In this document: positions 1 to 64,000 of the stretch, piece after piece
Layout: every line of letters begins with the position of its first letter
How positions within the stretch are numbered: position 1 is the stretch's first letter
Source: Epithemia pelagica
Taxonomy: Eukaryota > Protista > Bacillariophyta
DNA length: 64,000 bases
Assembly (NCBI GenBank): GCA_946965045.2
Contig: OX337235.1
Location: forward strand, 3,286,001-3,350,000
Direction of reading: 5' to 3'
Position numbers and translations under genes: made by a program
Notes under the pieces: model-generated
Databases searched by the model: none
The model's input: the letters and a program-made list of their open reading frames with translations, nothing else
Told to the model about the DNA's origin: nothing

Positions 1-850
1 GCACCAAGGCATGTGAGGTCAGTGCCGTCAGGGCTGACAAGTTCCTAATATCCTAAGAGAGTAGCCGCCAATTGGCAGTGTTGAGGAAAGGGCATGTAGA
101 CAAGTGTTCGCATGCCAATAAGACGAAAAAGTCAGCGGGACATTTACAAACAAGTGCTCCCATACAAATTACAAATGAAATGCAAGAAACACGAACCTTG
201 GGCTCAACTTTCGTGTTGATGCTTTCAATAAGTCCTGATGCGCGGGTTGGCAAGGAAAAGGAGACAACATCAGGCACTCTATTTTGCCGCCTTCTTATTT
301 TATTGTTGCTGTGTGAGCACGAGACTACTTGTTGCCCTGTTGATTCCTAGCCATGAAAGCAAAAGATGGTGTGAAGCCAAGTTGTTACCACTCCTTCCAG
401 CGTGGATTACGGCATGTTAATATCGAAAGTCAATGTGGAAATTGAAAGTCGCCAATGGCCAAATTTTGTCCAGCACACATACCAGCATCCATTCCAAGCC
501 CCTTCATCTGTTTAAGCCTAGCGTGCTTGATGCATAGGGCAGAGAAAAAAAAGGAGAAACAAGTTTCTTATGACCAAGTGTTATTGATTGCTGGTGGCAG
601 TTGTTCACTGACTCCGCCCTGGTCTTGATCAGCAAGAGCATTCCATTCTGGACCGATGAAGGCGCTCCTTCCTTCCCATGGACGCTACCTTGTACCGTTG
701 CTTCTGGTGACCTGTGCACCTGGACTGGTCCTGATGCACCGGTCAAGGGGGAATAAGCATGAACCCATGGAGACCGGTCCACCATCAAAGAAAGGATGCA
801 AGATGTAAGAAAGTACTAGCAGATCACTGCGGCGGCATTTGTCGCATGAC

Positions 851-963
851 GTGGTCTGATCCAGTATCGAAGTACCGACTAGCACCAGTGTGGTCTGCTC
901 CAGCATCGAAGTCTGGTCTAGCATCAGTGTGGTCTGCTCCAGCTTTGAAGTCTGGCCTAGCAC
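851..963. repeat. 39-bp tandem repeat, ~3 diverged copies
   Basis: GTGGTCTG anchor recurs at 851, 890 and 929. Confidence 0.8.
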
Positions 964-1249
964 GAATGAAGGATGCAAGGAAGAAAGTACTGTCACTGCC
1001 AAGCACACTTATTGAATGAGGCAGGGCAGTTACAAAGCTGAAAACAACATTCTGCACCGGTTGCCATGGATGGCAACATGCAGCATGCAGAATTTTGCAC
1101 AGGTTGCCATGGATAGCAACGTACCACATGCATCATTGCAGCAGGTAACATTGTTTACCGCAATTCACCTATATTCGAATTCCAAGAGAAAATCAAAGTC
1201 GTACGTCGTTGATGTGCAAGACAAGACGACAACAATGGCAATGATAGGC

Positions 1250-2700
1250 CATGCTATGCCATGATAAAAGAAAAGAAGTCGTTTTATGGCAATCCTTCGT
1301 TGCAGCATGAACAACCCTGTGTCAATAAGAAATACAGTCACACTGCCACGTGCATGCGGTGGTTGACAAATTAAAGAGAAGACTCCCAGTCTACTATCGA
1401 ATGAAACGGCCTTGTGTCGGTGGCAGTGGCACATGGCGAACTGATGAGCGTTCGCCCACTGTCATGCGTAAGGTATTGGCAACTGCCATCCATTACGAAG
1501 CATATTGAGGCCAAGTCTGATCAACTTGGCAAAACCACTGGCTCATCGGTGGACAATAACAAGTCGTTGACGACGAACTGCCATCATCTAGAGTGTCTGC
1601 ATGGCTGAACATTATGCCAAACGATTGGCTGAAGAGAGCTGTCGACCAGAGTGTCGGCATGACTTATTGACTATTACACCACCCGAATGGCGGGCAAGGA
1701 GAAGTTACGTAGTCGGTGGACCATGAAAAGGAACACAATGAATTGAAGGTATGGGGCAAGGGCCGCGGTAAAAGATTTTGGAACGCTGGATGAGGTGTGT
1801 CTTGTTCATTTCAGTCGCTAAGAACTGCCTTTGCCGTCCAAAGTGATGACGGGTCAGAGTCTTTCTTGACAGAGCCCCGAAGCAGACGATTGTGAAGGTT
1901 AATATACCTCGAGAATTCACATTGCGTGATCTCTGCTGATGAGATGACAGATGCACAATGTACCGAGAGACTAGTCGTGAAAGTCTGTGAAGAAACAAGC
2001 ATAATGAGATGGAAGCATTTGTCTTGCTAAGACGATAGCAGAAAGCGATGATTGTTATATCCTGCAAGGAAACAGACGAAAGCACCAAATGAAAGAAGAA
2101 TGAGATAAGCTCCCGGGGACATGACCAGTGGGACGAGATGCCTCCATATCTTCGATATACCCTTACCATCATCTTCAGGAAGTCAAGTGGCACTGCGAGT
2201 CCAAGAACGCGTGGCCACGAAGTCAAGTGGCACTGCGAGTCCAAGAACGCGTGGCCACACATGAAGGAATAATGAACGATGCCATTCTAGGCATTCCCAC
2301 GCGGAGTCAAGTCTTTATGACTAGTGGAACACGTCACCAGAGATGCTTTGTGCGGTGATTCATCAAAATGAGTTGGCACAGAAACATGATAAGCAGAGGG
2401 CTGAGAATGGTCAGTGTCTCATGTTACTCCCCAAAGCATAAGAAGAGAAAGGGAGTGATTCGACCATGCACTGAAATCCTGCAGCTCGTCGTGGGCTGCC
2501 CCAAGTATGATTCATTACGCTGTGGCCGGTGACAGGTGTACCGTGATAATGTGGATCCAGAGGTGCTCATTCGTGGGGACAGCAGTTTCCCCTGTTTCAC
2601 TGGATACTATGAAAACAAAGGGAAAGGAAAAGAAAGCAGAAAATTGTTGCTTGAAGAGTTGCTGCCGCATCAGTGGCCGAATAAAACAAACGTATTCTTG
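1250..2700 (-). mobile_element. Degraded CoDi-type Ty1/copia relic (gag, protease-integrase linker and integrase fragments)
   Basis: Minus-strand fragments match the intact element in the right order: QQLFKQQFSAFFSF..TGETAV (~2660-2580) vs EELFQEQQVFLYSV..QGRAYV; VITLDGK (~1850) vs ITTLDGR; PFGW (~1690) vs PFFGW; HRHKAVSFDS..VFS (~1420) vs RRHEPVATDSVFS. Many stops and frameshifts; boundaries approximate. Confidence 0.65.
2180..2259. repeat. 40-bp direct tandem duplication
   Basis: AGTCAAGTGGCACTGCGAGTCCAAGAACGCGTGGCCAC at 2181 and 2221. Confidence 0.9.
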
Positions 2701-3918
2701 TCAATATCTCGGGAGGATTTTGTGATGAAGAAGCTATCCTCGGCAAGCAGGCAGGTGAATGTGCAGTCAGGTATGACCCTCTGTAAGGTGTCGTGGTTGC
2801 ATGTGTTCATTCAAGGGTAGAAGCGAGAGCAAAAAGTTGAAGATCCCAACGTTCACGAGCAAAGTAGATCCGAATCCAATGAAGTGGAATCAAGCCAAGC
2901 TGAATGGGGACATGGCCTTTTGACTACACGCAGAGATTCGTGTGAGTTTGCCTCCTAGTCGTGTTCAGTGCCATCCTGAAAAGGGGCCTGAAGTTGCAAC
3001 ATTCAGAGCTTGGAAATATTGTGTTGAAGTCTAAAATCTACCAGTCCAAGCTTATATGAGAATGATCCAAGGATGGATATGGACTACACGGATTGTTGTC
3101 GATGGTGGCCGACGAAAGAGTCATTTTGCTCTGTCCTTTTGACGCTGGAGCCAGTCGGAAGCCTTGGCATGATGAGAGTATATGGGTCTTTCAACAGTTC
3201 TGATGACGGATTGACGGTATAACGCAATGTCGCTAATCGTCACATCCTATGTGTGTGGGCATGCACGAAATCTTACCATGTCACACTAGACCTCCAGTCG
3301 ATGGGTCCTCTCCAGGGGATCTTGTTCGAGGGGATCTGCAGTGCGAATCACGCATGATTCAGCTATGTTGAGATTGGCGAACAGGTGGATCACAGTCCGT
3401 GTCATCGCTCATGTACAAATCGCCCATATAGCGATAGGAAGCCTCTAAACTGGCGATTCCTCCGATCCATCGGAGGGTAGCCATAATCTTCTAAAAAGCC
3501 CAGCTTTTGCCCGTCCTCAACGTGAGCATTTCCACTGTAGAATTTATTCGCATGCAATAGGCAATCGACACGCTTCCAACTCTCTCAAAAAGAATGACGA
3601 ACGAGCTTCCGAGTCCGTCTGGCCTTCATACTACCATTTGGTATATACTTGCACTATTCACCCTATAGAATCTTTTGAGTGGGCCCACATGGGGTCGCTG
3701 GTGGGACGCGGATCCACGAGATCTTTCGCTCCGCACCGAGATCTTTCGCTCACCGAATCCGCGCTGACGACGCACCCGCAAAGATCGTTTTCGTTCTTCT
3801 CTTGTGGTTGTTCTGTGTTATTCTTGGTGGATCAAGTTCTCCACTCTCCACGCACAGGAACAACCAGAACCATTACGATCCTACCTAGAATCATTGCTAG
3901 AATCACAAACGAGAAACT

Positions 3919-6123
3919 ATGCCATTGAGTTCTTCTTCTTCTTCGTTTGCTTCGGCACCGTGGTTGGACGATGCATGGAACCACAGCAACAGCAGCAGTC
4001 ATCCCTTTGTCGGCTGTAGAGAAATTTTTGTCGGTGGTGGATGGGGTGGTGTGTATAGTTTTTATCGTCGCGTCTTGGATGGCATTGCACGCAATCAAAG
4101 TGCCTCGCAGTATTGCTTAATGGAACAAGCCAGTCGGATTGGTGGTCGCACCTATTCGGTTCCCCTGCGTCGTCAGTCGACCGACTTTGTCGTCGATGTC
4201 GGTGCCTATCGATTTGCGGCCGACATGTACTTGGTCCATGATTTGGTCGTGGGAGAATTGAATTTGACGACGGCCTGTTACGAACCGCACTGTCCCAGTG
4301 CGCAAGCCGATTTTCCCGACCATTTCGACTTTCCCTATCAAGAACCACTGTTACGGATTGTCCATGCCTCGACGGGATTGCCCAGTGGCTATGGCAGTGC
4401 CTTGCATCGCATGATCGATACTTGTGTCGCACTGGGGGCACGAGTCTTTGTCAATACGCAATTGATTCATTTGGAAGTGACGGAATCGGATCCGGATGAC
4501 GACAAGGAGAAGAAGAAGGAGGACGAGACCACAAGTTCTGTATCCTCTCCTTCGATTCGCCGCATGGCCTTTCGTCATGCCATTTCGGGTCAAGTGGTCT
4601 GGTTGGATCATCCAGAGCAAGTCCAGGTCCTGGTATTGAATGTGGCCCGCAATCACTTGTTTCAAGTGGCGGGCCTCCGACACTCGTTGCATCCCCACGT
4701 GCAACAAACCCTGCGGTGCATCGTGTTTGATGTTCCCGACGACTTGTTTGGACCGGACATGGCCGAACGCATGCGTCAGGCACAATTTCAAGACACCAAC
4801 TTGGCCAAGGCCTATGTCTATTATGACGACGCCTGGTGGCATTCCCTCTTGCCCAATGCCACCAGTGGCGACTATCCCCCCGGAGCCGCCTTTGAAGCCG
4901 TCAATACGACGCAGGGCTTGTTGTTCAATGTGCATTGGTCCGATGGACCCGTGCACTGTTCGAATAGTACTACTTCTACTAGTACTACAACAAGAACAAC
5001 CACAACCGGCAACCACTCACGTTCGCAATCCTGTCATGGCTTTTTGGAAATTTATTATTCCGTCTCCAACGAAACCTGGTATTCGTCCCTTCCCAAGCTT
5101 CGTCACGGGGTCCACGTCCAAGATTCCACCCTGGGCATGATGTGGGATGACGACGACAATGACAACCAAACGAGCAATGAAAACATTCGTGCCGTGTTGC
5201 AACAGACTCATGACGCCTTGTGGGAAGCGTTGGATCCCTTGTGGCGCCAACAATCGGCTGACATTTACAATGCCAGTCGACACGTGGCACCACCGCGGGG
5301 AATATTGGTGGGCGCCTGGCATCGTCCCAATCTCCAGTCAAGGCCCTTGGGAGGACGCGACTTGTATACGGCACCCAGCAAGGTGTACTATGAACCCACC
5401 CTTTCGGGGACCCCCGAACAAGCGTGTGGAGGGGTGCCCGGATTGACGGATGCGTCCTATCGAACCGTCGTGCTGCAACCCTTTGACACGCCAGCGGCCT
5501 TGGCAGCCTTGCAGCAGCAGCAACCGCAAGAAGCCATTCAGAAACATGACGGTCCAGATTCGAGTCGTTCCTGGATGCGCCACGTGGCCGATCCCACCCG
5601 CCGGACGAAATCATCCTCATCCTTGTCGTCGTCATTGTCGTCGTCGTCCCAACCGACCAGTCGCATTTTTTTGGTCAACAATGACTATGTGTGTGCCAAT
5701 GTCCGTACCCTTTGGGGCGATTGGGCCGAAGAATCCTTGATGCAAGCCGAACGGGCCATGCACGTGTTGGGAATGGAGGCACCGGAATGGTTGACCAATG
5801 CGTCCTATTATCAACGCCATGTCCTGGATCCCCTACAACAGCAACAACAGGCGCAACCACCAACAACAGGAGGAGGACGAGCATTCTCCGCCAGGACCAA
5901 TCTCACCAATGACCAACCACACCAGCACATGACTACACCAACAACGACAACATTTGGTTCCATGACAACCACAGTTCCGCTCGGATCATGGCACCAACAG
6001 AAGGACATGCTGCAGTTGAGTTTCCTATGGATCGTAGTATTGGTCGTTGGGATGACGGTCCGTCTCGGTTCTCGGTCCTGTCGAAGGGGTCGTCACCAAC
6101 CAACCAAACAGGCCCTCAAGTAA
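3919..6123 (+). CDS. Flavin-dependent amine/L-amino-acid oxidase-like protein with C-terminal transmembrane helix (734 aa; N-terminus uncertain)
   Basis: Dinucleotide-binding FVGGGWGGVY, the EQASRIGGRTYS and DVGAYRF motifs of MAO/LAAO-type flavoproteins, a C-terminal WGDWAEESL (cf. GWxEGAL) and hydrophobic LSFLWIVVLVVGM near the end. Confidence 0.75.
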   Translation: MPLSSSSSSFASAPWLDDAWNHSNSSSHPFVGCREIFVGGGWGGVYSFYRRVLDGIARNQSASQYCLMEQASRIGGRTYSVPLRRQSTDFVVDVGAYRFAADMYLVHDLVVGELNLTTACYEPHCPSAQADFPDHFDFPYQEPLLRIVHASTGLPSGYGSALHRMIDTCVALGARVFVNTQLIHLEVTESDPDDDKEKKKEDETTSSVSSPSIRRMAFRHAISGQVVWLDHPEQVQVLVLNVARNHLFQVAGLRHSLHPHVQQTLRCIVFDVPDDLFGPDMAERMRQAQFQDTNLAKAYVYYDDAWWHSLLPNATSGDYPPGAAFEAVNTTQGLLFNVHWSDGPVHCSNSTTSTSTTTRTTTTGNHSRSQSCHGFLEIYYSVSNETWYSSLPKLRHGVHVQDSTLGMMWDDDDNDNQTSNENIRAVLQQTHDALWEALDPLWRQQSADIYNASRHVAPPRGILVGAWHRPNLQSRPLGGRDLYTAPSKVYYEPTLSGTPEQACGGVPGLTDASYRTVVLQPFDTPAALAALQQQQPQEAIQKHDGPDSSRSWMRHVADPTRRTKSSSSLSSSLSSSSQPTSRIFLVNNDYVCANVRTLWGDWAEESLMQAERAMHVLGMEAPEWLTNASYYQRHVLDPLQQQQQAQPPTTGGGRAFSARTNLTNDQPHQHMTTPTTTTFGSMTTTVPLGSWHQQKDMLQLSFLWIVVLVVGMTVRLGSRSCRRGRHQPTKQALK

Positions 6124-6303
6124 ACCAACAATCGAACGGGGAAAACAAACGCCTATACATGATAACCATCCCTCAGTGCCGAAACATGTCCCTCTAGAAA
6201 GATAGTACAAAGTTATAAGGTAAAAGTGTCTTTCGTTTCCCAATGTCTTCTGCCTCTTGAAAAAACTGACATGACTCGTCCTCTATACCCTTACCCTTGT
6301 CCT

Positions 6304-7423
6304 CTATCCCTTGCTTGTCGCATGAAACAACAAGTTCTGGGCGGGGTCCGCCATGCAGTTTTGACACCATTGATAATAGGGCAGTTGTTCTACCAAGTAC
6401 TGTCGAACCTGGGTCGCCACCTCACCATTGTTCTTGTCGTACAAGCAGTCTTGATCTTTGACACGATCTCGGTTTGTGGTCCGAGGCATGTTGGTGGCGG
6501 GGACCCGCTTGTGTTGCAATTTCTCATCCATGTACGCCAGATAGGGCTCGACCGGAATGGGATCAAAACACTTGACGGAAAACTGGTTCTGGAATTGTTG
6601 TTGTTGGTGTTCCACCAATTGGGAATGAAATCGGTCGGGAAAGACCAGACACTGCCAAATTTCCCTCTTGAGATCCTCGGAGTTCGGAGTGACAGTCAAA
6701 GGTGTGGCGTCGGTGGTTGCACTGGGACAAGAGGTGATCGAGTGGATCGCGACAGGGAATGTGCAGTTCCAACTTCCACCGGTTGTCATTATTATTATGG
6801 AGGAGGAGACGATCCCACACCGTCCAACGATCTTCCAAACTAATGTAATCGCAATTTTCGTACCCAATTTCCTCCATGACGGCGGGTGGCACGCGTCCTC
6901 GATTCCAATTCTGTTCAAACGCTTTATTTATAGCATCCTTCTGGCCCGTTTGTTGGGCCGGAATACTCGTTCTATTGTGTTGGTGCAGTTGCTGTTCCAC
7001 CCGTTGGTTGAATTGATAGGCATCGTAGCTGTAGCCTCGGTTCCCACACACGCGTTCGTACTGAGACGCCAATCGACCGTTGAGGGTGGTACCGGCCGTT
7101 TTGGCATAATGCAAATGACCATAGACGGTAAACGAGGAAGCCTCGGTGGTCCGGATGGTTGAGTTTGGGACGGACGATAGGATGCTGGTGCAATTCTTGA
7201 GTGGTGGTGGTGGTTCTTGTTGTTTGGTTTCAAATGGGATCACTCCTGCGGCGGATGCCGCCGCATTATCTCGGCGTGGGGAGTTCACACCACCCCCACG
7301 AGGAACAGCAGTAGTAGTGGTGGAGAAGGGCAACACGTAGTGTTGAAGGACATCGGTAATGACATAGAGAACCGCAGCCACGGTCAGAAAGAAGGAACCT
7401 TGTTGTCGCAAGGAGGAACGCAT
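6304..7423 (-). pseudogene. Sulfotransferase-fold type II membrane protein, frameshifted by a 7-bp duplication
   Basis: N-terminal TM, HLHYAKTAGTT (5'-PSB-like) and CRDPLDHLLS (3'-PB-like) motifs. ORFs 6563-7423 and 6304-6918 join into one 370-aa frame if one copy of TCGGAGT (6677-6690) is removed. Confidence 0.7.
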
Positions 7424-10400
7424 GTTCCAGTCTCCCAGATTGTTTGACGCAGCTCAACCACCGGAGAGAGACAAAACATGGCGATCGTGCAATGTCACGA
7501 ATGATGAGGTCCCCCGGCGCGTACTATAGGATTTTAAGTACACGCCACAGGTTGAACCGTAAAACGAGGATGCACTACGTGCCATTCCCTCCAAGGCCTC
7601 TCACAGTTTATTTTGAAGACCAATGCGGTTCGTCGATAGGATGTGATTCCAGAGGCTCGACGTATCCAGCACCATCACACCATGCCATGCCATTGTCCCT
7701 GTGTCGCAATGTGACGAGATCATGTTTGCTGTGAAAGGAGAGGGAGGGAGGGAGAGAGAGAGTTGGTCTTGCGCGCGTTTTCACGTGTTGTTTGTCGGAG
7801 CACATTAAGATGGGGAGACTTTCAATCTGTCTCATCGCAACGACAGCGGTGGCCACCACCTTTCCAGGACGTGTGGTGGATTCTTCTCCCTTTGGTTTCA
7901 CGCAAACGAAAAGGTACTCGGGTCGTCGTCCAAGAATCCTCCCACACCAAAGCATCCACAGTCGGCACAGCAATCACGAGTGAGTCAATGCTTGGAGTGG
8001 TCGAGCGTCGAACAGAACAGCCAGATTCCACACGATCCATCCTGGTGTGTGCCTTTCTCTCGGAAAAACGATTGTTCCTTTCTCTTTGGAGAATAACGAC
8101 ATGACTCGGATCCCTGCACACAAGTACACTTGTGGGGTGGTGTTTGGGTTCGGGTGGATGGATGGATTTCGTTTTACGAGAGCTTGTGTTGGTCGGCACC
8201 GAAACACGAATCTACCAAAATGGCAAAACGTGACAAAGTGTGCTCCTCCCGCCCGAGTTTGTCCCCTAATGACAATATTTCGTGCTCCACAAGAGTCGCC
8301 TGCCCAAAGCGATGGATATTTGGAAACAACTCGTGCCCCATCGATCGATCCATACCCTGGTAGTAAGCATAGTACCTACGGTAGTCACAACGATGCTGCA
8401 CAGTGTGGAGCCACGGCAAGCTGTTCCACCACAAGAACAATAGTTGTTGGAACAACACGACACACTCGAGGATATCACCAATGAACACGCATGGATGGAT
8501 CCTCCTTCCTCCTCCAGATTTATCGATTCTATACTGTGCTTTGTAGTATTATTTGGGGGGCCGCACTCGTTGGCAGTCACGGCAACAGCTCTACCATTCC
8601 AAGATTCTCCCCACAACCAGATCCACGGTCGAATCCAACACGAACGGTCTCTCTGTCCATTTCATACTTCTACCAATTCAATCCATTCCGGCATGTCGTC
8701 CTGGACTCGATTTGGATGCATGACCAAACGGAAATTGAGTGAATGCTACGCTTGTCGGCAGAGATTGCAGCAGCCTGATGGCTGTCTAGAGTCTTTAGTA
8801 GACAGCGAGATGGATCCAAGTTTGTCCTTTTGTGGGATCGCGTTGGTTGGGTGTTGCTGCTGTGAGGAAACACGCCCAGGGTCTGCCGCCTCTGGAGGAG
8901 GAGGACAAGGCTATATCTAGTTCTGAAATGTGCCAGTGGTCGGCCGAACGAACGAACAACGAAGCCTCCCGGTTCATAATTACGAGTGGCACAAACCGTA
9001 GGACGGAACGTGCTCCTTGTTCTCTCTCTCTCTCTCTCCGGAGAATGACAAACATTCTTGCGCCGTGCCCAAGAACGACGAGCGTGTGGCCTTTCCAACG
9101 CGTACTGTGGAATTTCCTATACGTGCGGTGCCCCCAACCATAGACTGGCCTCTGGAAATCCAGCACACAAACCCTTATTGTCGTCGTTCCAACCACAAGA
9201 ACGATTCCTGGTCCACACACACACACACATACAGACTCGCGCTTTGGAGCTTTGGCCGAGACCAACCAAACGAGATTCCGAAAACTAGTGACTACCTAGG
9301 TGGATCCAAACGGCATCTTGCATTCTCCAAGACAATCCACACTTGTGCGCGCGCGCAAGACAAGAGTTGTTGTTGTATTGTAGGACCAAATACACTATAA
9401 TGCGAGATTGCTAAACACAAAGAGAGGATTGGTCGTTTAACCGATATGCCCCACGGCAAGAAGCAATGGAATGGACAACCCCGCAAGCCATTACGGCGAT
9501 CACGACACACGTGTCGATCGTTTCTGCTAACTCCTATTGCCTCAGAGTAACCAAGTTACAGTCACTTCATTCTTGTGTTGTTTTCGTAGCAAGAACGTTC
9601 CTACGCATCAAACTTGCGTACTAGGACAAGAAGGAGATTCTCCACAAGACAAGAGTCCACTCTCGTTCTCCATGTGTTTGTTTCAGTCATTCAAATTCCT
9701 ATAAAGTATGCTAGCAGAGGTATCCATTGCTCGAACAAAGCCTCATTCTCTTGTCGAAACCACGACCCGTAGTCTTGATCAAGATTCAACGACCACATAA
9801 TCGCCTCCCGTTATGGACTTTAATTGGGATGGGTCATTTCTGTGGGGGCGAGGAAGGAAGAACGACACGAACCACTGCCAAGTATGCCACGAATGACGTG
9901 TTTGTCATGATGTTTCGTAGCGTGGGTCGGCTCCCAACGTTTGAGCAACGCGTGTGGAACGTGCACAGTCAGTTTTCCGTGTCCTATCGACGGGGGAGGC
10001 TGTCACCAATGTCACATCCATTGCTCATCCGTGCTGCTACTATGGCGATGGACGGTTGTTCCATACTCCATGGATACTCAGAGAACTCTCTGTGTAATAG
10101 AGAAAAAAGGAGGTGGTCTTGTGTGCTTATCTTTCTTTTAAAATGTGAGCGTTGGTATCTCAGCGGCCCAACCGACTGCATGCACACCCACTGCATATAA
10201 GCCCCTTGAGGCTGACTCAGAAAGGCGCATGTCGAGTGTCGTCGAGGGCAGAAAACGCTCGTGCTCCACACAAAACACAAAATATCCGCACTCCGCCGCA
10301 CAGCATCAGCAGCATGGATTCAACAAAACCCCAGTCACGAGGAATCAAATTGACGGCAACGACCCATCGATAAAGTGACTATGAAGTTGCGGACCGTGAA

Positions 10401-11964
10401 CGTGGATGATGAATTGTCAGACTTTTGGCTGATGTACCGTAGTCCTCTGACGGGTCTTGCGTAACAGGAGGCGAAGCAAATAAAGTGTTTACTCCGTCTT
10501 GATCAACTTTTGTAGCCTTGATCTGGCTACCAATGGTCATGTCTGACTGTTCGAACGTTCGTAGGGCAGAAACGAAGGATATATTCCCCTCCTGTTGATA
10601 TCACCTAGTGTACTTGTCCAAAAGATACGAACACCAGGGACGTTAAGGGATTGTAAGGAATGCTGATTGTGGATGGACAGACAGTCCGAAGCTATCTTTT
10701 TTTGCCCTGGTCTTGTGAACGATATTGCGTAATAGAGATGGGAGCAGAAGGTTGGTTGGAGTCTTTGGCGGCGATGGTCACGATTTTTCAGTTCCTGAAA
10801 GGAGATGCGTAGCACATGAACCATTGTAGGTGATGGATTGAACAACAAAAGTGACGGGCAAGCTAGGACGGCTTGCGTTGCTATCACCAAATCAGTGATA
10901 CGCGAAGGAATCCCGCCAAGGACATCATGTGTTTAGCTTTGTCATTAGAGGAGCTACCCACTCTCAACTCGGTGGGAAGTGCAAAAAGTTGCTGGTGGGG
11001 GAAAGAGAGTGTCTTGACAAGAGCGTGACAAGAGTGAAGAGTGTTGTCTGTCCGCACTGCGAAAGGGAAAGAGAGGCGGAAATGTGACAGAAACTTTGTC
11101 TTTTCGCTAGCCCATTATTCGCCATTATTTCCCCTCCATATTGGTGAGGCGGTCAGACATATCCCCAACCCTATCTTTTTTGAATATCGCCCGCCACTCT
11201 GCTCCAGGTAGCTCTAAGTATCTCTAATTGCCAACACCGCTACATCAAGGTCGGCTTGCGTCCAGTGGTTTCTGAATGCTCATAAATTTGGGCAACCCTC
11301 TTGTTCTCGTCTGTCACAAAACCCAAAACCGAGGCAAATGCTTGACCATGACGTGAGGTAAGAACCATGGACGGATCATGCTGGGCTGAATCGCATTTAA
11401 CTTCTCACTACTGCTGCTTATTTCTAATCTTGTCGTCTCCTTTTCTTTCTTCTTACTCATCACTGCTGCAATCTTTCCTTTTGTTCTTGCATGATCCTTT
11501 GGATTTGTCTCATGTTGTACGAGTAGACTGGGTATAAGCTGCTTGTGGTCAAGTGGAATATCCTTCCCTTTCCCCTTCTTGTAATTCTTTTGTCGTTTGA
11601 TTGTTGGCTGGTTGGTTACTTTCATGTTTTCTGTAGGATAGATGATTCACTATTCATAGTATCATTGTCAATCATTTCTCAACGACCGAACATTTTGTTG
11701 TTTTTGCTTCAAGTAGATGGCTCCATCTTGCTCTTGCCACTTGCCACACCCTACTTTCCAACTATCAGCTCCTAGAGCTAGAGTCAAACAGCGAATGATT
11801 CAATTTGTAGCTGTACAAGCGTGTAAGAGCTGCTCTGTCGTGTGTTCATGGTGAAACTGAGGGTCATTGACGTGCTCAAAACAGAAAACTGATGTACTAC
11901 ACGAATACAGAAGGCACTAAACTCGGCTGGCACTTGAGTTCTATTTCTAGTTAATAAAGAAAAG

Positions 11965-12748
11965 TGTTAGAATTCTCACCGTCTATGGTGGTTAGATTCT
12001 ACATCTCATCGATTCCCCATGTCACATAGCCTCGTGCTATCGCATCATGCCCTCTAGCTTCGAGCTATGTTTCCTAGCTTCGCGCTATATCGACCTATAT
12101 TTCTTCGCAAATCATGAAAAGTGAGAATAGATTGACGAACTCACTCTCAAGACTAAATTGGGTCGTGCGGTATTACAACGGACGTAAATTTGGCCGTTGC
12201 TCGGACACTGTACTAACGCCCTAAGCGTACGCGCCCGAAATCATCGAGCGCGCCCAAGCGACATCCGAGCGCTATCGGCATCTATCCGATCCAACGGTCT
12301 AAGTATCCCAAGCACGACACACGATCACGCGAGACCATATTTCCATTCCCACAATCTCCAAATTGTCAACAAGCTGCGCGCCATGAAAACAACTATGCCA
12401 ACCCAAAGCAAGAGCTGTTGACCCTGTATATGTTATCCGCCCACATATACATGTCATATACATCACATGAATCAACTCCAACTATTCCAAACCTGTTGCC
12501 GCCAAGAACCTATGATACATGACCCTTGGCAGGACCGAACATTTCACGTAGACCTATCGTAGTAATCAACACACAATCTAACAAATATCACCATTTATCA
12601 CATCCTCTTTTGTGTCCCGACTATCCTTCTGATAGACTTCGACTTGCTTGCTTCTCTGACCCTGAGAAGCTTGTATCGGTTGGTGACCTACCTGATTGTC
12701 TGCTCTACCGAGCATCAATGTCCCTACGATTCAGAAAGAATTGTAACA
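11965..12748 (+). repeat. 5' LTR (784 bp)
   Basis: TGTTAGAATTC...ATTGTAACA; no difference seen by eye from 19567-20350. Confidence 0.97.
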
Positions 12749-12762
12749 GATTAACAGTCTCA
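12749..12762 (+). promoter_or_regulatory. Putative primer-binding site complementary to a tRNA-Asn(GUU) anticodon arm (half-tRNA type)
   Basis: GATTAACAGTCTCA directly abuts the LTR; its reverse complement TGAGA-CTGTTAA-TC reads as anticodon stem, GTT loop and positions 39-40. Confidence 0.6.
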
Positions 12763-12820
12763 AAGCTTATTTCCTTGTGGTTTCATGGATACTAACGAGA
12801 TTATCACTCCTGTATGACAG

Positions 12821-13564
12821 ATCTATCGAGCCAACCTGCATCCCGGGCAGCCCGATACCCTGGTGCAGCAGGAACTGGTGCCGACGCCGAAGGCAGCCAA
12901 CACATCGGTCAACATCTCCGTCGACAGTTCCAACAGCAACCCATTCGAGACTCCAACCCAGCCTCACGCTCCGATCCCTGCGCCGTTGCTTCGGCCCCCG
13001 AGTCCGCCTCGTCGGCTCGTCCCTTCTCGATCCCGTCGTACCACCCGGTTGATTGCTGATCATATCAAGTACTTCCGCCAACCAACTTGTTCGACCTTCG
13101 ATCCCGAGATCATCCGTGGGGAGACCCAGATCGAACGCCAGTTCCAATCGGTGACCCACATCGTCGACCAAGAAGACATTGACCGTCTGAACGACCAACT
13201 TCACCGCTCTCCGAGGCGTCGCCTCATCTTTGCCGCCCTCTCGGGCAACCCCATCCGTACTGTCCACCTCCGCTTCCTAACCTTCGAGCGCCCAACTGGA
13301 TACTACAATACCATCTACGTCGTGAACGCGACGACTTGCCCTCTGCCTCCTAACGTTGTACGCCTAGATAACTACGTTGCCTACATCCACGAGGTCCATA
13401 CCATCGAGGACCATCGTGCAACTATCTACCCTTTGCGTACCGAGGTCGAGAACCACCTGGCTGAAGGTGATACCCCTTCTTCTGTTGCTTGTGCTGCCCC
13501 ATCTGAGCCTGGAAGCGACTCTGATCATTCGGAAGAGGGTGAGGATTCAGAGACCGAAGCTTAA
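12821..13564 (+). CDS. Accessory ORF inside the retrotransposon, unknown function (ATG-less, probably a spliced 3' exon; 247 codons plus stop)
   Basis: Frame open from 12818 to TAA 13562-13564 with no Met. Marked C-ending codon bias (ATC, TTC, AAC, TAC, CAC, GAC). Preceded by TACTAAC (12790-12796) and CAG (12818-12820). Confidence 0.7.
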   Translation: MYRANLHPGQPDTLVQQELVPTPKAANTSVNISVDSSNSNPFETPTQPHAPIPAPLLRPPSPPRRLVPSRSRRTTRLIADHIKYFRQPTCSTFDPEIIRGETQIERQFQSVTHIVDQEDIDRLNDQLHRSPRRRLIFAALSGNPIRTVHLRFLTFERPTGYYNTIYVVNATTCPLPPNVVRLDNYVAYIHEVHTIEDHRATIYPLRTEVENHLAEGDTPSSVACAAPSEPGSDSDHSEEGEDSETEA

Positions 13565-13884
13565 TTACTCATAGTTAACTCCCGTCCTCTCAAAACCTTT
13601 CCAAGACTTAAACTCAACGCACATCCGGGTACCCTTGGTCGCACAACACGCCACACATTCCCGTCAAATCGCGAAAATTCGGCGAAAATTTGTTGAAACT
13701 CGGCGAAAATTTGTCGAAATCAACGGAAATTTCCAGGAGTCGCACATCACAACACACATCCGGGTATTACATACGTGGTACATACGTGGCACACGTGGTA
13801 CATCCGGGTTCACATCACATCACACATTAAATAAACCACATCACACCGCACATTAAATAAACATCGAACCAACCAAATAACACC

Positions 13885-16800
13885 ATGGATCCTCAATCAC
13901 CCAAGACACCTACGACTCCTAAGGGAGAAGATAACCAAGACAATGTCTCGGACACAGACCTATTCGACCACATCATATTTACTGTCTGCCAATTCTTTAC
14001 CAAAGAAAGGGCTGACTACTTAATGAAATGGATGAAATACCATGGTTTTGAGAACATTACCCATGTTATCTCGTATATGCAAACTAATACCGAGGAATCC
14101 ATGAAGGAACTGACACAATACAAGGTCAACAAACAGACACATGATCTACAAGGCCCCACAAGACAGCAGATCAAGCTCTTGGCTTATTGGGCCACATACA
14201 AGACCAATGAAATTCAAGACGAGCTATCCAATAGCGACTGGATGAACCTAACGAGGAAAGAATTCAACACTTGGAGGATCAACACAGATTTCTCTAAGGG
14301 ACCACCTAGCCAAGTCCCAGTCTCGCCAATGAAGTCACCGTCATCTGTGAAATCTGTCAGCACAGTTACTGCCGCATCCCAATCTCAACAAGACCTTACA
14401 GCATTCAGAAAGGGAACTAAGCGCGACGCAACTGCATATGAGGTATTCAAGGATGAACGATACTACGATTCATTCTGGCGTGTATTCAAGACTACAGCTA
14501 AGGCTCAAGGCCTATCCAACGTTCTGAATTTCAAATACACACCACCCCATGATGATGAGTATGCCGAAGAACTTTTTCAAGAGCAACAAGTATTTCTTTA
14601 CTCCGTTCTTGTCCGTATCATTCAGACTGACCAAGGTCGAGCCTATGTACGTGAACATGAACATGATGAAGATGCGCGTGCCGTATTGCAGAAGTTACAC
14701 TCTTTGCATACCGAATCCGACCTAGCAAAGCGAGAAGTCCTCCGCTTAACCAACTACATTTCCAATCTACGTCTTGACGACACATGGCGCGGAACAACAC
14801 GTCAATTTCTTCTACACTTTCAAGAGCAGCTACGTTTGCTAGACAATTTAGTGACATTGTCTGATCGCATCCCTGATCATACCAGGATGACCTTCCTCAT
14901 GCAAGCTGTAGAAAAGGTACCTGATCTCCGCCGAGTCAAGATCTTGGATAATGTGGTGAACACCAAATCCGGTGCAAAATCCCTTTGCTATCAATCATAC
15001 TTCCGTCTCCTTCTAGACGCAGCTTATGACCATGATCAAGCAACCCAGTCATCTGTTCATAGTCGCCGTCGACATGTCAAACAACATGAATCACTATATG
15101 GCCAAGATACAGATGCTGACATAACCTCACAAGATGATATGGAGTATCATGTCCACAACACCAAAGCGACATCTGAATCTCCATCCTCTTCGTCCAAGGT
15201 TAGTCTACCGCGTGACCTATGGTTCAAACTTTCTGAAGAAGATCGCAAGTTGATCATTGAATATAACAAGATGATTCAAGCACCTTCATCAACAACACCG
15301 AGGACAGTGCAAACACATGCCCTCGACATTGATCCGGAACCTGATCCTGATCCCAATCAAGTTGTATCTGATGACGACTCACCTGGCGTAGTCACTGAGC
15401 ATTCAGATGATTCAGATCCGGTTACACAATTTATCAACCAAGCCATGACGACTGATATCAATCACCCGGCAACTGACCTGACTAGTGTTCTTTCTAACGC
15501 CAAGTCCAAGACGAGCAAGAAGGTTACTTTCAAAGCCAACATGCATAAACAAGCAGGACATGTTCCACGCTATCTGTTTTCCAGGAAATCTACTTTACCA
15601 GGGAATCAATTGATTGACCGTGGTGCTAATGGAGGACTTGCTGGTTCTGACATGCGCATCCTTTCTAAGACTGGCCGCCATATCACTATTGTGGGTATTG
15701 ATAACCATGAACTTACTGGACTTCCTGTCGTCACATGTGCCGCAAAGTTTGAGACCAATGATGGACCTATTGTCGGCATCTTCAATGAATATGCTTATTA
15801 TGGGAAGGGCTTATCTATCCATGCTCCTGGTCAATTCGAGCATTTCGGACTTGCTGTTGATGAACGATCTGTTAAAGTTGATGGTAAACAACGCATCACT
15901 ACACTTGATGGTCGTGCCATACCCCTTCACATCAAGGATGGGTTAGCCTACATCCACTCCTTGGGTATCCCCAGCGACGATGACATGGATACCTTACCTC
16001 AGATCATCTTCACGTCACCCGACACATGGGATCCTGGTGTTCTGGACCATTCGTATTCTCCCACACCCTCTGACAATGATCCTGATTGGAAACACGTCAA
16101 GACTGATGGTAGTATGTCGAACCACCCATATGACAACTATGGGGAGTACACTGATCGTGTTGTTTGTAACCTCAATCTCCTTTTGGATCTCCCATATGAT
16201 CATGGACCTGACGACGCACCCTTCTTTTCTATCTATGCTGACGCAGAAGGTAATGATCCTACACTTCATGCCTCTGTCCACCGTCGTTACCAGGAAGCGT
16301 ATGACTGGAAGAAGTTCCGTCCATTCTTTGGTTGGCAATCTGAAGATGTTATTGCCGATACGTTCAAGCACACTACACGTAATGGTAGCATTACTTTTGA
16401 CCACGACACCCTCAAGAAACATTTCAAGGCTCGCAATCCGGTCCTTAATATACCTCGACGCCATGAACCCGTTGCTACTGACTCGGTTTTCTCCGACACC
16501 CCTGCTGTTGACCATGGCGGTAAAGTCGCACAAATCTTTGTTGGTCGAGATACTCTGGTTACTGATATCTATGGGATCAAGTCAACCAAACAGTTTGTCA
16601 ATACTCTTCAGGACAACATCCGGTTTCGTGGTGCCATGGAGACTCTTATCAGTGATGGTGGTTCATCTCTCATCTCTCAAAAGGTTAAAGACATTCTTCG
16701 CACTTTGCTTATTGGGGAGTATCGATCCGAACCTTATCATCAACACCAGAATAAGGCTGAAAACCGTTACCAGACCGTTAAACGTATGACCAACGCTCTC

Positions 16801-19572
16801 ATGAATGCCACTGGTTGCCCTGCCAACACCTGGCTTCTTTGCCTTGAGTATGTCTGTGACTTATTGAACCATACGTCATCACCCACCCACTCCGGTCGCA
16901 CTCCTCTTGAGGCTCTCTCCGGACGCCCACCCGACATTACTCATCTCTTGTTCTTTCCTTTCTGGGATGAGGTTTACTATCGTGTCGACCCCACTGAACC
17001 CAATTCCGGTTCATATCCATCTTCTTCTGATGAGCAACTTGGCCACTGGGTTGGTTTTGCTCACAACGTTGGTGATTCTTTTACTTGGAAGATTCTCACC
17101 CAGGATAACCAGATCATCTACCGTTCTGCCGTTCGCCGTGTTGAATCCACTACACCTAACCTACGTGTGGATCGACCTTCAGGGGAGGATTCGTCTGACA
17201 AGGATGACAATGATAAGCAAGCTGACACTGTCTTCATTCGCAGTGATAGTGAAGATCCATCCAAACCAATGCCCACGATCGATTTTGACGACATGATAGG
17301 ACGCACATTCCTATGCGACACAGAAGAAAATGGGGAGCGACACCGTGCACGTGTCATCAAACGAGTCATTGATCTTAATGAAGAAGCAACGAAACAGGAA
17401 GAACGTGTCAAGTATATCTACCGAAAGACAAATTCTGATGTTGATGAGATGATATCCTATAATCAACTCATGGAGTATATCGAACGAGATAACCAAGCTC
17501 AAACCTCTGGAGATAATCTTTTCAGGTTCAGGGACGTCATTGCCCATCAAGGCCCACTGAACACAACTGATCCAGATTACAAGGGGAGCAAATATAATTT
17601 GCTTGTTGATTGGGAAACTGGGGAGACTACCTATGAACCTTTATCACTCATCGCCAATGATGATCCGATCACTGTAGCAATTTATGGAAAGAAACATGAT
17701 TTACTCAACGAACCTGGATGGAAGCATTTGAAACGTTATGTCAAAACAAGCAAACGTCTCATTCGAGCAGCCAAACAGTCAAGGATTAAACAAGTTCACC
17801 ATTCCGTCAAGTATAAGTTTGGATTCCAAGTACCACGCAATTATGAGGAAGCTGTCACTCTTGATAAACAACATGGCAACACAAAGTGGCAAGATGCAAC
17901 AGAATTAGAATTGTCACAGATCCAGTCCTACAAGACATTCAAGGATTTTGGGAAAGCCATCTTCATTAAAGGGAAAGTATCCAATGCACCTGAAGGATAT
18001 CATAAGATACGTGTACATCTTGTCTTTGACGTAAAACATGATGGACGACATAAAGCAAGACTTGTCGCAGATGGACATCTCACGAAAGAACCTGTTGAGA
18101 CAATCTATTCAGGTGTTGTTTCCATTCGCAACCTCCGCATTGCCTTATTCCTGGGTACTTTGAATGACTTGGAAATATGGGGAGCAGATATTGGAAACGC
18201 ATATCTGGAAGCCTTGACAGGGGAGAAACTTTTCATTGTCGCAGGACCTGAATTCAAGGAATTAGAAGGTCACATCCTGATTATATACAAGGCACTTTAT
18301 GGATTGAAGTCATCAGGCGCACGCTGGCATGATGTCTTATTCGATGTTTTGACAGACATGGGATTTTCACCAAGCAAAGCAGATCCGGATATCTGGATGA
18401 GGAAGGCACCTGGAGAAGACTGTTACGAATACATTGCCGTATACGTTGATGACTTAGCCATTATTTCTACTGATCCTGGGAATATCTGCAAGATCCTGAA
18501 GGAGAAATACAACTTCAAACTCAAAGGAGATGGACCTATTGATTTCCACTTGGGATGTTGTTACACCAAGGATTCTGATGGAACATTAGTAGCAGATCCA
18601 AGACGCTACATTGGTAAGATGATGGACACTTTCGAACGAATCTTCAAGGAGAAACCCAAGAAAGCCAAAACACCTCTTATTGGTGGAGACCATCCTGAAT
18701 TGGACGATTCTGAGCTCCTTGATGAAGAAGGTACTAACCATTTCCAAACTCTGATTGGACAACTTCAATGGGTGATCACTATTGGTCGTTTCGACGTCTT
18801 CACCGCTACAATGACGCTATCACGCTTTCGTGCTGCTCCGAGGAAAGGACATCTTGATAGAGCCAAGCGTATCTATGGATACCTTGCACATCTCCCAGAA
18901 GGCGCAATCAGATTTAGGATTGGAGAGCCTGATTATTCAAGTCTTCCTACCCAAGAATTTGATTGGACTCGCACTGTCTATTCGAATGCAAGTGAACGTA
19001 TTCCTGAAGACTGCCCAACACCTCTTGGCCGCTATGTTACTACAACTCATTATGTTGATGCCAATCTCATGCATGACATAGTCACTGGTAAATCCGTCAC
19101 TGCTGTTCTACATTTGTTGAACGGAACACCTATTGACTGGTACAGCAAGAGACAGAGCACAGTGGAAACTGCTACCTATGGATCCGAGTTCGTGGCTGCA
19201 AGGACAGCAATAGATCAGATTACAGAATTACGACATTCTCTCCGCTACCTTGGAGTACCTATCCGAGAGCGAAGTTACATGTACGGAGATAACAGATCTG
19301 TTGTGCTCAATGCAACCGTTCCTCATTCCATACTATCCAAGAGACACCATCTTCTGTCATACCACCGAGTTCGTGAAGCCATCGCAGCAAAGTATGTTGC
19401 ATTCTACTGGAAAGATGGAAAGACCAACCCCGCCGATATCCTTAGCAAACATTGGGATTTCGTATCTATCTGGCCCATGCTCAAGCCATTGTTGTTTTGG
19501 AAAGGAGAAGTTCAAGACCTCAACAAATCCAATGATGACAAGGCTGAAACGACGAGTTGTGGGGAGTGTTAG
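13885..19572 (+). CDS. Copia gag-pol polyprotein (1895 aa): gag, aspartic protease, integrase, chromo-like domain, RT, RNase H
   Basis: Protease LIDRGANGG; integrase VATDSVFS...ISDGG...SEPYHQHQNKAE; RT KARLVADGH, YGLKSSG, YVDDL; RNase H YVDAN, ETATYGSEF, GDN, NPADILSK. The stop lies 6 nt inside the 3' LTR. Confidence 0.97.
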   Translation: MDPQSPKTPTTPKGEDNQDNVSDTDLFDHIIFTVCQFFTKERADYLMKWMKYHGFENITHVISYMQTNTEESMKELTQYKVNKQTHDLQGPTRQQIKLLAYWATYKTNEIQDELSNSDWMNLTRKEFNTWRINTDFSKGPPSQVPVSPMKSPSSVKSVSTVTAASQSQQDLTAFRKGTKRDATAYEVFKDERYYDSFWRVFKTTAKAQGLSNVLNFKYTPPHDDEYAEELFQEQQVFLYSVLVRIIQTDQGRAYVREHEHDEDARAVLQKLHSLHTESDLAKREVLRLTNYISNLRLDDTWRGTTRQFLLHFQEQLRLLDNLVTLSDRIPDHTRMTFLMQAVEKVPDLRRVKILDNVVNTKSGAKSLCYQSYFRLLLDAAYDHDQATQSSVHSRRRHVKQHESLYGQDTDADITSQDDMEYHVHNTKATSESPSSSSKVSLPRDLWFKLSEEDRKLIIEYNKMIQAPSSTTPRTVQTHALDIDPEPDPDPNQVVSDDDSPGVVTEHSDDSDPVTQFINQAMTTDINHPATDLTSVLSNAKSKTSKKVTFKANMHKQAGHVPRYLFSRKSTLPGNQLIDRGANGGLAGSDMRILSKTGRHITIVGIDNHELTGLPVVTCAAKFETNDGPIVGIFNEYAYYGKGLSIHAPGQFEHFGLAVDERSVKVDGKQRITTLDGRAIPLHIKDGLAYIHSLGIPSDDDMDTLPQIIFTSPDTWDPGVLDHSYSPTPSDNDPDWKHVKTDGSMSNHPYDNYGEYTDRVVCNLNLLLDLPYDHGPDDAPFFSIYADAEGNDPTLHASVHRRYQEAYDWKKFRPFFGWQSEDVIADTFKHTTRNGSITFDHDTLKKHFKARNPVLNIPRRHEPVATDSVFSDTPAVDHGGKVAQIFVGRDTLVTDIYGIKSTKQFVNTLQDNIRFRGAMETLISDGGSSLISQKVKDILRTLLIGEYRSEPYHQHQNKAENRYQTVKRMTNALMNATGCPANTWLLCLEYVCDLLNHTSSPTHSGRTPLEALSGRPPDITHLLFFPFWDEVYYRVDPTEPNSGSYPSSSDEQLGHWVGFAHNVGDSFTWKILTQDNQIIYRSAVRRVESTTPNLRVDRPSGEDSSDKDDNDKQADTVFIRSDSEDPSKPMPTIDFDDMIGRTFLCDTEENGERHRARVIKRVIDLNEEATKQEERVKYIYRKTNSDVDEMISYNQLMEYIERDNQAQTSGDNLFRFRDVIAHQGPLNTTDPDYKGSKYNLLVDWETGETTYEPLSLIANDDPITVAIYGKKHDLLNEPGWKHLKRYVKTSKRLIRAAKQSRIKQVHHSVKYKFGFQVPRNYEEAVTLDKQHGNTKWQDATELELSQIQSYKTFKDFGKAIFIKGKVSNAPEGYHKIRVHLVFDVKHDGRHKARLVADGHLTKEPVETIYSGVVSIRNLRIALFLGTLNDLEIWGADIGNAYLEALTGEKLFIVAGPEFKELEGHILIIYKALYGLKSSGARWHDVLFDVLTDMGFSPSKADPDIWMRKAPGEDCYEYIAVYVDDLAIISTDPGNICKILKEKYNFKLKGDGPIDFHLGCCYTKDSDGTLVADPRRYIGKMMDTFERIFKEKPKKAKTPLIGGDHPELDDSELLDEEGTNHFQTLIGQLQWVITIGRFDVFTATMTLSRFRAAPRKGHLDRAKRIYGYLAHLPEGAIRFRIGEPDYSSLPTQEFDWTRTVYSNASERIPEDCPTPLGRYVTTTHYVDANLMHDIVTGKSVTAVLHLLNGTPIDWYSKRQSTVETATYGSEFVAARTAIDQITELRHSLRYLGVPIRERSYMYGDNRSVVLNATVPHSILSKRHHLLSYHRVREAIAAKYVAFYWKDGKTNPADILSKHWDFVSIWPMLKPLLFWKGEVQDLNKSNDDKAETTSCGEC
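19556..19566 (+). promoter_or_regulatory. Short polypurine tract
   Basis: GTTGTGGGGAG immediately 5' of the 3' LTR. Confidence 0.7.
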
Positions 19573-20350
19573 AATTCTCACCGTCTATGGTGGTTAGATT
19601 CTACATCTCATCGATTCCCCATGTCACATAGCCTCGTGCTATCGCATCATGCCCTCTAGCTTCGAGCTATGTTTCCTAGCTTCGCGCTATATCGACCTAT
19701 ATTTCTTCGCAAATCATGAAAAGTGAGAATAGATTGACGAACTCACTCTCAAGACTAAATTGGGTCGTGCGGTATTACAACGGACGTAAATTTGGCCGTT
19801 GCTCGGACACTGTACTAACGCCCTAAGCGTACGCGCCCGAAATCATCGAGCGCGCCCAAGCGACATCCGAGCGCTATCGGCATCTATCCGATCCAACGGT
19901 CTAAGTATCCCAAGCACGACACACGATCACGCGAGACCATATTTCCATTCCCACAATCTCCAAATTGTCAACAAGCTGCGCGCCATGAAAACAACTATGC
20001 CAACCCAAAGCAAGAGCTGTTGACCCTGTATATGTTATCCGCCCACATATACATGTCATATACATCACATGAATCAACTCCAACTATTCCAAACCTGTTG
20101 CCGCCAAGAACCTATGATACATGACCCTTGGCAGGACCGAACATTTCACGTAGACCTATCGTAGTAATCAACACACAATCTAACAAATATCACCATTTAT
20201 CACATCCTCTTTTGTGTCCCGACTATCCTTCTGATAGACTTCGACTTGCTTGCTTCTCTGACCCTGAGAAGCTTGTATCGGTTGGTGACCTACCTGATTG
20301 TCTGCTCTACCGAGCATCAATGTCCCTACGATTCAGAAAGAATTGTAACA
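19567..20350 (+). repeat. 3' LTR (784 bp)
   Basis: Copy of 11965-12748, followed by the TSD AAAAG. Confidence 0.97.
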
Positions 20351-20935
20351 AAAAGGAGGTCTATAGTCTGTGGATAAATGCAATGGAAGATTTGGGTATC
20401 ATTTCGACAGAAATAAACAATGGCAAGTAATGAGCTGCTGAGCCAGAGACACAGCAGATGAGCAGACTCTCGTCCCATGAGCAGAGCAAGCAAAAGTGAC
20501 AAGTGTGAGTGAGCATGAGCAATGTAATTGTCATGGCAATCCTCAATGGATCAAGCTCACCTGGAATGTCATTGATACGATGTGCTTTGGCAAGAGAAAA
20601 GGATTGTGTGCTTGTCCGGCATTATGAATTATGAAACAACCAACCGTCATCCACGCAGGGCCGCTTGCTGGCAGTTGGAGAGCTGGCAAAGCCACCCCAT
20701 TTGAGAGCAAGCTCTCCCTAGCACGTGTCCACGAAACGCGACCGAGTTTGGTCTGGCCGCCTCACCAATATGGAGGGGAAATAATGGCGAATCTGCGGGG
20801 TTCTAGTGACCACACGATCGGAATGCTTTTCGATTTTCAAAATATCCCGTGAAAATTTCAAGGAGAGTGCAAGAGCAAAAAGTCTTTGGAGGCTTAACAA
20901 GAAATTTTATCATTGTTCGTAGTTCGTGCGTAATA

Positions 20936-20989
20936 GCTGAAGACTCCGCCTTTCACTCGTTAGTTCGCTGAAGACTCCGCCTTTCACTC
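20936..20989. repeat. 23-bp direct repeat, period 31, ~400 bp upstream of the LPMO gene
   Basis: GCTGAAGACTCCGCCTTTCACTC at 20936 and 20967. Confidence 0.85.
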
Positions 20990-21400
20990 TACTTAACAGC
21001 AGTACACTCTTACGAACTGATACTCCGGTTTCCCCAACGTGCTTGTACTCCAAAAACACACAGAACCTTTTCGAACGTCACAGTCACACTCACACCGCCA
21101 CATTTTCGTTTTCCGCTTCCTTTCGAGTATGGTGTTTTGGTTGATTCCTCAAAATACATGTTGTCCATTGTCCATTACGCAACACATAAAAACCCATATT
21201 CTTGCGTAATGGACTGTCACACTCCTTTTTCGCGGAGTCGTCATGGTAACCTTCAAACGAATCGATAAGTCCGAAACCATCTGAAACTATCAAAACTCTC
21301 ATGCTCCACATGTTCTCACAATTTCGACTTTTGCTCAATTTGCAACCGTCGCACGCACCAAGAACCGTTCACTCGACTCTTCTCTTACGAAAACAGAATC

Positions 21401-23262
21401 ATGCGTCTCTCTACCTCCAGCTTCACCATGGTGCTCACCGCTCTCCTGGGAACTGTGGATACGGTTCATGGCCATGGATACCTCAAGTCGCCTCGAAGCC
21501 GCAACTGGGTAGCCCATGAGGATGGTGTGAATGGACAGCAAGCCGGTCTACCACCCAGGGAGTACTGTCCGCATTGCCTCAATACAAATGCCGCGGAAGA
21601 CTACATCGACCAGCAGCTCGTGTGTGGTGAATCTCCCTATGGAGAATACAACTGGAAGGGTTGGAAGGATTCCACGGGAGTTCGCATGGCTTGGAATTCA
21701 CAAGCAACCTATGAGGAAGGAGATGTCATTTCCATCGTTAGTTATCTTACCGCGCATCACAATGGACATTGTGAGGTCAAGGCCTGTGTACTCAAGGACC
21801 CCGTCAATGACTACCCGACTCAAGCCTGTTTTGATGCCAACCCACTCACCTTTGTCTCAGATCCATTGACCGGCATGCCCAAGGATAACAACTACGAACA
21901 TCGAGGATATTACTCTGGTGGTTTAAACGGCCCGAGAAAAGAGTTTGAAATGTACTTCAAGTTGCCCGACAATGTCAAGGGCGATCACGTTCTTCTGCAG
22001 TGGTAAGTTGGTCGTCCCGTTACCAACGTTCATTTTTGGTTGCTCCCAAGACCGTTCTCTTACCCCAATGTTTCATGGTGATTTTTCTTTTCAGGCGCTA
22101 CATTACCGCGAATTCTTGTTCTCCTCCTGGTTATTCGGAATACTTTAACGATTATTCTCTTCCGAGTAACTTTTGGAATCCTGGTCTTGGTTTGTGCAAT
22201 CCCCCTTACCCACAGGATGGAAGTCGTAATTCGGTCCACCCAGAACAGTTCTTCAATTGTGCCGAAGGTATGCTGAATGATTGGATGTCTTCTTCATCTC
22301 TTCCAGGACAATGTGCTAACTGACATTTCTGTGCTTTTGTTTTGGTAGTCACCATTTTGAACGCATCACCCACCGTTTCGCCGGCGCCCACCACGAGTCC
22401 CACCACACCGGCTCCAACAATTTTCATGGAGCCAACGGATTCTCCGAATTGTCAACCAAAGGTCTGGAATGAATGTACGGAGCAGGATGGCTGTTGTGGA
22501 GATTTAGTGTGTGTTAAAACGAGTCCTGACTCTGACTATCGGCAATGTCAACCTGCCGGGTCACCAACTCGAGCCCCGGTACCCTCGACTCCTCGCCCCA
22601 CACCGAATCCCACGGCACCCACTCCTCCGACTCCTCGCCCCACGCCCCGTCCCACGGCACCCACTCCTCCTACACAACAGCGACAAGGAGGAGGCGGAGG
22701 CGGAAGCGGAGATCCTTGTTGCACGCATGATTGGAAAACTTGTGCTAATTGGTGCGGAAGTTCTGAATCGGACTGCAAGGCTTGCAGTAACGAGGTGTTT
22801 TGGTTGTACGATGGTCTCCCTGATGTGAACACGTGCTTGCCGCGTTGGGAAATGGGCTGTACCCAGAACTCTGATTGCTGTTATGGAATGGTATGCACCG
22901 AGTGGAAACAGTGCCAATACTATGGTCGCCCCACACCGAATCCCACGCTACCCACTCCTCCGACTCCTCGCCCCACGCCCCGTCCCACGGCACCCTCTCC
23001 TCCTACACAACAGCGACAAGGAGGAGGCGGAGGCGGAAGCGGAGATCCTTGTTGCACGCATGATTGGAAAACTTGTGCTAATTGGTGCGGAAGTTCTGAA
23101 TCGGACTGCAAGGCTTGCAGTAACGAGGTGTTTTGGTTGTACGATGGTCTCCCTGATGTGAACACGTGCTTGCCGCGTTGGGAAATGGGCTGTACCCAGA
23201 ACTCTGATTGCTGTTATGGAATGGTATGCACCGAGTGGAAACAGTGCCAATACTATGGTTGA
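21401..23262 (+). CDS. Secreted lytic polysaccharide monooxygenase (AA15-like) with a CBM1-like module and two identical Cys-rich modules; exons 21401-22002, 22095-22267, 22349-23262 (562 aa)
   Basis: Signal peptide ending ..TVHG then mature His1 HGYLKSPRSRN; second His in LTAHHNGH; LLQWRYITANSC and PEQFFNCAEV motifs are restored by two GT-AG introns (22003-22094, 22268-22348); P/T-rich linkers. Confidence 0.85.
22594..23259 (+). repeat. 333-bp (111-aa) near-identical in-frame tandem duplication
   Basis: 22594-22926 vs 22927-23259; only a few differences, all in the P/T linker. Confidence 0.95.
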
Positions 23263-23597
23263 ACGTTCCATTCAAAACGGTCACTGGCTGCTGTGAAATA
23301 CAGTTCCGTCGAGAAGGGATTGCGTGGCCTTGTGTGGTGTTGATGAACTTTGCCTGAGAATAGATATATACGAAATTAGTTTACAAGTGAAAAGAACTTG
23401 TGCCATGGATGCTCCATCAACTATCCCGAGTGGCATGCACGTACCACAGAGTTGTCGTAGGGATGCGCAGTTGGGCGGAATAAAAGAACTTGACATCTTT
23501 CCCACCTTATTCGCCTGGCCGTACTTTACGGTCGATCGCTCTATCGAGGCTTACTCAGTGTCTTTTTTCTTTCGCCTTCATGGTCTACTTGCTATTG

Positions 23598-26500
23598 CTA
23601 TGGGTTGTCACGTAAACGCTGGGCCCATATTTGTACAGCTCGCGTGACGGCACGAGCCTTGAGCATCATTTCGTCGTATTCGTCCTGCTTGTCGCTCAAG
23701 ACGGTAATGGCCCCTCCTGCTCCAACGTTCACGCTCCATCCATACCGATCACAATCACAACTGCGATTCTCCTCTTTATGCTCGATGACTCCTTCCCGTG
23801 AAGGACATGATGAATGGGACTTACCGTCTTCGTCCCAAGCGGGTGTCAAAACTGCTGTCCGAATAACCTTGTTCATATCAATAGCACCATTGACACTAAT
23901 ATATCCTAGGGCGCCAGAGTAGGGGCCTCGAGGGGCACCTTCTTCCAAGTCATGCAATAAGGCCATGGTTCGCACTTTGGGGGCACCCGTCATGCTTCCT
24001 CCTGGAAAGCAAGCGGTCAAGACGTCAACCGTGGAGTCACTCTCTTCCCGCTCATTTTTGTCGTCAATGTCCAATGCAAATGTTCCTCGAATCGTAGAGA
24101 CCATTTGATGCACTGTTGCGTACGTTTCAATATCCATAAGCTTGGCAACATGGACGGATCCAACTTGACAGACACGACTCAGATCGTTCCGCAACAAATC
24201 CACAATCATGAGATTTTCGGCTCGGTCCTTTTCCGAACAGTGCAAGGCCTTGGCTCGTTCGTGGTCAAGTTTGGCAAAACGCTCCTGTGCAAGCGCACTC
24301 GCATTGTCGGGAGCCACAATGCGAGCTACGGTACCCTTGATGGGTTTTGCTTCCACTTGAAATTCTTGTTTGGACCACTGAGCACCAGCATCCATATTGT
24401 CGCTTCTCGCCATGGGTACAACCGAGATAAATCGTTCCGGAGACGAGCAGCAAATGGACAAGGCAGAGCCAGTACTCGGCGATCCATTGTCGTTGTCAGC
24501 ATTGCTGTTCCAGTCCAAAAATGCCGAAAAAGGAGCCGGATTTTGCTGTCGAAGTACATGGTACAGGTCCAGTGCACTGCTGGTCGTCTGGGACTCTGTT
24601 TGTGCTGGACGACTTGTCCCTGTAGATGAATCCACTTTTACAGTGCCTTCCAACTGGTTTGTGAGGCATAATTCGTAGGATTCTCCATCGTAAATGTGTT
24701 TCATACACATTTCAAAATTGTCATAATATCGTTCCCGTGATCGCTTTGGGACAAACGTGAGAATCTCATCATCGTTCGGTTCCTTGTCGTGTGTCAGTGT
24801 CTCACGCATTGGTGTTCCGCTGTCATTCACCAAATTTGTAGGGGAATGGTCTTGCCGATCCGATCGAGATTCAACCCAGTGCTGCATACGAGCTGATGTT
24901 TCCTGCATCCACTGGATCATTTCACCTTCTCCACGAGTTGAATCGTGTTCCTCATCCTCGGTGCCCGGATGTGAGACGACTACGACACCCACCAAATACC
25001 ACTCTTGCGTTTCATGATGATAGACAAACGACTGATCGGCAAACCCAAAGGCGGCCGTTGGAATTTGCCGATCCGGCGTAATGGGAGGTTTCGTTGGGTT
25101 GGCTGTGAGAGTGTCGGGGTTAGTGTCTCCTGGAGTGGTATTCTCCATGTCGTCATGCATGGTTGGAATCGAGCCATGCTCCTGAGACGCCCACAGTTGT
25201 TCGGTAATGTGACGAACTTCGTATCCCAAATATCCGACATGACCTCCTCGATAGGCAAAGGGCAATTTCGTTTGGACCTGTGATGGCGACAGTGGTTGGA
25301 CGTTCCAGGACCAACGACCCGGTTGTAAAGGAGGAGAGTGGTTCTCCGTCTCGCGCGTATCGTGTACTGGTTCGGATTCCGGATCTTCCCTGGCAACCGC
25401 CTCGACCCAGTGGACCTCTTGGGTGGGATGACAATGCTGCGATTGCAAGTACTCCACAATGTCCTGATCTGGATCGTGTCGATAGGCCACACATCCCATT
25501 GTGGCAGTTTGTTCGCAGTGGTTGGGACGGGGATTCCCCTCGTTTGGAGGTTGCTGCTGCGGCGGAGCGGCAGGGTCCAATGCCGGGGGATGAGTGCAGT
25601 GTTCGGGTTGGTCGTCATCCTTCTCCTTGTAGGGTTGCCACCACCATTCATGAATGCCCCGCAACTGCTTTGGTTTTTCCACACCCCAGTATTCCACTCG
25701 ACGTTGTCGTGGACCAAAGTGTCCCAAAATACTAATGGTCGTCGTCGTGGAGGCCTTTGTCTCGTGTTGCGTGACATCGACTGGATCGTCCTTCTTGTCC
25801 TTGTCCGTGTAGGAGGCTTCATCCAGCCAAAAGTAATACCTCGCATCCCTCTTGTCGTTGTTGTTGTCCTTGTGCTTGGCATGAGAGTTGTCCACCATTA
25901 TTATATCATTCATGACATGTTGGGGACGCAACCAGTGATTGGTACCCAAGGACACCACCTTGTGGACATAGACTTGGTATCGAGGAGACGGAGCGGTGCG
26001 ATTATTCTGTGGTTCTGGTGGGTTGGTCGTGGTGGTCGAGTTGTTGTTGTTGGTGGTGGTGGTCGGTGACAGAGTCGGTGGAGGATGCGCTTGGACTCGT
26101 TGTCTGTTTCTGACTTGTTGTTGTTGTTGTCGTTGTTGTTTGTAGTCGTGACAAATGTGACAAAATCGTTCCAACAGGGCCTTGCCCTGCGGTTGGGATC
26201 CAATGGATTCGGGATGAAATTGGACTCCATAATGAGGATACTGGACATGTTGCAGGGCCATGACCACAGGAGTCGTATTGTCGTCGTCCTCCCAAGTGTC
26301 CGAGGCCGCAAAGGCTGTCGGAACAATGGGCAAATCCGCAGTACTTCCACTACCATGGGAGGTGGGCCAAACCACTTGCAGGGAATGATACCGCGTGACA
26401 TTGTAACTTGGAGGTGGTGGTACGAAACATGTCTCATTCCAGGATCCTGGAAGAGAAGGAAACAAGGAGGGTGCCACGCAGTGTGCTTGTGTTCGTGGCG

Positions 26501-27542
26501 TGGCGTCCCTGTCATTCCAACTAGTACTGGTCGTCGGAAACTCGACGGGATGGACTTGTCCATGGCGGGGTTGGGGTGCGGGGACACAGTCGGCCCCATA
26601 CACGACCCCCATGATTTGATGACCCAAACACACACCCAAAATGGGCAATTGGGGATTGTGAACCATGGCCGAGTGGGCCAAGTGACACATGGTATCGTGG
26701 GCATGTCCTGGACCAGGTGACACGACAATGCCATCCCAATCGTCATTGTCGTTTGATAGTAATTGTAGCACGTCGGTCCAGTGCGTCGCACAATCGGCGG
26801 CCAGGACGGTCGGAGGACGCGTGCAGACTTGTCCCAACAAATCCACCAAATTGTACGTAAAGGAATCGTAATGATCAATCACCAACAAGTTCAAGTCCAA
26901 CGTGTCGTCGTCCGTGCTCGTGTTGTTGTTAGTGTTGGTGGTGGCGGCGGAGAGGGTCGTATCGGCATGGTTGTTGTGGTTGTGGTTGTGGTTGTCGTCG
27001 TCTCGAGCAGTGTGAGTAGGGATCGACCAGACTGTAGGACGAACAGGAGTACTGGCGGTGGTTGCTATGACACTACTGGTGGTTGTTGCTGTGGTGGTGT
27101 GATTGTAGAATGGAGGGTCCACTCCAAATGTCGTTGTTGTCGTCGTCGTTTGCTGCAACGACCAACCACGACCAACACCATGGCGACGACCGTCGTCATT
27201 TCGATCGTCACTCATGGTTGTTGTTGGCGTTTGGTGGTGGTGGCGATTCTTATTCCACCTGGGGTGGTGCTGAAAGGACAACCAAGCGGATTGGGTCCAG
27301 GAGTAACAGGTAGGAATCCATGTCGTAGCAATGAGTCGAACGAGCAACCAAAACGGAGGAACATGATATCGTTGTCGTCGTAAGAGTAGACCCGGCCGTC
27401 GGATGGTACATGTCAGGATCCTCCTCCTGGTTGTCGTTGTCGTCGTTTGTCTTGCACTGATTGTTGTCGTTGGACTGCGACAATGATACCCACTCCTTGT
27501 CCTTGTATCATGACTCGTTGCCGCCGCCGCCGACGACGACAT
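23598..27542 (-). CDS. pabAB: Bifunctional aminodeoxychorismate synthase (PabA GATase + PabB), folate/pABA pathway (1314 aa)
   Basis: IDHYDSFTYNL, GVCLGHQ and GVQFHPES (class I GATase triad); GGHVGYLGYE, SSPERF, KPIKGT, KDRAENLMIVDLLRNDL and FPGGSMTGAPK. Confidence 0.93.
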   Translation of the reverse strand: MSSSAAAATSHDTRTRSGYHCRSPTTTISARQTTTTTTRRRILTCTIRRPGLLLRRQRYHVPPFWLLVRLIATTWIPTCYSWTQSAWLSFQHHPRWNKNRHHHQTPTTTMSDDRNDDGRRHGVGRGWSLQQTTTTTTTFGVDPPFYNHTTTATTTSSVIATTASTPVRPTVWSIPTHTARDDDNHNHNHNNHADTTLSAATTNTNNNTSTDDDTLDLNLLVIDHYDSFTYNLVDLLGQVCTRPPTVLAADCATHWTDVLQLLSNDNDDWDGIVVSPGPGHAHDTMCHLAHSAMVHNPQLPILGVCLGHQIMGVVYGADCVPAPQPRHGQVHPVEFPTTSTSWNDRDATPRTQAHCVAPSLFPSLPGSWNETCFVPPPPSYNVTRYHSLQVVWPTSHGSGSTADLPIVPTAFAASDTWEDDDNTTPVVMALQHVQYPHYGVQFHPESIGSQPQGKALLERFCHICHDYKQQRQQQQQVRNRQRVQAHPPPTLSPTTTTNNNNSTTTTNPPEPQNNRTAPSPRYQVYVHKVVSLGTNHWLRPQHVMNDIIMVDNSHAKHKDNNNDKRDARYYFWLDEASYTDKDKKDDPVDVTQHETKASTTTTISILGHFGPRQRRVEYWGVEKPKQLRGIHEWWWQPYKEKDDDQPEHCTHPPALDPAAPPQQQPPNEGNPRPNHCEQTATMGCVAYRHDPDQDIVEYLQSQHCHPTQEVHWVEAVAREDPESEPVHDTRETENHSPPLQPGRWSWNVQPLSPSQVQTKLPFAYRGGHVGYLGYEVRHITEQLWASQEHGSIPTMHDDMENTTPGDTNPDTLTANPTKPPITPDRQIPTAAFGFADQSFVYHHETQEWYLVGVVVVSHPGTEDEEHDSTRGEGEMIQWMQETSARMQHWVESRSDRQDHSPTNLVNDSGTPMRETLTHDKEPNDDEILTFVPKRSRERYYDNFEMCMKHIYDGESYELCLTNQLEGTVKVDSSTGTSRPAQTESQTTSSALDLYHVLRQQNPAPFSAFLDWNSNADNDNGSPSTGSALSICCSSPERFISVVPMARSDNMDAGAQWSKQEFQVEAKPIKGTVARIVAPDNASALAQERFAKLDHERAKALHCSEKDRAENLMIVDLLRNDLSRVCQVGSVHVAKLMDIETYATVHQMVSTIRGTFALDIDDKNEREESDSTVDVLTACFPGGSMTGAPKVRTMALLHDLEEGAPRGPYSGALGYISVNGAIDMNKVIRTAVLTPAWDEDGKSHSSCPSREGVIEHKEENRSCDCDRYGWSVNVGAGGAITVLSDKQDEYDEMMLKARAVTRAVQIWAQRLRDNP

Positions 27543-28214
27543 GCTGTCGGAAGCACGTTTCTCTCGTATTGGAACACAAATGAGCCGTGGAAGATGATGG
27601 AACTGTATTGTAGAATATTGTAGAGTGCTCTCGTTGGTCCTTGTCGTGCGTTCACAGTTCTATATCATGATGATCTTTCTCTTGCCATCATCCGACATGT
27701 CCGTACGGAGAGAGAAAAATGGTGTGGGTTCCATCATTGTGTGTCTGTCTGAGGATGGATCTGTGATGGACGTGCGACAAAAGAACCGGAACGTGCGCTT
27801 GGTTCCGTGGTGTTCGTTGTTTCCTAGATGCGACCTTCATTCGCTTTGAGCTCGCTTCTATATTTTAGTGCGACCCATGGTCGCTCGTACACCACGTGGT
27901 GGTGTGAAAGATGTGTGGTCCTCCTCCCAAGATTTCTTGGCAGATCAAGCCGCGCGATCGGCAGCAGTTGTTCATCCGTGGTTTCTCGAGTGGCTCGTCA
28001 TCACCGTCGTCTGTCGTCCTTGTTTTTCTCTTCTCTCTGCCTCTCTTGCTTGTGTTGGCTTTATTTCGATTGTGCGCGTGTGGATCCAAGGTCTCGATCT
28101 CTACAGTTTGGTAGAGGACCTTGTGGAGAAAGTAACACACAATCTGCTTCGTTTGGTTCCGGTACCTCACACACACACACACACCAACACACACTTATAT
28201 ATATACCGACCACC

Positions 28215-29651
28215 ATGACCACAACCACAACACCAGTACCACCCGAACCACCCACGGGATGGGGCATTTGGCGTCCTTTCGTACCGGATAGTATCGATGG
28301 ATTGCCCTTGGCCACATCCTTGTCGGATTTGTGGACCGAGTTTCCCTATGATCGGATACCACCGGGTAGTGTCGGAACCTTGGTTCGACCCGAAGCCGTT
28401 CTGCAATCCATGATCTTGTTTGTTGTCAGTTTGCCCTTGTTGAAAGCTCTGGTTCAATGGCAAACACGAAAACAACCAGACTCAAGACAGTTGAGTACGA
28501 CGCAAAATGGTCACTCGTCCAACAATCACCACAGCGATTCCAAATCTTCATCAGCAAAGTCACAGTCCTCGTCGTCCGTTTCGTGGTTGCAAGTCGTGAC
28601 GGCCATTCACAATTTCATTCTGGCCGTCTTTTCCTTGATTTGTGCCTACCAAACCTATGCGCTCACGGCCTGGCACGTGCAGCAGTACGGGGTGTGGAAT
28701 ACCTATTGCGATCCCCATCGCACCTTTTGGAATCAAGCTGGTATGGGACCTTGGAATGTCATTTTTTATCTCAGCAAATTTTACGAATTGGCCGATACCT
28801 GGTTGTTGTTACTGCGTCGCAAACCGGCCACCTTTTTGCAAGTCTATCATCATGCCATGATGATTGCCGCCATGTGGGGTGGTGTCGTGGCTCAAGCTCC
28901 CTGGCTCTTTATTGTCGTCGCCCTCAATTCCGTCATTCATACCCTCATGTATACCTAGTACGTACACAATCACAGAATCACACGCACAATCACACACACA
29001 ATCACACCCACACATAGTGTATCCTCGGTTCGTCAATCTCACACGCTCCAATGCTTTTCTCTCTCTTTCTCTCTTTTTTTTCTCTCTCTCTCTCTCTTTT
29101 GTGTATATGTGTGTGTGTTTGGCGGTGGTGTGTCTCGTGTCCGGTTCATTTTGCTTCTCTTTTTGGTTTGTCTCTTTGGTGTTTCTCGTCTGATTTTCCT
29201 GTCTAAATTCCCATGTGGTGATGAATGAATCAATCCTGTGACAACCACCCATGCTCCTCCTGACCGTGTCCCATGACGCTTGTGGATTCTCACCACCACC
29301 ACCGCACTCGACTACAGTTTTTTGGTCAAGACGCTGTGGCCCAAAATGCACATTGCCTGGGCCAAATACTTGACCCTGGCCCAAATTGCCCAATTCTTTA
29401 CCGGCATTTTCGTGTCCCTGCCCCATTACTATGTCTATGCCCGAGCGCCTCATCTCTGTCCCTCCACCACCAGCAGTGGCATTTTTACCTTGGCCCTCTT
29501 TCATTTGTATGGTCTGAGTTTGATTGTCTTGTTTACCGCCTTTGCCCATCAAAAATACAACAAGCACCACAAGACTGCCAAACCATTGGACCAGACGAGT
29601 TCTACGCCCCATTCGAATCCCACCAAGACCCCGAAATTACACAAATTATAA
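28215..29651 (+). CDS. ELO/GNS1-family fatty-acid elongase; exons 28215-28957 and 29318-29651 (358 aa)
   Basis: KFYELADT, FLQVYHH, NSVIHTLMY|YF and TLAQIAQF motifs; intron GTACGT...TACAG (28958-29317) restores the frame. Confidence 0.9.
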
Positions 29652-30211
29652 ACTCCCAACGAAACGAACGACACGAACGAATGAAACGAAACGAAACGAA
29701 ACGAATCCACCCCGTAGGTTGTTGTTGTTGTTGTTGTTGGACGAGGAAACCCACGACGATTGGTGCGAATCCATATCACAGAAGTAGTACGGCCTCCAAG
29801 CGAACAATATAGATCGAGAGGTGAAAGAGAGAAGGAGCCAAGCAAAGAGGAGTAATAGAAGGATGTAGAGGAGTAGGATCGAGGAGTACTCCTCTAGCTA
29901 CTCCTAGCTGTCATCATTCCTTATGTAGTCTACCTAATCCGCGACTCCAAAGAACCGGGGATCGCTCCGCTACAACGGCTGATGGACAGACGAATGAGGT
30001 GCGAAAGATCCATCACCACACAGTGTTTGGAATTTCACTTGTCACAGAAAGATTTTGTGGTCGAGACACATCCATCACCCATATTGATTCGAACCATCCA
30101 CGTTGTGGAGAATCGTCCATCTCGTGTGTCGCCAAACAGAAACGTGCCTTGTGTGTGTGGAGAGCGAGTGGCAACCACCACGGAGCCTCGTTTGGACGAC
30201 CTGAAACCATC

Positions 30212-31588
30212 ATGCGGTCCTTTTTATTGGTGGGCATACACCCCTCCTTCTCCTCGTGTGAGCCGAGTCGTCGACTGGTTGTCTTGTGGTGGTTGTGGTG
30301 GATGGCCGTGTGGTGGTGCATGTTGTGTCCGGTCCTGGCGCACCACCACCCACCAACCACCAGGACGACAAGATGGTTGCGTCATTGTCGTTGTTGTCGT
30401 CATTCCATGGCCTTTGTGGAACCCGTTCGGTGGGGAGATTCGAATGGCTCGACGACGATTCCTCCTGGATCCACGGCTCGCACCACGATCCACAAAAAGA
30501 GGCAACGACTATTGTGGTCCTCTATTAGGCCACCCTTTGATGGGGAGGAACCCTCCAAGGACCACCACCAGGACCGTCTCGTGGACCAAGAGCAGCAGCC
30601 AGCAACGGATGGTCCTTCTCCTCCTCCTCCTCCTGGTTCTTTGGATCGGTCCCCAAATCGTCGTCGTCGTCAAGTGTTGACGGGCATGGCCGCCAGTGTC
30701 GTTGTGGCACCGACACTGTCGGGAATAGTATTCAATCCATTGTCATTGTCCGGAATGTGTCCATCCGCCCCCAACCAACGGTGGATGGGTGGACCAGCCA
30801 TGGCCCATGCCTTGGATCCGCAAGCGGCGGCGCGCGACTACAATCGTTATGCCGCCACGTACGATTGGTTGGATGGCGGCAATACGGGTAACAATGATGA
30901 TTCATTGGGAGTCGCCTCGTGGTTGGGTATTCCGCAAGCCCGCGCCGACTTGATCGGTCAAGCACGGGGTCATGTCTTGGAATTGGGGGTGGGCACGGGT
31001 CTCAATTTGCCCTACTACAATTGGACGCAACTCGAGTCCCTCACCCTCCTCGATGTCTCGCCCGGCATGTTGCATCAAGCGCAAGACAAGTGGCAGGCCC
31101 TGCAACAAGGGCCACTCCACTCCCAACCACAACAACCGTCGTTGCCACCCATTCGGTGGGTCCAAGGCGATGCCACTTCGGAATTGGTCTCCCTGTTTGG
31201 AACCAATGTGTTTGATACCGTGGTGGATACCTTTTCCCTTTGTGTCATGGGAACCGTGGGAGCCCAAGAGTGCTTGACGCAACAAGTGAGTCGCGTCGTC
31301 AAGCACACTTCTCCCACCACCAAGAGCGGCCGCGTTCTCTTGTTGGAAAATACCCGAGCCTCGGCGCCCTGGCTGGCGTGGTATCAAGATGTCACCGCCT
31401 CCACGGCCGCTCGCATGGGAGGCAAGGGATGTGTCTACAATCAACAAGTCGAACGTTTGCTGCAGCCACCACCAACACCATTACCAACCGTGGACGACCA
31501 CGACACTGTACGATTGCAAATCGTGTCCCAGACCGACTATGCCGCCGGACTCTTTCGCGCCTTTGTGTTGGAACCCGTGTCGTTGTAA
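30212..31588 (+). CDS. Class I SAM-dependent methyltransferase (type 11-like) with a long targeting-like N-terminus; start uncertain
   Basis: Motif I VLELGVGTGLNL, LTLLDVSPGM, FDTVVDTFSLC and GRVLLLE. Confidence 0.85.
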   Translation: MRSFLLVGIHPSFSSCEPSRRLVVLWWLWWMAVWWCMLCPVLAHHHPPTTRTTRWLRHCRCCRHSMAFVEPVRWGDSNGSTTIPPGSTARTTIHKKRQRLLWSSIRPPFDGEEPSKDHHQDRLVDQEQQPATDGPSPPPPPGSLDRSPNRRRRQVLTGMAASVVVAPTLSGIVFNPLSLSGMCPSAPNQRWMGGPAMAHALDPQAAARDYNRYAATYDWLDGGNTGNNDDSLGVASWLGIPQARADLIGQARGHVLELGVGTGLNLPYYNWTQLESLTLLDVSPGMLHQAQDKWQALQQGPLHSQPQQPSLPPIRWVQGDATSELVSLFGTNVFDTVVDTFSLCVMGTVGAQECLTQQVSRVVKHTSPTTKSGRVLLLENTRASAPWLAWYQDVTASTAARMGGKGCVYNQQVERLLQPPPTPLPTVDDHDTVRLQIVSQTDYAAGLFRAFVLEPVSL

Positions 31589-32662
31589 CACACACACACA
31601 CACACAAGAATCCAATCGATAGAGACGCGCGCTCTTTCACTCTTTCTCTCTCTCTTTCTCTCTCTCTACTGTGCTGGTTCGTATACACGGAGAGGGACTC
31701 TCTGTCTCTCTCTTGATAGATTCTATGAACTGTGCTGGTGTGGACCAATGGTATCCAGCTCTCGTCAGTGGTTGGGCCCCGAGTCTCGCTCTCTCGCTCT
31801 GGTTTCGGTTGCTTGTATACTACATGGTAATAGAGGCATGGAATCATCACACTTCCTCTTGTAGAGTTTTATGGGGTTTGGAATGAGTGGTCGTGTGCTC
31901 ATATGACCCAAAAGCGGAGCACTGGAATGGGTCCAGCAAAAAACAAGACTTTACGAAAGGAGACTCGGCCGAGCTTATTGGCGGTGAATCCCTGCCATTC
32001 GTGTGCGGAATACAAAAAGTTGAGGCATGCATCGTTCCGTTGGATTTCATCCTTTTGCTGTCTCTAAAAGTCGATCGATTCCCAGAAACACCAGTGAAAA
32101 AAGGCCTACAGAATCCAAAGTGCGAAAACGGCCTACATAATCCTCTAGTCCAAATATAGACCTCTAGCAAATGTGTTATGTTGGACGCTGTATCACACAG
32201 GAAAGCCCATGGACTCGAACGCCCAGCATTTCCAATCCACATCCCAATGGAACAATGAATGGGCGTTTCGTTTCGCAGGATTCTTGTACCCAAACGCTGC
32301 TGGTGCAAAGCATCGCTCCATCGTTTCTCTCGCTGATTGGTTCGGAAGAGCTTCTTGTGCATGGTATTTGTCGTATCGTGTAGTACAAAAAGAGCAAGCG
32401 GAATGTTTGAAAATTCGTTTCCATGGAAATTGAATCAATGATGAATAACATGAGAAAAAGAGGTTATTCTCGTGAGTCGCTCATTCGTCGTTTCAGATCA
32501 AGTGAGATTGACCTTGAATGGATTGATGTCCGAAATCGGAATGCATCGAATATCCCTACAGTTGCTTCCTAGTTTACTTGAACATGATTTCAATAGGAAC
32601 GAGAATGAGTCTCTTTCCAAATCTTGTGTATCCTTCGAGAGGAATTTGGGGCCCAACCGGTC

Positions 32663-35600
32663 TCAATTTGAGGGTGCGCAACAGCATGAACATTGTACAA
32701 GAAGGCAGTCAACGACACCATCTCCACCTTGTGCACTAACGCTTTGACAGACACTTTCCGGAACCACTCCCGTCAAGCCAGGATTGTTCTCCAAATACAA
32801 GTCCTTCAAGACTCCCGACGACAAGCCGGACGATGAGGACAAATCGGGGAGTGGACCGGCAATTTCGGCATTGGAAAGACGCAAGACTCGCAACTGGCTG
32901 AGATTGTCAAAGGCATTGGTGGGCAACGGAGCACCTCCAAATTCATTGTCCGAGAGGTCCAAACCCGTGCTCAATGCCGTCAGGGTGGAGAAACTAGGCA
33001 AGGGCCCCGTGAGTTTGTTGTTTTGCAGAAACAATCCTCGAATCGTAGTCAGGGTCGACAGTTGCGCCGGCATAGGACCATTCAAATTATTGTGGTGCAA
33101 CGACAATTGTGTGATTCTGACCATTCCTTCAATGTCCTCAGGGATGGGGCCCTGGAGCTGATTGTTGTTCATCAAAAGCGCAGTGACGCTTTTTAAAGAG
33201 CGAACCGACGAAGGCAACGATCCAGGCAGGTTGTTGTGGCTGAAATCAACCAATAAAGCGTTACTCCAAAGATCAAACAAGTTGTCTGCGAGAGGCGCCC
33301 CTTGGGACAGGTCATTGCCATTAATCTGAACAAATACCAAGTTGGACAAGGACCTCAACTCATTAGGGATGCCACCTTTGGTCATTCCACCTACACCGTC
33401 TGCATTTCCCTGGTTGTTAATCACCAAAACCTGTAGCTCCGTCAAAAGCGCAAGTTCCGGAACCAGTCCCCCTGTCAATTGATTGTCCACAAATTCCAAA
33501 TTCCGGACTTGCTGGTCGAGGGCACAACCAATTCCATCGGGCTCATCCACGTACCACAAACATTCCGACACTGTGCGACTGAGCCAATTGGTTTTGCGGA
33601 TCCATGACGTGGGGCCATTCGTACTGTGAAAGAAGGTGGCCAGGGCGTAGCGTTGAATCTTGCGAGGATCGCTCACCGAGTTCACAACAGTGTCTTCGGA
33701 CTGCAACCATAAGAACGCCTTTTGTTGAGGCGAGTCTGGGATTAAAATAGCTGCTCCGTCATCCCACCACGACGCTGCAGAAATGAGATCGAACAAAGCT
33801 TGGTCGGTAATGACGTTAGGCGTGGAAGGACTGCTGGTTGGCGATACCGGAGATATGGTAGGTGGAATAGGCGCAGGTGTCGGGATGGTTGCGATAGGAC
33901 CAGAGGGCGCTTCCGAGGGGCCTGATCGCTGTTGCACGGCAGGAGAAGTGTCGTCCTCGTTTTCTCTATCAATGAGTACACCAAGAATGGCGCCCAGTAT
34001 AACGGCCGTTATAATGCAGACACCCAAAAGCAACAACATGACCAACAATATACGTCGTTGGTACCTTCGACGCGTTGTCGTGGTAGTCGCATCGAATGCA
34101 CCATCGCCTTCTCCTCCACCTTCGTCATAGAGGATATCCATTTCATACTCTGTGAGGTCATCGCCTTCTCCTCCACCTTCGTCATAGAGGATATCCATTT
34201 CATACTCTGTGAGGTCATCCTGCTCATTGTCTATGTTCCTGCTATCGGATTGTGAACCGGATTTGTCTTCTTGGTACTTGCTGTCGTATGCACTGGCACC
34301 ACTGGCGTCTTCATTACTGTATGGATTCGCGTCACGTGGTTGCTCGATTCCTCGTCGATTCGTTTTTCCTTTTCTTCTCTTATCATAGTAGCTCACCGCT
34401 TTTTCGGCGTCCAAGTCAATATCATCCTCAAAATTAGTAAAGCTGTCACTGGCAGCGTCCTCGTCATCGCTCACGCCGGCTGGTTCCTGAGGAATACGAA
34501 GTGGACTGCGGTCTTTGTTTAGCTGTGATTTGCGTGTGTAACTACGAGTTGAATGATGAGAAGACGAGGCTGGAGTTGGATACGACGAAGATGAGCCGAC
34601 TGAAACCTGACTTCGTCCGCTAGGATCCTCACCACCCTCGCGTTGATAGAGCTGTGAAGGTGTGAGTGTTATCGGACGACCATATCCAGTATACATTGAT
34701 TGCCTTTGTTGTTGCTCTTCTTGTTGTGGTTGCAATTGTTGTTGTCCTGGTTGCTTTTGACGCAGATTTTGCTGTTGTTGATCGTTATCCATAACTGTTG
34801 ACCGCGCCTGAGGATCGTTTGACCGGCGGCTGCTGTTTGACATACTGTGACGGCTGCCGTTGCTTCTTTTACTTCTACCACTCCTGCTACTGTGACTGCT
34901 GGTACTGTTTCTGGATCGACTTTTCGCTTGCGTTCCACTATCTTGTGATAAAGATGGCGGTTGTCTCGAATTATGAGTAGAAGAGACCGAAGACGAAGCG
35001 CTTGAAGATGCTCCTGGAGGAGGTATTTGTTCTTGGTTCTCCAACGAGAGAACATTTGCTCGTGTCGGTGGGTCTCGATGTTGTTGCGCTTGTTCCGTAG
35101 TTCTTGGAGATGCAGCAGAATCGGGTAATCTCTTTGTAGCGCTCTTACTCTTCTTAGATTTGGGCTTTTTGGCGCGTTTGGATTTTGACGCTTTATGTCG
35201 CTTCTTGCTTTCTCCTTCGACAGAGGAAGGAGGCGTTGAGCGTTCGTGTTCTACCGGTACCAGGAATTCATCTTGAAACGGCACAGCTCCATCGTCTTCA
35301 GGCTCATAAACGTTGTTGAATTCCCATGGGCTTTCGTTTCGACTTTGTGGTTGTTGTTCTGGAACAGATGGCTCGCCATTTTCAACTCCCTGATCCTCTT
35401 GGGAATACGAAAATATAAATGCCGGTGGAGGGGTCTCTTCAGTTTGAAATGCATCGCCATATCCTCTTTGATGTTCGTTATGGTGAGGTTCTTGTGCTTC
35501 TTGAAAAGGTTGTGGAGGCTCGTACACTGAGTCGTATCCTCCTCTGACCTGCTGCGGCTCTTGGTGTTGTAAGTTGGATGGAGGAGTTGGAGGTGGCGGC

Positions 35601-38600
35601 GGTGGCGATGAGAAGGCNNNNNNNNNNNNNNNNNNNNNNNNNNNNNNNNNNNNNNNNNNNNNNNNNNNNNNNNNNNNNNNNNNNNNNNNNNNNNNNNNNN
35701 NNNNNNNNNNNNNNNNNNNNNNNNNNNNNNNNNNNNNNNNNNNNNNNNNNNNNNNNNNNNNNNNNNNNNNNNNNNNNNNNNNNNNNNNNNNNNNNNNNNN
35801 NNNNNNNNNNNNNNNNNATTGTCAAGCGATGCAGAATGAGACTGTGATCTCGAATTTGCATTGCTTCGATTGTCCAGCGATGCAGAATGTGAGTCAGATC
35901 TCGAATATCCTTTACTTTGATTGTCCAGCGATGCAGAATGAGACTGTGATCTCGAATGTGTCTCGCTCCGATCGTCGAGCGATGCAGAATGAGATTGTGA
36001 TCTCGAATTTGCCTCGCTCCGATCGCTCCGATCGTCGCGGAAGCTATCGGAAGCGTCCGTTTCTGTCGCGTCCCTGGATTGTCGCCCTTCGAATTGAGGT
36101 TCTTGCGGCGGCGGTGGGGGCGGAGGAGGAGGAGGTGGTGGTGGTGGACCTGGTGGAGGGGGTGGTCGCTGTGGTGGCTTTGTCAAAGGCGGGGGAGGAC
36201 GCGGAGGAGGTGGTTTCGCTTCTCGAGGAGGTGTTTTTCGTTGAGGTGTATGTTTCGGTTGTGGCGGAAGTTGTGATGGTTGCTCAATAGGTTCCGCTGC
36301 CAATGCCTCGGAGGCAGACACATCCTCTCCACGACTATCTCGTGAAGGCAAAGTTTCACTATCTTCCGTTTCATCCTCTGGACCATCAGTATCGTTTTCA
36401 CTATGGCTCACAGTGCTCCGTGAGCCCTGCTGTGGACCCAACGTGTTCGTTTCACTCGAGTCTGCTTGCCTTTCCGGTTCCTCCCGAGTTGCTGGCGAGT
36501 CGTCGTCCATGGAGGGTACTTCTTGTGGTTGCCTTGGCTGTGTGACTTGTGATTTGGGAGATGGAGGTGCGGTGACGGCCGCGGCGGCCGCGGCGCTGGA
36601 AGGTGATTGATGTCGTTGTCGTCGTGGTGTTTGTTGTTGTGACGGAGGAGGCCGTCGTGTAGCAGTCGCCGCTGCAGCTATTGCCATATCACTGGAAGGA
36701 CGCCGGCGTGGCCGTGAGACTGACCGTGGTGTGGTTGAGGAGGAAGATTTCTTGGACGGTTGCTGTTGCAATTGTTGCAACTGAATTTCCTCCTCTTGTG
36801 GTGGCGGTGGTTCTGGACGCGACTGAGGATTGTCCCTGTGGTTCTGGTTGTTGTCCTTGTGGTCGTCGTCCTCGTAGTAATAGTCGTCGTCGGTATCGGG
36901 GGAACCACCGTCTTGTTCTCCTCCTCGTTGTCGTCGTGGTCGCAAACTATCGCCATCACGAGGATCCGAATCTTCAAACGACGATGACGAGTCATCTTCA
37001 TCGTTGTCATTGTTGGTGGACGATAAGGACGACGATTGTTGTCGTGAGGGAAGGGAAGGAAGTTGTTCGGTTGGAGTGGCCGCCATGTTGTCAATAGTTT
37101 CATCCTGTGCCGGTTGGTCCTCATCGTCGTCTTCGTCGTCATCTTCGGATGTACCACCATCCTGTGGATTGTCACTGTCGTCGTCTTCTCCAAAATCGTA
37201 CAAGTGAGGACGTGGCTCTAATCCTCGACCACCTTCGCTCGGTCCTGGTGAAAAGGGTGCTTCTTCGGGTCGTCGATTGCCAGTATTGTCGTCGTCCGTT
37301 TCGCCCTTGTCGGAAATGGGGGACAAGGAGCCGGCCGATAAGTGACTCATATGACTATTGTTGCTATTGTTGTTGTTGTTGTTGTTGTGTGCCAAGACGG
37401 CTTCCAACAAATCGTAGCGAGAATTGGTGGGTTCCGTGGTGGTTTCGTTGTTGTGGTCGTCCTCGTTCGGCGGTTGGACTCCTCCTCGTCGTCGTCCCCG
37501 TTCCGACGTGACATTGGTGGCCGGACTGGTACTACTGGTACTACTACTACTACTGGTATTTTGCACCACGACATTGGACGAGGTGAGAATGGGAATCGGT
37601 GGAGGTTCCTGCAGGTCCGTGTCATGGTCGCTGGGATCGTCGTCGAGTGCGGCTTGGAGGGCCGAGGACGGCACGAGCGAGGGGGAAAAGGAGGAGGTGG
37701 AGACGGAAAATTCCTTGGTCGTCGTTCTCCGACTGGGTGGCGTCGATGGTGTGGTCGACGTGGTGTTGGGATCCGACTGCAGGTAATTGGAATAAAACAA
37801 GGACGAAGCGGGACTGGAGGGAGACGATTCGGAAGGGTGTGGATCCTCAAAGACGTCCGTTTGCGGCGGCTGGTCGTGGTGGTGGTCATTCGCGTGAGGG
37901 CTGTGCGGATCCGTGTTCAGTGGTTGGTTCGGAGTGTGTGGTTCCTGTTCCTGCTCCTCCTCGTCATTGTCCTCGTCCTCATCATCATCGTCTTTGGTAC
38001 TCATGACACTTGGACCGGCACTGGCACTTTGGCTGGCACTGGCACTTTGACTGGCACTCCCACTCACGTCATCACCACTGGCACTCCCACTCCCACTTTG
38101 GTCGTCGTTGTCATCCTCCTCTTTGTCGTCGTCGTCTTGAGCATGGTGTTTGTCGTCGTCGTCGTCTTCTTCGGGAACACGATCCACAATGCTACTTCGT
38201 CTCGTGGATGCGGCTGGTGATGATGATGACGGAGAGGCATGATGCTGCAAGGAGGCACTGCTTTCTTCATTCCAAAACAAGTGATCGGTCGATTCCATGG
38301 TGACAATGGGATTGTAACTGTTGCTGGTCGTGTCGTGGTTGTGGGCAGTCGTATGATCGTCGTGTCGGTGACTGTCGGAATCACCCAAACTGAGTTGCCA
38401 ACTGGCTTGACTATCGAATGTCGTATGGACCATGCCACGGTCACTGCCACCCGTGGGACTATCAGCGTCGACCGCCGTTGGACTGTGTTGTTGTTGCTGG
38501 TGGTGGTCGACATGGAGAGTGCTGTGATTGCTGCTGTGATTGCTGCTGCTGTACTGACTCAAGTGATCGTCCAGAAATTGGATGGACGTGTCACTGCCCA

Positions 38601-39030
38601 TCAAATCGTCGTCTTGTTGTTGTTCGTCGTCGTCCTGGTAGAGACCCGTGCCAGAATGATTGTAATTGGGGGGATGATCGTACTCTTGTTCTTCAAAGGC
38701 TTTGATGGAAATTTGGCGAGGATCGTACAATTCCTGGTCCGGTTGTTGTTGGTGGTCGTACATCATGGACGACGAAGGGGGCGGTGGCGGATCGTGGGGA
38801 GTGTTGTTGTAATCGGGGTATTCGTAGGCCGTTTCCGGATAGCCTCCATAGGGCTCGGCCAAATGGGGGTCGTCGTCCTGGTCGTCGGGATAGCCGGGCA
38901 ACTCCAACAATTGGACTTCAGTTTCCGTCGTGTGACTTTGCTCGTCGTCGTCATCTTCCGACTCTTCTTCGGTTTCTTCTTGAATTTCCGTCAATCGTTG
39001 CGACAAGGATGGTGACGACGAGGACAACAT
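32663..39030 (-). CDS. Very large type II membrane LRR protein: acidic disordered N-terminus, single TM, C-terminal LRRs; spans the assembly gap
   Basis: ORFs 35251-39099 and 32663-35527 read as similar low-complexity protein on each side of the N-run. TM ILLVMLLLLGVCIITAVILGAILGVLI; LRR cap QRYALATFFHSTNG..W..NWLS..ECLWY; LxLxxNxLxGxIP repeats; CxCC end. One gene is inferred; the frame across the gap cannot be verified. Confidence 0.75.
34102..34219 (-). repeat. 57-bp (19-aa) exact in-frame duplication DDLTEYEMDILYDEGGGEG
   Basis: Copies start at 34102 and 34159. Confidence 0.95.
35618..35817. other. Assembly gap (200 N)
   Basis: Run of n; flanked by a diverged tandem repeat. Confidence 1.
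35818..36030 (-). repeat. ~54-57-bp coding tandem repeat (SRSQSHSASLDN-like, at least 4 copies) running into the gap
   Basis: GCGATGCAGAATG..A..GTGATCTCGAAT recurs four times. Confidence 0.85.
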
Positions 39031-39656
39031 AATGTGTGTATATTCTGTAGAGAAACGGCGGCGGCCTTGTTGTTGTTTCGTTTCGTATTGGCAATCCAAT
39101 AAAAGTGGTTGTGGAACAATCGAGAGATGGATCCAAAAGTCAAAATGTGTTTCGTTCCGGACACACTACGGTCTTCTTATTGTTATTGTTGTTGGATGGA
39201 TACAGTCTCTGTCGTCGTCGTCTTCTTCTCTGTGCCATTCATTCCACCAAGAAGAAGGAGAACCAGAATGGTGCTTCGTTTCTCCCATTCAAGAGGTCGT
39301 CGTCGTCGTCCAAGTCCCACCAAAAACCCACTGACAAATCTGGCGTCGGATGGAACCAAAAAGTGAGCCCAACGGATTTTATTTTTTGGGGACCTGGTAT
39401 TGCCCTCCAATGACCGTTTCCATCTATGCCCCATGAGTCGCGTATCGGTCGTAGAAAGCGCGCTCGCATCCGCGCCGGCCGGGCCACCTGTCACCGTGGA
39501 TTTGAATTCTCAGATTTTTGGGGAAACGCAAAATCGACAAGGCCGAGACGAGCCGCGTTGGTTGTCGGTACGGCACAGTTGGTCCACTGGTTTCAACAAC
39601 CGTGAGTTCTTTTTGCGGTGAACCTTTGGTTCCTCCACTTGTGATTCGTTGTTCCA

Positions 39657-41040
39657 ATGGAGACTATGGAGGATGACGACGACCTGTCGGAGCTCAGCGC
39701 GAGCGTCTCTACCGGACTACAAGAGAGCTCCAGCTCCAGCGACGACCACACCGCCACCGCCGGTACCTTTCAGCGACGAAAACTGCGACGAACCATGACC
39801 GTGGCGAAACCGCGGGAGGAACGGGCGGCGTCCCCTTACGTTCAGGGCTTTGGCGAACGCCACACCACTTGGTCCTGGTTGCAAGAACCAACAGACGGCA
39901 TGTTGTTTCCCGAGGAGCTTGGTTCTTCCATTCTGCAACCAACGAGGAGCTCGCGGGAGTACGATCAAGGAATTTTTTCATGCCACTGGCCCGAATTCGA
40001 TACACGGTGATTGCGGGGGAACGACGGAAGCACAAGAAGGTGGGCGATCGAGACAATGCCAGGTTTGTTTCCGGTCATTACGTTCCGCCAGCCGAGTGCG
40101 GCAAGGCCTTTCGATATGCGTCCAACTCCTTCGCTTCGGCCAACGTTGACCGGAATGGCATTCATACTCTCTCGGAGTATCTCTGGAACGTGGAAGAGGG
40201 CGTTGGTATTGCTCTGAAATATCTGGATCAATGGAAATCTTGCAAAAGGGCGTTGGTCGAGAGGAAACCTCTGGGTGGACTCGGAATCCCTTTGTCATTT
40301 CAAGGCTTGTCGTCGTCCAACGCCAAGCTAATCGCGACACCACTGTTCTCATGTGGCCCCAAGGTAACCCAGGGTGACATGTGGGAGATTTCCGCTACAC
40401 TGGAGGATCTGAAGCAGGGAACTTCGCCACTGGAACTGGTACGTGATGGTGGGAATACCGCCAACCACAAAGTGCTCCCATGCCTTTTGAAAATATCATC
40501 CGAAGGAGCGTTCAGTACGTGGATTCCGCCACGAGAGTGTGGCCGTGCTCGGATGAAACTAAAACAGAGAAGAGTTCACCTGGGCAGTCTGCTGTGCTTT
40601 CTGGAGTGTCCAGTGGGAATGGCGACAGTCATGGAAGATTTGCGTCCTCAAGGTTACGTCGACCTCTCTCCCGAGCATGCCGTGAGAAACGGCGTCTCCG
40701 TGTCTCAGCTGTGGAGGGCACTCAAAGACGTGTTGCGTCAAACATTGGTGCCGGCGGCGAACGCGGGCGTGGTTCATGCAGATCTTCGCCCTGGGTACGA
40801 CCAAACGTCCAACCTGTTGTGGTGTCGTCGATGGAGTGATGACTCCCTACAGCTCCAGCTGATTGACTTTGATAGCGCTTTGGCAGCCCCGAGTCCATCC
40901 CGGATCATGACGACAAGAGAGCGCTGGCGAGTTGCAAAGATCCGGTGAGCTACTTGCTGCTGCAGATAGAAATCAAACGATTGTGTGTGGCACGGGGGAC
41001 CGAGGGGATCAAGTGGTTCCTCTTTGGTTGGATTCTCAAC
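39657..41040 (+). pseudogene. Protein-kinase-like ORF with apparent frameshifts
   Basis: GVVHADLRPG..NLLW (catalytic-loop-like) and LQLIDFDS (DFG-like) in 39869-40948. The N-terminal part (39657-40010) and a plausible C-terminal part are in other frames. Confidence 0.5.
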
Positions 41041-41044
41041 TCGA

Positions 41045-42985
41045 TTACTCATCGCTCGGAAGCTCATTTTCCTCACTGTCGTTCATCATTCTCTTGTGGT
41101 CGTTGGATGCTTCGACGTCAGCGGCAAATCGCAAGGAATTCATGGCACGACGTTTCTTGGTCACCCACTCGCCAATGTCTTCATCGTCCCCATCCAACAA
41201 GAGCAATTCCCATCCTTCCAAGAATCGAGGGAACAAGTACATGCGGCCGGGAATACACAGCAAGGTCATGAAGGGAAAGACAATGGAAATGGCCGACATG
41301 TTTTGCACAAAAAAGACGAGTCCGAAAAAGAGGATTTGCAGAATTGTGTACAAGTGCACCTTTGGCTTCTCCATGTACCGGTTAAAGACAGTATCGGGGT
41401 ACTTGCTAGGTTGTTGCAACCACAACAAGATTCGGTTCCAGAATTGAATGGCCGGCAAGGCAGAAAGATCCATGAACAAAAACACACCATACAAGACAGG
41501 CATAGGCAAGAGCTGCAACACCTTGAGGACCAAGAGGGACAATCCCACCATGAGATGAGAAAAGAACATGGTCAAGCGAGTTTCTTGAACGGAAATAATC
41601 TTGCCATCCTTGTCCTTTTCGGCCAAACTGTTGAGATGGATAATGCAAGGCACCGTTGTGGCGACCAACCAGGGAAGTCCCAAACAGCCATTGATAAAGT
41701 TGAAGAGACCACTGAGGCACAAATCGTAGTTGTAGGCTTCTCCGTGTTGCAAGTTGTGACTCTTGTGGTTGATCAAATGCCAGGTGATACCATTGTCAAG
41801 GAAGCAAAGCAAAAAGGCTCCGAGAGCGGGAGCAGCCGTGACAATCGGCACCCATCCCTTGCCGTTCAAATCCGAAAAGTCGACAAACCAAGAACGAGCA
41901 CCAGCAGCTTCGGCTTGATCCGGACAGTCGTCGGGGAAGAAGGTGAGACAAGTGCTGTCGCAGCATTGGTAGGTCGGTTCAAATCGGTCCGGCACATTGA
42001 GTTGTTCCGTTTCAATGCTGGGGAACAAGAACTCTTTGATCATGGTGGCAATCAAGACAGAAAGAGTCACAGCAAAATCATGGATGGAAGTACGGACACC
42101 TTTGTTGCAAAAGAAGGATGATGTCTTGAAGCTTCGAAAGAAGAAGATGAGAGCAGTCGTACCGAAACCAAGAAGGGTACTCAACAGGGCTACTTCCAGG
42201 TAGCTGTAGTCTTCATCGTCCACGTAATCTTCATGCGACTTGTGGTTCGGGTCAAAGTATCGCAAGATACCGACTTGAGAAAAGGGATCACCCACGGCAT
42301 CCAACACAAAGATACTGACAATCAAAAAGGCAAAGATTTCGTCCGTGAACCGAGTGGCCAAACGGACAACGCGTGTCAAGTCAAAGAAACTGGCCATGAC
42401 ACAGTAGAACAAAAGCCAGCACGACGTCCAGGCATTGAAGGTCAAGAAGGGAACGCCAATGTTTTCAGAGATACGAATGACAGCCTTGGTAAAGGCAAGC
42501 ACAGGTCCAGTGGAACCAATGATACACTAAATCAATGAAAAGCATTGCGAGGATTGTATGAGAAAAGAGCTGTCGATGGTACCAAGAGAGGGTTGAACTA
42601 CCGAACTTACCATGGGCATACCTCCAATCATACTGTATGCGACACCAACCCAAGTCGTGGCCAAAATGGTCTCAACGGCACCAATGCGGTTGTCCGACTC
42701 TTTTCCGTAGACGGCTCCAAAGGTGAGCGTGGGTGCGATAACGGAAATGAAGATGAGCAAGGTAACAGCAATGGTTTTCTGGTTGAAATTGGTCGCCTCC
42801 TTGACCCAGTGAGTTCCGACGGTTCGCTTAAAGTCCTTGATGATACCAATGCCCCATCCTTGCGGCGGGTCCATATGAATCTGTCCAGCTCCTTCGACCA
42901 AGTCGGCGTTGGAGACCGAGCCCCCTGTCGATGTGATGACAGTGGGTTCGTTGATCTTGTCTTCGTTGTATTCCTTGTCCGTCAT
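41045..42985 (-). CDS. SLC4: SLC4-family bicarbonate/anion transporter; exons 42985-42611 and 42526-41045 (618 aa)
   Basis: PTLTFGAVYG, IIGSTGPVL, TRFTDEIFAFL, GLPWLVATTV and VQETRL motifs; GTAAG...TTTAG intron 42610-42527. No obvious organelle presequence. Confidence 0.92.
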
Positions 42986-45075
42986 GGTGAGATAAAAAGT
43001 GTAACGAACGAAACTTGAGTCGCAAAATGAGATCGGATGTTGTCTAGCAATTGCTTTGCCTCCAAAATTGTGAGGTGATGTTATGATTGACGAACTATCA
43101 ATCGACCTGGAGGCTTAGATACTGACACCCATCGCCGCTGACGATGGAAAGAAGCTTGGCTTGGGGGACCCAGGTCGGGGAGGTGGAGATGGATGGTTTC
43201 TCACAAAATTGTTACTTAACGAGTGCACCACGTTCACTCAAAACGTCCGCAGACATGTCTACCGACGGCCAACTCTCAGCTCTCTCTTGACATGTCCCGT
43301 GTACGTTGCTTCTTGATTCATTCTCGCGAACAGTATCCTATTCCATTATCGGACTACTGTAACTCCAATGCTTATCTCCTTCATGTATATCTTGGATCAC
43401 GACGCAGAGGAGTTGTACAAAGAACATTTCGTTGCTTTCTTCCTGGTTTCCACCTTTTCCGTTTCGTGCGTTGCACAGTTTCTTGTCAAATCAGAGACTC
43501 AAAAGAAATAGGAGGACTTAGACATGAAAGAACGGATTTACTCCTAGTATTTAGTTGCTTGTCGCAGAAACGGTGATGAAAGGTGCAAACTTGTCAAGCG
43601 ACGTCTGCTACGTTTTACGTTTGCCAAAAGAGCCATCCCTTTATTCTCACATAGTTGTGCCAAGTACCCTCTACTGTCTCTCTGAAGGCGTTCAGAGTAA
43701 CCAGAAATCAGAAACGACTCTCTTCACGTTTTAGGGTCCGGTGTCCGTTCCTCCTTCATCATTCCATTAATCGACTATCATCTAGATTGGAGAATGAGGT
43801 GGAAAGGTAGGTGGGATAGTTTCTTTCCTCAAAATACACCTTAGAGGCCAAACCATTCATATGTTAATTAGCAAAGAATACTTTGTAGCAACAAGAACGC
43901 TTGAGCAATCCACATTTGGCAGAGCGCTTCTTTGCTGCTGACGTACTTTTCTTCTAGATTCACAGAAAAATCTTGAGAAGGCTTCATTCTTCGAGAAATG
44001 CAATGAATAACGAATCCCATCCTTGCTCTTTTGGAAAATATTCATAAGCTTACTACGGTAGGTAGTTATGCTATTGTCGTGGTAATCAGCAGTCTTCTCA
44101 ACCAAAGGATACCGAAAAACCCATGTGACTTGGAAAACAGAAAACAAGAGGACGCCGAAAGAGAGGATGGAATGGGTGTCTATTTCCGATCAAACCAAGA
44201 AAGGAATCGTATCACAGTCGCCAGGTAAGAGATGGATCCTCCATGAAACGCCTTGTGTACCATCGACTGTCATATGAAGTCCAAGGCTTGCCTCAGATTG
44301 GCCTTGGCGCTCTTTTCAGTGCTAGAGTTTCCCGATTGCTGCCTACCACGGAGCCTGCAGTCAGTCGACAGTGTTTATTCCAATGGATGGATATGAGAAG
44401 TGCTTGCTAGTTGCAAACAAGTGGTGAAGAACCATGGCATCCAAAGCATCGATTTTGTGTTTGCCACATGCCGTGGACAAAGACCAATTGACGCCAGTAC
44501 GACAACTGCTCATTGGCAATTGGCATTGGAATTCACTCACCATTTTGGACACGCGGTCCGTCAAAGACATTCTGGTTCTCCAATTGATACAACCCACCCG
44601 TTGTACCCATTCCAGGACGACTAATGCCAATCACCAATACCAATACGACGAGTAGTCCACAAGTAGAAATAGTAGGATGGTGACGGAACACGTCATGTTT
44701 ACTCACAGCAATTGTAGAAGATCTCTCCCATTCATCCAACGCAACTAGAGTAGGGCAATAAGATGAATAAGTGGAATTAGGTGCTCCTCGTTTGCTGATC
44801 TGACCACCACTAGATTATCGAAAGCAATTCATGGTCTACTGGCGTTTCTTGGTTATGCACTCGCTACTGTCTTTTGGTTGACAAGTGAGTTGGCTTATTA
44901 TGTAAAGTCATGCTATCATTAAAGACAACACGTCGAGTAGAACATTGCGTAAGAAAGACATGGTGTGATGAATATTCAGTCATCCCTGAAAGACAGATCA
45001 GATCTGTTTTAGGAATATGTTGCTTTTTTACGAGCAAAGAATGTGAGCACTTCCTCGTGTTAATGGTTCATTGAA

Positions 45076-46719
45076 TTATTGTCCCAGAAGCCGGGCCTTG
45101 ATTCTGGGAACATACGGGTCCATGAGGGGCCAAAGCGTAGATCCTTTCCAATCTGAAACATAATTCTCCAAATCCGCCGAATTTCGATAATGGACCAAAA
45201 GACCTTGAGTGGTCGTATTGACCATGAAAACGCGAGGTTTTGTCCAATTCACGGTGAGGCGGGGATAGTGCACCACGTAGTGCAGAATCCGATCTGCTTT
45301 CATAATCAGTTTGTTGTCTGAATGGTGCTTTCCCGTAAAGCATCGTCGGGCCTCCATGAGAAGGATCGTTGGGTCGTACGTTGTGTTGGTTCCATTGCAC
45401 ATGGTGAAAACATGAGGACGAAAGTGCACAGCGTCCAATTCTTCCTCTTGAGGCGATTCCTCGAATACCTTATCTAGAAAGGCAACCAAATTCTTTTTAG
45501 TTGGTGAATGCACTGGAGCGGGCTCGCTGGAAGCAGTATTCGACAATGACACCATGGAAGAAGGGGGCGGAGGTACCGAACCCCCCTCGTCTCCGAGATA
45601 GATAAACTCGTCCACATCCCAGTCTCCAAAGTAGCGCGTATACGGACCGTAACGATGCAGAGCACTCAATTCGGCAGCAAATTGTCCTCGTGCCACGGGC
45701 CATCCCTCCGGGTTGAGGCAATAGGGATGAGGAAACCACACATATGTCACAATACCCCGACGAATATAGGGCAAGAGGAGCCTTCGTAACCGGCCAACAA
45801 CATGTTCCTCTTCATTGTCGTAGACAATAAAGTGTTGGACACCAATCTCCAAGTGATATTCCATCCATTCCAACAAGTAGCGACCATGATCTTGAAAGAC
45901 TCCATGTGTGTTATTTCTACCACTGATGTAGTTGCGTACAAAATTAGGGGTCAGAAGTCGGATAACCACCAACATGGTCATGTCATACTTTTTGTTTTGT
46001 GCATGCCCAAGAGCCAGATGGGTGGGAGTATCAGGCTGGTACCAAAGATTGGAGCAAACTGGAATATCCTTGATACTATCCCTTCCTTCCACTAATGCTG
46101 TACTTGCGACCTCGGGCTTTCTGGGAGGATCATTTTCTTCGACTTGAAGTTCATCATGAATGGCATAGAGTGAAACTGTCAAATCTGTTGATTGTGATCC
46201 CACAGTGGTCACATTCTTGCGCAATTCCATTGGGATGGTGCATCGAAAGGAAAAGGAGGGAGTCCAGTCATCGCCGTTGGGATGTGCGTAGTCACTCCAA
46301 ACTTTGTGATTACCTGGTTGAAACTCGCATAAGAATCGGACTCGATTCTTGGGTGAATAAAAGAACTTTTGATTGTATGATGCATAGCCTGGTTCGCAGC
46401 CACTGCTGGCCAGGGCGACAAAGACCACATGCGTTTGCGTGGCATCTTGAAAGACATCTGACAAGTAGGGCAGTCCGGAATCATTTTGAGGTAGCGGAAA
46501 AGATTGAAAGTTACATTGTCGTAGACGCTGTTGAAGAGGAGGACTATTCTCACTGCTTTTACTGATTGCATGGCGGTTGGCGACCTCAGCTTCAAGCTCT
46601 GCTGCACATTGGTAAAAAAGGCCCAGAAATCCCGTGAGCATAACTTGGGCTATCACAAGTATCGTGACGACAGACGAGAGTAAGATTTTCCTCTGATTTC
46701 CTGCTGTCCAGCTCCTCAT
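45076..46719 (-). CDS. GT92/DUF23-like type II membrane glycosyltransferase (547 aa from the Met at 46719)
   Basis: N-terminal TM ILLSSVVTILVIAQVMLTGFLGLFY; LLEWMEYHLEIGVQHFIVYDN; DxD motif DWDVDEFIY. Confidence 0.8.
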   Translation of the reverse strand: MRSWTAGNQRKILLSSVVTILVIAQVMLTGFLGLFYQCAAELEAEVANRHAISKSSENSPPLQQRLRQCNFQSFPLPQNDSGLPYLSDVFQDATQTHVVFVALASSGCEPGYASYNQKFFYSPKNRVRFLCEFQPGNHKVWSDYAHPNGDDWTPSFSFRCTIPMELRKNVTTVGSQSTDLTVSLYAIHDELQVEENDPPRKPEVASTALVEGRDSIKDIPVCSNLWYQPDTPTHLALGHAQNKKYDMTMLVVIRLLTPNFVRNYISGRNNTHGVFQDHGRYLLEWMEYHLEIGVQHFIVYDNEEEHVVGRLRRLLLPYIRRGIVTYVWFPHPYCLNPEGWPVARGQFAAELSALHRYGPYTRYFGDWDVDEFIYLGDEGGSVPPPPSSMVSLSNTASSEPAPVHSPTKKNLVAFLDKVFEESPQEEELDAVHFRPHVFTMCNGTNTTYDPTILLMEARRCFTGKHHSDNKLIMKADRILHYVVHYPRLTVNWTKPRVFMVNTTTQGLLVHYRNSADLENYVSDWKGSTLWPLMDPYVPRIKARLLGQ

Positions 46720-46763
46720 TGTTTCAATCGTCTTTATGACAATGTACAAATACCTCGACCGTC

Positions 46764-47076
46764 TAGCAGAGTGCACTAGATGTTGAGAGGCAGAATTGTG
46801 ATGTATCAGGAGAGAGGTGAGGGTAATTGGCTCATGATGAAACGATATTCCTACCCAGGTTCGGTTGCTCGGATGGATCTTGGTTCGACACGAATAAGCC
46901 CTATATGGAAGCACATGCTTCCGCGTAGCAGAGTGCACTACCTATAGATGTTGAGAGGCAGAATTGGTGAGATGAATCAGGAGAGAGGTGAGGGGAACTG
47001 GCTCATGATGAAACGATATTCGTACCCAGGTTCGGTTGGTGCTCGGTTCGACATGAATGGAAGCACATGCTTCCGC
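46764..47076. repeat. Diverged ~160-bp tandem duplication upstream of the GT92 gene
   Basis: TAGCAGAGTGCACTA...GGAAGCACATGCTTCCGC at 46764 and 46926, with indels. Confidence 0.85.
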
Positions 47077-47120
47077 ATAGTATTAATACTTCCCGGTGTC
47101 GAGTCCTTTCAAGGAGGGAC

Positions 47121-47223
47121 CGCCCGGCGCGGAGGGTAGAATGACGAGGAGGGCAATGGTCGAGGAGGGCGCACGCCCGACAAGACAATTGCCCGTCGAG
47201 TCATTCTCCCGACAAGCCGGGCG
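47121..47223. other. GC-rich segmented inverted repeat / long hairpin
   Basis: 47121-47128 pairs with 47216-47223, 47134-47145 with 47200-47210, and 47151-47157 with 47188-47194. Confidence 0.75.
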
Positions 47224-47523
47224 CGCCCGACGCGAGAGGACGGCCAGACAAAGGGAAGTAGTAAACTTACTCCCTATCAAGCTGTGTTGGTAGTGAGAAA
47301 TTCCTAGAAGCCATGTCACAAAGTGTCACACAAGTGTCTCACAAGTGTCACACACGAAAGGGAAACCGTGCGACTCGCACGAAACTACTTCCCGGTCGTA
47401 CAAAAAATTCCTACTGTAGTATAAAAATGTGAGACGAACTACCTACACAGTCTGGTATGGAGTTAGGGCTCGTGCTTCCGCATAGAGCTATCGACTAAGC
47501 TCCTCCCACCAATGCGAGAAAAT

Positions 47524-50117
47524 ACATTAGTTCGGTTTTGTTGGCCAAGTCGCGGTAAAATCGCACCTTCTGATGGCCATTTGACCGACAATTTTGCGAT
47601 GACTAGAAATAGTTGACCTGGGTAGCCCCGTGATAATTGGCAATGATCCGTGTCTTGAAAGTTATGTTGGCCGAATGGCCATCAGAATTTATGGTAGGTT
47701 GGATACGTACAGACCAGATACCGCAATGGAATCATGGTAGTCAGGAGTAGCTACGACAGATCATACAAAGATTCTCTAGGAGTACCTACTTGAGTGTAGC
47801 AATTAGCAATAGAAGTGGATACGACCATGAATAATAGGGATCTCTCTTCGGATTAATACTATAGTGTGTACAACAAAAAAAGGACAAAGGATGAGGAGCA
47901 GAGCTTCCATCATGTATGGAGTTGGAGTCGAGGATGCCAGCGAAAAAGGGACATCCGGCGAGCCCAATGATACCTTTTCAGCACCACCCATGCACAAGTG
48001 CAAGAACAACCATCCATGGAGTTGGTGCAGGTGAGTGTCCAATAATACAATGGTGGAGTCCAATTTAAAACTGATCTACGGGTAGCCCGACTATATGCTT
48101 CCAAGTTGGTGTAAACTAGCCATGTTGATTGATCAATATTTCTCCACTACCAAGCAACGGAAATAGCAATACATGAACAAGACTTATACTTTAGCTATAC
48201 ATGACACTGGGAGTAGGCAGAGAAGGTTTACTCCTCTCATGCTTTCAGCTACCACGAACACTCTTGTTTCCCGTCTGGTTCAAGGATCTCCCGGAACTCA
48301 AATAATTTCGATTGCCGCCACTGAATGGCAAAGTGGGTGGCAAAATTGATGGATATGCTTCTACCTAGTGTTTTGGAGACTAAAATAGTTGTTCATGCAA
48401 AAAACACATAAGGGCCATCCCGCGATTCCACCACTGGGACATGGGTCACCAGAAGGTGAACAGTAGCTACTGTAGACATTTTGGTTCGAAAATACAGAAC
48501 CCAGAGTGGTGTAAGGGCCGTGATCCACAGAAGACCTTCCAATGCATCCACAACCTTTGCCATGTTGATTTTATAGCCAACATCGGTAAAGATACGCAAA
48601 CCAAGCCCAAAAGCCACAGGAGCTTTGCTTCACTCAAAAACTTGAAATCTCCATTGTGACGACGGGTAGTTTCCACCCAACTAAGCCATAGTCTCCCTAT
48701 TTCAGAAATCCTCATGAGTAAGATTCCAAATTCGATGACCTACATACGTGTCCGGTACATTTCCCTACATACGTATATCTACGTAGACTAGTACTGGATG
48801 GTCAGAGCGGCCATCAACAAGACACATTAGTTCGGTTTTGTTGGCCAAGTCGCGGTAAAATCGCACCTTCTGATGGCCATTTGACCGACAATTTTGCGAT
48901 GACTAGAAATAGTTGACCTGGGTAGCCCCGTGATAATTGGCAATGATCCGTGTCTTGAAAGTTATGTTGGCCGAATGGCCATCAGAATTTATGGTAGGTT
49001 GGATACGTACAGACCAGATACCGCAATGGAATCATGGTAGTCAGGAGTAGCTACGACAGATCATACAAAGATTCTCTAGGAGTACCTACTTGAGTGTAGC
49101 AATTAGCAATAGAAGTGGATACGACCATGAATAATAGGGATCTCTCTTCGGATTAATACTATAGTGTGTACAACAAAAAAAGGACAAAGGATGAGGAGCA
49201 GAGCTTCCATCATGTATGGAGTTGGAGTCGAGGATGCCAGCGAAAAAGGGACATCCGGCGAGCCCAATGATACCTTTTCAGCACCACCCATGCACAAGTG
49301 CAAGAACAACCATCCATGGAGTTGGTGCAGGTGAGTGTCCAATAATACAATGGTGGAGTCCAATTTAAAACTGATCTACGGGTAGCCCGACTATATGCTT
49401 CCAAGTTGGTGTAAACTAGCCATGTTGATTGATCAATATTTCTCCACTACCAAGCAAAGGAAATAGCAATACATGAACAAGACTTATACTTTAGCTATAC
49501 ATGACACTGGGAGTAGGCAGAGAAGGTTTACTCCTCTCATGCTTTCAGCTACCACGAACACTCTTGTTTCCCGTCTGGTTCAAGGATCTCCCGGAACTCA
49601 AATAATTTCGATTGCCGCCACTGAATGGCAAAGTGGGTGGCAAAATTGATGGATATGCTTCTACCTAGTGTTTTGGAGACTAAAATAGTTGTTCATGCAA
49701 AAAACACATAAGGGCCATCCCGCGATTCCACCACTGGGACATGGGTCACCAGAAGGTGAACAGTAGCTACTGTAGACATTTTGGTTCGAAAATACAGAAC
49801 CCAGAGTGGTGTAAGGGCCGTGATCCACAGAAGACCTTCCAATGCATCCACAACCTTTGCCATGTTGATTTTATAGCCAACATCGGTAAAGATACGCAAA
49901 CCAAGCCCAAAAGCCACAGGAGCTTTGCTTCACTCAAAAACTTGAAATCTCCATTGTGACGACGGGTAGTTTCCACCCAACTAAGCCATAGTCTCCCTAT
50001 TTCAGAAATCCTCATGAGTAAGATTCCAAATTCGATGACCTACATACGTGTCCGGTACATTTCCCTACATACGTATATCTACGTAGACTAGTACTGGATG
50101 GTCAGAGCGGCCATCAA
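47524..50117. repeat. Near-identical 1,294-bp tandem duplication (period 1,300)
   Basis: 47524-48817 vs 48824-50117, spacer CAAGAC; one substitution noticed (C48158 vs A49458). Confidence 0.97.
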
Positions 50118-50657
50118 TTCTTCTACAAGACACATCACTATCTTCCACCGACCGGGATTCTATGTGGGTGCACCTGGCGCGGACAAAGTGCACATGCTCT
50201 ACCGACGAGATCACAAAACCCAAAACTCTTCTATCCGTACTTTTGATTTTCAATCGCTTCTTCTATTCGTACCAAAAGAAAGATTATCCGAGAGTCGCCA
50301 GGTAAGCAACGCATCCTCCCGGAAAGGCTATTTTCTCAGGATAGATGAGTCAGAATTTGAAATCAATAGGCCGACTATACCTCTCAGTCCAAGGCACTCT
50401 CTATGGCTAGCACAAGGACTTGCTCCACCGGACTGCCTGCTTTTATCTCGATTGTTCTCGTCATTTCATTCCATTTGTCAAGAGCGAGAAATCCCCTATT
50501 GCGCGCATCTTCTGGAGAGCGAAGAGGTTAGACTGTTGACGGTGCTATTTGCGCCGAGCGTCACGGATGATCATTCCTTTCAAAGATACAGTGAGCTCAA
50601 GAATCATTTTCTTGGGCCTGTCGTGTTTTTGTTGTTTTTGTGGAAGTAGAGAATGTA

Positions 50658-52591
50658 CTATTGTTCTTCTTGCTGGTGCTGCAGGAGGAGCTGCTGTTTC
50701 TTGTCCTTGTCTTGCTGCAAGAGGTCTTCGGCCCATTGGGGAATGGGCAATCCAAGCAGCACATAATCAATGCACATGTATTCCAAAACCTTTTGCACTG
50801 TATGGGCATTGTAATAGCGTGTCACTCGTGCCGTGGGTCTTGCACTAGTACGTGTCGGCATTGTCTTGGTTGTGTCAGGGTCGTGGTGACTGTCGTCCAT
50901 CACCTTTTGTTCCTTGTCCATCCATGCAGTTGTAGATGCCGTTGTTGTTGTATCGGAAAGATTAAAGAGGCGATTCATTAATTCTACAAAGTGTCGAGTG
51001 TTGGTAGAAGAATGACGATCCACAACAATTTGTTTCAATTGATGCAAATCGTCCGTCCCCAGCATACCTAAGAAACGCAAGCAAAAAGTGTTAGTCATAA
51101 GGAATTCCCATCGCTATGCATTGATTTGAGCTCTCGTCCATCATGATACGTACCCACAAAGTCATAGTCGGTCCACAAGTTGCGAAACAAGCCTTGACAA
51201 TACAGCGCTTGGGGATAGAAATGAACATTCCAAGACATGGGAAAGACATCCACGTAGAATTGAAACCACATTGCATGTTTTGCATTGTTGAAATCCAAAT
51301 CGCCCGTAATGGCGCGATGATGTTGATTGTATTGTTTCACATTGGGTGGTTGCAATGGTTCGCTCTTCTGTTTTGTCTTTGTTTTGGTTGTCCTTGTTTT
51401 ATTCATCAAGGGCGGCGGCAAGAGGTTGGTTCGTCCACTGGCGTGATGTTCATACCATTGGACTTGATCCGTGGAAGCTCCAAACAGGAGATTGGGTTGA
51501 CAATGATGTGCTTGGAAGCGTGTGGCACCGGTACACTTGTCGACAAAGGCCGACAAGAACCGTTCCAAGGGATCGCGCAACAAGACGGCACGAGTGACAC
51601 GACGACGAGTGGCTTTGGTGGTGGAGGACGACAAGGACAAGTAACACTGTTTGGTGCGTCGAGTCGTATTCGTATTTGTCGTGGTACCGTTGGTTGGTTG
51701 AAAATAGTCTGGATCGTTGAGTTCACATTGCAAGCGTCTCCATCGACTGCTGGATACTTTTTCAATGGCACAAAAACGAAGCAACTGGTCGGACTGATTC
51801 TGATTGTCTTTGGCCACGTCATGGTTCTCATTGGAATTGGACAAGCGAATCCACAAGTCATGAAAGCCAGCATGCAAATCGGAATAGGGAGACGCATCGC
51901 GCATCAAGGTTTGAAACCACCAAGGCCACACTGCCCGAGTGGTGGAAGTACCCCGTTCGCGCAAGTGACGCAAACACTCTTCGTATTCGAAACGGTCTGT
52001 ATCCTCGTCCTTGTTGTTGTTGTCGTTGCTGGTGGAGGCATTGGTAGTTCTACTGGGTTGGGACAATGGTTCATGATTGGCCGCTTGTGGTGGTTGTTCC
52101 AGACAGGTTTGTAAATGACGATAGGTTTCTTCAAAGGCCGTGGTGACAATCTGCCAGGCCAAGGGTGTCGTTGTGCGGTGAATTCGATGCCACTCCGCAG
52201 CTTGTCGTCGTCGTTCGGTCGAGGCACCAGGTAAAGTGTCATCGGACTTTGTGGTACTGTTGGGTGAGGAGGATGCGGATCGTGTGGTTGCCGGTCGAAT
52301 ATTCATCCAGGAGCTCTTGTGGTTTGGTTTCGTTTCGTCCTGGATCATTCCAGGAGTATTGGTAATGAACTCCCTACGACGACTCGTATACGAATCGACG
52401 AGAGGATGGGGTTGTCGCACCAGCATCCAATGTTGAATCACCAAGAGTCCCAAGGAGCATCCCAGGGCCATTGCCAATCCCCATACTAGTATTGTTGGAG
52501 AAGATGGTGACGACGGCACTCGTTTCGGTCGTGGTACAGCAGGGGACTGTCTTGCGGTGTGGTGGTAGAAATTGTGGTAACTGGACGACAT
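50658..52591 (-). CDS. Carbohydrate sulfotransferase-like (Sulfotransfer_2) type II membrane protein; exons 52591-51154 and 51067-50658 (615 aa)
   Basis: TM ILVWGLAMALGCSLGLLVI; FCAIEKVSSSRW (5'-PSB-like), LRDPLERFLSAFVDKC (3'-PB), HFYPQALYC and YDFVG; intron GTACGT...TTAG 51153-51068 joins the two ORFs in frame. Confidence 0.82.
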
Positions 52592-53180
52592 TTGCTTGCT
52601 GGTTGGTTTGTTTGTGGCGCAGTAATCGAACGACAAGACGAAACAAAAGAGAAGAGGTGTCCCCCTCGATGAAAAGGTGCTCCAGAAGAAATAATGCGCG
52701 CCAGAGATTTTAATGGTCCCCCGGCGCTTCGTCCAAGACCAAGCGTGCCCAACAAGGTCACATAACAGAGGTGTGACGTCGCCGATCCGCGAGCGCGAGC
52801 GGGTGGAGACCAGGTAATGGCATCCCTGCGAGAGATTTATTGTTGATGGCCCATCACCCACCAACCATGTCATGCAGGAATCTCCAACAACAAAAAATGG
52901 AATTGCAACACTCTTGGTGTTACTCAATTCCTTTGTGTTTGCAGATCGTCGCCTTTGCTTTTATATACCCGCAATAGACAACTACGAATTATTGGATAAC
53001 GTTGTGGACAAGAGGACTCGTCTCGAAATCGGATTCTGTTCCCTTTCCGTCGCATTCTTGCAAGTGAGGAATCATATACTTTTGTGATCACCACGAGAAT
53101 CTCTGTATCAGAAAGCGTACAACCAAAGCATCGGTTTCATTCCTCCCCACAAAGAAGAAGAAGACGAACCCTTTTCTATC

Positions 53181-56100
53181 ATGGACCACGAGTCAGTGGG
53201 TCGGTCCCAACAAGATTCATCCGCGGAAGAACAGACACCGTTGTTGTCCTTGTCATCCTCCGTTCCCGGTCGTTCCAATCCTTCCTTGTTACAAAGGAAC
53301 AACGACAGTTCTTGGAATGGAACTCAGCTGATTCCTCCCCTCCACCATGCAACTACAAATCCTTCCGGTCTAGAGGGCACAACAACAACAACAACAGTTG
53401 GTGATGCGAATACGCTGGTACCCTTGGAAGGCTACCTTTATCATTCGTGGAGAGAAGCAATTCACACAAACACGAAGGAACCTTACAACAACAAGAGTCT
53501 TGTGCAAGACGAGGACGATTTAGAGCCTGGCGGCGGTCGTCGTCGTCGACCACGTCTCCGTCCTCGTTCTCCCTCCACCCAGCAGTCCTTCGTCTCGTTT
53601 TGCTGGTCGAGTAGTTGTTCCTGGTGCTGGTCGCATTCGCAACAAGCCAGTCGTGTCTTGATTTATGCTGCCATCAATCTGTTGCTGGCCGTACCCGGCT
53701 TGTATGGGTATGCGGCGGTCATTTTCAATCATGCCGTCTTTCGTCCCTACACCAATGCCTTGGCCAAATTGGTCTTGTGGTCCAGTTTGGTCCATCAAGC
53801 TGGATTCCTCTGCTGTTCCAGTTTGAGTGGCTTTGCCATTGGAACGGTCCAAGATGCCGGATTGGTCTTTTTGTCCCGCATGAGTCATGACATTGCCACG
53901 CAAATGACGCTCCGGTACCAACGCGATGACTCCTACTTTGTCCATGCGCTGGAACCACAAAGTCTCTCGACGAACGACACGAATGATAGCAGCAGCAGTA
54001 GCGTCATACTGGATCAAGCCATTGTTTCGACCACCGTGGTTCTCTTGTCCTTGAGTACGGCCTTGTTGGGTGTTTGTTTGGTCTTGATGGGACATTTTCG
54101 ACTCGCCCATGGCATTGTTTCCTACTTGCCCATGCCCGTGGTGGGAGGCTATCTGGCCTTTATTGGATACTTTTGTGTTCAGGCCGGTGTCGCCCTGGCC
54201 ATTTCCACCCCGCTGGTCACCTTGCGCGATTGGGTGACGCAAGTCTTGTTCCGGACCGATCATTTGCTACTGGCACTGCCCGCTTGTGTCGCAGGATTGG
54301 TCTTGACCTGGGTGGCCCGAACAGGACATGCCACGGGGCAGGCCAGTCTCTTGCCGGCCTGCATGGTTGCCATTCCCGCCCTCTTTTATGTCATTGTCTT
54401 TGTTCATTATCGTTGGACGACTCACGACACGGACAAGGAGTCTTCTTCCTTTTTGGATACGGCCCGCACTCATGGTTGGGTCGGACCCGTGGCACCTCCC
54501 ACACCCGTGTCCGATTTGGTCCAATTGATTCATTGGCAATGGATTGATTGGTCCATGATTTCGCACATTGGTGGAACCTGGGTGGGTATGGTCTTGGTCG
54601 TCTCCTTTGCCTCGTGTCTCGATGTAGCGGCCATTGCCATGGATATGGGACGTCCGCTCGATACCAATCGCGAATTGCGGACCGTTGGAATTTGCAATGG
54701 TACGTACAAAAGTGGCGACAGTCCCGAAACGAGTACCACAAAACAAGAGCGATTTCCAAACTTACACCATGAATTATTTCTCCTTGCCGTGCGTCCCATT
54801 TCTGCGTTTGAAAACCGAACCATTACAGTCATGTCCGGTCTGACGGTTGGCTTTACCGGATCGTACATTTTTTCCCAAACCATTTTCACCTACCGGACCG
54901 GTGTTCATACCCGGTGGATTGGTATTTGTATCATGGCCCTGTACCTCTTTTTTGTCCTCTCTCCCCTGAATTTGTTGGAATGGTCACCCCTCTTTTTCTT
55001 GGGCAGTACCTTGATTTTTATCGGCTACGATCTCTTGTACGAATGGTTGATTGAAATTCGAGACCGCATCTTGTGGTTTGAGTACGCGCTCATTTGGGGC
55101 ACCTTTGTGGCCATTCAAATCGTGGGGGTTGATGTCGGAATTTTGGTAGGTGTCGTGTCGGCCATGGTGGAACAGGCCTTGTCCACGGCGCAAACCACCA
55201 CGGTCCTGTGTGTCCCCAAACGATCCAAGGCGGTCTGGAGTCGCGAGGAAATGCAACTCTTGCATCGACATGTCTATCAACAAAATGACAGTACACGTCC
55301 CATTGTCACGTTGGAATTGATGGGACCAGTCTTTTTTGGCTCCGCCCTTTATCTCATGGAACGACTCTTGCACGAAGTGGGCCTTTCGACGACCCTCGAC
55401 CATGGCAACAACCACAACAACACCAAGGAAAGGATACAGAGCAACGGAAATGACACAAGGACGGACAATGGGCCATTCAAGGGATCCCCCGCCATTCCCA
55501 ATAGTCCGCGGACGTCGCCGTACTTTGTGGCGCTCAACAAACGACCGTCCTTGTTTCATCAAGACGTTGCGTCGACCGTCTCCCACGGCCCCAACCATCA
55601 CACGACCACTAGTGGCGGCTCTATTCCCCGGCGCAGTCCTCCCAAATATTGCGTCTTGGATTTGACGCAAGTGTCCAACATGGATGCCTCGTCGGCTCGT
55701 TCGTGCTTTGTTCAGTTTGCCAAATTGTGCAGTCAAGAGGGTATTACGGTCTGTGCCTCGGGTGCTACACCCCGCATTGCCTGGATGCTACGGACACATC
55801 AAGCCGCGTATCCACTCCAAGAGGAAGAAGAACGAATCAAGGCGACCTTGTGGCACGTGACAAAAACATGCTCGACCACCACCTCCTCCAAATCCTTGCA
55901 ATCCCCGACGTTCCAACACCCCAAAGTGGACAAGATTCTCCTATTTCATACCACCCATGAAGCCTTGGAGTTTTGTGAAGCAAGTTTGATTCATGAATTT
56001 CAAAGTCAATCCACGTCGTTGTCCCATACTAGTTCATCCGTCATGTCGGCGTCCCTAGGTTCGGCCAACAAGGACACGACACTCTCTTCCATTTTGGGAC

Positions 56101-56792
56101 GATTTCTCTTGGCCGGTTCCATTGCCACGGGCTACTCCCCCGAGGAGCTGCACATTATTTTACAACGACTCGACAGTCAACGATATCATTCGGATTTGGA
56201 GTACCAGGCGGGCGAGAAAATCATGGCCCAAGATACCCGACCGGAATCCTTTTATGTCGTGCTGGAAGGAGCAGTGGCCAGTGGTGCCGCCACGCCCGAA
56301 TCCGTTCAACGACATCGACAACCCATTGTGTCGGGAGCCGGGCCCGTGCACTTTACGCAAAGTTCGAGTTTTACCAATTTGCTGGATGCGCTACCACTGG
56401 CATTTGGAGGACGGGGACAGGACGTGGCGGAATTCACAGCGACGACGACGACGACTGCAACCCCGACCGGAATACCGCCACCACGCCAACCATTTCATCC
56501 CCATGCAGGCAGCTCAGGTGGTGGTAGTAGTGGCGGTGCGTACCATCCTCCAGTCGTGGTGGGTACTGTTTGGCCCCTAGGAGGTGTCTTTGGATTTACC
56601 GATTTGTGGTTGGATCGACCTCGTACCTTTGGAGCCTTTGCCACGCAAGATCCGACCAGAGTCGCACGCATTACAAGATCGCACATGAATCTACTCCAAC
56701 AAGAAGATGCTCAACTGTTTGGCTTGCTCCATCAAGTGTTGTTGCGCGCGAGTATCTTGGATTTGGCCAATTGCACCTGCCATGGAGTGTAG
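53181..56792 (+). CDS. SulP/SLC26-family transporter with STAS and cyclic-nucleotide-binding-like domains; probable 129-bp intron 54700-54828 (1160 aa spliced)
   Basis: GTVQDAG, PMPVVGGYLA, DTNRELRTVGICN|VMSG and GSYIFSQT motifs; STAS LELMGPVFFGS and CVLDLTQVSNMDASS; C-terminal ESFYVVLEG..GGVFGFTD. Confidence 0.88.
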   Translation: MDHESVGRSQQDSSAEEQTPLLSLSSSVPGRSNPSLLQRNNDSSWNGTQLIPPLHHATTNPSGLEGTTTTTTVGDANTLVPLEGYLYHSWREAIHTNTKEPYNNKSLVQDEDDLEPGGGRRRRPRLRPRSPSTQQSFVSFCWSSSCSWCWSHSQQASRVLIYAAINLLLAVPGLYGYAAVIFNHAVFRPYTNALAKLVLWSSLVHQAGFLCCSSLSGFAIGTVQDAGLVFLSRMSHDIATQMTLRYQRDDSYFVHALEPQSLSTNDTNDSSSSSVILDQAIVSTTVVLLSLSTALLGVCLVLMGHFRLAHGIVSYLPMPVVGGYLAFIGYFCVQAGVALAISTPLVTLRDWVTQVLFRTDHLLLALPACVAGLVLTWVARTGHATGQASLLPACMVAIPALFYVIVFVHYRWTTHDTDKESSSFLDTARTHGWVGPVAPPTPVSDLVQLIHWQWIDWSMISHIGGTWVGMVLVVSFASCLDVAAIAMDMGRPLDTNRELRTVGICNGTYKSGDSPETSTTKQERFPNLHHELFLLAVRPISAFENRTITVMSGLTVGFTGSYIFSQTIFTYRTGVHTRWIGICIMALYLFFVLSPLNLLEWSPLFFLGSTLIFIGYDLLYEWLIEIRDRILWFEYALIWGTFVAIQIVGVDVGILVGVVSAMVEQALSTAQTTTVLCVPKRSKAVWSREEMQLLHRHVYQQNDSTRPIVTLELMGPVFFGSALYLMERLLHEVGLSTTLDHGNNHNNTKERIQSNGNDTRTDNGPFKGSPAIPNSPRTSPYFVALNKRPSLFHQDVASTVSHGPNHHTTTSGGSIPRRSPPKYCVLDLTQVSNMDASSARSCFVQFAKLCSQEGITVCASGATPRIAWMLRTHQAAYPLQEEEERIKATLWHVTKTCSTTTSSKSLQSPTFQHPKVDKILLFHTTHEALEFCEASLIHEFQSQSTSLSHTSSSVMSASLGSANKDTTLSSILGRFLLAGSIATGYSPEELHIILQRLDSQRYHSDLEYQAGEKIMAQDTRPESFYVVLEGAVASGAATPESVQRHRQPIVSGAGPVHFTQSSSFTNLLDALPLAFGGRGQDVAEFTATTTTTATPTGIPPPRQPFHPHAGSSGGGSSGGAYHPPVVVGTVWPLGGVFGFTDLWLDRPRTFGAFATQDPTRVARITRSHMNLLQQEDAQLFGLLHQVLLRASILDLANCTCHGV

Positions 56793-57693
56793 CAACCTTC
56801 CAAAGAACACCAGAACGAAAGAAAAACCTCATCAGGATACCGGACAAAAATGGTTTCTTGGCATGTGTATTTTTTGTGTCAATGAAGGGAGCTTATTGCA
56901 ACTCCAGTATGTCCTCCAAGTCCAACAAAACAGTTAGTTGTTCATCGAGAACAATGGTTCCCAGAATTGAGGGAAGGGATGTGTAACTTGCCGAAAGAAG
57001 TTGAATGTCAGATGCGCGAACAAGGGTTCTTATATCTCTTGTTTCATGATGAGACAGTTTCACAGCCATGGTTGAGCTGCTGGTAATGATCTGGAACTTG
57101 GTGGGCTTGTGGTCTGGAATATTGGCTTGTGGCCCGGGCTATTATTTGAATCCTTGAGCGAGCAACATATGCACGAACAATCTTCAGGGTTTCTGCCATG
57201 CAAGTCTCCGCTTCAGGGTCGAGGAGCTGTTGAAAAGGCTCTGGATACGGTGTCAGCATCATTGTCTTTGGTTCTCCTTTGTCTGGGCCCAGCGCACAAT
57301 ACCTCCACCAGGAAGTCGTTACCCGAGTTCTTCCGTCACAAAGGTCGTCATGAGATAAGGCAATTGAAGACCACTTTCTTGCTCCATGCACAGTGTTGTT
57401 TGTGTAGCCCGTCATGCCTTTTCGTTGTCATTGTATAGAATGGGCTTGGCTAGTCCCATATAATATGTGTTGCTTGAATCATCCATCCTATGCAAAGAGG
57501 CTGCTTGTTATGAAAAAGGAGCTTTTCTCGAGTACTACTCACAGACTACTGGGCCAATTCACATGTAGTTAGATATATTATGGGTCATGCTGTCATAAAT
57601 GGGTTGGATTCCCTCCGTCTTCTATATCTCAATTGTTCACGTTGCGCGCACATTCCGATACAGCATCAAGTCACAGACACAATCATAGTGGAC

Positions 57694-58905
57694 TTATCCC
57701 TCTTCTGGTAGAGGTGGTGCACACTCCTCAAATGCAATTTCGGTTTCCGCGTATTCGCCATCGACAGTACTGTAGTTACCAGCTTCGTTCAGCGAGATGT
57801 CGACGTTCGGTGGTACAAAAGTGATTGTTGCAGTACAGGATGCAAGGTACTCTGCGGAAACAAGGTGGAAGTAATCGTTTTCCCAAAAGTTTTGGAGGAG
57901 AAACCAAACCTTTGGCTTTCCTGAATCTTCTGTTTCAACCTTACGCACCCCAAGCAGCACCATTGAGTGGAGAACACGCTGTTTCCCTTTCGATTCTCCA
58001 AAGGCACGAAACTCAGCTTCGTCCACTTCTCTGTCATGTACCACCTCCCTTTCGAAATTGGCCTCGATTGCAAATTGTTGAACCAATGCTGGTTCTTGGG
58101 AATGCTCGAACAGTCGGATCACATTTTGAACGCCGCAATAAAAGAAATATTCATCCAGTGACTTTTTGCAAATTGGTGCCGGCAAAAGCTGATGAGTGGA
58201 GGAAAGGCCAGTAATAGTCCTAAAGAACTCTTCCGATCCGAGTCCACAAGCTCCCGTTTCAATGTACTTCTTCTTCTTGGCAGGCTCCAAATTCTCGCGG
58301 ATGAATTGCGATATGTCTAGCATCCGGTGATTTGTTGTTTCTTGATCGGCACTTCGAAGGCATTGCAGATAGTGCTGTAGCAGAACACTGGCATGCAAAC
58401 AACAGATTCCAGACCTCTGTTTACGAATGACAAGATAATTCTCGATGGCTTCTTCATCAAAGAAAAGCCATGAGAACTCAATCGATGGAATCTTTACAGC
58501 TCCTTCATCCTCCTTGCTTTCCTCGTCCCTTTTTATAGCTTCAATTTTTTCGACAAAGGTGTCAAACTCCTTTTTAAATGTGGTGGTGTAACGAAGAGTG
58601 TCACCATGACCTGGGCTCCAACTGAAATCCTCTGACATTAGTCGTTTGGCACGATACTGTTTTAAGGCAGTAAGGCCTTCCCAATCCAAACCAAGCTCTG
58701 TTACAAATTCTGCTGCCAGTCTTTCGCGCTCTGCCATGGACATGATTTGTTGATTTGTAGGTGTCCTAGGTGTCTCAGCACTGTGAGGAGTATCGGTGGA
58801 GCTTGTGGTGGAAGAGAGGGTGAGCTGGGGCGTGGGGGGATCGTCCGCAGTGGCAGGAGATTCAAATAATGCCGTATTTATAGAGGCGAGATTGTATGTT
58901 GACAT
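57694..58905 (-). CDS. Papain-fold (clan CA) cysteine-peptidase-like protein without signal peptide (403 aa)
   Basis: KQRSGICCLHA (Gln..Cys), HSMVLLG (His) and WFLLQNFW (Asn) occur in papain order. Confidence 0.6.
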   Translation of the reverse strand: MSTYNLASINTALFESPATADDPPTPQLTLSSTTSSTDTPHSAETPRTPTNQQIMSMAERERLAAEFVTELGLDWEGLTALKQYRAKRLMSEDFSWSPGHGDTLRYTTTFKKEFDTFVEKIEAIKRDEESKEDEGAVKIPSIEFSWLFFDEEAIENYLVIRKQRSGICCLHASVLLQHYLQCLRSADQETTNHRMLDISQFIRENLEPAKKKKYIETGACGLGSEEFFRTITGLSSTHQLLPAPICKKSLDEYFFYCGVQNVIRLFEHSQEPALVQQFAIEANFEREVVHDREVDEAEFRAFGESKGKQRVLHSMVLLGVRKVETEDSGKPKVWFLLQNFWENDYFHLVSAEYLASCTATITFVPPNVDISLNEAGNYSTVDGEYAETEIAFEECAPPLPEEG

Positions 58906-59455
58906 GTTGCCCAACACTGAAGTAAAATGAATGAACGAACGAACAAACAAAGACCGAATGAACGAATGAATGAATGTGATGGCTCTGCGTGAACTGCAAG
59001 GACACGTTTCTATTCTCGACTCTCTCGTAGAAATGTCCACGGGATTACGCTGCTCGCATTCCTCTGTTTTGTGTGTTGCGTGGATCTTCCCAAAACTTGG
59101 AGCGCACAGGTGTGACAGGTGACAGGTGGCCCGGTGTGCGCTGAGCAATATTTTTGGACTATCATGTGTTTAGTCGGGTTTCGTTTTTGGGTTTCGTTTT
59201 CGCCATCGCTGGGCTCAGATCCTCATTGTCCCGTCTATTCTTTACTCAGTCGCGGTTTCCTGCTACTCTCTTCACCCTTCTCATCAAGGGGTAAGTTTTC
59301 TATTATTGAAGTAAGAAAGCTAGAGTGTGTAAATGAGCGACCGCATTGGAATCCGGATTGATGACCATGGCGGCTCGGTGGCCATGCAATTGTGCCCTAC
59401 ACCCTCCACCATAAATCTTTTTTGGAGATGGGAGGAATCTTCTCTCATTCGCTTG

Positions 59456-61807
59456 TACTTTTCGATCATACCGTCTTTCGTCCGTACACCAATCCCTTTG
59501 CCAAATTGGTATTGTGGTCCAGTTTGGTCCATCAAGCTGGATTCCTATGCTGTTCCAGTTTGAGTGGCTTTGCCATTGGGACGGTCCAAGATGCCGGATT
59601 GGTCTTTTTGTCGCGCATAAGTCATGACATTGCACCCCGCTTGTCACCTTGCGCGATTGGGTGAGGCAAGTGTTGCTTTGGGACGTCCTCTCGATACCAA
59701 TCGCGAATTGCGGACCGTCGGAATTTGCAATGGTACGTACTCGTACAAAAGTGGCGACAGTCCAGAAACGAGTACCACAATCAAGAGAGATTTCAAACCT
59801 TACCATGAATTTTCTCTCCGTCCCTTTCTGTCCGATATCTGCGTTTGGAAACCGAACCATCACAGTCATGTCCGGTCTGACTGTTGGCTTTACCGGGTCG
59901 TACATCTTTTCACAAACCATTTTACGCGGTGGATTGGTATTTGTATCATGGCCCTGTACCTCTTTTATGTCCTATCTCCCCTGAATTTGTTGGAATGGTC
60001 ACCCCTCTTTTTCTTGGACAGTACCTTGATTTTTATCGGCTACGATCTCTTGTACGAATGGTTGATTGAAATTCGAGACCGCATCTTGTGGTTTGAGTAC
60101 GCGCTCATTTGGGGCACCTTTGTGGCCATTCAAATCGTGGGGGTTGATGTCGGAATTTTGGTTGGTGTCGTGTCGGCCATGGTGGAACAGGCCTTGTCCA
60201 CGGCGCAAACCACCACGGTCCTGTGTGTCCCCAAACGATCCAAGGCGGTCTGGAGTCGCGAGGAAATGCAACTCTTGCATCGACATGTCTATCAACAAAA
60301 TGACAGTACACGTCCCATTGTCACGTTGGAATTGATGGGACCAGTCTTTTTTGGCTCCGCCCTCTATCTCATGGAACGACTCTTGCACGAAGTGGGCCTT
60401 TCGACGACCCTCGACCATGGCAACAACCACAACAACACCAAGGAAAGGATACAGAGCAACGGAAATGACACAAGGACGGACAATGGGCCATTCAAGGGAT
60501 CCCCCGCCATTCCCCATAGTCCACGGACGTCGCCGTACTTTGTGGCGCTCAACAAACGACCGTCCTTGTTTCATCAAGACGTTGCGTCGACCGTCTCCCA
60601 CGGCCCCAACCATCACACGACCACTAGTGGCGGCTCGATTCCCCGGTGCAGTCCTCCCAAATATTGCGTCTTGGATTTGACGCAAGTGTCCAACATGGAT
60701 GCCTCGTCGGCTCGTTCGTGCTTTGTTCAGTTTGCCAAATTGTGCAGTCAAGAGGGTATTACGGTCTGTGCCTCGGGTGCTACACCCCGCATTGCCTGGA
60801 TGCTACGGACGCATCAAGCCGCGTATCCACTCCAAGAGGAAGAAGAACGAATCAAGGCGACCTTGTGGCACGTGACAAAAACATGCTCGACCACCACCTC
60901 CTCCAAATCCTTGCAATCCCCGACGTTCCAACACCCCAAAGTGGACAAGATTCTCCTATTTCATACCACCCATGAAGCCTTGGAGTTTTGTGAAGCAAGT
61001 TTGATTCATGAATTTCAAAGTCAATCCACGTCGTTGTCCCAGACTAGTTCATCCGTCATGTCGGCGTCCCTAGGTTCGGCCAACAAGGACACGACACTCT
61101 CTTCCATTTTGGGACGATTTCTCTTGGCCGGTTCCATTGCCACGGGCTACTCCCCCGAGGAGCTGCTCATTATTTTACAACGACTCGACAGTCAACGATA
61201 CCATTCGGAATTGGAGTACCAGGCGGGCGAGAAAATCATGGCCCAAGATACCCGACCGGAATCCTTTTATGTCGTGCTGGAATGAGCAGTGGCCAGTGGT
61301 GCCGCCACGCCCGAATCCGTTCAACGACATCGACAACCCATTGTGTCGGGAGCCGGGCCCGTGCACTTGACGCAAAGTTCGAGTTTTACCAATTTGCTGG
61401 ATGCGCTACCACTGGCATTTGGAGGACGGGGACAGGACGGGGCGGAATTCACAGCGACGACGACGACGACCGCAAACCCGACCGGAATACCGCCACCACG
61501 CCAACCATTTCATCCCCATGCAGGCAGCTCGGGTGGTGGTAGTAGTGGCGGTGCGTACCATCCTCCAGTCGTGGTGGGTACTGTTTGGCCCCTGGGAGGT
61601 GTCTTTGGATTTACCGATTTGTGGTTGGATCGACCTCGTACCTTTGGAGCCTTTGCCACGCAAGATCCGACCAGAGTCGCACGCATTACAAGATCGCACA
61701 TGAATCTACTCCAACAAGAAGATGCTCAACTTTTTGGATTGCTCCATCAAGTGTTGTTGCGCGCGAGTATCTTGGATTTGGCCAATTGCACCTGCCATGG
61801 AGTGTAG
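59456..61807 (+). pseudogene. 5'-truncated, internally deleted copy of the SulP-STAS-cNMP gene
   Basis: Matches 53725-56792 but lacks blocks ~53897-54205, ~54250-54645 and ~20 bp near 54890; GGA>TGA stop at 61283-61285. Confidence 0.93.
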
Positions 61808-62709
61808 CAACCTTCCAAAGAACACCAGAACGAAAGAAAAACCTCATCAGGATACCGTACAAAAATGGTTTCTTGGCATGTGTATTTTTTTGTGTCAATG
61901 AAGGGAGCTTATTGCAACTCCAGTATGTCCTCCAAGTCCAACAGAACAGTTAGTTCTTCATCGAGAACAATGGTTCCCAGAATTGAGGGAAGGGATGTGT
62001 AACTTGCCGAAAGAAGTTGAATGTCAAATGCGCGAACAAGGGTTCTTATATCTCTTGTTTGATGATGAGACAGTTTCACAGCCATGGTTGAGCTGCTGGT
62101 AATGATCTGGAACTTGGTGGGCTTGTGGTCTGGAATATTGGCTTGTGACCCGGGCTATTATTTGAATCCTTGAGCGAGCAACATATGCACGAGCAATCTT
62201 CAGGGTTTCAGCCATGCAAGTCTCCGCTTCAGGGTCGAGGAGCTGTTGAAAAGGCTCTGGATACGGTGTCAGCATCATTGTCTTTGGTTCTCCTTTGTCT
62301 GGGCCCAGCGTACAATACCTCCACCAGGAAGTCGTTGCCAGAGTTCTTCCGTCACAAAGGTCGTCATGAGATAAGGCAATTGAAGACCACTTTCTTGCTC
62401 CATGCACAGTGTTGTTTGTGTAGCCCGTCATGCCTTTTCGTTGTCATTGTATAGAATGGGCTTGGCTAGTCCCATATAATATGTGTTGCTTGAATCATCC
62501 ATCCTATGCAAATAGGCTGCTTGTTATGAAAAAGGAGCTTTTCTCGAGTACTACTCACAGACTACTGGGCCAATTCACATGTAGTTAGATATATTATGGG
62601 TCATGCTGTCATAAATGGGTTGGATTCCCTCCGTCTTCTATATCTCAATTGTTCACGTTGCGCGCACATTCCGATACAGCATCAAGTCACAGACACAATC
62701 ATAGTGGAC

Positions 62710-63378
62710 TTATCCCTCTTCTGGTAGAGGTGGTGCACACTCCTCAAATGCAATTTCGGTTTCCGCGTATTCGCCATCGACAGTACTGTAGTTACCAGCT
62801 TCGTTCAGCGAGATGTCGACGTTCGGTGGTACAAAAGTGATTGTTGCAGTACAGGATGCAAGGTACTCTGCGGAAACAAGGTGGAAGTAATCGTTTTCCC
62901 AAAAGTTTTGGAGGAGAAACCAAACCTTTGGCTTTCCTGGATCTTCTGTTTCAACCTTACGCACCCCAAGCAGCACCATTGAGTGGAGAACACGCTGTTT
63001 CCCTTTCGATTCTCCAAAGGCACGAAACTCAGCTTCGTCCACTTCTCTGTCATGTACCACCTCCCTTTCGAAATTGGCCTCGATTGCAAATTGTTGAACC
63101 AATGCTGGTTCTTGGGAATGCTCGAACAGTCGGATCACATTTTGAACGCCGCAATAAAAGAAACATTCACCCAGTGACTTTTTGCAAATTGGTGCCGGCA
63201 AAAGCTGATGAGTGGAGGAAAGGCCAGTAATAGTTTTAAAGAACTCTTCCGATCCGAGTCCACAAGCTCCCGTTTCAATGTACTTCTTCTTCTTGGCAGG
63301 CTCCAAATTCTCGCGGATGAATTGCGATATGTCTAGCATCCGGTGATTTGTTGTTTCTTGATCGGCACTTCGAAGGCA
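62710..63378 (-). pseudogene. Truncated copy of the papain-like gene
   Basis: Near-identical to 57694-58362. A 551-bp deletion (equivalent to 58363-58913; CA microhomology at 63377-63378) removes the start codon and the Cys motif. Confidence 0.92.
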
Positions 63379-63929
63379 ACACTGAAGTAAAATGAATGAA
63401 CGAACGAACAAACAAAGACCGAATGAACAAATGAATGAATGTGATGGCTCTGCGTGAACTGCAAGGACACGTTTCTATTCTCGACTCTCTCGTAGAAATA
63501 AACAAATGTCCACGGGATTACGCTGCTCGCATTCCTCTGTTTTGTGTGTTGCGTGGATCTTCCCAAAACTTGGAGCGCACAGGTGTGACAGGTGACAGGT
63601 GGCCCGGTGTGCGCTGAGCAATATTTTTGGACTATCATGTGTTTAGTCGGGTTTCGTTTTTGGGTTTCGTTTTCGCCATCGCTGGGCTCAGATCCTCATT
63701 GTCCCGTCTATTCTTTACTCAGTCGCGGTTTCCTGCTACTCTCTTCACCCTTCTCATCAAGGGGTAAGTTTTCTATTATTGAAGTAAGAAAGCTAGAGTG
63801 TGTAAATGAGCGACCGCATTGGAATCCGGATTGATGACCATGGCGGCTCGGTGGCCATGCAATTGTGCCCTACACCCTCCACCATAAATCTTTTTTGGAG
63901 ATGGGAGGAATCTTCTCTCATTCGCTTGT

Positions 63930-64000
63930 ACTTTTCGATCATGCCGTCTTTCGTCCGTACACCAATCCCTTTGCCAAATTGGTATTGTGGTCCAGTTTGG
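63930..64000 (+). pseudogene. Start of a third, 5'-truncated SulP copy (runs off the window)
   Basis: 63379-64000 repeats 58914-59527, including the same junction into SulP coding sequence. Confidence 0.85.

Follow-up and report, generated by a model that had tools for sequence, protein, structure and literature searches.

An intact copia-type element and its upstream gene

The window, a stretch of 64,000 nt from Epithemia pelagica (contig OX337235.1), contains an intact copia-type element at positions 11965-20350, with gag-pol in a single frame. The 5' LTR (11965..12748, + strand; 784 nt; CpG observed/expected ratio, o/e, of 1.18) has TG..CA ends and is 100% identical to the 3' LTR (19567..20350, +), identical 5-mers flank the LTRs as a target-site duplication (11960..11964, right copy at 20351-20355) and gag-pol is whole, as the original prediction of an intact element had it. 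The gag-pol gene (13885..19572, +; CpG o/e 0.72) encodes 1895 aa from a start in the context ACC-ATG-G. Using Pfam, we detected RVT_2 at residues 1365-1584 (E 1e-24) and, below the cut-off, rve at residues 899-952 (E 0.001). The LTR pair with TG..CA ends, the 5-bp target-site duplication, the RVT_2-type reverse transcriptase and the integrase placed ahead of it are those of a Ty1/copia element. A CCHC knuckle was not found in the gag-pol of the window, which fits the trait of the CoDi elements, where the knuckle is missing outside the CoDi6 families. All the 120 gag-pol relatives among the matches listed are unnamed or "hypothetical", with no named CoDi; gag-pols 44-46% identical to that of the window occur in many other assemblies. 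The segment at 17500-17760, after the integrase, looks by eye like what we take to be a chromodomain, as described for CoDi-A integrases; it had no Pfam or PDB match. A purine-rich tract (19551..19566, +) precedes the 3' LTR.

The primer-binding site (12749..12759, +) abuts the 5' LTR. The same 11-mer occurs 25 times in 78 related metagenome loci retrieved with a gag-protease profile, and several of these loci place a copy at an equal distance before repeated element starts. The site is presumably complementary to the anticodon arm of tRNA-Asn, in which case the element would use half-tRNA priming. The copia element itself sits within an element of 1,285 nt with 42-nt terminal inverted repeats (11117-11158 and 20751-20792), likely a non-autonomous DNA transposon. 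Since the empty site was seen in sequencing runs X1 and X7, the copia insertion is recent or polymorphic.

Between the primer site and gag-pol lies a stop-to-stop frame of 248 codons without Met (12818-13564). The original prediction had described it as a Met-less frame of 247 codons, which holds for the position and, within one codon, for the length. Such a length was reached in 2 of 2000 shuffles of the leader, and 6 of 2000 shuffles of the ORF sequence reached 240 codons. The prediction that the gene is ATG-less did not stand. An ATG in the same phase is located at 12785, ten codons upstream of the open frame, and is severed from it by a TGA at codon 11 (12815..12817, +). Sister proteins start at this ATG: they form a cluster of 145 members, hereafter family A, whose representative has 259 aa and begins at the Met equivalent to 12785. 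Among the 15 members listed of the 145, all 11 that have the N-terminus carry an Arg at codon 11, and one protein found on 11 contigs (P0005) equals the window frame apart from this codon. In addition, position 12815 reads C at full depth in contigs of all four sequencing runs compared there, and a 6,513-nt contig of run X2 links ORF1 to gag. The Arg of the sisters and the C of the four runs thus indicate that the copy in the window carries a CGA-to-TGA change. This change is of the methyl-cytosine deamination type, and an error of reverse transcription or assembly is also possible. Given the Met-starting, Arg-11 sisters and the C reads, we reject a non-ATG start or read-through as a trait of the family. 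What remains true of the "ATG-less" remark is that the ORF1 protein has no internal Met. The mutated base of codon 11 also creates the lone internal ATG of ORF1 (12814, out of frame).

ORF1 is therefore annotated here as a gene of 259 codons (12785..13564, +) whose ATG has a T at -3. The Pro-rich N-terminus, the core and the acidic tail described in the original prediction were all confirmed. Residues 70-100 (12992..13084, +) hold an [ST]PPR motif followed by a basic patch (9 R/K and 1 acidic residue), residues 81-228 form a conserved core of 148 aa (13025..13468, +), and the acidic tail (13469..13561, +) is variable. An ATG-free spacer (13565..13884, +; CpG o/e 1.58) with short tandem repeats at 13671-13862 separates ORF1 from gag-pol. 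The C bias of the third positions of ORF1, also predicted, is present (C3 of 0.41 vs 0.26 in gag-pol) but not strong. GC3 is 0.63 in ORF1 and 0.42 in gag-pol, and because five host frames of the window range from 0.53 to 0.61 and C and T are nearly equal at the four-fold sites of ORF1 (0.34 and 0.32), we consider the bias only moderate.

A profile search added two families of full-length proteins to family A, namely B, of 251 aa (P0027, 39 members), and C, of 259 aa (P0028, 15 members); all three begin with Met. The core aligns across them without gaps, that of the ORF1 described here being 53% identical to B and 48% to C, and identity between families drops to 10-16% in the tail. The ORF1 of family B follows directly on the shared primer site, and the LTR before it is a different one: contig ends of runs X6 and X7 share 12737-12774 and continue with codons matching the first residues of B. 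For family C, we infer a position before gag-pol only from three sister gag-pol clusters that are 73-78% identical to the gag-pol of the window and whose contigs match in length. ORF1 diverges faster than gag-protease (48-53% vs 73-78% identity). Among the 14 differences listed between young copies, 10 are replacing and 4 silent, a depth at which selection is neither shown nor excluded. Broken copies appear to be common, as 4 of the 15 listed members of family A are C-terminal fragments and one further member has an altered tail; an 80-aa C-terminal fragment (P0004) present on 11 contigs suggests that other copies may be broken too. Overall, ORF1 is conserved in three Met-initiated families, which agrees with the predicted accessory gene and supports, at the level of sequence, that a high-copy copia family carries it as a genuine gene.

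AUG depletion and the expression of gag-pol

The 1,097 nt that separate the ATG of ORF1 from that of gag (12788-13884) contain a single ATG in any frame, due to the codon-11 mutation, against 12.8 expected, and none of 500 dinucleotide shuffles was as low. By contrast, the reverse triplet CAT was not depleted in the same interval. Synonymous sites in ORF1 avoid out-of-frame ATG. In NAY codons (Asp, Asn, His and Tyr) followed by G, the ratio of C to T was 7:0 in ORF1, whereas gag-pol gave 27:102 (Fisher p 4e-5). The same ratio was 10:0, 9:0 and 11:0 in the leader ORFs of three related loci (L001, L002 and L014, respectively) vs 9:90, 6:59 and 4:85 in their own gag-pols; pooled over the four elements, leader ORFs gave 37:0 and gag-pols 46:336. 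Internal Met was absent from 39 of 41 ORF1 proteins. The depletion extends to related leaders: all 16 examined contain 0-2 ATG, and for 15 of these no more than 5 of 500 shuffles reached a count as low.

The start contexts follow an order as well. In the window element, L001 and L002, the -3 position is T at the ORF1 starts and A at the gag starts. A 25-codon upstream ORF (12718..12795, +) with a weak start context overlaps the ORF1 ATG out of frame; its ATG is the sole one between 12522 and 12784, and contigs of runs X2 and X7 cross the region without any difference. In 11 related loci, the last ATG of the LTR lies at least 127 nt before the primer site or is missing from the 400 nt scanned, and these positions bracket the likely start of transcription. 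The layout is that of leaky scanning, with a weak upstream start, a strong downstream start and no other AUG between them.

From these sequence features we propose, as a likely scheme, that ribosomes load near 12520-12600 on an LTR-driven RNA shared by ORF1 and gag-pol. Part of them would begin at the weak AUG of ORF1, and the remaining ones would scan 1.1 kb of AUG-free RNA and start Gag-Pol at the strong AUG. Re-initiation after the 25-codon upstream ORF, which overlaps the ORF1 start, may offer an alternative route to gag. The loss of AUG from ORF1 in all frames would then be the price of its position ahead of gag. If gag-pol were reached by splicing, by re-initiation after ORF1 or from a promoter in the spacer, there would be no need to purge the body of ORF1, so scanning through ORF1 is the simplest reading. 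Long ATG-free leaders without a long ORF also exist, so the purge argues for scanning and not for any role of ORF1. Five such leaders, 0.9-1.4 kb long and devoid of both ATG and long ORFs, were observed among the related loci (L044, L045, L076, L010 and L068); these may be scanning-type leaders without an accessory gene. Another locus, L014, has a 1,738-nt leader with zero ATG and a Pro/Arg-rich frame of 310 codons ahead of gag (L014:1486-2415), with the 11:0 avoidance given above, which makes this frame a candidate for an accessory ORF with a truly non-AUG start.

Upstream ORFs in related elements and known systems

The nearest of the 78 loci, L001 and L002 (48%), each encode a protein of about 200 aa in a separate ATG-initiated ORF that precedes gag (L001:6411-6998 and L002:349-963), and the two ORFs form a second family. 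These two ORFs are 29% identical over 101 residues (E 4e-14), have no Pfam match, and share with ORF1 an acidic and Pro-rich start and the [ST]PPR motif. Homology between them and ORF1 was not significant, as 73 of 196 shuffles reached the score. In a tree built with a quick method (32 rows, L076 left out), the window element, L001 and L002 form one clade (SH-aLRT 100). The [ST]PPR motif, which we take to fit the cyclin-dependent kinase consensus, is kept in all six ORF1s of this clade (families A, A', B and C, L001 and L002). When the 78 related loci were searched in six frames with the ORF1 profile, the best E was 0.23. Among the remaining loci, leaders are short, are long but free of ORFs, or carry unrelated ORFs, and this variety suggests that the slot was probably occupied on more than one occasion. 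Two of the unrelated leader ORFs encode putative proteins, one with a coiled coil and a small beta-domain-like part and weak Pfam hits only (L048:130-468), the other Cys/Trp-rich (L043:701-1129).

The original prediction stated that additional ORFs of such elements typically lie 3' of pol or antisense. This is incomplete, as upstream ORFs are on record, namely ORF0 of Retrosat2, RIRE3 and RIRE8 and the diatom "ORF1". Retrosat2 and the RIRE elements group with gypsy-type elements. The ORF0 of Retrosat2, FRetro3, RIRE3 and RIRE8 in rice is upstream of gag-pol, lineage-restricted and faster evolving, as is ORF1 (PMC3485330). The likeness of the Retrosat2 group to ORF1 is one of position, and these are plant elements with 3-kb LTRs. 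In diatoms, Maumus et al. (2009) looked ahead of the polyprotein ORF of CoDi elements for another ORF, which they denoted ORF1 (PMC2806351). The CoDi elements of that study measure 5.2-8.1 kb and have LTRs of up to 844 nt, dimensions in the range of those of the window element. The sections of that paper dealing with "ORF1" name neither a function nor a translation mechanism; it is likened here by position and may in some cases be gag. Our literature search, with subscription journals mostly outside its scope, found no report of leaky scanning or of a function for an upstream ORF in diatom elements, and in further papers on diatom transposable elements the terms "ORF" and "open reading frame" were absent from the main text.

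Outside diatoms, the closest layout is that of tungro bacilliform virus and badnaviruses, whose small ORFs I and II have weak starts ahead of the polyprotein, like ORF1. In the tungro virus, about 895 nt across ORFs I-II are free of further AUGs, and leaky scanning brings ribosomes to ORF III (PMC3542737). These are plant pararetroviruses in which scanning has been shown, whereas we infer it for the window element, and ORF1 had no Pfam match to their proteins. Accessory ORFs that are not env are also carried by bdelloid LTR retrotransposons, but as third ORFs with esterase or nuclease domains, whereas ORF1 comes first and has no recognised domain (PMC5408684). Upstream extra ORFs in LTR elements, including the diatom "ORF1", are therefore known; the ORF1 protein family and the AUG-purge signature are new. 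Such ORFs have been noted for years without a function or an account of how gag-pol is translated, and the AUG purge with weak-then-strong starts across related elements offers a testable answer on the latter. The family itself is a new one with natural intact and broken copies.

Possible roles of the ORF1 product

We searched ORF1 against Pfam, PHROGs, NCBIfam and the PDB sequences without any significant match. Outside families A-C, nothing was recovered among 1.84 billion representatives except one low-complexity match, no relative was present in the viral, metagenome and prokaryote contigs searched, and no named sequence matched; the gag and protease of the element were likewise absent from the viral contigs. 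AlphaFold2 gave a pLDDT of 34 for whole ORF1 and of 47 for the core, the low-confidence core model consisting of helices followed by four strands. The Foldseek search suggested in the original prediction was run on this model against PDB and BFVD and gave no match at E<=0.001, and VIA-align reached a best Z of 4.4. With a model of this kind, blank structure searches would not by themselves indicate a new fold.

The role that we tentatively favour, at less than an even chance, is that of a trans-acting factor shielding the CpG-rich 5' end of the element from silencing, in the manner of VANC. In all six ORF-bearing elements, gag-pol is CpG-depleted (o/e 0.13-0.72) and the non-coding 5' DNA retains CpG (0.68-1.32). 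Such a depletion of gag-pol was seen in 3 of the 13 ORF-less elements, and the 10 others show little (ratio test p 0.0003); the comparison is post hoc, covers few related elements with borders set by eye, and includes the putative ORFs of L043 and L048. The ratio of the window element, 1.75, is the lowest among ORF bearers and is exceeded by three ORF-less loci. These patterns lean weakly toward anti-silencing. In Phaeodactylum, CoDi elements are targets of CG methylation (10.1101/2021.06.11.447926), and VANC of the Arabidopsis VANDAL elements is a fast-evolving accessory transposon protein accompanied by non-coding tandem repeats, like the ORF1 element (PMC5735166). The tandem repeats of the spacer, the fast evolution of ORF1, the CpG pattern and the methylation in Phaeodactylum together lead us to favour a VANC-like role. 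The ORF1 product may be soluble and nucleic-acid-binding and act in trans, and the basic patch and the core would bind the 5' DNA or RNA of its own family, keeping the promoter active. If it acts in trans, copies whose ORF1 is broken could also remain mobile. Against this, CpG-rich promoters need no protecting protein, and no similarity to VANC or to any DNA-binding family was found. VANDAL elements are plant DNA transposons, and the sequence-specific binding and demethylation of the cognate element that mark VANC would be predictions for ORF1. If ORF1 does counter methylation, it would provide an anti-silencing system in an algal LTR retrotransposon and might serve as a tool to steer epigenetic states family by family.

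Second, as a plausible but lesser possibility, ORF1 may be a particle cofactor, either structural or acting as an RNA chaperone. It would bind the RNA leader or Gag, aid packaging, primer annealing or nuclear return, and offset a Gag without knuckle. The lack of a CCHC motif in gag-pol, the conserved Arg-rich patch of ORF1, its presumed production on the genomic RNA, probably alongside Gag, and a layout shared with the small upstream ORFs of tungro and badnaviruses are all in line with such a cofactor. However, many related elements have no upstream ORF, most CoDi families described in PMC2806351 also do without a knuckle, and ORF1 diverges much faster than Gag.

Rather unlikely as a whole is a broader proposal, namely that diatom-type copia elements repeatedly fill AUG-free leaders with leaky-scanned genes and that ORF1 is the anti-silencing counterpart of VANC, possibly derived from an ADP-ribosyltransferase, keeping its own promoter unmethylated where the host methylates the rest.

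Another effector of the conflict with the host is a little less probable again: a suppressor of small RNAs, a regulator timed to the cell cycle through [ST]PPR, or a factor restricting copy number. Fast evolution around a conserved core and the retention of [ST]PPR throughout the clade would suit an effector of this type, but the motif is short and easily arises in a Pro/Arg-rich sequence, and homology to any described family was not found.

We consider it improbable that ORF1 is a diverged ADP-ribosyltransferase-like fold acquired by the retrotransposon, which would act on nucleic acid or host proteins or bind NAD without catalysis. The ten best family hits in the ESM Atlas all belong to one clan (DUF7587, NarE, Scabin-like and Pertussis_S1), the whole protein scoring 0.84-0.86 and the core 0.88-0.92. 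However, the top core hits share 131-139 features, below the 170 typical of true members, and a third of shuffled proteins also yield a one-clan list. An hhalign comparison with a profile of 46 Scabin-like domains gave a probability of 0.3%, with 78 of 104 shuffles as good, and thus lent no support to this reading; of 4 weak controls of the DUF7587 type, that profile recovered 2. The NarE family was absent from 401 genomes searched, and DUF7587 had 5 weak matches in 400. In terms of the transferase topology, the model has helices at the place of the first strands, families A-C differ from one another at the putative catalytic positions, and no transferase appeared among the matches listed in the structure comparison that reached the Z of 4.4.

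A purely translational function has a slimmer chance still. Here the weak AUG of ORF1 would divert ribosomes and tune the output of Gag-Pol, the protein itself doing little. Weak upstream AUGs do precede a strong gag AUG, young copies give no sign of purifying selection, and unrelated ORFs fill the same slot in other elements. On the other hand, a brake has no need of 259 codons, and a core about 50% identical without gaps next to a tail at 10-16% is a pattern at the level of the protein.

Finally, two options of the original prediction are very unlikely, namely that ORF1 was captured from the host and is carried along by the element, or that it serves transmission as an env-like protein: although the GC3 of ORF1 resembles that of the host frames, neither the 1.84 billion representatives nor the profile search yielded a cellular relative as donor, and the highest 19-residue hydropathy mean of 0.97 (0.89-1.12 across families A-C) leaves no hydrophobic segment for a membrane anchor, no membrane-spanning segment being found in any of the three families.

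Elsewhere in the window, tandem segmental duplications with spacings of about 5.0 kb and 4.5 kb extend over 53088-64000; in them, a transporter-like gene and an unknown gene recur two or three times in partly broken form. Near-identical repeats are also present at 47519/48819 and 22593/22926. On the minus strand, a long gene at 23598-27659 resembles a fused aminodeoxychorismate synthase, and its C-terminal part shares 52-64% identity with bacterial proteins.
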